Assembly: GCA_951406725.2 (NCBI GenBank)
Contig: OX597817.1
Span: forward strand, 55,986,001 to 56,050,000
From: Octopus vulgaris
Lineage: Eukaryota
Direction of reading: 5' to 3'
Length of the DNA stretch: 64,000 nt
Both the position numbers and the translations under genes were made by a program. The notes under the pieces were generated by a model, which had not been told where the DNA came from, did no database searches, and was given only the letters and a program-made list of their open reading frames with translations. This document shows positions 1 to 64,000 of the stretch, piece after piece. Each line of letters starts with the position of its first letter. Position 1 is the stretch's first letter.

Positions 1-344
1 TTTTTGTTTTATTCTCATACTTTTTCCACATGTTTTCTATTAGTCCAATGTCCTAGTTTTTAAGTACATCAAACGTATAAGCTGAGACTGAAAGATTGTT
101 TGGAGATACATGGCATGCTGTATAAACTTGCCAATTTAATGTATGAATTTAACAGTATGAAACTATTAGTAGCTCTTCTGTAATTGTGCATATTAAATTA
201 CATTTATCTCTCACTGCGTGGACTGTTTTTTTCTTTATGCTACCTATATTGAAGCTACTCATTCCATCTCGGGAAGAGATTCTATAAATCTTTGTTTTCT
301 CTATCTAAATTAAATGTCTCCTTCAAGTGATGCGAGACATTTTG

Positions 345-6055
<5,711 letters not shown>

Positions 6056-6413
6056 ACAAACAGACGCTGTCTGACCAGCAGGCACGGACACATCTATTCA
6101 CACCCGCATACTAACCTCCTGATAACCCCAAAATCATTCATGCATAAAGGGGAAGTATACACCACATTGGCTACTTCTTCTGTTCTCTCAGTTCAGCCTT
6201 TCTGCTAATACTGACAGGTCAGTAAAAACATACTTAAAATATTCTGAGATGTACAAAAAATCCATTTTAATTTTTGCTGTCAAAACGCTGTATATATATA
6301 CCAAAGATTGTATATATATACATGTAATGTGACAATTTGCGACAACCAATAATTAACGCAACCAATTCCCAATAATATATTTGTTTTATCCTTTTCTGCC
6401 AAATTTTCCCAAA

Positions 6414-6645
6414 TAATGTGACAATTATGTATAAAAAAACATTTTTGAATTCATAATATCCAATGTGACAATTATGTAAAAAACTTTTTTGAATGCATAA
6501 TATTCAATGTGACAATTATGTAAAAAACTTTTTTTGAACCCATAATATCCAATGTGACAATTATGTAAAAAACTTTTTTGAATGCATAATATTCAATGTG
6601 ACAAATATGTAAAAAACTTTTTTTGAACCCATATTATTCAATGTT
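6414..6645 (+). repeat. Minisatellite, ~45-bp unit x5
   Basis: Unit aatgtgacaattatgtaaaaaacttttttgaa(tg/cc)cataatat(t/c)c. Confidence 0.9.
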
Positions 6646-6737
6646 TCCTTAAATGTAACTTTTGACAATCTTTTACCAAAGAGTGAAACCGGTTAAGTAA
6701 ATAAACATCGTTTAAATTGCATTTTCAAACCTTTTTT

Positions 6738-7132
<395 letters not shown>

Positions 7133-7139
7133 CATTTAT

Positions 7140-7215
7140 AGGTAAAAACGGTAAGGTAACAAAAGAAAGAAAGAGACCTCAATATTATGTAAATAGAGGA
7201 AATTTATGTGTAACA
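7140..7215 (-). mobile_element. End of a dispersed Penelope-like repeat (same family as 52260-52415)
   Basis: Reverse complement ataaatttcctctatttacataatattgaggtctc...cttttgtt matches 52359-52408. Confidence 0.6.
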
Positions 7216-7238
7216 TATTAATTTACAGATATAACATT

Positions 7239-7276
<38 letters not shown>

Positions 7277-9394
7277 AGTGTGTGAATCCTATTAATGCGT
7301 GTGCACATGAATGCACGATGTCTTTTTCATACTTGTTTGCTGTTTATGTCCTATGCCTTTGGTCCATACAAAAATATGAACAATACTCATTTATTACTTG
7401 ATATGATATACTTTATTAACTATCACAGGACTAACTCTTGAGGGCCTCTATGAGGTTTTGTTGCTAAAATTTATCCGCAATAAGTTGGTTATACTTCTAC
7501 AAATACACAAAATATTTTAACAATTCTTTTTATGTCATTCCTAATAATATTTAATTATAAAGATATATGATTGTTTTTAAAACATCGAAATGACTTGGAA
7601 AGTCAACTAGAGTAAAACAGCAATCAAATGAATCCATAGGTAGAAAATGGTTCGGAACCACTGGACTGAAAGATGCATGTTCTTCCACATTCGTACCCTC
7701 CACTCCACCAAATGGCGAGCTTGCCTCGCTCTTTCTGGAATGAAGTAATTACTGAGTCTACTATTTTTACCCATTTTAAGTACCCCAGACAGGAAACATA
7801 GATTGATTATTCTACCCAGTACCCTTCTCTATCGCAACATAAACGGTGCCAGTGGCTGTTACTATAACACCGATGGTAAATGACATCGACCTTACAGACT
7901 TGACCAGGAATTTGTGTCTGCAACGCCAAAGTTATTCACCAAACTCTGTATTACATCCGTCTGTGATATGGGAGAGAGACAAAAGTGCAGAGTGATAAGC
8001 GACGAAGAATTCCCCCAGTGATGTATGTGTTGACTTGTTCTGGTGCATTAAAACAAGAAGATACATATTAGGGGACGGGTCACCTGCCTACAACCCATCT
8101 CACAGCAGCACTTTTAGGATTTTTGTTACATTCTAGGTCATATTTTAATGAAGACAGGAAAGGTCAACGCAATGCTGAACTGCCTTAGAGATTTAATTTA
8201 AATATTTAAAGGCATTTTGTCCAGCACTCAACTTTATAACTATCTTCAACTTAATAAAAGAAAAAGTAATACTGGTGCTCACTCACGTCGATTTTAAAGT
8301 ATGAGTGTTTGAAGGGAAGGATTTAAACAAAAAACAAAACAAAAAGGGATTAAAAAACACAAAGCTGTGTCTATTTACGATGGCTGTGTGGATGTAATTT
8401 AAGTGCAGGTATGGTTTTGCTATAAAATCCCAACGGGAGCAATGATGGTTTTGATTCTTCCTGGTATTTGACAAAAGTGTCTGTTGATATTTTATCAATG
8501 CCGAAGACATAAAAAGCAAACCTGATCTGGGCGGGACTTGAACCTAGATAGGAAAAAAAGCCGAAATATAGTTTTTGCGACGCTATAACGATTCTCTCTG
8601 CTCACTTCTGCTCTTCGGAACATCCCAAACATAACTCTGGATTACCCTGAGACACCAGGCGGCCAATACCTTCTCCCAGTTTTTGTCGTCCATCTTCAGC
8701 CACATAATTAATATGGGTGCATTTAACAACGGCAATTTCGCCACCCTTATTCACCTTGGATAAAATTTACTGGAAAGCAGCACTTCTTTCTCTGTGGTCA
8801 CCTTCCCCACAAATGGTACTTGAAGAAGTGAAGTTGATGAAAGCTTGATTTGGAAGTAAAATCTCTGTTGTCAAACCTTTTAACCATGTTACTATCGTAC
8901 AACTTCTCTCCACAAATACGCACTTCAGCAGTTCACGGTCTGTAAACAAAAGCCAAATCTATGCAATGAAATTTTACCCCTATAGCCGTCTGGATCTCTT
9001 CTGGAATGGTACCGAGTGTCTGGATTTTTAACGTGTGAAACATCATGGCGGTGAATAAATCTAAGTTTAGTGTCCTAAAGTCATTCAGCAACTGACCCAT
9101 CGTCCAGCATCTTCACTTGACCACACACATAAACGCAAGCGATTTTCCACATTGCTCTAGCTGAACACATAACTTAGTTCTTTCCGGGATATAATATACC
9201 TTTTGCAGTTACCTGAAATGCTTCTCTGACAATTTGAGCGCGATTTAAAACTGCTCCACCGTTTATGGTCATTTTCCATCATAAATCTTATTAACTTTTG
9301 TTGTATTTAAAATCGTGGAACATTTTCAAACCCTTCATCTTTATGTTTCTTCTATATTTTTGATGTTTGCTATTTTATGGGATCATAGTGATCC

Positions 9395-9500
9395 AATGGT
9401 CTAATGGTTAGCGTGTTGCACTTACGATCGCCGGATCACAGATTCGATTTCTGGATAACGCGGTGTGGTATCCTCTTGAGCAAAGCACTTCATCTAACAT
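9395..9500 (+). mobile_element. Degenerate tRNA-derived SINE (family C)
   Basis: A-box-like tggtctaatggttag, B-box-like attcgattt, then cttgagcaaagcacttcat. Similar to 38648-38900 and 41166-41295. Confidence 0.55.
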
Positions 9501-9805
9501 TTTGTTTTTTCTAATACTGTGTGAAGACCGGTATGTCAAAGAATAGAGTCAGTGTCTCATCCGCCTGTTATAGAAAAAAGGTGACTAAAAGAGATTGAGA
9601 TAGGATTTGCAGTCTGACCTCGTAAAGTCCTTCCTTTCAACGACTACCTAAACGGAGCCATGGTTTTGGGGGTTGTCATCTGAGTGGTGCAAATATGTCA
9701 TCTGCCAGGAGTAAGGAATCACTACAGACGGTAGATGCAGTGACACTCTTTTACAGTGCATTTCCCCATACTATACTGCTACTACTACTACTGCTACTAC
9801 TGCTG

Positions 9806-9853
<48 letters not shown>

Positions 9854-10554
9854 TTTGTACCTGTGATTGAAAGGGAGTTAATGATTGATTATTGTTCTTG
9901 TTGATTTTGACCTTACTCTTCTCGGTTTTCTGCACTGTGTTGCACTTCTTGTTGTTGCACCTCTCGTTTCGTTGTAGTTTCTGTTGTTAGTGTCGTTGCT
10001 ATTGTGCAACATCATCTTTCTCCCGTTTGACATTTGATTTTTCAACTTTGGCGGGTTTTGAAAATCCTTTTACCATTTCGAGCCTTTCAAAGACAGATCT
10101 CCTGCACCCAAATTCCTTACCAGATATTGCGCTAGAAAAATGCAGAGGAAACGGCATGTCATTGGCAGATTTTGATATTTTTTGAGAGACATTTGTAGGA
10201 AATATAAAGGTGATTGTGCTGTAGCAGCCTGCTGTACTTTTGCTGCAAAACTCGTCCCCTGTAGGCATGTGTTAGCATTACTGAAACCACATCTCCATCT
10301 TCAGACGTCACGCTCGTTGACATTTCAAATCAAATGTTTGTTGATGGCTGCACCTCCCCTAATTAGGGGAGGTCTGTGAGAGCTTTTATTCTCACTTTTT
10401 TCTGGAGAATGTCTTAAATAAGTAGATCAATATAAATGCTTACGTTTTATTGGGGGGAAATGTGTGAAATTATGTAATGTCGATGGTCTGAGCAGAGAAG
10501 GAGGAGGAGGAGGATATTTTCAAATTTAGGGAGAAAAGGCAGCTATTATCGGCT

Positions 10555-10720
10555 GAGAGTTAGTCGATTACATCGATCCCAGTAATTCGCTAGTACTTTA
10601 TTTTATCGATCCCAAAAGTATTATAAAGCAAGGCTGACTTCGGAGGGATTTGAACTCAGAGCGCAGAAAGTCGGTACAAAAATGCAAGACATTTCATACC
10701 CACCGGGCGCTCTAACCAGT
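10555..10720 (-). mobile_element. Degenerate family B SINE
   Basis: agtcgattacatcgatcccc...ttttatcgatccc...atttgaactcaga. Confidence 0.7.
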
Positions 10721-11177
10721 CTTTAACAATTAAACACCTCTACTATATGTCTGTGTGTGTGTTTGTTTGTGTGTGTGTTTGTGTGTGTGTGTATGTGTGT
10801 TTGTTGTGTGTGTGTGGAGAGAGATAGAGAGAGACAAACATATATGATTATAAATGTCAGACTTAATTGTACTTACCTGCATCATTATCTCCATAACGGA
10901 TCACTTGGATTACTTTTATAGCCACTCTTAAACCCATGGCCTCGTCCCCGATAAAGCTTTCGAAGTTTAAGCTCAAATTACTGTAGTTTTGCTTTCGATA
11001 TTGAGCATCCCTCGCATCCCTAGCTCTCACCTTCTGGCTGTGATTGCATGTGTGTGTGCGTGTGTGTGTGTGTTGCCACAAGGTCTAGGTCATATTCGCC
11101 AATTCAGGACATATGGCGTAGTGGTTAAAATCGCGGGCTACTAACCCCAAGATTTCGAGTTCGATTGCAAGTAGTGA

Positions 11178-11262
<85 letters not shown>

Positions 11263-11270
11263 TAATAATA

Positions 11271-12106
11271 AACTAGAACAGCAAAGAACCATGATAAAAC
11301 GATGGCAAGAAAAGCCCCTTCATGGTAAATACTGGACTAAATCCCAGCAATGGTTGAGAAGCTCAGGACTCAAAGCAGAGACAGAGGGATTTTTAATCGC
11401 AGCACAAGACCAAAGCCTCCCCACCAGAAATTACCAAAAACATGTAATGAAAATAAATATAACAAGTAACTGCAGAATATGTAGAGATGGACAAGAAACA
11501 ATAAATCATATTATCTCTAGCTGCCCAGTCCTGGCTAAGAAGGAATATATTCACAGACATGACAGAGTTGGGACCTACATACACTGGAAGCTATGCCAAC
11601 ATTATGGAATAACAACAGAAAAAAGATGGTATAGGCACACACCAGAAAAGGTCACAGAAAACGAGAAAGCAACCATAGTCTGGATTATGCTGATACACAC
11701 AGATAGATAAATTCAGTCCAACAGACCAGATATAGTTGTCAGTGATCATGAAGAAAAAAATGCTTTCTAATTGATGTATCAATACCAGCAGATGACAACG
11801 TGTCTTTAAAAGAAATAGAGAAACTTTCAAAATACAAAGATCTGGAAATAGAGGTAACCAGAATGTGGAATCTAAAAACAGAAACAATTCCTATCATAGT
11901 AGGTGCATTAGACAGGATAAAAACAATATTCAGACAAATACATAACAAAAACACCAGGACTTACAAACACATATAACATACAGAAAATTGCACTACTAGG
12001 CACTGCACACATCCTACGCAGAACACTTTCCATACAATAACCATACCCAAGGCACACAGAGCTGCGCTCGGTAGTGAAGTGAAAGCACGCTATAAAAATA
12101 AAACTA

Positions 12107-12109
<3 letters not shown>
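11271..12109 (+). mobile_element. R4/Dong-clade non-LTR retrotransposon, 3' fragment (CCHC finger + restriction-like endonuclease), in (TAA)n
   Basis: Motifs KPLHG, EGFLIAAQDQ, CRIC..ETINHIISSC, RHD, NRPDIVV, LIDVSIP, EKLSKYKDL, IPIIVGAL, QKIALLGTAHILRRTL, with stops and frameshifts. (TAA)n on both sides. Confidence 0.88.
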
Positions 12110-12185
<76 letters not shown>

Positions 12186-12232
12186 TCAAAAAATACCTTA
12201 GGAATGAGAAACCAGTTTCGAAATTTCCCCAA

Positions 12233-12278
12233 GACACCTGATGAAGGCTGGAGGGTATATCAGCCGAAATGTTGTGTT
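12233..12278 (+). ncRNA. Minimal type-I hammerhead-ribozyme-like motif
   Basis: gacac|CTGATGA|a ggctg-gagggtatat-cagcc|GAAAt gtt|gtgtt. Perfect 5-bp stem II, stem I gacac/gtgtt, and GAAAC mutated to GAAAT. Confidence 0.6.
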
Positions 12279-12548
12279 AACAACAAACAACATGAGGACA
12301 AATATCGGAACCGTGAAACGTGAAACACGAAGTATCAAGTAATAAAGTATGTGGCCTTAAACATATAAACATAGATACACACCACATAATACATACATGC
12401 ATAACATGCATACATACATACATACACACGTAAATGCAACATACACATATACGAACATTTATATATATATTTATTCAAAAATTGTAAATTCGGCCATATA
12501 TATTTTGTTCTCGACCTATAGTTGTTATATGTATGTGTGTGAGTGTGC

Positions 12549-12585
<37 letters not shown>

Positions 12586-12759
12586 CACACACACACACAT
12601 ACATTTGTGTGTGTCTGTATATGAGTACATACATACGCATATGTGTGGATGTATTTGTGTATAGCCTGTCAACATTGATGAAACCTTCATTCTTGAGATT
12701 GTCTCCCCTTCCCGTATGGAATGGTTCTTAATTGCCATTGAGTAATCGTAACATATTCT

Positions 12760-12962
12760 TTCGCACAAGGCTTGTAATTTCGGGAGACGGACTTAATCGA
12801 TTAAATCGATCCCAGGACTTAACTAGTATTTATTCCATCGACCTTCAGAGCATGAAAGGCAAAGTCGACCTCGGCGGATTGTGATCTCAGAACGTGAAAA
12901 ACAAAGAAAATGTCACAAACGATTATGACTGACGTGCTAACGATTCTGCCACCTCGCAGCCT
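12760..12962 (-). mobile_element. Family B SINE (tRNA head + Meta-like core), third tail type
   Basis: atgaaaggcaaagtcgacctcggcgga...ctaacgattctgcc; tail gcacaaggc. Confidence 0.8.
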
Positions 12963-13117
12963 GAACGTAACCTCCAAATTCGTAGGAACATTAATAAAAC
13001 AAGAATTTGTATTTGATAAACTTGTAGTCGTCGCTGTACTTATTTCACTTAGCTTAGTTTTGTTTAAATTATGCTGTGAACATTAGCGTAATATTTGGCG
13101 ACGTAAGACATTCATAA

Positions 13118-13119
<2 letters not shown>

Positions 13120-13210
<91 letters not shown>

Positions 13211-13220
13211 TTGATAGATA
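13120..13220. repeat. (GATA)n microsatellite
   Basis: Direct reading. Confidence 0.95.
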
Positions 13221-13252
13221 GGGATATAATTACTGCCAATATATATATATAT

Positions 13253-13418
13253 ATATTGTTATATTTCGGAATGGTCATTTTGCCAGTTTAGCCAATAAAA
13301 ACACACGCACTATATGTTTGGTGTCATTTTGCTTCATTGTTATTTATTTTTTACATTAATCTTAATCTTATTTTATTGGCTAAACTGGCAAAATGACCAT
13401 TCCGAAATATAACAATAT
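13253..13418. repeat. Fold-back element: 48-bp perfect inverted repeat with 70-bp spacer
   Basis: atattgttatatttcggaatggtcattttgccagtttagccaataaaa (13253-13300) and its exact reverse complement (13371-13418). Confidence 0.9.
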
Positions 13419-13659
13419 CTGTTTCAACACACGACTTCACATAAAAAATCTTGCACAACAAATATTTAACAAATATATATATATATATATATATATACAT
13501 ACACACGCACACATATACTAAAGAGAAAGAAAATGGAATCCACGAGTAAATCCACTGTCTTCTGCTGTCGTTGACATCAGGTAGCCGAATACAGCGAACG
13601 GGCTTTAAACAGCATATTACAAGATGTATACCTGAATATTGAATCGTTAATTTCATTTT

Positions 13660-13699
<40 letters not shown>

Positions 13700-14077
13700 T
13701 ATATATATATATTATGTATATGAGTGTGTGTATGTGTGTGTGTGTGTGTGTGTATGATTCATGCTTCAATATATGTATATATTGTATAATGTATACATAC
13801 AGGCATGTGTATAATTAATGCTTGTATCGCAAACGTCATTCTAATGTCCTCATATTCATTCTCTTTTAACAGTGTACCTTAAATTTCACTAATAATTGTA
13901 ATAGATTGAAAGAAAAAAAAATCTCTTTACTCTCTATGTTAAGTTTTTGTGTAAAACTCTCCTGAATGCACAAGACGATATCTTAAGAGGTTTCGAAAAC
14001 GCCTCAAGTGTTTTTTTCTTATTCTTCGATAGCAAATAATGTTGTATATAACAGAATGCTTTCTGCGTGTGTTTGTG

Positions 14078-14108
<31 letters not shown>

Positions 14109-14307
14109 ACGTGTGTGTGTGTGTACGTGTGCTTATATGTAGACACGTACATTGGTATATATGTGGGAAAGCATAAGTGGAGGAAGATGGTAGATTTACA
14201 GGTAGGTAGATTGATAAAATAGTTAAACAGAGAAACGGACCGTTAAATAGGTAGATAGGTGAATAGATGCGTAAGGAAAACAGACAGACAAACAGACAGA
14301 CAGACGA

Positions 14308-14428
<121 letters not shown>

Positions 14429-14433
14429 CAGAC

Positions 14434-14494
<61 letters not shown>

Positions 14495-14495
<1 letters not shown>

Positions 14496-15678
14496 GATTC
14501 TTTATTGGCCACACAGGGCTGCACACAGATGGGACAAGTTACAAGGTAGAGCTCTTCTTTTGGAGGAGAAAAAAAAAGGTGGCGTAGGTTTTCGATCAAA
14601 AGGGATCGTAAAAGGGAAAAAAGAACAAAAAAAAAGAAAAAAAGGAAAAAGTGGAAAAAAAAGAGAAAAGGGTAAAAAAGAAAAGAAAAATGAAAAAAGA
14701 GGAAAAAAGGGGGAGAGGAAAAAAAACGATCAATAGGGATCGTGTATCACAGTGTCATGATGTATGGTGTAAAGGAGAAAGCAAGTAAGGTTTATCCGTG
14801 GGAAGAAAAGCCTACGAAAAAGACCACGGTAACCTTGGTCAATGTTGTTATATGTTACCACATTTGTTTGCAAGTGGGTAACCCTCTGTTTTCAATTTCT
14901 GGGTTCATAGGATTATGCTCAAGGTGGCTTCGTCATTCATACGTGCCATCCTTGCTACATTCACCCATCTTTTTTTAAAACGTTCGCTAGACAAAACTTG
15001 CCTCTCTACTCTCACTTTCCTTTTCAAGTGGTACTTGAAGAAGTTGATGAGAGGTTGACCAGAGAGGAAAGTGTTTGTCTCCAATCCTTTCAGACGCGTC
15101 CACCAGATACATTCTTTCGCCATAGCCACAAGGATTATGAAAATAGCTCTTCCTTCCCATTTGAAGGAAGGAGGCGTGACAATATTGACGATAGACTCAG
15201 CTGATAAATCGACTCGTCCCACATGTGACAGCAGTTGTTCGACATAAGCCCACAGGTCGGAAATTTTTGGACACAGCACGAGTGCGTGCAGAACGGTTTC
15301 GTCGCTCTGACCGCATCTCGGGCAGGTCGGCCCCGTGTTTCTCGAGCCGTGTCTGTAGAGCTTATCCCGAACGGGTAGCGCTTCTCGGTAGCACTGCCAG
15401 GCCAGGGATCTCTGGAAGTTGTCCATGGGCCCTGGCCCGAAAGTCGTCCCGAACAGGCGGGTCAGGTATTCCTCGTCGACGTCCAGGTTCGCCCCGAGCT
15501 CGTCGTCGTACCTCCCTTCCACTAATCCCCTATAGAATGCTTTGGTTGTGATGGAATCACTCAAGGTCGACCCAGGACGCCCTTCCTCGGCCTCTTTTTG
15601 ATCCACGATTGCAGTTCGGTCATGGAGATGAGCTGCGGGAAAGCGTGCCTCACAAACAGCGACTACACCTGTTCACCG
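14495..15678 (-). mobile_element. Tx1/L1-clade LINE 3' fragment inserted in a (GATA)n array
   Basis: ORF2 C-terminal zinc-finger region, pyrimidine-rich 3' UTR, aataaagaatc end. (GATA)n at 14308-14494 and 15679-15855. Confidence 0.85.
14905..15606 (-). pseudogene. Tx1/L1 ORF2 C-terminal fragment (zf-RVT-type region, CCHC)
   Basis: FQRSLAWQCYREALPVRDKL...CPRCGQSDETVLHALVLC...LW...CIWWTR. Confidence 0.82.
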
Positions 15679-15720
15679 AGATAGATAGACGGACAAATAG
15701 ATAGATAGACAGACAGACAA

Positions 15721-15842
<122 letters not shown>

Positions 15843-17230
15843 TAGATAGATAGATGAGTTGTTGGGTGAATGTCGACTGCAACGAGAAAGGAAATTTTGC
15901 GAGATCCAGAAAAAGTAGACGTTGAATTGTTACCATAATTACTCAAACTCACACACACACACACACACACATACACACACACACACACACACACTTATTT
16001 ATATATACATACAATATCTATATACTCATACAAGCGAAATTGCACATATTCCACTAATACACATGACATATTGACATATACACACACACGTGTGTGTGTG
16101 TGAAATTAGCGAGACATGGAACTTAACGAAAAAGAGAGGGATAGAGAGAGAGGGGGGGATAGAGAGAGAGAAAGAGAAGGACAGACAGACAGACAGACAG
16201 AGGTAGAAGTAGAGAGCCAGAGAGGAAGAGATGTAGTGGCATCGATACAGAGAGAGAAACACACGCGTACATACAAGCAAGCATACATATACATATACAC
16301 ACGCACATATATAGACATTATACACTCGTATATACACACGCACATGCAACACAAAGCATATCCACATACGCATTTTATGTATACACGCACGCACACACAC
16401 ACACACATGCACACACACACACACAAACACACACACATACACTCATGCACACGCGCGCACGGATTCAGACAGACCGAAAGATAGCAAAGTAGGAAAGAGT
16501 TAGAAAAGGGAATGGTAGAATTGCAGAATAGCAGAATAGCAGTGTAGCAGAATTGGATGCAGAAGCTGGAGGATGTGATCGGTAGAGGTTGCAAAAACAG
16601 GTACAGCGGCAGCAGCAGTAGCAGTGCCAGATGAAATGAGAAAATAAAAATCAAAGACATTAAAAACAATAACAAAAAAAATTTTTAAAGTCGAATATAA
16701 AAGAGAAGTTGTAGGAGGAGGAGGAGGAGGAGAGAATTGTGGTGGAGGTGGAAATGGGAGAGCTGGATATAGAGATGAAGACAGAGAAGACGAAATGGAG
16801 ATGGAGGAGTGTGTAGAGAGTGGAGGAGTAGGGGTGGGGGAAACGGGGTGTTATGCGAATGCCCTGGCGGCAGTGAGAGTCAGCTGACTTCAATGTTGTA
16901 TGATTCACTGGTGAAACACATCCTGAAGAGTTTCCAAATTTCCGAAAGGACCCAGTGGAATTTGACAGTCTTCTATGCATCGGTTCTGGTTTTCCAAAAC
17001 GCAGTTGTCACAACAGGGCATCGTATACACACACAGACACACACACACATTGACACGCGTACATTCATGCAAAAATATACAGAAAGGCACACGCACACGC
17101 ACACACACACATAGATACACACAGACAGAGACGCATACATACACATACATATACACGCACTCACTACAGTGCAGGCTTTAGCACGAAATAATTCAAGCAT
17201 CGTTTCTGCAATATGTGTATGTATGTATAA

Positions 17231-17365
<135 letters not shown>

Positions 17366-17584
17366 GAATGTATGTATATATATATGTGTGTGTGTGTATA
17401 CATATATATATAGTTATAGGAATATACATAGTCATGAATATACATACATATAATATATACGCATCTATACATATAGGTAATCTTTACATTCAAAGTAATG
17501 TCTATATGTATATAAACATGCATATGTGTTTGTATATAGATATATATACATACATTACATATATATGTATTTATACCTACGCAC

Positions 17585-17642
<58 letters not shown>

Positions 17643-17918
17643 ATATATATATATGTATATTTATATGTGTATATATATGTGCATATATATATGTATATAT
17701 ATATGTGTGTGTATATATATATATATATATAGGTTTATCTGGACACATATATACATAAACAGGCATACGTACGTATATAATGGAAACTTGCATACATATA
17801 TGCATATATGCATATATATATATATATATATATACATATAGATATGTGTGTATATATACATGTGCGTGCATATATATATGGATGTATATATATGTGTGTG
17901 TGTGTCTTTGTATATATG

Positions 17919-17953
<35 letters not shown>

Positions 17954-18583
17954 TTCTGTATATATATGTATATATGTGCGTGTGTGTGTATATATATATG
18001 TCTGCATACATATGCATATGTTTGTATGTGTGTCCATGAGTTTGCATGTCTATTGAAGCTTTATACATTCCAATGCAATGGATTCATTTTGTTTACTTAA
18101 TCCTATATATCGATGTATGTATATACACATACATTTACACACGCACACCCACACGCACACCTATGCATATACATACATAAATACACACACACACACACAC
18201 ACACACACGCTCATACAAGCACATATGTATACGCTCATACATACGTGGCCTTTGCACAAACCGTGATGCACATTCAAGCATACGTATACGCGCACACACA
18301 CATAGATACATATATAAGGAGTGAGAGAGAAAGGGAGGGTGAGACAGACACGTAACCTTAATTATTATCAATAGCCATTATAGGCACTGTCTTCACATAT
18401 TTCTAGTCAATAAGCTTCCTATATAACATCACACTTCAACCTCTCCTTTTTAGCTACTGCTTCTTTTTTCTCTCCTTCCTTTCTCCTCTATTTTTTATCA
18501 TGTTTTTTTTCTCTCCACACAATTTCCTTTGTTCTTCTTTTTTTCTCTCTTCTCCCCTTCTTCTTACTCTCTCTATTCTCTCT

Positions 18584-18624
<41 letters not shown>

Positions 18625-19151
18625 CTTTCTCTCTCCCTCTTTATCTCTAGCTAATTCCATTGTTCCAATTTTTATTTGCCTTCTGTTACGCTACTTTCAC
18701 TTTCACTTTCAAAATCGATTTTTGTTCACAGCCCCCTCTCACACTCCCGCTTGCTCTGGTTCTCTTTCTCTCACTCTTTCTCTCTCGCCTCACACTTATT
18801 CTTACCCTTTCTATCTTTACCTCTCTTTACAATAACACTTCTATCTCTTTATTTTTACTTCCCCACGCTCTTTCTACCTCTCATTCAATCTCTTTTATAT
18901 TCTTACTGATTCCCCAAATTTCGTTATTTTCGTTATTTCCCGGTGGCTTTCGTATCCATTCGTTCATTTCAGGTCTCCATCCCTCCCTCTCTCTCACTCT
19001 CTCTCTATTTCTCTTTCTGTCTCTTCACATATTGAACATTCTCTCACTACGTGTCTCTCGTTCTATTTTTATATCTCTCTCATTCTCTCTCGTCCTATTT
19101 CTTGCTTTGCCCTTCATTTCACCTCCTTTCTCTTTCCATCCCTCCTTCTTT

Positions 19152-19194
<43 letters not shown>

Positions 19195-20726
19195 GTGTGT
19201 GTGCGTTCCGAACTGAGTATATATGTGTGTGTATACTTATATGTATGTGTTTGTGCATGTGTCTGTGTGTATGTCTGCCTTCCCACCCTCGCCATTTTAA
19301 CTCCTGTTTCTCCATTCCCTCCTTCCCCTCTCATTCACCTCTTTATCTCTTTCTCTTTCCCCCTCCCTCCCTCCCTCTCACTCTGTCTATTACTCATTCG
19401 TTCATTCCATTCCTATTCGGCTTGATATGAAGAGTTCTGGCAGCTAATGCTCTCATCACAGACATCCAGAAACTGCTACTCTAGATTTCCAGAGACCAGC
19501 CCACGGTAATTTTATTCCTTGTTCGCCGCCATCTTTCTTCCAAGCATGTCTCAAGTCAAACCATTTTCTTGAATGCCATTTTGTTTACGAATTCTTTCTG
19601 CTATGCTTAGCTGAGAAATTCATATAAGCTCTTCCTAAAATTTCCTCCGTAACTTCGATTCTTTCTTTCGATAACCGATTTTTTATTTAAAACCTTTTAC
19701 CATATATTTTCTTCGTTTTTTTTCATCTTCCTCTCTTTCTGTATGTCTGTTTTTCTGTCGCTCATTCATTTTTTTTACCCTAGTTTTTATGTCACATTCT
19801 CTTTTAGCTTTTCCTTATTTTTTTCGTTCCATCTTCCCTCGTTCTTTTAACTATTCTTTATTTCATCTTCATATTTCTTTGTTCTAAATTCTCTTTCATT
19901 TATTTAGCATTTCATTCATTCATTCATCAATTATTATATATATATTTTTGCTTTTGTTTTTATCGTTTTTTATATTTAATTATATCTTATACTCATTTAT
20001 TCATTCATATTTTACCTTAAAAAATAATTAAATTCAAAATTGAAAAATGAAAGACCAAAAAATTTAATTTTAAAATTAACTATTTATTTTAAACGTAAGA
20101 ATCGATTCGATATAAAAGCCATACAACACATACACTTTAACAAATACCTTACAAATACATTTCTATTTTTAAAAGATGTTTTGTAAATAGAGCTTTTTTA
20201 AAAAAATCTTACAAATATTACTGAAATCCTCTCAATTGAAATTCTTACAAAATTGAGACAAAATGTCGCCAAGGCGTTCCAGCACAGCATTTGAAATTAG
20301 ATGTGCGATGACGTCATAGATTCGGCCAAAAGATGTCAGCTTATACAAATGAGCCTTCCCACCAACATGCTGGTATTTTCTAAGAGTTTGAAAAGGTGCG
20401 AGTTGCCATTGAAAATGTTTTCTAAAAACACTATTGATTGCCACAGGTAAAAAAACTATTGAATGCTACTAAAATATTTTGTCAAATGCTATAAAATATT
20501 ATCGATCACTGCTGTGAATATAAATCAATATTTCTCACTATTTTTACATTTTAATCCATGTTATACAGAGGCATACATTCACGACGTATGCATGGGTGTA
20601 TGTGCGTATCTTACTCATACAATTCCATAAAAGCAAATCTAAATATAATTATCTTAGAAAATAAGATAATAATAAGCAAACATATGGCATTATTTGCATC
20701 CATTCGCGTTCAAGTTTGACCTCTAA

Positions 20727-20790
<64 letters not shown>

Positions 20791-21005
20791 CCTTTGTACT
20801 ATAGACATTAGGCCTGAAGTTTTGGGGAGAATACAAGTCGATTATATCGATCCCACAGTTTAACTGGTACTTAATTTATCGACCCCGAAAAGAAGAACGC
20901 CAAAGTCGACCCCAGTGGAATTAGAAATCAGAACGTTGCGACGACGGGCGAAATACCGCTAAGCATTTTTGTCCAGCGCCCTAACGATTCTGTTAGCACG
21001 CAGCC

Positions 21006-21006
<1 letters not shown>
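20791..21006 (-). mobile_element. Family B SINE flanked by (AAT)n on both sides
   Basis: ctggtacttaatttatcgaccccgaaa...aaagtcgacc; (AAT)n at 20728-20790 and 21008-21060. Confidence 0.82.
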
Positions 21007-21061
<55 letters not shown>

Positions 21062-22255
21062 TCCTAAGGAGGACAGAGATTTAAAGGAGGCGGTTGTGGG
21101 GACTAACGGCAACAGTCTCTGAAATCCACCCAAGTAATTGACTGCTAATCAGCAGTCACTATTTTCTCCAGTCATGGAATGACACTGACAAGTGGCTATT
21201 CTATACAAACTTGAATGTGTTGAATATATGCTGACATTAGAGGTGGGTGAGGCTGATGTAGGATCTGAGTGCACTTTTATTACATTTCTATAATATTACT
21301 ATATATATATTTATATTATATATTCATTTATTTATTTAGTTGTTAATATTATTTATATTTTTAACCACAAAATGGCGTTCAAATTCATGGACCAAATTTT
21401 CCGAAATTACATAATAGTTGCGATGGTCGGTTTGTTCTAGACTCAAGAATTTGACATTGGTTTTGCGTGGCATAGAGTGGCATACATGTGTACGTAACGT
21501 CACATACAATTATACACACACACACACATACACGTATATATATATATATTTATATATATATATGGAGAGAGAGAGAGGCAGAAAGACAGATATACAGATA
21601 TATATATATATATATATATACATTTTATATGTAGGCATGTATGTGTAATTAACATATACATGTTTTATACACAGACACACACATATATATGATATATATA
21701 TCATTAGGTTTTTTTTTACCTGTCGTAACTACGGCCATGCTGCAACACTGGCTTTGGCTTATATATACAAATGTATGAATATATAATTTCCATATCAAAA
21801 ACAGGTGGTTGGGGTAAACCTTGTAAAATAGAGCTACAGGTAACTAATTAGACACTCACATACCTTCACATACCTACCTATACACTTGAAAATACATATA
21901 CATACTTATACAAATAGGTATTTTAGTATGTGCAACCCGATGCACACCTGCCACATTTTGCACATACATGAGAGATTACAGAAAGCATCACCCAAATATG
22001 CATCCATAGAAAAATGTGCGTACACATATGCACCTGTACATCTAGAGGGAGTGAGGCACAAAGAGAGAGAGAATGAGAGAGAGCTTCGAAGAAGAGATGA
22101 TATGCGTATGTGTGTGTGTGTGTGTGTGTTAGTGCATGTGTTTGCGCATGTGTCTCTGTGCTTCCTTTCATTCATAAATGTAGACCTGCATACATACCTG
22201 TAGCATATGTACATACAAAGGTACGAGTATATACATACACACACATACACACACA

Positions 22256-22312
<57 letters not shown>

Positions 22313-22506
22313 TATACCTCTATGCGTGAGTGTGTGTGTGTGTGTCTATATATATATATGACAAGATAAAGAGAATGGGAGAAAGCGACAGAGAGAGAAT
22401 GTAGGGTATGCATGCGTGCGCATTTAGAGAGACATTCCTCCATTGTAAATTTCACATTAATGTATGCAAGAATTTTGACTGTATGCTTGTATGCGTGTAT
22501 GTGTGA

Positions 22507-22550
<44 letters not shown>

Positions 22551-22758
22551 GTATGCGTATGTGCATATATATATATATACGTATGTGTATATAGAAACAG
22601 AGAGAAATGGATAGAGAGATAGATAGAGGGAGATAGAGAGAGAAAGAGAGACAGGTAAATGAACCAATATTTTTACAAATCGTTAAAGTAGTACTCAATA
22701 TATAAAATTGAATTTTGTATGTATGCGTAAAGGTATTTGCATATGCTTCTATGTACGT

Positions 22759-22806
<48 letters not shown>

Positions 22807-23499
22807 GAGAGACAAAAGAGAGAGCATGAGTGAGAGAGAGAGAGAATATGAGTCGAACAGAGGGAGAAAAGAAAAGAGACAATGAGAGGGAGAAATAGAC
22901 TGCGTGTATCCTTGATCATATATCTATAGTTATGTATACAGCTAATACTGTACCTCAAGTCCAGTTTGATCTAGATTTAATAAGCAGGGAAACCATTTAA
23001 AAGACACAATTTACAATCTGTTTCTTCTAGTTTGGCCCCTTTCATAGTATTATATATCTCCCTCTCATTCTCTCTTTCTCGCCAATTTTCTGAGTAAATT
23101 TATATCTCCCTCTGTCTTTCTCTCTACCTTTCTCTCTCTCTTTCTCTCGCTTTCTCTCATTCATTTTCTATATATCTCTGTATCTCCCTCTTGCTCTTGC
23201 TCTCCATCGTAGTTGCCGCTACCTCAACGATAGCTGCTCGCATCAAATGACTTTTATCTATCACGGTTTTAACCATTTCTCGTGCTCGTCTCAATCTTCT
23301 ACCCGACACCCCTACAGGATCGAATATTCCTTCCTTCACCCTCTGAGAAAGCGAATTTCTCTGTCTTTGGATCATCCCCTTCGTTGCTCGCTCTGTCGTT
23401 GCTTCCTCCTTCACTCCATATTATAATCACGCAGCCGTTCAGTCTAAACCATAAGCCTCTATAATCACAGCCTCTGCCAACTACTTTCTCTACAAGCCA

Positions 23500-23695
23500 T
23501 CGAGGGAATCTCTACGCGCTTGTTCGATCTGATAGAAATAGCAACCAAATTTCCCTCAAATCACAGCCAATTGTCATTAAAAACGGGATGACGCATTGCA
23601 CAATATAGTTCTTGGTATACAAAAAGGCGGAATGGTCACAGCTGGAAGATCTTTGATCATAGGTCTGAACTGGGGCTAAACAACAGCAACAGCTA
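23500..23695 (+). mobile_element. Dispersed repeat family D with (CAA)n tail
   Basis: tagaaatagcaaccaaat..ccctcaaatcac...tggtcacagctggaa..ctttgatcataggtctg..ctggggctaaacaac. Related copies at ~33770-33960, 44550-45020, 49535-49760, 51115-51310 and on the minus strand ~39040-39225. Confidence 0.65.
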
Positions 23696-24604
23696 ATACA
23701 TTCTCCATCAGTGAAATGAGATCTTCGTGGAACTGCAAGGATATTATTTCAACCATCCACAAATGTAAGTAGTTTCAGATTATATTAACCTCGCTCATAA
23801 CATATATCTACTTCCATTTTGATTTAATCTTTTACAGTTTTATTACATTTTCCTCAATGCACCCTGACTAGGAATTTTAGCCAAGCATAAGGATTTCTTT
23901 CTTTTTTCCTAATTATTTTATTTGCCTCAAAATGAGGAACCGGAATATAGTTCTCGACAGAAATGTGAACTCGAAGACTAAAAAATTATAACGAGGAAAA
24001 TAACCGGTTTTCTTTTATATAATCTCTAAGTTTCTGCCATTTCTAAGTATTTCTAAGTCGTTTCTAAGTATTTTGGGTATTAACCTTGGTTCCAGAAATT
24101 GCTCAAAATTCAAAAAGTGTATTGGAATATAATAATGGTTTCAATCGTTATCAAAAAACAATTTGTAGCGTAGCAGAAGTAAAAACGTAACATATATCAT
24201 CTGTTGGAAACGGCTTTGATGAAACTATATAATATTCTTTTAGTTTTAATCTATTCGATATACCGGTAAGTCAGCTGCTGTGCCTATTTGTGCATGACGG
24301 ATCACACATTCATTAAGGTGCCACAGGTGATGCATCACATGAGTTGCTACAGCTGCTACAGGTATTCTCAATTGACGACAAAGCCGCATCTGAGTCGCGG
24401 ATATTTTCAATAGATATTCCTCTAATGGAGTTTCCTAAAACCTTAAATACTGATAAATTGACTCAATTGGAATTAAGGGACGAATGCGTATGTATGTGTT
24501 TGTGTGGGGGCGTGTGTGTGTATGGGAGAAAACGATTCATACACAATATATATATGTGTGTGTGAGTGTATGTGTATATATAATAATATATATATATATA
24601 AATC

Positions 24605-24645
<41 letters not shown>

Positions 24646-24796
24646 TATGTATGTACATATAGATAGATATGTATAGATAGATAGATAGATAGATATAGAT
24701 ATAGGTATTAAATGTTTTTTGCATGATTGTTCCTTGATAAAATCCTATGTAGATATCCTTAATTTTAATGTATATATATTCATATATGTGAATATG

Positions 24797-24845
<49 letters not shown>

Positions 24846-25033
24846 TTATATATATATAAATACATCTTTATATATATATATAGTATGTATTATCAGGTAT
24901 CTTTTTACTAGAGAGGTCTGAAATATTTATCAAAAATATTTATCCTATTTCTCTAGTTATTTAGTTTTCATATTTTGTCTGTTTCTCGTCAGATTTGTTC
25001 TTTATATGCGGATTTCTAAAGGCTTCTACACAT

Positions 25034-25065
<32 letters not shown>

Positions 25066-25445
25066 ATGAGGTTTATATATATATATATATATATTTGCTT
25101 ATCAACCGATATAATCATAAGAGAGGGAGAGACAAACAGGATGAGAGGGACAGGAAAAGAGAGAAACACATAGGTGTAAAGTTGATTTTTTTTTCTCGTC
25201 TAAACTCCGTTTATGAAGATGACGCCATTTTGTCGATCAAACGGTCCTACGTAACGGGAAATTCTCCACCTCGCCATTTGCACGGTGGAATGTAAAAGGT
25301 CATCTGTATACATATACATGCACACATACAGACACGTACACACACACTCTCCCACATTCACAAACTGGCACTAACACACACATATACACACTAACACATA
25401 CATATATATAGGGGCATATTCATATATGTGCATTTGTGTGTGCCT

Positions 25446-25494
<49 letters not shown>

Positions 25495-25647
25495 CATATA
25501 TATTTATATATACATGCACAATGAATGAAAAAGTTCTCTCCAAATCAACATATATATATTCATATATATATGTATATATGTATGTATATATATATATATA
25601 TATATGTATATATGTCTATATGTATATATATATACATATATAAATAC

Positions 25648-25710
<63 letters not shown>

Positions 25711-25730
25711 ATATTATATATATATACATA

Positions 25731-25833
<103 letters not shown>

Positions 25834-25929
25834 AATGTATAAATGTTCGGTAAAATATATGATTCCTGATGTTTCAGTAACTCGAAATAAGAGAGCTAAA
25901 TGATTATCCAATATTCTGACTACTTTTTT

Positions 25930-25985
<56 letters not shown>

Positions 25986-26556
25986 CATAGACACACAAAC
26001 ACACACACACATACACGCACACACGCACAGCTGATTTCTTTTTTAAATGTGAAACCTTTGCGACCAATGAGGGGTTGATACTTTCACCACATTACGCTTG
26101 CCGGAATTCAGAGGAGTGCAGTCTGAGGTAAATCGAATTCCTTTACATATATCATATATATATATATATATATACTTATATGAATGTATGTATATACATG
26201 TATAAATGTATGTATTTATGTATGTACGTATGTATACATATTTGGAGCTTACGCATGGATGCATACCATTATATGTGGATGCGTAATGTGTGCGTTCCTC
26301 TATGTGTGTGTGTGTGCGTGTGTGTGTGCAAATATGTATGCATTTCATATGTTTGTCTCACTAGATACTGATATAAAGGAAACTTCAATTCGTTAGTAAA
26401 TTTATCTAGAATAAAATATTCTTCCGTATCAAAAGATTGCTGCAAATCCGTAAGCATATTCCGTCAATATGCATCGTCCAGGTAGCTCTCACATACAATT
26501 TAAACAAAGAAAGAAAGAATAAAGAAATTAATTCAAAGCCCACTTTAATCTTTATG

Positions 26557-26647
<91 letters not shown>

Positions 26648-26732
26648 TGTGTGTGTGAATGTATATATAACTATGATGTATTGTTTTATATTTCCTTCAT
26701 TATAAATGTAAATGTATGCATAAATAATAATA

Positions 26733-26778
<46 letters not shown>

Positions 26779-27129
26779 TATTTTACCTATATCCATATAT
26801 ATACCATTTAAATTACCAACTACGGTTAACCTTCCAGCAAGGACTTTACATAGTGAGATAATACACCAGTAGAGCCTATGGAAAAATTTATCCCTTAGAC
26901 GGTTCCGTAACATGTAACCCATAGTTTTCTATATATATGTATATAAATATATACGTAAAATATATAGGGTAGCGAGTTTTTTAGAAACTTCACTACCTGT
27001 GACCTAGCATGTATAAAAAACCAATAGGCAACATATTCTCAGAGTATATATATAGCACCACCTGTATACCTATTTATATATATATACCACCACCTGTATA
27101 AATATATATGTAGCACCACCTGGCATGTA

Positions 27130-27167
<38 letters not shown>

Positions 27168-27240
27168 GACTACTTATGCATACATATTTCTTGTATATGT
27201 TTGAAGCTATATTCCCATATACGAACACGTATAAGGATGC

Positions 27241-27306
<66 letters not shown>

Positions 27307-27709
27307 ATGTACTTCTTTCTGCATACATTTACGAATATAGTTGGCTATGTATGTTTCAAATTAAACAATTAGTCCTGGAGTTATCTTGTATGTGAATATT
27401 CAACAACGAACTGTATATTAGAACACGTTTTGTATTTTTAAACTCTACAGGAATTTTCATAGTTTAACAGTTGGTAATGCGCGTAGGGGAGAGCATCTTT
27501 TCCACTGATCGACTCTGCATTAGAATCTGAAGTTCAGTTTAAAGTATTTGAATCTATTTCTCTACCTTTAATGATTATGTGGAAACATATTCGTATATTT
27601 CTGCATACACACCATTAGGCAATTCGCTTAAATGAACTTTTATGATCGTATTTCGAAAAGTTAATTCATTCATAGACGTCCTTGCAGAAATACGCACGAA
27701 CACACACAC

Positions 27710-27800
<91 letters not shown>

Positions 27801-27825
27801 TGTATGTATGTACATATAAATATAT

Positions 27826-27945
<120 letters not shown>

Positions 27946-28297
27946 GCCCAAAACGGTCGTGACTTCGGAGACTTGACTGAGAAAAGAAAGCCACGAAAGA
28001 CCCGTCTTTTTTGCCTGTCCTTCGAATCATTGTTTCTCTTGTCCGCCGTGTATCGACCATTTGTCTGTATGTTTTATTGTACTCTATTGCCTTTTTGTTC
28101 AATTTATATATGTATATATATATATATATATATACAGTATATACGCACACCCACGCAATCATATATATATGTATATATAATGGTGAAATTTTACAAAATG
28201 TATAAGTATATGATGAGTAAAGCACCGGCACAGTTTCGATAGCAAGAACTTCGTAGTGGCGATTGGGGTAACAGTATTAATAAAATCGGAGATGGAA

Positions 28298-28340
28298 TAC
28301 AACACATGTTTCGACGCGATCTGGGTCTCTTAAGGTACAT
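28298..28340 (-). ncRNA. Degenerate hammerhead-like motif
   Basis: Minus strand: cttaaga-gaccc agatc gcgtc-GAAACATGT (palindromic stem III). Confidence 0.4.
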
Positions 28341-28566
28341 GAATATAAAGTCTCACTAGAGGTTTTTTGAGTCGATTGATGTACCGCTACATGTCCATTC
28401 AATACGAGAATGAATAGAAACAGCGAAAAAATTATTGAAATTCAAAAAATTCAAATATCAGCGTGAAAATTATACATTCTCTATGTATGTATATTTATGT
28501 ATACGCACATACAGTTATAAAGCCGTTCCCTTCGATTAACTGCAATAAAACTTTTATGAACGACAG

Positions 28567-28618
<52 letters not shown>

Positions 28619-28976
28619 TTGTCTGCGTGTGTGCGTGTGTGTATTTTGTGCTGCAGTAAGAAGCGGTGCACGGTACCAACATTTTCGATTCGCCTCAAAT
28701 TTAACAAACTACTCCAACTTGTTGTGAGAGTATCGGCACGAGAGGAGTTTGCCCCGATTAGTTTGTACAAGCATCGAGTCACATAAGTCGTCATTTTGAA
28801 ATGTTGTAAAGGAGATGGAGTTTTACATAAGGGAGGCATTGCCTATTCCGTATGACGCTAATCTGATACGTTCGTATTAATTAATTTCAGAATACCACCA
28901 TTTGGCCCGATTTCATTAATACAATTTACATCCGCATACACAAACACACACACACACACATCATACATATATATAC

Positions 28977-29065
<89 letters not shown>

Positions 29066-29100
29066 TATATAGATGAGAAATTTGGTTTGTGAAACGTTGT

Positions 29101-29140
29101 AAGAAATTTGAAAAGCTAAACGCGAAACCGGTCATTTCTT
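29101..29140 (+). ncRNA. Minimal type-I hammerhead-like motif with degenerate core
   Basis: aagaaat|ttgaaaa|gc-taaac-gc|GAAAC-cg-GTC|atttctt. Perfect 7-bp stem I, ACCGGT palindromic stem III, GUC site. Confidence 0.55.
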
Positions 29141-29530
29141 CTAAACTATGTAATTGTAAGAAAAAAAAAATTATAATATTCTTCAGACATATTGACTCAA
29201 ATATATATTTTTTAACCTTTTAAAACAAGCCTTCTGTAGTTTTTTCACTTTTTACTATTTTATATATATATATATATATATACACGTATTTAATTAGGAT
29301 AAAATAAGAATTGTTTAATCTGAAACATATTGATATATTAGAAATTAAAAAAGATAGATATATAAAATATATGAACACTAAAAATATACAAGGACATATA
29401 AATGTATTAGATATGTAAACGTAATAATAACAGAATATGGATATAAATAATGAAAGATAGAAAAATAGAAAAAAGACGTTTCTTAGAAAATTCAAAATGT
29501 AATATAGAGATAGTAATAGGCATTCTAAGC

Positions 29531-29587
<57 letters not shown>

Positions 29588-29594
29588 TCGCCAT

Positions 29595-29772
29595 GAAAGA
29601 TTGCAAGCCACAAAACCTTTAATTTCTCTCTTTGTTTCTTTCTGTGTTCCTGTCTTTGGAAGAGCGTAGGCTCGAAACCTTAAAGACTTTTTTCACTTCC
29701 CGAGCGTTAAACTAATACATCTGTTTGTTGTCTACACCACCTGTCTTCGTCTTCTTTTTCTGAATTCTCCTT
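29595..29772 (+). mobile_element. Penelope-like pseudo-LTR fragment with hammerhead-like motif
   Basis: gtcttt-ggaa-gagc gtag gctc-gaaac-ctt-aaagac. Second copy at 61300-61485 (-). Both abut TA-rich runs. Confidence 0.6.
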
Positions 29773-29825
29773 TACATACATATATATATACATATATATA
29801 TATATACATATATATATATAAATAA

Positions 29826-29881
<56 letters not shown>

Positions 29882-29974
29882 TGTATATATATATATACAT
29901 ATAGATGTATGTATCAATGTATGTATGTATGTATGTATGTATAGATAGATAGATAGATAGATAGATAGACAGAC

Positions 29975-30117
<143 letters not shown>

Positions 30118-30538
30118 CGGTTATAGTTGTACTCTTCTAAAATTGAAGTGACTTCATGCATAAAGCGTGTACTGCTAGGATGCTTTACACAAATGCTTCG
30201 TTAAGTTTGTGAAGCATAACGATAGATATTTCGATTTGTGCTATGCCATATCTTCACTCAGAGAGAATGCACACAGAAAAGAGGAATGTGCATATGTGTG
30301 TGTGTGTATGTGTGTGTGTGTGTGTGCGTGAATATCGGTTATTTACGATAGTCTGGAGCATATAATACATTCTACAATCATTATGTTATATTGCATTACA
30401 TTATATAACATATACATTAAACACACACACACATATATATACATATATCTGTTCATATATATCACTACGATTTGATACATAAATTCGTATTTATGTATTC
30501 ATGTAAAATTCCATATATATATTCATACATACGTGTAC

Positions 30539-30586
<48 letters not shown>

Positions 30587-30613
30587 AGGTTTGGAGATGA
30601 TGTACGGGTATTA

Positions 30614-30841
30614 TATATTAGAAGAAATGAGGTACTCAGAAAATCGGATGGTTTATATTTACAGATATTTATTTGTATATTGCTTATTTTTATATATATA
30701 TCTTAGTTTGATTTGAAAACCCCACTAGAATTGGAGAAAGCGCTAATGATCTAAGTGATATGATATATATATATAAAAAATGTAATATACAAATAAATAT
30801 CTGTAAATATAAACCATCCGAATTTCTGAGTACCTCATTTC

Positions 30842-30851
<10 letters not shown>
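30614..30851. repeat. Fold-back element: ~66-bp inverted repeats
   Basis: tatattagaagaaatgaggtactcagaaa.tcggatggtttatatttacagatatttatttgtatatt versus its reverse complement at 30784-30851. Confidence 0.85.
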
Positions 30852-30904
<53 letters not shown>

Positions 30905-31482
30905 GCACACATAAAAGTGTGGATGCATATATACATATATATCCGTGTGTGTGTGTGTGTATGCATGTATGCATTTATGTATATATGATTATATTACAAC
31001 ATTCATGAATGGGTGTGTGCATATATATATATATATATACACGTTTATGTGGGTGCATGCGTCTATGTGTGTGAGTGTTTTCATTTGTGTGTGTATATGT
31101 GTAAACGCGGATTTAGGATTAAGAATCGAGTGAAATATAAAGATTGTACTTTTTCAAATCAGCGAGCTAGGATCTATATCTTGCATTTTAGCTTCTTGTT
31201 ACACGTTCTTACCTCTAGATCTGCTGACTGATATATATATATATATAAAATTGAGGGTGAGAAATTGAATATTAATTTGATTGATATCAATTTAAAACCA
31301 ATGGCCTATAATATTAACATCTGAAGGTTCAGAAAATTATATTACATACATATAAGAGGGATGACCACAACGTGGACAACCTTTTTGCTAGAAGTAGATG
31401 CCTGGTCATCACATTTATATGTATATGTATGTATATATATATACATACCTGTATACCTGTATATATATATATACCTGTATGC

Positions 31483-31538
<56 letters not shown>

Positions 31539-31808
31539 GTATGCAGGTTTGAATGTGTGAATATATCTATATACAAGCATCATGTATATATTCATACTTC
31601 CTGGATATACTGCCTACCTTTATGAATGACACAACGCTAGCTTGCATCAAGCACATTTCGTGTGTGTGTGTGTACATATATTAGACGATGATATTGAAAA
31701 TTGTAGCGGTTCTCATTTATAATGCGTTCTTCATGATCTGGCAATGATTTTTAGACTCTCTTCCTAGTTTGAAATGGACATCTGTTATTGGCACTGCTCT
31801 ATCTGGAA

Positions 31809-32000
<192 letters not shown>

Positions 32001-32431
32001 ATTACAGTTTCAAATTTTGCCACAGGAGTAGCATGTTCGGGGTAAAGGGCACGCCGAGTACATCAACCCCAGTGTTTCACTAGTACTTAATTTCATCGAC
32101 CCCCTCCTCCCCCGAAAGGATGAAAGGCAAAGACGATGATGATGATGATCAGTTAATAATAACCGTTATTGATACTTGATTACACTAAGCTGAAGCAGAT
32201 TAAATATTATTAGAACGTAGAGTGCAATCCACCTACCAGTATATGTAAACAATCCGCGACTTATTTCGATTGAGAGCAACGTCCGACTCCGACCGCTTTT
32301 TCCACTCCGATCACCTTGTACAAAGTGCATTTCTAAAAAAAAAAAAAATCCAGAAAACATCTCCGGTTTTATTTGAACTGTAAAATATTCTTCTTCCTCT
32401 CCAATGCTACTCTGTTTTTCAGTATATATCT

Positions 32432-32660
32432 GTTTCTTTATTATCCACAAGGTGCTAAACATAGAGGGGACAAACAAGGACAGACAAACGCATTAAGTCG
32501 ATTACATCTACCCTAGTGCGTAACTGGTACTTAATTTATCGACCCCGACAGAATGACATGCAAAGTCGACCTCGGTGGAATTTGAACTAAGAACGTAACG
32601 GCAGACGAAATACGGCTACGCATTTCGCCCAGCGTGCTAACGTTTCTGCCAGCGCGCCGC
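32432..32660 (-). mobile_element. Family B SINE with Tx1-like tail, full length, with TSD
   Basis: Core plus tail tttctttattatccacaagg.gctaaacatagagggg; flanking duplication tttttcagtatatatc. Confidence 0.88.
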
Positions 32661-32907
32661 GTTATTTTTCAGTATATATCCTCTAAGCCAGAGGTTCTCA
32701 ATCCATGTCCTTTTAACTCATCATTCATAAAATAATACATTTGAATGCTTGTCTCCATCAGGTTTTTGCAGAAAAAGCACAGTGCCTAATTATTCATATT
32801 TTATTACTGTATCCCATCATGGGTCCCTCTTTTGATATTTGTGTGGACAGGTGAATCTCAATAAGAAATTAACATGGGGTAGTAGTCTACGCAAATATTT
32901 TTTTTCT

Positions 32908-33110
32908 TATTTTATTCGTTTCAGTCATTTGACTGCGGCCATACTGGAGCACCGCCTTTAGTCGAACAAATCGAGCCCAGGCCTTATTCTTTGTAAGCCT
33001 AGTACTTATTCTATCGGTCTGTTTTGCCGAACCGCTAAGTTACGGGGACAGAAACACATCGGTTGTCAAGCGATGTTGGGAGACAAACACCGATACACAA
33101 ATATATATAT
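32908..33110 (-). mobile_element. Family A SINE, 3' half
   Basis: gtttcagtcatttgactgcggccatactggagcaccgcctttagtcga... Confidence 0.85.
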
Positions 33111-33694
33111 ATGTCTTTTAAGACCAACCCCAACTTCTAAATATTCTTTCCCAATGGATAGAACACGCATCATACCAATCATCCACAAGTGCTTTCTCCA
33201 GCTTCTCTTTCGACGACATATTCAAGACATTACCTTCTCTTTGAAGAACAGAGGTATAGAACTTCCCTCCTACCATTTTCATTGATAAATTCCGGAACTA
33301 AGAAAGCATCCTGATTTCAAATGTACCAATTCTACGACATTGGTCGATATCTAGTATTTTGTTTTAATATAGTTTCGAATTTTGTTCAGTAATTTATATT
33401 CCCTAATTAAAAAATAATCATTTTACACATTTCCGTTGTTATAGATCTTCACTGAAAACTCGGTAAGAGCCATTGATCTATTTAAGGCCAGTCTCAGGTC
33501 TTTCTTTTACGATACGATGAGAGGAAATGTATTATCTTCTAGATGGAACCCTACTCTATCCTACCTTAGAAGCGAACATTAGTTTATCTAAAAGGAATCT
33601 TCATTGATGGTGACTTACATTTCTGACCTCTAACAATTTTCCCAAATCATAGCGTAAATACATTTTTCTATAACTCATCTCCAACTCCAGTACA

Positions 33695-33736
<42 letters not shown>

Positions 33737-34627
33737 TACACGCACACTCACGTGCTCACAATGGCCAACGAAATTAGCTTCTGTGCAGTCACTTGACCTA
33801 CTTGAAATAGTAGCCTAATCTCTCTGAAATAACACCGTATCAAGGAAGGACATAAAAGATAACAAAATTTGAGATAAATTTGAGTTAGTCACGGCTAAAT
33901 TACTTTTAAGCTAGATCTACTTGGTCATTGAGGCATGAAATGGAGCTAAACCACAGGAACACAATTAATAGCCGAGGAGTTAGTGTTAGTAAACTAATAA
34001 TTTCAGAAATCTTCGTTTAATCGAAAGAATTCATTAATACCGCCATCAGTATATAGCTGGTAACTTAATCTATCGACTTCGGAAGCTATGATAATTCCAC
34101 CGGCGGAAATTGAAATACGACGGATAAAGGGATATAGCTAAATAATTTAAGGTATGCAGTCCAATTTTAACGGTCGATATTACTAGAAATGCAGCAGATC
34201 GAATTCAAATGAACGACACAGTTTTTCACCTCTTATGCAACATAGCTAATAATATTAATCCTACCGGAAGTATGATCTCAGACTTTTTGAAAGGTAGTGG
34301 TGATATAATCGATAATGGAAGGGTTATCAAAATGAAAGCACACGATAATTGTATAGGAAAAGTATTGTTAATTTGTACTGCATGACCTTGTTACGTCATA
34401 CTCTGATGACGTAACGAGTAGAATGGGAAATGTATGGTTCCTTACAATGGATAGATATGATGGTGATTAGTTTGCATTCAGTGGTTCTTTAGTATGACTG
34501 CCGTGGTTTGGTTGTAGATTCAGTGAAGGACGCCGTGTAGCAAGCCAACCATCCCAGGTGACCACACCGCCTACACAGGACAATAAAACAATGTGACACT
34601 CCGCCAAAATTACACACATACACACAC

Positions 34628-34664
<37 letters not shown>

Positions 34665-34753
34665 AACACAAACATATATACATACATTATACACATATAT
34701 ATAAATATACACATATATGTATGTGATATAATATGTATATATAATACATATAT

Positions 34754-34807
<54 letters not shown>

Positions 34808-34919
34808 AACATATATACATACATTATACACATATATATAAATATACACATATATGTATGTGATACACATATATGTATGTGATATAATATCTATATATAA
34901 TATATATATATATATATTC

Positions 34920-35152
34920 TTTTAGTCCTTTACTTGTTTCAGTCATTTGGCTGCGGCCATACTGGAGCACCGCCTTTAGTCGAACAAATCGAGCCCAGGA
35001 CTTATTCTTTGTATGCCTACTACATATTCTATCGGAAACTTTTGCCGAACCCCTAAAATACGGGAACATATACACACCAACATAGGTGTCAAGCGATGAT
35101 GGTGGGGACAAACACAGACACACAAACACATTCATACACACACATATACATG

Positions 35153-35188
<36 letters not shown>

Positions 35189-35350
35189 TGGGCTTCTTTT
35201 ATTTTTCCATCAACCAAATCCAGTCACAGGGCTTTGGTCAGCCCAAGGCTATAGTAGCAGACACTTTCCCAGGGTGCCACGCAGTGAGACTGAACTCGGA
35301 ACCACTTTGTTAGGAAGCAAGCTTCTTATCGCACAACCACTGCTGCACCT
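34920..35350 (-). mobile_element. Family A tRNA-derived SINE, full length
   Basis: Tail, internal microsatellite and tRNA-like head all present. Confidence 0.87.
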
Positions 35351-35557
35351 ATATATAAATAACCGTTTAAAGGTTAATCGAAAGCGCTCACACATATGGA
35401 AAAACTTCTTCCAAGAAATCTTAGTAATATCCTGATTAAAAAATTTTATAAATAATTTTTATCCTTTCTATACTTAAGAACTATATTAAGTAATTTTTCA
35501 CACAGACTTTCATATATATATATATATAAATCCGTCTGCGACGTAGATAATTTAATA

Positions 35558-35616
35558 TTTTTATACATATAGAGTCTGACGAGTAGACAGATCGTCAGAC
35601 TCTATATGTATAAAAA
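35558..35616. repeat. 25-bp perfect hairpin with 9-nt loop
   Basis: tttttatacatatagagtctgacga-gtagacaga-tcgtcagactctatatgtataaaaa. Confidence 0.92.
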
Positions 35617-35684
35617 GTCTGTCCACAAGGCTTGGCTTTCTGGTAGCGAAACCTTGGGTAACTCTATATAAAATTTTGCCCACA

Positions 35685-35884
35685 GAAACGTTAGCACGGC
35701 GAGTGAAATGCTTAGCGGTATTTCATCTGACTTTACGTCCTAAGTTCAAATTCAGTCGAGGTTGACTTTGTCATTCATCCTTTCGTGGGGGGGACGATAA
35801 ATTAATTACCAGTTGTGTACTGGGTTGATCTAATTGACTGGCACCCTCCCTCAAAATTTCGGGCCTTGTGCCTAGAGTTGAAAC

Positions 35885-35888
<4 letters not shown>
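35685..35888 (+). mobile_element. Family B SINE, third tail type
   Basis: agaaacgttagcacg...gttcaaattc...ttcatcctttcg...aaaatttcgggccttgtgcctagag. Confidence 0.82.
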
Positions 35889-35935
<47 letters not shown>

Positions 35936-38159
35936 TACATATAAACCAGGATTGGCGCTACGCAGCAGGGGCACTAAAATAGTGGAGGCGACGAACAGCT
36001 TTCGTAGAATTTTCTAATCTGATTAAGAACACAAAATATTAGTAATAAAGAGAGTAGCTGTGGTCACTCCAAGAACGAAAATGGTCGGAGGACATAAGGC
36101 GGATTCGGGAAAGGTTGGTTTGATGCTATGATATGGGAAGAGGTTTGGAGTAAAATATTTCAAATTTTGCCCCATATTACATTTACGAACTCATTGATGT
36201 ACATGATCATAAAACTATAGGTTCCTTTTTAGTAATTTAACCTGATTTTTTCGAGTGTATTTTCCGGCGGGTGAAATGAGGGTCATAGCTAAAGTATTTT
36301 GTAGAAAAAAAAAAGGTGAGTCCGTCCTTGTAAGACCGGGAGTAAGGTAGAACATTGTTGTGCTAGGAGAATATAGAGTACAGTGTGGGATCAGCCCAAG
36401 ATGCTGAATAATCTCTGGCACCGGCCCTGAATATATATAGGATTTAGAAATATATGATTAATGCAAAATATTTCGACTAATGTAACCTGGAGTATCATAC
36501 CACCACAATGTACTCGATAAATATTTAGTAAATTAAAGATATATTTAAAACTGGGTCATATAAAATACAGAAAAGGGGTCAAAGGTCTCAATTAACTAAC
36601 TGAAGTGACCACCCAAACTAGACAACTAGTTGGTGTAGTATTTAGATTGTTCAGCTCATGTTCATTAGGCCAATAGTTCAGTCCCTGCACCGAGCAGCGT
36701 GTTATGTCCTTCGTTTCAAGGCTTTAGTTCATTCAGCTCCAAACGCGTATCTTTCCACCAGTGACTGTGTCACATTGCGGATGTTCCCCTGGGTCAACAG
36801 AGACGAAGCCGAGACGGTGTCTATGTCTGCTCGCGACTAAATGGGTACCTAAAGCAATTAACGAAAGAATGGTACATGTCATCGTAATACTTCTCCTCGA
36901 GTTATGATTGGCTGTAATTTTTTTATTACATTTTATTGTATATACTGGACAAATACGTTGAAGTGATAACCAGCCAAATTGACTACTAACTGGGCATTGA
37001 GCCAAAGTAACAACTGACCGCTGTGACTACCTCTACTGGACAACTCATTAATAACAAGACAGTCTGCACAAGGAATTATCAACGTTCAGTTTATCGACAC
37101 TTTATCACATTATTAAGTTAGCGAAGCATATCACATATTATCTAACTCTATCACATTATCGAAGCATATCGCACGAAGTTGTCTAAGTTTAACACGTTAT
37201 TAAGTTATCAGAGCATACGAAATATTAAGTTATAAATGTTTATTACATTATTATTAAGTTCCAAATGAAATATAGCGACGGCAAATTTACCATTTGCCAA
37301 ACCAAAGAAGTGTTTTGTTTTTTCTGGGTTTTATCTTTTATTTTTTGTGAGGTAGCCCAAGAAGGCGGGGCGGTGCCAATCATATTAATATGGTTGGTTC
37401 TCAGCTTTCAAAATCTTCAGGTCTATAAGTGCAGCAAAAACGCAAAATGAGTAGAGAAGTTCTGTTCCAAATACTAACACCAAACATGTCCTAAGTCAAC
37501 CCTAAGCAAGAAAGCCCTTTTATCTAAGGCCTTTCTTCTGTTGCCGTCCTGCATTTGTTCAAATATGATATTTCTTTGAACTCTATATGATATTCTCCAT
37601 CACGTTCTTCCTTTTTATAAGACAATCGTTGTGACTTGAAAGAGATTTGGCTGCTATCTTTCTGAAGATGAACGACCAAATAGAGACTTGTGATGTATTA
37701 GGAGTAACACTCCTAAAATTAAAAGTCTTGCACAAAGACTCGTTCCCATGATTACAATAAAATATGAAGAATTTTCCTTGTCCTATTTGAGTAGTTTTCC
37801 ATTTATTTTCTTTTTCCTAATCAGATCAACGCATGGCTACCCTAGTTGTGTGATCGATATGAGGGAGATATCGAACAATCAGTCAATCAGTCAATCAACT
37901 AGTGTCTTTTCTAGTGCTGTGATCAACATCAGGTAATTATCAAACAATTAAGTATTGTCTATCCTTGTCATGTCAGCATCAATCAGATATCAATCAATCA
38001 GAGATCAATCAATTCTTATCTTAGTGACCAATATCAACACATATACTACTAGTGACTGTCTATCCTGGTCGTGTGATCAATACTTAACCCAATATCAATC
38101 AGTCACTGGTTGTCTACCGATGTGCTTAACAGCAATCAGATATCAGTCAATCAAGTTAT

Positions 38160-38558
38160 TCTTTTCTACTATAGGCACAAAGCCCGAAACTCTGTGGGAG
38201 GGGCCAGTCGATAAGATCGACCCCAGTACGCAACTGGTACTTAATTTATCGAACCCATAAAGGATGAAAGGCAATGTCGACCTCGGCGGAATTTTAACTC
38301 AGAACGTTAAAAGCAGACGAAATACCTGTTTCTTTACTACCCACAAGGGGCTAAACACAGAGAGGACAAATAAGGACAGACAAACGGATTAAGTCGATTA
38401 TATCGACCCCAGTGCGTGACTGGTACTTAATCTATCGACCCCGAGAGTATGAAAAGCAAAGTCGACCTCGGCGGAATTTGAACTCAGAACGTAACGGCAG
38501 ACGAAATACCGCTAAGCATTTCGCCCGCTGTGCTAACGTTTCTGCCAGCTCACTGCCT
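38160..38558 (-). mobile_element. Dimeric family B SINE (two cores, two different tails)
   Basis: Units at 38160-38326 and 38329-38558; outer duplication cagtcaatcaa on both sides. Confidence 0.85.
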
Positions 38559-38647
38559 TCAGTCAATCAAATATTAGTTACAAAATGTGCTGACTCTTAT
38601 TATTAAATATGAAGATACTTAAATATACTTTAATAACAGATGCGAAG

Positions 38648-38900
38648 GTCTTTGGCCTAGTGGTTAGAAATGTTGGACTCCCGATCATAATCTCGCGGTT
38701 TCGATTACCGAGCAGCGCATTGTGTTCATGTGCAAAAACTGCATTTTATGATGATTCAGTTTACTCAGCCGAAAATATGTGCCAGTAGCTGTTGGGGTTT
38801 AATCCCACGAACGACAGGTGTCCCGTTCAGGTTAGAAGGTTTTGCCCTCGGTCGCTTTAGAGGTAATAGAAATCGAAATGAGGAACAGCCTAATAAGTTT
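38648..38900 (+). mobile_element. Family C tRNA-derived SINE (V-SINE-like), degenerate
   Basis: tggcctagtggttag...ggtttcgatt...tgtgttc.tg.gcaa. Confidence 0.55.
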
Positions 38901-39424
38901 AAAGGTTTTTAACAAACTTTTGGACTTATTTTATACAGCGACAACCATCAATAAAAACGTGTTTTTTTGCCAATAAACACCTATTTCAGTGATATATCTC
39001 CACCGACTAGTTATTTTTAAATTTTTTTAATTTTTTTATTTTAGCTGCTTAGAATTAAGTCAGCTCTATCAGAGCTGACCTTTGTTCACAGGAATTCCAG
39101 CTGTGACCGTCTCGTCTGTTTTCTTATGTGCTGGGAGTCTAGGAGAACATTACCTAACGTGGCCTTCTTTTCGAATCGATAAAGTTGAGCAGGATTTAGC
39201 TGCTACATCTAGTAGATAAGCGATCATAATCACATAATATATATGGTTCAACACACACACAAACACACACATAAACACATACACACGCATAGGAAGTTGG
39301 TGGATTAACAGAATCGCTAGATTGACAAAAACGTATTGTGGTATTTATAAAAAGGTTATTTTCTGAGTTCAAATACCGTTGCTGTCAATTTAGCCTTTCA
39401 TCAAGCCATGGTTCACAAAATATA

Positions 39425-39620
39425 TTCCTGTCTACTAAAGGCACAAGGCTTAACAGTTTGGAGAATAGGAGATAACATCAGCCCAACTGGCACTTATATT
39501 ATCGACCCCGAAAAATGAAAGGCAAATCGACCGCAGTGGTATTTGAACTCAGAACGTAATTACGGACGAAATGCCGCTAAGCATTTTGCCTGGCGTGCTA
39601 ACGATACAGCCAGCTCATCG
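39425..39620 (-). mobile_element. Family B SINE
   Basis: ttatcgaccccgaaa..tgaaaggcaa...atttgaactcagaacgta...gctaagcattt. Confidence 0.8.
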
Positions 39621-40142
39621 CTGATAAGATGTATCACAAATAGTTTATGACTGAGGTCGGTGCGGGAGCTTCTTCCCACTCTCTTTCATGTTTAGGGTAT
39701 TAAATATCTGATAGACACCATTACAAAGGCTTATTTAATCAATATATAAAATACGTTTACAAAACCTTGATCTTGTTTTAACCGAATGAAATTTAGATGC
39801 TTCTCGACAAAGCTAAATCTATATGTTTGGCCTAGGAGAAAGATGTGAGAAAGGAAAACGAACGAATGAAGAAAAAATAAAAAGTTGCAGAAAATAAGAG
39901 ACAAATGAAAGAAATGAACGGCTGATTGTTAGGGCATTGTGTTAATTAGACCAGCATTAACAGCGCATCTGGCAAATTTCCTTCAAATCTATTTCTGAAC
40001 GTAAGTTGTTTAGACATAGAAAAGTATATATATATATATATATATATACGTTTATTTTTTTCTTCATTCAACAGTCGATGCCATGATTTTTATTTAATTT
40101 CCTTTTTTCGTTAATTTTCATATTTGTTTTGTATTTGTGGAT

Positions 40143-40259
40143 TTGGCTGTGTGGTAAGAAGTATGCTTCCAGGCTCAGTTCCATCAGGTGGAACCTTCAT
40201 CAAGTGTCTTCTATAGCCTCGGTACGATTTGGGAGGAAGAAACTGCGAGAAGCCCGTCG

Positions 40260-40310
<51 letters not shown>

Positions 40311-40460
40311 TCCACCACCGCTTGACAAACGGTGTTAGTGTGTTTAGGAACCCGTAACTTCGGCAAAATAAACCGATAGAATAAGAACCAAGTTTTAAAA
40401 AATTACGTGCTCCGGTCGATTCATACAACTAAAAATCTTCAGAGCGTTGCCCCAGTATAT
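40143..40460 (+). mobile_element. Family A SINE
   Basis: tggctgtgtggtaagaagt...caagtgtcttctatagcctcgg...gaagcccgtcg(TA/TG)n...cgcttgacaa. Confidence 0.8.
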
Positions 40461-41165
40461 ATGCAAATATGTGTGTATATATATGTGTCTATAGATAGAT
40501 AGATAGATAGAGCATGGTGCTTTTATCCTTCGGTAGAATTACCATTATCTGAAAAACCTCCAAATATTGATATTATTTCGAGTTAAAGAACGACGCAGAA
40601 TATGGAAAAGTCCAGTAGGGTTGCGGGAGGCTCTCTGGAAATATACAGCTGTTGCGATCTACGCGTTGAAGCCATTAATTGTTGATTGTAAAATCATTCT
40701 CCCTTTTTTAAGCGAAAACTAAAGTGAACCAAACCACCGCCATATTTCTGTTAACTATTTTCATGAAATCCGCGTGTCGCACAACAAGGGGTCTTCTTTA
40801 CTGGATAAACATTGCTGCCCGTTTGTAAAAAAAAAAAAAAAAGAGCCCTATATCGTAGGGGTGGCTGTTGCAAGAATGTCTTTGGCCATTCTCCGCGTCA
40901 ACGCCCTTGCAATAATATCCGCGAGTTGCGGTTAAACACATCAATTGCTCTGAGGAACACAACCTGTTACTCCGTTCCGTATTTTCTGCTGCTTAATTCT
41001 GCTCCCCACCTTTCAAAGTGATGCTATCTGAACATTACAAAATGCGTTAGAATTCTTTAGCAAAAATGAATATTTTCTTCGTATATAGCAACCAACAGTA
41101 TAAATATCTTAAATTTACGTATTACATTACATAATATAAATAAATATATGCGTGTGTGTGTGTAA

Positions 41166-41295
41166 TGGCGCGTGGCCTAGTGAGTAGGGGTGATTTTGTG
41201 GTTTCGATTCTCAGACCGGGTTATGTGGTGTGTTCTTGAGCAAAAAACTTCATTTCACGTTTGGCCCAGTCCATTCAGCTGTAAACGGGTACCTC
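41166..41295 (+). mobile_element. Family C SINE fragment
   Basis: ggcgcgtggcctagtg...gtttcgattc...gttcttgagcaa. Confidence 0.55.
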
Positions 41296-41349
41296 TGCCT
41301 TCCTACCAGGGCGAAGGTTGACCTGTTCACCTACATATATTTATATATA

Positions 41350-41394
<45 letters not shown>

Positions 41395-41682
41395 GTGTGT
41401 GTGTGCATGTGTTGGATTCATATGTATGCACACATATATATGTGTGTGTGTATATGTATGTATATATATATATGCATACACATGCTCGTGCGTACTAGCT
41501 TATACTGATGTATAACGCATATGATTGCTGACTCCAGGCTGACGTGACGCGAAACAGAAACAACAGCAACAACAACAACAACAATATCAGGACTATAACC
41601 AAAACAACCATTTAAATTCCATCAATAACAGGAAATTCTGAAGAATTATTAATGAATCGCAGATCGATACAAATTATTTAGT

Positions 41683-41708
41683 GTTGCCATAGTAACGGCC
41701 ATTTGCAT
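41683..41708 (+). promoter_or_regulatory. Candidate RFX X-box plus adjacent POU octamer
   Basis: GTTGCCATAGTAAC fits GTNRCC-N0-3-RGYAAC; ATTTGCAT lies 4 bp downstream, in non-repeat sequence. Confidence 0.35.
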
Positions 41709-42054
41709 AGTCGGCATGCCTTTGTAGTTGGTAACTCATTTTTTTTGTCAGGAATTGCAAGATGTCTGGGTCATTAACTGGGTGATTAATGGGTGCTTAC
41801 GCGCGCGCGTGTGTGTGTGTATGTGCATGTGCGTGTGTGAGTGTGTGTGTGTGTGTGCGTTTGTGTATGCTCTTCGTTATGTGAGGATTATTACAAGCAC
41901 ACATATGTGCCGCTGGGCTGGGTGCCTCGATTATGTGGGGAGAGGGATTTAATACAAATGCATTGTGATTTCAGTGGATATATATGTGTATATGTATGTA
42001 TATTTATGTGTATATATGTGTATATATGTATGTATATTTATGTGTATATATAAG

Positions 42055-42090
<36 letters not shown>

Positions 42091-42543
42091 AGGATTAAAT
42101 GCATGTTTGCATATGTAAGTGCGTATATATGTGTGCGTATGCATATGTGTGTGTGTACACACTTATAAATGCAAAAATGCATTTAATCATGTGTGCGTGC
42201 ATGACAAAACGCACACACACATACACACACACACACACAGACGCACTCGCACACATTTACACATACCGACACTACATATGCACGCGTGTGCACGCGCGTG
42301 CGTGCGTGCGTGTGTGTGTGTGTGTAATGGTTGTTTTCGCCAAAGCGGAAACTTTGTCTAACTGTAACGAGACCTATTTATCGAAGGCATGAAATTAGAT
42401 TGAATAAGGAACAAGGCCAAGTAATTAGGTCTCCTTTTTCTGTCGCCATATTCTCTGCGTATCTGTGTGTGTGTAATTTTGTAATTTGTATGTATATATA
42501 TATATTCATATGTGCGTGTGTGTGTGTATTACGTAGATATATT

Positions 42544-42589
<46 letters not shown>

Positions 42590-42592
<3 letters not shown>

Positions 42593-42974
42593 TCTTTTAC
42601 TTGTTTTAGTCATTTGACTGCGGTCATGCTGGAGCACCGCCTTTAGTCGAGCAAATCGACTCCGGGACTTATTCTTTGTAAGGCCAGTACTTATTCTACC
42701 GGTCTCTTTTTGCCGAACCGCTAAGTGACGGGGACGTAAACACACCAGCATCGGTTGTCAAGCAATGCTAGGAGGACAAACACAGACACACAAACACACA
42801 CACATACATATACATATATGCGACAGGCTTCTTTCAGTTTCCGTCTACCAAATCGACTCACAAGGCATTGGTCGGTCCGGGGCTATAGCAGAAGGCACTT
42901 GCCCAAGATGCCACGCAGTGGGACTGAACCCGGAACCATGTGGTTGGTTAGCAAGCTACTTACCACACAGCCAC
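42590..42974 (-). mobile_element. Family A SINE, full length, young
   Basis: Complete: head gtggctgtgtggtaagtag..ccgggttcagtccc; tail ggcggtgctccagcatgaccgcagtcaaatgact. Confidence 0.9.
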
Positions 42975-43279
42975 ATTACTATATATAAGATGTGTATGTA
43001 TTTATTTATGTATATCTATTCATTATCTATTTATCTTTCTCTCTCTCTCTCTCTCTTTCCCCCCCTCTCTCTCCCTACCTATTTAGCAATATATCCATCA
43101 ATATGTGTGTGTGTGTGTGTGTGTGTGCTTGTGCATTTATATATTTGTATGTATATATCTATCTATATATATATTTATACAAATAAGGATGAGATCGATA
43201 TATAAATACCGATCTTATCAGGTGGCCAGCATGGGAATAAAAATAATAAAAACCTTTCAAAAGTAATAATTATTTATAA

Positions 43280-43451
43280 TTATAATTTAGGGTATCTGAG
43301 AGATACCACCATGCTGGAAATAGCAGCCAAAACTTGACTCTAAAATGTATGAACATTGCACTCTCCTGGTGCTGTATGAATATTTAATGCGGCTTTAGAG
43401 TCAAGTTTTGACTGCTATTTCCAGCGTGATGGTATCTCTTAGATATCCTAA

Positions 43452-43458
<7 letters not shown>
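43280..43458. repeat. Fold-back element: ~65-bp imperfect inverted repeats
   Basis: ttataatttaggg.tatct.agagatacca.ca.gctggaaatagcag.caaaacttgactctaaa and its reverse complement at 43394-43458. Confidence 0.85.
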
Positions 43459-43520
<62 letters not shown>

Positions 43521-44292
43521 AAGAGGATGGGAGACTCGAACACACACACACATACACACTTTGCATTTTAATTTTTGCGTCTTCTTTTTTATAAATGGTT
43601 TTACAAATTATATTTTAAAATTACATATATGCGTGTTTGTTGTTCATGTAATTAGTCTAAGCGTTTTCATTTGTGCATGTGTGCGTGTGTGTATGTGTGT
43701 GAATCTACGCGTTTTCATCTGTGTGTGTGTGCATGTGTATGTGTGTGTGTGTGTGAGAGAGAGAGAGTTTTCTTTTTTAACCGTAAGCGGGTCGAACGTT
43801 GTTAAGTCTCGTACCGTTATTCCTATTCCATAAAAAACGAATGTTCGTTTTTGGCTGGTGAAACACAAAAGATAATTGACAAAAATAGAATTCATTTCTG
43901 CTAATATAGCAATTAGATGTTAGTAGCTCAACACAAACAAGAGAAGTTTAGGCAAGACAATAAGCCGTATGTTAATTTGGAATGCATTAACTGGTAATGG
44001 AAAGTCTATGGCGGCTGTGTGCATGCATGTGTGTGTGTGTGTTTATGAGAGAAAGCGCGAGAGAGGGGGGGCGAAGAGGTGAGTGTGGTGGGTGAGAGCA
44101 GGAAATTTCAATGGGAGATGTAAATATAAACGGTTTTTTCTGTTTTTTTTTTTTTGTTTTGTTTTGAGGTTGGGGTTCGGGCTGTCTAAAAACGAAACTG
44201 AAAGTAGCGATAAATAATAGATACAAATTTAATTGGCATGCGAGACAGGAAACCGACATTATTGTAATGGAGCCAACGACGTAACCTATATC

Positions 44293-44554
44293 TTTGGGTT
44301 CAAATTGCTAGATATAGCAGTGAAATCTTCCTCACATCAATTATATATATAATTATTTATTTATTTAGAATATAATTCACATTGTATAAATGTGTATTGC
44401 TATCGAACTAGTCCAGTGACCTACGAGGTTTGGGTTCAAATTGTTAGATATAGCAGTCAAATCTTCCTCACATCAATATATATAATTATTTATTTATTTA
44501 GAATGTAAGTCACATTGTATAAATGTGTATTGCCATCGAACTAGTCAAGTGACC
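44293..44554 (+). repeat. Direct tandem duplication, ~136-bp period
   Basis: tttgggttcaaattg...gaactagtc.agtgacc occurs twice. Confidence 0.9.
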
Positions 44555-44662
44555 AACGTCGTCATTAAACCGGGTAGAAACAGCAGCTACCCAATCTCAC
44601 TCAACTTTCAAACTTCTGTCCGGGAAGAATGGGTGCATTTTTCTCTTCGCTATCGTGTAGAT

Positions 44663-44912
44663 CAGTGTTTGTCTTTTGCCTCTGTACCCTTTTGATCCCT
44701 ATTTTATTCCCCTGGACCCTCCTAACCATTCGATGTTTCAAAAATCGTTTTATATTTTCGTAAATGAATATTATTAGGAACTGCTTAAAAAAAAATCCTT
44801 AAAATATTTTGTGTATTGTCGAAGTATAAACGATTTATTGCGCATATATTTTAGCAATAAAATCTTATGTGGAAACCTCAAGGATCATGTTGGTCCTTGT
44901 TTAGAAACTCTG
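44663..44912. mobile_element. hAT-type MITE inserted in a family D repeat
   Basis: Ends cagtgttt / gaaactctg; 8-bp TSD gtgtagat/gtgtacat. Confidence 0.6.
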
Positions 44913-45088
44913 GTGTACATGGAAAACAACATAAAAGAAAAGTGATGGACATGATTGGCGTACATTTCCATCACATGTCTGATTACCTGCAGCTGAGCTG
45001 GAACTAAGCAACAACTCGTACAACATAACGCTGTCTGAATACATAGCTATATAATTTTTTGAAAAACCAGAAAAAATAGATGATTATA

Positions 45089-45320
45089 TTTCTTTATTGC
45101 CAAACAAGGGGCTAAACATAGAGGGGACAGACAAGGACAGACAAACGCATTAAGTCGATTACATCGACCCCAGTGCGTAACTGGTACTTTATTTATCAAC
45201 CCAGAAAGGATGAAAGGCAAAGTCGACCTCGGCGGAATTTGAACTCAGAACGTAACGGCAGACGAAATACGTCTACGCATATCGCCCGGCGTGCTAATGT
45301 TTCTGTCAGCTCGCCGCCTT
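45089..45320 (-). mobile_element. Family B SINE with Tx1-like tail, full length
   Basis: tttctttattgcc...ctaaacatagagggg...gctcgccgcc; flanking gaaaaa.tagatg duplication. Confidence 0.88.
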
Positions 45321-45981
45321 CCGGAAAAATTAGATGTATAGTTACAGTGGAATGTGCTTTTGTTTTTTTATTGAAAACGCTCTATTTCAATTTTCGATTT
45401 GTAGCTAACATGATTACTATAGAGATAGTATCGATTTTTTACCAAGAGTTATGTGGAAGTAGATATTACAAGGGCAAGTTCACGAATGAAGCTATTTCAA
45501 TGGGCAACCTTGAAATTATGTCGCCACCGGCCGGGTAGATCGTTCCTGTTGCCTAGAGCCAGATGTGAGCCAGATGTAACCCGTTGCCCTGTTTAACACC
45601 CGGGTTGCTTGTTGTAGAATGCATTCATCTGAAAGTAGTTTGACGATGTCTCCAGTCTAGCGATTTCTCATGACTCGTGGCTCCCGATTCGGTCAATGCA
45701 CCGTCCTAGAAAGAGTAATATTAATGATGTTTGTTCCGGATTCGACGTTCAGAATTCGCTTCATAACGACGTTAATGTCTGACTATCAAATACCATTCAC
45801 TAGGGCGCCAGCAATGAAGTGGGGAGAAGAGACTCACTACAGTAGCTATTACTTGAGATGCGACCACCCCTTCGTAATAGTAATAAATGGCTAAATATAT
45901 ATATTTTAATAAATATAGAAATAAAATTAAACAATACACAAACATATATGTGTGTGTTGTCTCTGTCAACAATATTCTTAG

Positions 45982-46358
45982 TTTTTTACTCTTTTGCTTG
46001 TTTCAGTCATTTGACTGCGGCCATGCTGGAGCACCGCCTTTGGTCGAGCAAATCGACCCCAGAGCTTATTCTTCGTAGGCCTAGTACTTATTCTATCGGA
46101 TATCTTTTGCCGAACCGCTAAGCTACGAGGACGTAAACACGCCATCATCGGTTGTCAAGCGATGTTCACACTCACATACATATCTATAAATATACATATA
46201 AGACGGGCTTCTTTCAGTTTCCGTCTACCAAATCCACTCACAAGGCTTTGGTTGGCCCGAGAGTATAGTAGAAGACACTTGCCCAAGGTGCCACGCTGTG
46301 GGACTAAACCCCGAACCATGTGGTTGTTAAGCAAGCTTAATGCCACACAGCCACGCCT
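45982..46358 (-). mobile_element. Family A SINE, full length
   Basis: Same layout as 42590-42974. Confidence 0.88.
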
Positions 46359-46360
46359 AA

Positions 46361-46393
<33 letters not shown>

Positions 46394-46787
46394 AACTCCC
46401 TAGCAATGAGGGAAGGCAAAATTACAGGGATAGACTCAGTGCCAGTGCCAGTGTGAGGGAGGATTAATCTTACTCTTCTAGAATTCTGTTATTCTGCTAT
46501 TCTTTCATTCTTTCATTCTTTTAATAGTTTCAGTCCGAGGACTGCGGCCATGCTGGATCACCGCCTTAATTTATTTTCCTATCGGTTTTGTTGTCGCTTT
46601 ACGGCAGGAAGTTGGTCTATGACAGAGTCTGTAGCAGCTGTTCTTCCCTCGGTGTATCCTTGAATGGTTGACTAATCCGGAATGGTTACGGTACTCCGGA
46701 ACGGTACTCTGTACTTTGATTTGGTGACGTTTGATTTAGTGCTGCTGAGAATTAACATCAGCGAAACCCTAACACTAGTAGTAGTAA

Positions 46788-46829
<42 letters not shown>

Positions 46830-47547
46830 CAGAAATCCTTGTTCCTATTCTGTTTCATATCTTAGAAGATTTATTTTCTCTTCCAACCACCCCGCCGTCC
46901 GCCTTACACCACTACCACCACCAACATCCTCTCCAGTCCCATCAGCCATTCTTTCTCTCGTTATTTGTCTTTCTTCCCCATCATTCCACCACCACCACCA
47001 CCACCACCACCATCACCACCACTCCCACTACCGCCGGCCATTTACATTTTAAAAAAAAATCTAGATTTTGCTCCTGTCGTATTTTTTTTAATATTTTGTT
47101 TGATTTCATTATATATTTTTATATTTTAATTTATAGTAATTTCATTGTCTCTTGCTGGATCTGGTGGTTGTTGTTGTTGTTGTTAGTAGTAATGGTCATG
47201 GTGGTGGTGGTGGTGGTGGTGGTGTATTCGCCGTTCTTCCTTCGTCTTCGGTGTATTCCTTCGTCTTCGGTGTCATGGAGAGAGACAGACACCCAGACAG
47301 ACAGACAGACAGACAGACAGACGGACAGGCAAGGCAGGCAGACAGACAGACTGTCTCCCTCACTCATTAACAAAACTTGATTGACTGCATGCCTGTGCGT
47401 CTGTGCGTCTGCGCGACTGATTTATCTGTCCGCCTGTCTGCCTGTCTGTCTGTCTCTGCCTGACAGCTTGTCTGTGTGTCACTCAGTCTCTTTCGCTCCG
47501 TTCATTTATCTCCACCCCCCTTACACCAAACTCCCTACCCCACCACC

Positions 47548-47599
<52 letters not shown>

Positions 47600-47879
47600 C
47601 ATGTTATCCATGTCGGATGCCTAAAAATAGAGCAGGCTCCATTCATCATATTAGGAATGCATCGGCTTTTGTTTTGGAGGACAATTTTTTTTTTATACTC
47701 ATCGGATCTGATCACGTCTTCTTGAAAGGGTTTGCTTTGTTCTTGGTGGTGGTGGTGGTGGTGCTGCTGCTCTTTATTGGTGATGGTGGTGGTGATGCTG
47801 TTGTTGTTGGTGGTGGTGGTGGTGGCGGTGGGATAGTGGTGTGGTGGTGGTGGTGGTGGTTGAGATTCTTTTTATTCTT

Positions 47880-48113
47880 TTATTCTTTTACTTGCTTCAG
47901 ACATTTGACTGCGGCCAGCCTGGAGCACTGCCTTTTAGTCGAACAAATCGAGCCCAGGACTTAGTTATTTGTAAGCCTAGTACTCATTCTGTCGGTCTCT
48001 TTTGCCGAACCGTTAAGGTAATGGGACGTAAACACACCATCACAGGTTTTCAAGCGATGGTTGGGAACAAACACAGACACACAAACGCACACACATACAC
48101 ACATATATACGTG

Positions 48114-48157
<44 letters not shown>

Positions 48158-48300
48158 TGTATGTATGTATTATGTATACGACGGGATTCTTTCAGTTTCT
48201 GAGGCTATAGTAGAAGATACTTGACCAAGGTGCCACGCAGTGGGACCGAAACTGGAACAATGCGGTTGGAAAGCAAGCTTCTTACCACACAGCCACTCCT
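47880..48300 (-). mobile_element. Family A SINE
   Basis: Tail, internal microsatellite and head, with a small internal deletion. Confidence 0.85.
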
Positions 48301-48504
48301 ATTCGTATTGTTATCTTCATCGATGTTGTTTTCTCAACCGGGGTCCAAGAGACCCTTGAAGGTTCCATGTACGATCCTTTGGCGGGGGGTTCACAAGCTA
48401 AAAAGGAAACTAGAGAGCCACAGTGGTATTTTAAAGATCCATGGAACAATTTTGCTTTAGATATATCTATTACGAGGAACAACTGGGCTTCTTTCTCTAG
48501 GCGC

Positions 48505-48668
48505 ATGCGTGGCTGTGTGGTAAGTAGTTTGCTTACCAACCACATGATTCCGGGTTCAGTCCCACTGCGTGGCAACTTGGGCAAGTGTCTTCTACTATAG
48601 CCTCGGACCGACTAAAGGCGGTGCTCCATCATGGCTGCAGTCAAATGACTGAAACAAGTAAAAGAGTA
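48505..48668 (+). mobile_element. Family A SINE with the central region deleted
   Basis: Head joined directly to gactaaaggcggtgctccatcatggctgcagtcaaatgactgaaacaag. Confidence 0.85.
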
Positions 48669-48870
48669 ACGTTTTACGAAGTTCATTGAATTTCCTGTCA
48701 AAAGAACGTGTCCCCTCGCGGAATTCTATTGCGGGCCTATACAAATGAATGGATAAATAACAAAATAGGAATTTTGAAAGAAATATCTATAAAACTTACG
48801 GAGATGTACTTGCATAGCGAGTGACCTTATCTGAGATCGTGTGCTGGAACGAAAACAATTGCAGCATGGA

Positions 48871-49060
48871 AGGTGTTTATAAGCCATTTGAAAACACACA
48901 AGAACCATTGAATTCACTGACAAAATTCCGTGCTGCACGAAATTTTGTCAAGTGAACAGGTCACGGTCTGAAAGCGACAGAAATATTTTGGCAAAATAAA
49001 TTTAAATGTTGAAGTGAATCTAACGGTTTCTGTGTATATTTAAATGGTTTATAAAAATCT
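48871..49060. repeat. Imperfect inverted repeat (MITE-like)
   Basis: tttataagccattt..acaca..aacc.tt.aattcact versus agtgaatctaacggtttctgtgtatatttaaatggtttataaa. Confidence 0.6.
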
Positions 49061-49782
49061 ATAAAACTATTTTTTAAGTATCGAATGGCTAGGCCATCAA
49101 AGGGGCCCATAGATCCTTGAAGATCCGTTGTTTTTAGGGTCTAATATTTAGACAACCAAAGTCAATTCTGATCAGAAAAATTGATGATCAAAGAGACGAT
49201 CCTTCATTATGTAAAAAAAATGTCACCATCGTCGTCGTCATCAACATTACCATCATCATCATCATCATCATCAACATCATCCGCATCACAGCTACTACAA
49301 CCACTTGTCCCATAATTGCCATACTTTCAGCCGAACCATATCACAACCACCACCACCATCACTACTACCACAACCATCGTGCTACCTACCACTTGCAACT
49401 CGTTACCATCGTACCAGCGCCAAAACTATGTTACCGCCAACATTTTAGCTATACAAGTATTACCACCAGAAAGTCATCATGCTACCGTTAATACCACAGC
49501 CTTTACTACTAATGAGCCGGCGAAGGAGTTTCTGCATAGTCACTCGATTTGCTAGAAATAGCAGCCGGATTAATTCAAATCAGACTATAATGTTTCATCG
49601 CAGGAAGGACAGGTTGAATAATGCCCTGGTCTCTCTGAAGATAGCAGATAGACGACTGGTGGTGGTGGTGGGGTTAGGTTGCAGTTGAAATGCCTTTGAT
49701 CATAGGTCTGCTTGATTGGGAGGCGCGACCTGGGGCTAAATTAGAAAAACAACAACAAAGCATCGTATCACCTAATCGTTAC

Positions 49783-49828
49783 TACCACCATCACCATCGC
49801 TATTATCCTCATCACCATCATCACCACC

Positions 49829-49860
<32 letters not shown>

Positions 49861-49903
49861 CATCATCATCACCACCACCACCATCATCATCACCATCATC
49901 ACC

Positions 49904-49935
<32 letters not shown>

Positions 49936-49987
49936 CATCATCATCACCACCACCACCATCATCATCACCATTATCATCACCATCATC

Positions 49988-50019
<32 letters not shown>

Positions 50020-50275
50020 CATCATCATCACCATCATCATCATTATCAGCACCATCATCATCACCGTCATCACCATCATCATCATTATCAGCATCATCAT
50101 CATCACCGTCATCATCACCATCATCATCATTATCATCATCATCATCGTCATCATCACATCATCATCACCACCAACATCATGACCATCATCATCATCACCA
50201 TCAATATCAGCCGCAGCATCATCATCATCATCATCACCACCATCATCACCATCAACATCATCATCATCACCACCA
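49783..50275. repeat. (CAT/CAC)n compound trinucleotide repeat
   Basis: Direct reading. Confidence 0.93.
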
Positions 50276-50617
50276 TCTTACCATTGTTATTTCCAGCTTA
50301 TCTCCCAGATCTCGCTTTATCTTCTCTTTTCGTCGTCGTCGTCGTCGTTCTCGTCGGAGATGTTTATTTATTCATGACTTCAGCTCCTGTCAAAGCTGCT
50401 GCAGGTGCTGCCGGTGCTGCAGGTGCAACTGCAGATGCTGCTAGTGCTGTTACTATAAGTGCTGCTGCACTCAGTTGGCAGCGTTATTGCTGCTGTTGAC
50501 TGAGAATGCTGACGCTGCTGCTACTACTACTACTGCTGCTGCTGCCTGCCCTCTTGTAAGTGCTGCTGCACCTGGCAATGTTAATACTGCTGCTACTGCT
50601 GCTGTTGCTGTTGTTGC

Positions 50618-50648
<31 letters not shown>

Positions 50649-51764
50649 CCTGCTGCGACTGCTTGACGTTTTGTGGTGTCTGAAGGAAGGCAGATGAGGT
50701 GCGGCGAGGAATAATAATGTCTTTGACTGGTGGCAATAGAATTTTGTTCTTGCTAATGGAGAGGGCGCTAGTGGTAGTGGTGGTTTTGGTGTGGTGGTCG
50801 TGGTGGTGGTCGTGGTGGTGGAGCGTATCACTGTCTACTGTTTCATTCCTCCCAACTTTTACTCTCTCTCCTACTGTCTCTTTTCTCTCTCACTCTCTCT
50901 CTCTCATTCTCCCACTCACACTCTGTCATTCCTCCCACTACTACCACCACCAAACTTAGGTCTTGTTTCTTTCATTTTTCTTCCACATCTCCTGCGACAG
51001 ATCCGGCACGATCGACCCCCCCCCCCGCAACCCTCTAACATCGCCACCATTACCACCACCATCGCCCTGTCTCTAACTCCAAGAAATAATGAACGGTAAC
51101 GAATGATCCTCTATTAGGTCACTATGTTTGCGAGATATAGCAGCTAATCTCTCGTAAATATCATCACACTATTATAAAATGAAAGGCAGGGCATATTAAA
51201 TAATGTAGACTAAGTTATACTATATTTGACAATAAAGACGAGATGGTCATAACTGGAATTCCTCACATTGTATGCTTGCTCACTTGGGGCTAGCCTTGCG
51301 CTAAACAACAATAAAACCAAGCCCAGTCCTATTGTTTCATTGGAAAATAGAGTTTAAATTGGTTTAAGAATTAGCCCTTATGGTAATTTTCTTCAACTCG
51401 AAGGCGCTGGAAACGTGGTAAGAACCTGGAATCAAGATGAGATATCTTGTGTTGTGTATCCATTAGTAGACGTATGTTAGCGAATATATAATGCGATGTG
51501 TTATTGTTTTGTGTATATCAAATACGAAGTTTATCAGATCAAGTGAGCAACCGTGATATTACATACAGGGATGGGTAAAGGTAGGCACAGTTGCATGAAG
51601 ATCAAGCATTTACTAAAAGTCCCCAGAAATCAAAAAAGAGGGCTTCCAATCAACAAGGTACCTCTCACAGATCCCTTAGTCGACATAAGAATCACTTAGG
51701 TTTAAAACAGTAACTGGATAAATGAAAATGACATTCCACTTATATTAAGCAAATCTGTTTTTTA

Positions 51765-51920
51765 TTCTCTCACTTGTTTCAATCATTTGACTGCGGCCAT
51801 ACTGGAGCATTGCCTTTAGTCGAACAAATCTACACTTTGTAAGCCTAGTACTTATTCAATCGGACCCTTTTGCCGAACCACTAAGTTACGGAACAAGCTT
51901 CATACCTCACAGCCACTCTT
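51765..51920 (-). mobile_element. Family A SINE, internally deleted
   Basis: Tail followed by a head remnant (cacagccac). Confidence 0.78.
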
Positions 51921-52259
51921 AAGCCTATATCTTTTTTGCTCATTCGTGCATATTTATCAAGGTGGTATATATTTAAATATTGTATACAGACCCAAATCAA
52001 AAATACGCGGCAAAGTTGTAGGGACATCAGGGTCATAATATGAGTGTTAACTGATGGACGAAATCATTGAGGGGCGGAATGATATATTTATGGAAACTAA
52101 AAGTTGAGTAGTAAAAGCGTATTTTAAATATTAAAACGTTTTAAACATTCAATATCATAAAATAGTTTAAGAGGATCTTGTCTTCGGTAAATATCTAGAC
52201 GAACGATAGATTCATGAATTGAGGTCCGTCGTTATGAAGTTCATTACATATATATATGT

Positions 52260-52415
52260 CTTAATAACTGACGAGATGCCGGGGCAGATTTCCGTCCCGA
52301 TATCCGAAACTCGGAGTTTATTATGGCAACTGAATAATTGTCACATATTGTATTACAGATAAATTCCTCTATTTACATAACATCAAGGTCTCATTCGTTC
52401 TTTTGTTGCCATAAT
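52260..52415 (+). mobile_element. Penelope-like fragment with hammerhead-like motif
   Basis: taataa|CTGACGA|gatgccgggg..tcccgatatc|cGAAACtcggagtt|tatta. Confidence 0.6.
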
Positions 52416-52421
52416 ATTACT

Positions 52422-52485
<64 letters not shown>

Positions 52486-52869
52486 TAATTAATGTGTGTG
52501 TGTGTAATAACAATAATCCTTGGATGGAATTTATAAACATTTAATGCATCGCTACGCGCGTTTCCACAAATTACGTGGCTCTTAAGATCATAGTCCATAT
52601 TCCTAGGATGATTACCGTGTAGTTCGTAGTATCCGCGGCATCCGGTTTGGTCATCATCATTGGTTCATTCCTTTAGGCAATATAACATTCGTTGATCTAC
52701 AACAAAGGGATGCTCATCCCCTTTTACCACCATGAAGTTCAAGCGAGTCCTGTGGGTATTTGCACATTCAAAACGTTTCCCATAAATAAAATTAAAAAGA
52801 TATATATAAAGAACTTATTCTTCACCCATTCCCTTCCAGTCATTTCAATGTGTGACCGTACGTGTATCG

Positions 52870-53035
52870 TTGGCGATTTTCTTTCTCCGTCTTCCCTTCA
52901 TTGAACTTTCTCTATATTTCTGATGAAGAGCTCCTCTTTCTTTTCCTTCCTTTCCTGAGCGTTCAATAACACTGTACTTCTTCCACCTCCTCGGGTTGTT
53001 GCTCTTTTTCTTGCTTGTTCATGCATTGATTGACT
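52870..53035 (+). mobile_element. Possible Penelope-like pseudo-LTR remnant ending in (TA)n
   Basis: ctgatgaagagctc (half hammerhead core), then ttcctgagcgttcaataacac resembling 29698-29720. Confidence 0.35.
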
Positions 53036-53066
53036 ATATATATATATTATATATATATATATATAT

Positions 53067-53520
53067 AGGCGAAGGAGTGACTGTGTGGTATGTGGCTTGC
53101 TTATCAACCACATAGTTCCACGTGGCACCTTGGGCAAGTGTCTTCTATTATAGCCTCAGGCTGACCAAAGCCTTGTGAGTGGATTTGTATATATATATAT
53201 ATATGTATGTATGTACGTTTGTATGTATGTATGTATGTATGTATGTATGTATGTATGTATGTATGTATGTATGTATGTATGTATGTATGTATGTATGTAT
53301 GTATGTATGTATGTGTACATATGTTCGTGTGTCTGTGCTTGCCCCTCCAACATCGCTTGACAACAGATGCTGGTGTGTTTACGTCCCCGTAACTTAGTGG
53401 TTCGGCAAAAGAGCCGATATGATAGGTACTAGGCTTGCAAAGACTAAGTCCTGGGTTTGATTTGCTCGACTACAGTATGGCCGCAGTCACATGATTGAAA
53501 CGTGTAAAAGAATGAAAGAA
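53067..53520 (+). mobile_element. Family A SINE with expanded internal (GTAT)n
   Basis: Head at 53067, ccttgggcaagtgtcttct, tail ggccgcagtcacatgattgaaac. Confidence 0.85.
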
Positions 53521-55019
53521 TATGTATATATACATATATATATACACACACATGCATATGTATATATCTGTGTGCGTGTGTGTGCGTAGATGCAAATATA
53601 TTTCGCAATATATTTCGCGTGATGAAGAATTTCGCATCGCTTCGGAACTCACATGGTTGCACCTGAAGATCTAGAATTATTTATTGGGTGCTAGACGGCC
53701 TGAAACGCGAAAATTCTAGTTTGTTTGGATGAGAGAAAATATAAAACCCCGTAGTAGATTCGAACCTGTGATGAATTTGAGGGAAAATAACAATGGTTAG
53801 TAATGTTATAATGCCCTTTTTTTCTTCGTCAGTAAGGGAGACAACAATGGTTATGTTTTTGTAGTATTCTGACTTCATCAGTTAAAAAGAAATAGTCATC
53901 ACTGTACTCGTCAAAATGGAAGAATCAGTAAGTAATTTTAGAAGAATGGGTGCATATTGATGGGTGTAAGAATACAGAATTGTCTGGAGATTAAATGATT
54001 TAAGAAATGCCGACAGAAAGATAGACAGATAGACGGATAGACAGACAGACAAGTTCATAGATGCAGAAACAGACTTGCATTATTTAGACACACGTGCACA
54101 GGGAATCACACAGACACTCATACATACACACACACACAAACACATACATACATAAATACATACATACATACATACATACATACATACATACATACATACA
54201 GACGGACAGACAGACAGACAGTCAGACAGACAAACAGACAGTCAGACAGGCAGAAGTAGAAAGAAACAACAAGACATGGCAGGTAGAAAAATAAGGAAAC
54301 AGGATATAGAAGAGAACACAGGGGAAAGTAGATAGGGAACAGAGAACAGGGAACAGGGAACAGGGGACAGGGGGCAGGGGACAGTATTGGACAGAAGACA
54401 GGGTTGGACAGAGAAAAAAAAGAGGGGTTGGAAAGAGGGAGTTGACTCGGTAGGCAGAGCGAATGTGGAGAAAGACGATTGCGAAATTCCATGATGGAGG
54501 AGAAAAGTTCAATGGAGAATATTTGAGAAATGTCGATGAATTTACGAATGAAAAAAAGGTTCGTGCCGGGAGAGTTTGTAGCCTTCAACGTATGAATGTA
54601 AGATTAATTGAATGATGGAATGAGAATATTATAGAATAAAGGAATGAAGGAAAACTCAAGCTCAGCCGATTCTGGAGTTTCCTTATGTTTCTACGAATAT
54701 CTCTCGCGCATTTCTGTCTTTTCTCTTTGCATTCTCTCTTTCTCTCTATCTTTCTATTCTTGCCTTCATCTTCTATCTCTCTCTCTCGCCTTTCTTTTCT
54801 GTCCAACTTTACCCTCTGACCACCTCCGCTTCGTGTCTCTTGTTATCTGGATCCAATATCCCTCCCTCCGTGTCACCTCCGTCTTCTGTCTACCCTCAGT
54901 CGCGCGTTTTTTATTCTTTTCACGTGTCGCGTTTCCTCTAGTCTCCTCTACTTCTTTCTATCCATCTGTCTTTCACTATATCTATCTGTCCGACTGTCTA
55001 TTTGTCTCTTTATTTATCC

Positions 55020-55063
55020 ATTTATCTATCTATCTATTTGTCTATCTGTATGTCTTCTGTCAG

Positions 55064-55138
<75 letters not shown>

Positions 55139-55189
55139 GTCTGTCCGTCTATCTAACTATTTATGTATGTATCTATGTATGTATGTATG

Positions 55190-55238
<49 letters not shown>

Positions 55239-55301
55239 GTCTGTCTGTCCGTCTATCTAACTATTTATGTATGTATGTATGTATGTATGTATGTATGTAT
55301 G

Positions 55302-55338
<37 letters not shown>

Positions 55339-55351
55339 GTCTTTCTGTCTG

Positions 55352-55413
<62 letters not shown>

Positions 55414-55460
55414 AGTTTGTTTGTCTGTCTTTCTATCTATCTACCTAACCCTCTGCCTAT
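55020..55460. repeat. (TATC)n/(TATG)n compound microsatellite
   Basis: Direct reading. Confidence 0.92.
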
Positions 55461-56919
55461 CCAATAATTTATCTATCTTTATATATCTATCTCTCGGTCT
55501 TTCTCTCTCTCTCTCTTTCTCTTTCTCTTTCTCTTTCTTTCTTTCTTTCTGTCTGTCTGTCTGTCTCTCCTTCGTTCTCCGTCCTCTCTCTCTCTCTCTC
55601 TCTTTATCTCAAAAAGAAAAAAAAATCATAATTCGAGACAGCAAATGATGGCGACATTAATGATGCTGGTTATTCTGATTTATATGCTTAAGATTATGGC
55701 GTTGGTGATGACAGTTATTATGATGATGACGGATGGCAGTGGTGGTGGTGGTAGACGAAAGTAAGAGTGGAGTTGTGTGTGTGTGTGTGTGTGTGTGCAA
55801 GGTGTGTAGGGGTGGGATAAAACACGAGGTTAGGGAGTGCATTTGTTTGTATAGATTGCTTTTGTCGGCTGGTAAACGGGTAGCGGGTGGTGGGGCGCTA
55901 GTAGTCGTGGTCGTAGTGGAGGTGGTGATGGTGTTGCTGCTGCTGGTACTTGTGGTGGTGGTGATAGTGGTGGTAGTAGTGATGGTGGTGGAGAATTTAG
56001 TAATGGAGAGTTGGCTGGCGGGCTGGTGCAGCAATTGTACATCAGCAGAGATGGTGGGGTGGAGGGGTTTGATGTAAACATAATACAGTGAGTAAGTGGT
56101 GGGATGGGGTGGAATGTAAATGTAGGAGTAAATGGAGGGGTGGAATAAGGGTGGCAATCTAAAGAAAGTGGTATTGTTTGGTGCGGTTTGGTGGGCGTGA
56201 GTAGGGCAATTGTTGTGATGGGATTGGTGGTGGCGGTGGTGGTCGTGGTGGGAGATAGCGGTGGTAGTGTCAATGACAGCCATGATGATGATGAGGGTGA
56301 CGATGATGTTGTTGATTGTTGTGATGCTGGTAGAAATATGGCGAGTTTGGGTTGTGGTGGGGAGACAATGTCAATGGGGTTAAAAGTATCGGTAACCTTA
56401 ATAGTTTGCGGTGAAGAAGGAGAGAAAGAAGAAAGGGAGAACGGAGGGATTCGTCGCCGGTGATGTAAATGTGTGTGTGTCTATATATATATACACGCAC
56501 ACATACATACATTGATAGATACATAGAGAGATAGAGATATAGGGATATATAGATATACATACAAATATATATACATACATATATATATGCATATTTTATG
56601 TATATATATATATATATACATGTACATATATATATATACATATATATCCTCAATGTTTATAGTTACATATATAAGTATAGGTATATATATATAATATATA
56701 TATACATATATTTATATATATATATATGCATATATATATATACATATACACTGACCAACAACCAACCAACACTGTACATATATATATATATATGTATGTA
56801 TATATATACATATACAACTATACATATATACATACATACATATATATGTATATGCATGTATGTATATATGTATGTATGTATGTAAGTATATACTTACAAA
56901 TATATATATCTTTGCATGT

Positions 56920-57306
56920 ATCTTTTACTTGTTTCGGTCATTAGAGTGTGGCCATGCTGGGGGACTGCTTTGAAGAATTTTTAGTTGAATGAATCGACGC
57001 CTCGTACTCTTATTCTACCCTGATAGTTTTTCTATCTCTTATTTTTGTCAAACTGCTAAGTTACGAGGACGTAAACACAGCAACACCGGTGGTCAAGCGT
57101 TGTTGGGGGACAAACACGCACATCGACACACACGCCAACACACTCATCTACAATGGGCATCTTTCACTTTCCAAGTACCAAATACACTGACAAAGCTTTG
57201 GTTTGCCCGAGACTAGTAGTGGACACTTTTTCGAGCTGCCATACAGTGAGACCGAACACGAAACCACATGGCTATGAAGCAAGCTTCTTACCACACAACC
57301 ACTCCT
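56920..57306 (-). mobile_element. Family A SINE, older copy
   Basis: cttgtttcggtcatt..gtggccatgctgg...cttaccacacaaccactcc. Confidence 0.78.
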
Positions 57307-57337
57307 ACATACATACATACATACATACATACATACA

Positions 57338-57369
<32 letters not shown>

Positions 57370-57664
57370 CAGGCAAGTTGACTGGTCGTTCCTCCGTACC
57401 CAGAGACAAAACTCAGAGTAGCAGGAAAGCGACTCGACCAAAATATATTATCGAACTTTCGTATGGTATCACGTACTCCTTCTTCCGACAATCAACACTA
57501 AACTTACGGAATTATCCCTTCTCCACTCTTCCAATGACGTTGACGAGTTGTTAAGAGTGTACCAGTAATACACTGCGGTATACGGCAGGCATGGCTATAT
57601 ATTCCATCAACTATGATTCTTTCGAAGATTGCAAGAGGCTGCGTATATTGGACGTATTATTAAT

Positions 57665-57858
<194 letters not shown>

Positions 57859-58066
57859 TGTAAGTCTTGCAAGTAAACTTTGGGTTGTGACTTGGTCTTC
57901 TTTCTGAAAATTAAGACGAGATATTAGACAATCCAGTTCTAGATATTCAGGAAATGTCGAGAGGGTCACATGCAGCAATTTCTTTGATCATAAGCTACTC
58001 GCTGTATCTGAGCAGTAAACAACAGCAGCATCACCATCAACATAATCTCCGTCATCCTCATCATAC

Positions 58067-58098
<32 letters not shown>

Positions 58099-58315
58099 TC
58101 AATGATCAGCATCATCATCAAATCCATTGTCTATTTTTATTTTTATTTTATATTATTTGTTGATGTATTTTTTTGTTGTTTTCCTTGATACTTCAGCGGA
58201 AACAACATTAGAAAGGGAAAAAAGTAGGGGAAAAAATAAGAAAAAACATTAAAAAATGCAGATGGAAAGAAAAGCCTTTCACAAAACAAAACGCTTCGCC
58301 CCACACAAACTATAT

Positions 58316-58403
<88 letters not shown>

Positions 58404-58865
58404 GTAGAAGGTTGAAATGAAACATATATATACACCCACATATATATATATATACATCTATATATATATACATCTATATATATGTGTGTGTGTGTGTCTG
58501 TGTGTATATGTATATGCATATATACATGCGCCTGCATGTATAAAAGGGAACGTCTGCGCGGTGGTAGGGATGAAATCATCCACCCACGCATGATGATGCG
58601 AATGCATTCATTTGTTGTCTGACGAATGTGCAATTATGTCGGTGCAGCTTATAGAACGCCATTGAAAAAGACAATCAGTCCGTCTCTGTCCTACATAACA
58701 TCCTATAATGAGAAGCGCCACTGTCCCACCCCGCCAAGCCCCGAACCACCAGCCACACCTCCGAGAACCACTGTCTCAGCCATTCTAAATATTACCATGA
58801 ACTAGTTTTTTTATTTCTTTTGTCCCCCCTCTTCAATGTTGATTTTATTCATTTTTCATCTTTAC

Positions 58866-58922
<57 letters not shown>

Positions 58923-59287
58923 TTTGTTAAGGCATATGTCAAGGTTGTTATTCAGTTCCCCTTTTCTTCAAATACAAAACATTATCGGTTGGCGTGCCCA
59001 CATAATTGCGCTCGCATATATTTCCACGCACACTCAAACACACATGCATGCACGCACACACACATGTACTCACATACGCACACATACACACACGCTGACG
59101 CTCATAATCTTAGGGAACATACACGCAAGGTCACGTGCACTACGCAAATGCTAGCGCAAATATTCAAATAAGTGATTGTCTTTTCCTTTCTCTTACTCCT
59201 CCTCTCATTCTTCTTCTTCTTCTTCTTCTTCTTCTTCTTCTTCTTCTTCTTCTTCTTCTTCTTCTTCTGCTTCTTCTTGTCATTATT

Positions 59288-59384
<97 letters not shown>

Positions 59385-59385
59385 G

Positions 59386-59686
59386 ACGTCGCACAGTATA
59401 CAACATCGTGAGTTTGTTGACTGAAAATGTTGTGTCTGCTTAGGGGTTTGTACTCTTTGTCAAGTCACACCAAGGACCTCAGACAGAAAATACTTTACGC
59501 AATATGCGTCCAGTTCCAAGTAATACCGACTTTTGCAATACATCTAGATTGTGGTGTATCTCTAAGGTTTTCAGATATGTTTCAGCTCGGGTGGTATTGA
59601 ACCCAATGCTCCGATGACAATAGGGATAACTTTTATGTTCGACTCTCGCAGCTGACACATCGTAGCGATCTCAATTCCCAGGACTC

Positions 59687-59688
<2 letters not shown>
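59386..59688 (-). mobile_element. Second R4/Dong-type family, extreme 3' fragment, in (TAA)n
   Basis: Minus strand encodes IKVIPIVIGALGSIP.. and LQKSVLLGTGRILRKV. (ATT)n on both sides at 59319-59385 and 59689-59780. Confidence 0.8.
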
Positions 59689-59782
<94 letters not shown>

Positions 59783-60241
59783 AAACTGAGGGTGGAGATG
59801 GAATTTGTGAAAAGATAAGTGATTGGGATAAGAACGGGCAGAATGAATGGCCCTGCTATAAGTAAGCGCCTGTAGATTGGAGAGCAGGAGAAAGGGCTCG
59901 CACCTTTGGTGGTTAGTGTAATCTTGGATTTGTAGGGTTCCATAATTGGCCCTAATTGGAGTCAACCCCTGTATCAGAACTGCATCATTCATATTATTAC
60001 ATACATTTTATGTTTATTGTATCGCATTTCACTGTCCTTTTCATTTCTCCCCCCCACCCTCCAGTCTTTATGTAAATCCCTACACAAATTGTTGTTTGTC
60101 CTTTAGATGTTCTCTTCATCTATGCCCCTCAGGCTGCTACAACTACTACTACCATTGCTACTACTGCTACTATTACTACTAATAGTAGCTGCTACTATTG
60201 TTGCTATGTTGTGTTGGGAAGGAGATAGTAAATAATATATA

Positions 60242-60460
60242 TATTTCTTTATTGCCCACAAGGGGACAAACAAGGACAGACAAAGGGATTAAGTCGATTA
60301 CATCGACCCCAGTGCGTAACTGGTACTTAATTTATCGACCCGCCGAAAGGATGAAAGGCAAAGTCGACCTCGGCGGAATTTGAACTCACAACGTAACGGC
60401 ATACGAAATACCGCTAAGCATTTCGCCCGACGTGCTAACGTTTCTGCCAGCTCACCGCCT
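60242..60460 (-). mobile_element. Family B SINE with long TSD
   Basis: aggagatagtaaataatatata duplicated on both sides. Confidence 0.9.
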
Positions 60461-61009
60461 TCAGGAGATAGTAAATAATATATAATCGAAACGTGCGACG
60501 AAACAAGAGACGATGTTAGTATCTGAAGATTAGATTTTTCGAAGGTCTCCCGTTTTCTGCTTCCGAAGAGCAATTGCTGATGGAGTGGAAGGGCTAAAAG
60601 GGACAACAGGAGAATCAGTCCTTCTAAGAGAGAACAATACGTCTGCTCGCTGGAGTATGTAATTGCGTGGGTCGTTTTGCGTATAGCATTTCTTCTTAAT
60701 GAACATTATGTTGATTGTAGCAACATGTCAGATAGGCGTGCGGTGCTTTAATAATCGGTTGCATTTGTGTTTCGGTAGAGTACTCTTATCAAGGCTAAAG
60801 AAGATATGATGCCATTATGGCATTGTGGTTCTCTGTATAAGAGAGATCGGCAGGTTCTTCAATTCTGTGGGAAAGAGTAAGCGCAAAACGGTAGTTACAA
60901 AAATAATTGATGTGTGTCTGTTGTGTCTGAGGAGAGTCATTCTCTTTTAGTGCCTTATAATTTAACACACTCACCGGTAAAATTTCCACTTATTTCTTGT
61001 GCGTATGTA

Positions 61010-61220
61010 TACGTATCTTTGTGTCTGTGTTTCTCCACCGCTTGACAACCGGCGTCGGAGTATTTACGTCTCCGTACCTTATCGGTTTGGCACAGGAGAC
61101 GATAGAATGAGTACCAGGCTCTAAGAGAAACAAACTATACTGGAGTCGATTCACTGGTCTGAAAATTCTTGAAGACATTGCTCTAGCATGGCCGCAGTCT
61201 GGAACAAGTAAGAGATAAAA
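61010..61220 (+). mobile_element. Family A SINE, 3' half
   Basis: cgcttgacaaccgg...gagtcgattc...ctagcatggccgcagtc. Confidence 0.75.
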
Positions 61221-61299
61221 GATATATATATATACATACATACATACATACATACATACACAGACATACACACACAGACATATACACACACACATATAT

Positions 61300-61485
61300 A
61301 GTTGGAATTTACAAAAAACAAAACAAAAGACGAAGACGGGTGTGTAAACAACAAACAGATGTATTAGTTTAACGTTCGGGAATTGAGAAAGTCTTTTACA
61401 TTTCGAGCCTACGCTCTTTGCCAGAAAGGAACACAGAAATAAACAGGGAGAGAAAATGAAAAAAAGGTTTATTAGCTAGCGATAC
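61300..61485 (-). mobile_element. Second copy of the 29595-29772 Penelope-like fragment
   Basis: Reverse complement gagcgtaggctcgaaatgtaaaagacttt...cgttaaactaatacatctgtttgttgt. Confidence 0.7.
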
Positions 61486-61650
61486 CCATATATATATACA
61501 TATATACATACATGGATTGTAAAAGTACTCATAATCCAACAAGAGTCAAGGGAGATAACAGTAACATCACACAAACATCTTTGGTGGAGATAATCAAGTG
61601 TTTCACGTATCAACAGACATACGACTGAGTCTCAAATATGTAATCTAGAG

Positions 61651-63174
61651 CACTGGTTCCCAAAGTGGGCCATAGAAAGATCCAGAAAAAAAATGGAGCG
61701 ATAATTGTGTGACCAAAACGGGGCAATGAATGTAACGAAACAAACGGATCTTTTCATTTTGAAAGCCAGATTTTTCAGATTTTTCTAGTTAACTAAATAA
61801 TTTGAAACTTCGTATACTGGTAGAATGTGTCAAAAGAAAACAATAATTTCAACTAGTTTTTTGACAAAAATGTATTTTATAAGTTTAAACGTGGTTTAAA
61901 TCTGCGAATTTTAACCAATCGTATTGTCTGTTTTCATTTGAAATCATTAGCTGCATAGTGTTACTGTGACGTAGACAGCTATTTTGTGAGTGGGTAAGCA
62001 GTAAGCAAACAGCTGTGGTAGATGTGGTTATCATGGCAGTGGTGGTGGTGGTGGCGGCAGTGGATGATGATGATAATGATGATGATAGTAGTAGTAGCAT
62101 TGATTATGTTAGGATGTCTCATGGATGGTAGTGTTGAAGACATTGCAGAGTGTAGTGGTGGTGAAATTGGTGATTTTGAATATGATGCTGGTATTGATCT
62201 TGGGGTTGTGGTTGCAGAAGATGGTTGTGGTGGTGGCATTGGAGGTTGTAGTAATGGTTGTAGTGGTGGTTGTGAAGATGATTCTGATATTGATAGTCTT
62301 TGCATTGAGGTGGTGACAGAGTCAGAGTAAATAATAAGAGCCCAGTTAACACAAGATTCTTAAATTTCGGAGATCATAAGATAGAGAGCAAAAGTTAAAA
62401 GTTCCAATACTGGCCCAATTCCTACACCCCAGATTCTTCAACTATTTTATAAGAAAGAGGTTAATGGCAAGATAGGGATTCAGCTTAAAAATAAATTGTA
62501 TAACAAAAAATACATAAATAAATTACTGCTCCAACGATGTAATTTTAGTATGTGTATATGTATGTATGTGTGTGTGTGTGTGTGTGTAAGCAATGCAAAC
62601 AATGGAAAATAATTTAAACACTCATTTTATATATACTAAGACTTTCAAAAAGAATTTAGCTATTTAGGATCTGCACAAATTTTATATATACTCCACGAAG
62701 TTTGAAAGTGTTTAGTTACGATAAGCGGATGTTTACATTTTATGTTTACGTTAACTACGTCACAAAATAGCTGTTTACGTCACAGTAACAATATTTTGAG
62801 AGGCAGTAAATGATATGAAGTCGAAAGAAAGAATATCATCGGTTAAAATTCGAATTATTAAACAACGTTAAACTTAGAAATTACAATTCCGTTTTCATTT
62901 TGGTTTACAATTATGTTTTCTTTTGACACATTCTACCAGTATACGAAGTTTCAAATTGTTTAGTTAACTAGGAAAATCTGGCTTTCAAAATGAAAAGATC
63001 AAAACAAACAAAATAAAGGGTTCATTAAGTTAAGTTTTATTTGTAAAATACTGTTGTTTGGAATTTGCTGCAGAAAATAGTTTATGTCTGTGACGGTGAG
63101 TGGTGTGGGGGGACACTAGGAATGTGGCCTTAAAACCAAGGGGGCGGTAGCCTGAAAAAGTTTGGGAACCACTG
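61651..63174. mobile_element. Non-autonomous hAT (Charlie-like) element
   Basis: TIRs cactggttcccaaa / tttgggaaccactg; 8-bp TSD atctagag/acctagag. Confidence 0.82.
61746..63000. mobile_element. Nested MULE-like non-autonomous element with ~95-bp TIRs
   Basis: gatcttttcattttgaaagccaga..ctagttaactaaa.aatttgaaacttcgtatactggtagaatgtgtcaaaagaaaaca is inverted at 62914-63000; 9-bp TSD gaaacaaac/aaaacaaac. Confidence 0.75.
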
Positions 63175-63881
63175 ACCTAGAGAATTGGAAATGTCTTCAA
63201 TCAGCCGGGATTATTACCTGAGAGATTATCCCTCCGCTATATTGTTGATCTTCGTAGTCAATATCCTTACAATCCACCTACAGACACACACACACACACA
63301 AACATACACGCACACATACAGTTACATAATTACATATACATATATACATAAACAAACATACGTATATGTGCATATGAATACATGTGCACATGGGTGCATG
63401 AGTGTGTGCGTGTGTGTGTATGTGCGTGTGTATGTCTACTGACTACTCTGAGCTATTTCCTCTTGACTCATTTTTCTTTAACTGATGCAAATTTCCTATG
63501 CCATAAACGTGTTTCATTCTCTTTGTGGAAGTCTCAATCCCTTGGTTACTGAGGATAAAGTCGGGCAATTGTCGTGCTGATGACGGATATTTAGGCAGAA
63601 CGCATACTTATGACTGGGCGACTGTTTCAAGATTCTTCTCTATTTTCCTTAATGGCAAATCAACTTTGGTGACGTTTTACTTGTAGAGATTACCTTCCCT
63701 TCTCATATAGAGCCACTCTCAACATTGAGTTATTTTGCTCAAGTCATCTTTAGTCAATTTATATACGTATATATATGAATGCATATGCGTGTGTATACAT
63801 GTGTGTGTGTGCGCGCGGGTATGTGTGTGTGCATGCGCGTATGTGTGTGTATATTCATATATATATATATATATATGTATA

Positions 63882-63924
<43 letters not shown>

Positions 63925-64000
63925 GTATATATGTGAGTGTATATGTATGTATATGTATATTTGTACGCATGTATATATGTAAGTGTATGTATATATAGTG

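Follow-up and report, generated by a model that had tools for sequence, protein, structure and literature searches.

A shared two-hairpin module joined to LINE-derived tails of more than one kind in the SINEs of an octopod genome window

How does one SINE body come to carry the 3' tails of different LINEs, and does a hairpin beside the junction cause the exchange? Conserved SINE bodies with swapped tails, and the idea of a hairpin as the switch signal, have already been published (PMC4824008, PMC5804259). Tail exchange and a recombination hotspot have been listed as hypotheses for conserved SINE domains, and none has been demonstrated (PMC5804259). Most published cases of tail swapping compare distant species. 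In the 64-kb stretch of octopod DNA analysed here (the window), several tails on one module occur in the same genome as their donors, which allows base-level mapping of the junctions and a count of rare unselected chimeras. A first-pass annotation of this DNA had proposed that the hairpin acts as a template-switch point.

The window lists 22 SINE copies on both strands that are short, dispersed and non-coding and have defined ends. The module could be anchored in 21 of them, among which two unrelated heads occur; all copy counts refer to this window only. Families B and C measure about 210-235 nt and family A 370-430 nt, and the coordinates and anatomy first given for families A and B were correct. 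The copies of families B, C and D are as follows.

38327..38560, minus strand: family B SINE, full length, with tRNA-like head, core, module and Tx1-type tail
38392..38440, minus strand: shared module in this B copy, with A-rich linker, H1 (38409-38423) and H2 (38392-38408)
38157..38326, minus strand: family C SINE, 5'-truncated, B-type body with third tail, fused behind the B copy
32432..32664, minus strand: full-length family B SINE flanked by a 16-bp target duplication
45088..45321, minus strand: family B SINE, full length
60243..60462, minus strand: family B SINE, 15-nt tail deletion, 22-bp target duplication
35681..35889, plus strand: family C SINE, third tail
20787..21008, minus strand: family C SINE within an (ATT)n array
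12754..12963, minus strand: family C SINE, old copy
39423..39621, minus strand: family C SINE, deletion spanning H1-H2
10516..10722, minus strand: old B-head SINE with D tail (weakly C-like)
32005..32136, minus strand: 5'-truncated SINE with D tail, then (ATT)n

The copies of family A fall into A1 and a second subfamily, A2, in which three copies carry 11-13 additional nt after H2.

45985..46358, minus strand: A1 SINE with tRNA-like head, CORE-like motif, microsatellite, mid part, module and CR1-type tail
46042..46098, minus strand: shared module in this A copy, H1 loop 11 nt longer, H2 at 46042-46058
42590..42978, minus strand: A1 SINE, full length
47880..48300, minus strand: A1 SINE with a weakened H2 variant, its left half carrying an internal deletion
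34925..35345, minus strand: A1 SINE, weakened H2 variant
32905..33100, minus strand: A1 SINE, 5'-truncated, weakened H2 variant
51765..51920, minus strand: A1 SINE, two internal deletions
53066..53515, plus strand: A1 SINE, 11-nt deletion directly after H2
48498..48668, plus strand: A1 SINE, head fused directly to the H2 3' arm and tail via microhomology
56920..57305, minus strand: A2 SINE, extra nucleotides between H2 and the CR1-type stem-loops
61005..61220, plus strand: A2 SINE, 5'-truncated
40140..40458, plus strand: A2 SINE, 3' end missing

Common to A and B/C/D is a module of 50-60 nt at the 3' end of the SINE body, which consists of an A-rich linker and two adjacent stem-loops, H1 and then H2. 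The exact palindrome GTCGA-N5-TCGAC occurs 6 times in the window (0.00 expected), always within SINE copies (3 B, 1 C and 2 A), and the remaining 15 of the 21 anchored modules carry decayed or variant forms of it. A profile built from 10 B/C/D copies found A46060 at 28.3 bits and A32978 at 20.9 bits, against a top score of 7.7 bits across 20 shuffled windows; all 10 A copies were among its matches, 5 of them with E < 0.02. The reverse profile, built from 9 A copies, scored about 18 bits on C12813 and on B38410, against 12.5 for the best shuffled match. By these scores the module is homologous between A and B/C. Profiles of the B head against A copies and of the A head against B copies gave no match up to E 3, so the A and B heads are unrelated. 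The A mid part gave no homology match to the B head. The first-pass picture of different heads on one common module thus holds, since module profiles cross-find A and B/C and head profiles do not; a shared module lacking homology on alignment was checked for, and A46060 was found by the B/C/D profile with E 9e-8. Two pattern scans of genome contigs (eukaryotic genomes, metagenome and viral contigs lay outside them) found 0 and 0 stray copies.

Words resembling an A box and a B box were seen by eye in both heads; ARAGORN called 0 genes, and Rfam tRNA models gave no match on one B/C region and one A region. The other Rfam models gave 0 matches on the B/C region and 2 chance-level matches on the A region, so the module is not accounted for by any ribozyme or RNA family known so far. 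Over the whole window, nearly all of the 150 matches listed of 276 were microRNA models lying over microsatellites, and none of these reached the gathering score.

Four LINE copies in the window bear on the origin of the tails.

1066..4085, plus strand: CR1-group LINE, endonuclease and RT in a frame of 977 aa with no stops; 3' end 4026-4068 matches the A tail
460..642, minus strand: another copy of this LINE, 5'-truncated, with an A-tail match at 476-519
46500..46715, minus strand: 3' end of a 5'-truncated element from a second CR1-group family, with the best A-tail match at 46521-46567
14497..15680, minus strand: 5'-truncated L1/Tx1-type LINE in a (TATC)n array, with the zf-RVT end of ORF2 and a long 3' UTR; 14498-14545 matches the B tail

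Both A and B share a 3' tail with a LINE. For the A tail, similarity to the 3' ends of two CR1-group families begins about +2 after H2; for the B tail, similarity to the L1/Tx1-type LINE 3' end begins at +17 after H2. No cross-matches were found between the A tail and the L1/Tx1-type LINE or between the B tail and the CR1-group LINEs. For 7 of the 8 SINE-LINE pairings, 0 of 1000 shuffles reached the score, and for the eighth 2 of 1000 did. Three tail classes do follow the hairpin, as first described, but not all directly, as the LINE-homologous B tail begins 17 nt after it. Tail swapping on one body is well supported by these alignments. With tails of at least two LINE groups on one module, the recruitment of several LINE enzymes by that module is a likely outcome.

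The LINE group names derive from domain layout and motifs rather than from a tree. The CR1-group element has Pfam PF14529/PF03372 and PF00078 in one frame and no C-terminal zinc finger, and its short 3' UTR holds two stem-loops (z -3.1) and ends in (ATCA)n. No named clade reference was among the 120 homologues listed, and by its motifs its RT is putatively of the CR1 group. The L1/Tx1-type element has a C-terminal zf-RVT (PF13966), a long 3' UTR and (TATC)n on both sides, and microsatellite targeting is known for Tx1. Its homologues carry RT and zf-RVT, the window copy itself lacking the RT; the RT motifs of homologue P0123 presumably are of L1/Tx1 type.

The third tail lies at 38157-38204, 35843-35889, 20787-20833, 12754-12792 and 39423-39469. 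The first four instances confirm those already noted (near 38160, 35860, 20791 and 12760), and the fifth is a further one. The search of LINE 3' ends for this tail, as the first-pass annotation had suggested, yielded no partner: none of 16 pairings of C/D tails with the four LINE ends was significant, and the third tail had no match outside SINEs in the window. As its partner was not found there, the C/D-tail junction could not be placed on the LINE side. A TE domain scan of 87 of 383 candidate frames found no further TE domain and no RTE copy. The D and C tails may form a single tail class (9-14/500 shuffles in 4 of 10 pairings). That the C tail is homologous to A's left half was rejected (1 of 14 pairings at 2/500, profile search negative), and a weak match between the B tail's first 35 nt and the TG-rich beginning of the A mid part (E 0.0065) was taken as low-complexity.

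Body likeness is 87-93% among B copies and 59-83% among most C/D copies, and C/D therefore appears to be the older form. Target duplications at three B-containing insertions measure 22, 16 and 12 bp, a single 12-bp duplication surrounding both the B and C copies of 38157-38560. In the 6 A copies tested, the longest flanking matches are 4-11 nt and mostly simple repeats; A and C duplications are short or unclear. The contrast between B and A would agree with different integrating enzymes.

Where do the junctions fall? On the SINE side, those of A1, A2, B and C all lie about 0-8 nt from the foot of H2, and a few matching bases bridge the A1 junction (alignments reach -2). The A tail starts 3 nt ahead of the first stem of the CR1-group LINE's two-stem-loop 3' structure and folds like it, its last stem showing paired changes; on the LINE side, too, the junction thus falls at a structure boundary. 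Tested post hoc, the clustering gave 0.014 for a pair of junctions sharing an 8-nt window at any one of four stem feet and 0.11 for two junctions merely at most 8 nt apart. Judged post hoc, it is tighter than uniform landing, and a true hotspot would explain it equally well.

Majority letters of A and B are identical at 12 of 12 positions in the H2 stem and at 2 of 5 in the loop (post hoc Fisher 0.015), and the H1 stem shows three A/B differences, each of which keeps the pairing; the pattern suggests that the folded RNA is under selection. For H2 this selection is not absolute, since 3 of 7 A1 copies share an H2-weakening change. Whole-module folding was no better than shuffles in the 3 regions tried (z -0.4 to -1.2). 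Whole-structure covariation was reached by 19-28 of 500 shuffles for three measures and by 169 and 433 for the other two, and is not counted as proof because related copies inflate the values. H1, the second stem-loop of the module, had been overlooked in the first-pass annotation.

We lean, at somewhat better than even confidence, to a reading in which template switches joined the LINE tails and selection kept the junctions that left both module and LINE structure intact. The elements would be RNA polymerase III SINEs of the octopod genome with a modular build, and their oldest form in the window would be a B-type head with module and C/D tail. A LINE reverse transcriptase would copy the last 45-60 nt of its own RNA and then switch to the RNA of a module-bearing SINE, a short run of matching bases assisting. 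At least two such events would each have founded a new master, one giving family B with its L1/Tx1-type tail and one giving family A with its CR1-group tail, and each family would then be copied by the enzyme of the LINE that it imitates at its 3' end. Junctions would lie at the H2 foot because a product became a successful master only if it kept the module whole up to the junction and the LINE recognition structure whole beyond it, and lost the old tail. The same body-plus-tail pattern has been published for Meta-, CORE- and V-SINEs. H2 marks the boundary; the idea that it also triggers the tail swaps is not supported.

A stronger role for the hairpin is conceivable, in which H2 is an active landing site to which LINE reverse transcriptases jump, one body recruiting tail after tail. 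Trimming from 3' to 5' might stall at the H2 foot and leave a free 3' end, or the stem might expose a landing patch. The module would then be an undescribed conserved SINE domain whose last hairpin was joined independently by three LINE clades, each time at the foot of the same stem and within a single lineage, and including a rare sequence-specific Tx1 tail. We regard this reading as unlikely. It would account for the four family junctions, and H2 forms with a probability of at least 0.78 in 5 of 11 full-length copies; copies 48498 and 53066 are also broken at H2, a possible tail-only fragment (21728-21755, E 0.003) starts at +1, and for another domain the idea has been published as a hypothesis yet to be tested (PMC5804259). 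However, none of the 4 5'-truncated copies ends in the module, and of 7 internal deletions or fusions in the alignments only those two touch H2, both at microhomologies. The other 5 lie elsewhere, and the sole clear two-template chimera, 38157-38560, joins a mid-head to a 3' end. H2 is weak or partial in 6 of the 11 folds, with no pair changed on both sides among its 4 consensus pairs. The LINE donors lack the module in their RNA, on which reverse transcription starts, so H2 cannot be a donor pause site; and the independent tail gains, only two or three, are too few to call a hotspot. The proposed template-switch point thus survives in part: one module does carry tails of at least two LINE groups with family junctions near the H2 foot, but most copy-level breakpoints lie away from the hairpin and its role as the cause finds no such backing.

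Two further readings concern the module itself. Family A might have undergone no tail swap: its 3' end would already have been a CR1-group one when the module arrived as a cassette, through gene conversion or a double template switch, and A and B would then share a moved module and not a body. In 4 of 10 A copies, the 35-45 nt 5' of the module align in register with the 46500-46715 LINE's 3' UTR just upstream of its tail (3, 11, 23 and 38 of 1000 shuffles), the extra A2 bases likewise align to this LINE from +2, and B/C controls gave 0 of 8 pairings. Yet the other 6 A copies give no signal, the other CR1 family gave 0 of 10 pairings, the A-segment profile does not find the 46500-46715 LINE up to E 20, and the test was post hoc on copies that are not independent; we hold this cassette route to be improbable. 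Alternatively, the module might be an old RTE-type LINE tail with H2 as its ancestral recognition stem-loop near the 3' end, onto which new tails were added, and junctions would then fall at H2 with no special switch signal. Module length fits LINE-derived tails (35-61 nt in bivalves, PMC11481361), and RTE/BovB 3' ends (PMC5786205 supplement) carry GGGTCG followed by a stem-loop closing in CGACT, words which by eye also bound H2. RTE is an abundant and active clade in octopus, and LINE pieces are known to enter SINE bodies. We nevertheless hold this origin to be improbable, as the likeness covers about 12-18 letters with gaps, is to vertebrate elements, is half palindromic and was seen by eye; the 87 further frames held 0 TE domains and no RTE copy was found in the window, nor is there a leftover terminal repeat between H2 and the new tails.

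How do these SINEs compare with known systems? They are a clear new example of tail swapping, a known concept whose mechanism a 64-kb window cannot decide. CORE-, V-, Deu- and Meta-SINEs (PMC4824008, PMC4758252, PMC11481361, PMC5804259) likewise combine a conserved body piece with changing heads and LINE-derived tails, several LINE clades serve one body, and template switching has been proposed; in the Inv domain a conserved hairpin has been proposed as the switch signal, as for the octopod H2. Unlike in those cases, three tail types and two partner LINEs are found within one genome window, with junctions a few bases from one stem. The octopod module, with its 50-60 nt and two stems at the 3' end of the body, matched no described domain. 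In the literature searched, outside which lie Repbase, Dfam and SINEBase, nothing specific was found on the A, B and C families or the module; absence from print is not thereby established, and repeat libraries very likely contain the families already.

MetaSINEs (PMC4824008) have a tRNA head, where the octopod SINEs have a tRNA-like one, and share with them a central piece that follows and variable tails. The B core had been thought to resemble the Meta domain. The resemblance was limited to about 20 nt at the module start, compared by eye with the 5' part of the bivalve domain (best row 17/21 letters, one gap). A 66-bp domain at 61-86% identity to the consensus was not found, judged against bivalve members only, and a word from the Meta 3' half had 11 matches where 8.94 were expected, with no sense-strand match in any body. 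The Meta domain directly follows the tRNA head, whereas the octopod stretch lies about 25 nt from it in B/C and about 200 nt in A. Family B shares an L1/Tx1-group partner with SINEU (PMC4494074) and with three L1-tailed SINEs (PMC3747384). SINEU was tied to Tx1 by target preference and no common 3' sequence was found, in contrast to the roughly 45 nt of 3' UTR that family B shares with its LINE. Shared 3' sequence was rare for the L1/Tx1 clade in a 2013 review (3 of 58 pairs; PMC3747384), and the sequence-specific Tx1-type tail is by itself a modest novelty.

Were H2 truly a landing site, these SINEs, with active families and their partner LINEs available together, would be the first system for a direct test of the long-standing tail-exchange hypothesis of conserved SINE domains. 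In Octopus vulgaris, 11.6% of the genome consists of SINEs, and of 900 recently active families 893 are unclassified, so annotation would also gain from a module-and-tail scheme. The main octopus SINE class is tRNA-Core. Octopus OR1/OR2 CORE-SINEs and the OK family, set beside A, B and C through their description only, are octopod tRNA-derived SINEs, and the heads of A and B are tRNA-like. Family A carries a CORE word right after its head: of 4 window matches to the mollusc core word CCTTGGG (PMC5786205), 3 lie in A heads (0.29 expected).

The exchange of tails on a shared, structured SINE module is well supported as a real process, with two donors within the window. The module consists of an A-rich linker followed by a stem-loop (H1) and, immediately adjoining it, a second stem-loop (H2) formed by the palindrome GTCGA-N5-TCGAC. 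The exact palindrome occurs six times in the window against 0.00 expected, and 21 copies were anchored on it once mismatches were allowed (four of family B, five of C, two of D and ten of A). Families B, C and D have a common head and core; the head of A is unrelated. A module profile built from B, C and D only was found to match two A copies, A46060 (E 9e-8) and A32978 (E 2e-5), with a top score of 7.7 bits in shuffled windows, and the reverse search with an A profile was also positive, though weaker. The proposal of the first-pass annotation that A and B carry a common palindromic hairpin is thereby confirmed.

The module measures about 48 nt in B and C and 60 nt in A, whose H1 loop has 11 nt more than that of B. 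When the majority letters of A and B are compared, H1 has three stem differences with pairing kept at each, and H2 is identical at 12 of 12 stem positions and at 2 of 5 loop positions. No two-sided changes were found among the four consensus pairs of H2. In full-length folds, H2 is well formed in 5 of 11 copies, and three of the seven copies of subfamily A1 carry a common change that weakens it, its energy in isolation going from -6/-7 to -3.1 kcal/mol. In one B body (38327-38560, minus strand), GTCGA occurs three times and TCGACT twice; an alternative partner for the 3' arm of H2 lies 30 nt upstream at about equal energy, so a two-state fold is possible there. A decayed module-like copy (33990-34110, minus strand) has H1 and no recognisable H2 (E 0.0002 across the first 31 profile positions).

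Four LINE segments bear on the origin of the tails. Their clade names are ones we assume from domain layout and motifs rather than from a tree.

1066-4085, plus strand: CR1-group LINE whose open endonuclease-RT frame spans 977 aa
460-642, minus strand: truncated twin of the preceding element, a 5'-truncated 3' end
46500-46715: second CR1-group LINE family, with the A-tail match at its 3' end
14497-15680, minus strand: L1/Tx1-type LINE flanked on each side by (TATC)n, with a long 3' UTR and zf-RVT at its C-terminus

The A-tail profile matches all three CR1-group ends (E 3e-5, 3e-6 and 4e-9; best shuffled score 7.7 bits), in each case from profile position 2. The same two stem-loops are predicted for the A tail and the LINE end, and bases of the last stem have changed in pairs; the tail of the A SINEs begins 3 nt ahead of the first stem of the LINE-end structure. 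The B tail matches the final 48 nt of the L1/Tx1-type LINE (E 5e-7), beginning at +17, that is, 17 nt past the end of H2. No cross-matches were found between the A tail and the Tx1-type end or between the B tail and the CR1-type end, and in no pairing does SINE-LINE homology reach more than 2-4 bases into the module. The third tail, that of C and D, has no match in the window beyond the SINEs. The LINE at 1066-4085 is probably young, judging from its uninterrupted 977-aa frame; it lies back to back with its truncated twin across a (TA)n array. A solitary 28-nt piece (21728-21755, minus strand; E 0.003) resembles the start of the CR1-type tail and could derive from either a SINE or a LINE. The window also contains a second L1/Tx1-type 3' fragment (8697-8919, minus strand, within a span of 8501-8919), which is decayed; a B-head SINE of great age (8501-8606, minus strand) sits in the region of its 3' UTR.

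The tails had been proposed to be swapped at the hairpin. Compared among the SINEs, the sequences of A1 and A2 part from those of B and C at +1, and up to about eight further bases are perhaps common to one C copy (12754-12963) and B. Homology to the LINEs begins at about +2 in A1, at +2 or +13 in A2 and at +17 in B. The junctions thus cluster near H2 but are spread over more than one point. Only two or three independent tail gains are involved. Estimated post hoc over the 136 nt from the B box to the 3' end, the chance that two junctions share an 8-nt window at any one of four stem feet is 0.014, that for an 18-nt window is 0.07, and that of two junctions simply lying 8 nt or less apart is 0.11, which amounts to some clustering of unproven cause.

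Copy-level events are a better test of a hotspot than these master-level junctions because selection has not filtered them. None of four 5'-truncation points falls in the module; they end 84-140 nt upstream of the H2 end. Seven internal deletions or fusions were scored from alignments (48498, 53066, 51765 head-to-mid, 47880, 60243, 39423 and 38157-38560), smaller deletions in A heads being left out. Two of the seven have their breakpoint at the H2 foot or in its 3' arm, and microhomology is present in each; the deletion at 39423, which takes out H1-H2 sequence, was scored as elsewhere. At 38157-38560 (minus strand), a full B copy and a 5'-truncated C copy are fused from mid-head to 3' end within a single 12-bp target duplication, likely a two-template chimera from one insertion and the only clear product of that kind in the window. 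At 39300-39621, an old 3'-truncated B-head copy (plus strand) adjoins a C copy (minus strand) tail to tail as an inverted pair.

Reverse transcription of non-LTR elements starts at the RNA 3' end, so a new tail would arise when the enzyme begins on LINE RNA and then lands on SINE RNA. The donor LINE lacks H2, whose role would be confined to that of a landing site or of a boundary to what must be kept. We lean towards H2 as such a boundary: the A junction coincides with the edge of a structure on its SINE side and on its LINE side, selection seems to have acted on the module as a folded RNA, and junctions that selection has not filtered show no build-up at H2. That LINE enzymes land at H2, as in the template-switch point first proposed, agrees with the clustering but sits poorly with the absence of truncations in the module and with only two of seven rearrangements at H2; on the evidence of the window we consider it unlikely. 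It is quite improbable that the module was imported as a cassette into a CR1-tailed precursor of A. The module also resembles RTE ends by eye, and its being a relic RTE-type tail seems about as improbable.

The module SINEs of the window work like known conserved-domain SINE superfamilies. Conserved domains with variable tails have been described and template switching proposed (PMC4824008), and SINEs of other molluscs show this mosaic arrangement too (PMC4758252, PMC11481361). A conserved hairpin has been suggested as a possible template-switch signal, tail exchange and hotspot being undemonstrated hypotheses there (PMC5804259); the hairpin as switch is thus already in print, and the module itself may be described in other published material. 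Published work also reports LINE pieces in SINE bodies (PMC5786205), L1-tailed SINEs in only 3 among 58 pairs (PMC3747384), SINEU tied to Tx1 without a common tail (PMC4494074), named alpha and beta SINE domains (PMC3531059), and octopus repeat classes without SINE anatomy (PMC13282606, PMC8967140). Judged by the core word given in PMC5786205, family A probably belongs to the octopus CORE-SINEs. The B core had been noted to resemble the Meta domain; on the tests that could be made, the module SINEs are not MetaSINEs.

The window is of eukaryotic character, with a G+C content of 35% and abundant microsatellites, and the 87 of 383 candidate frames scanned yielded no host gene. Among the homologues listed, Argonauta hians supplies the closest named relatives of both LINE proteins (identities of 64% and 58%), which points to an octopod cephalopod as the host. 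At 11105-12290 (plus strand), a tRNA-like head is followed by a fragment within (AAT)n, which we take from its motifs to be R4/Dong-like and which matched only zf-RVT in Pfam, and then by a hammerhead-like core (12230-12280; CTGATGA ... GAAA) with a predicted three-way fold and no Rfam hammerhead match. Two inverted repeat pairs, 61747-61989 with 62760-63000 (about 240 bp) and one at 13253-13418 (48 bp), are possibly the ends of non-autonomous DNA transposons. Two small two-copy repeats lie outside the assigned families (29600-29859 with 61260-61483, and 7152-7213 with 52353-52413).
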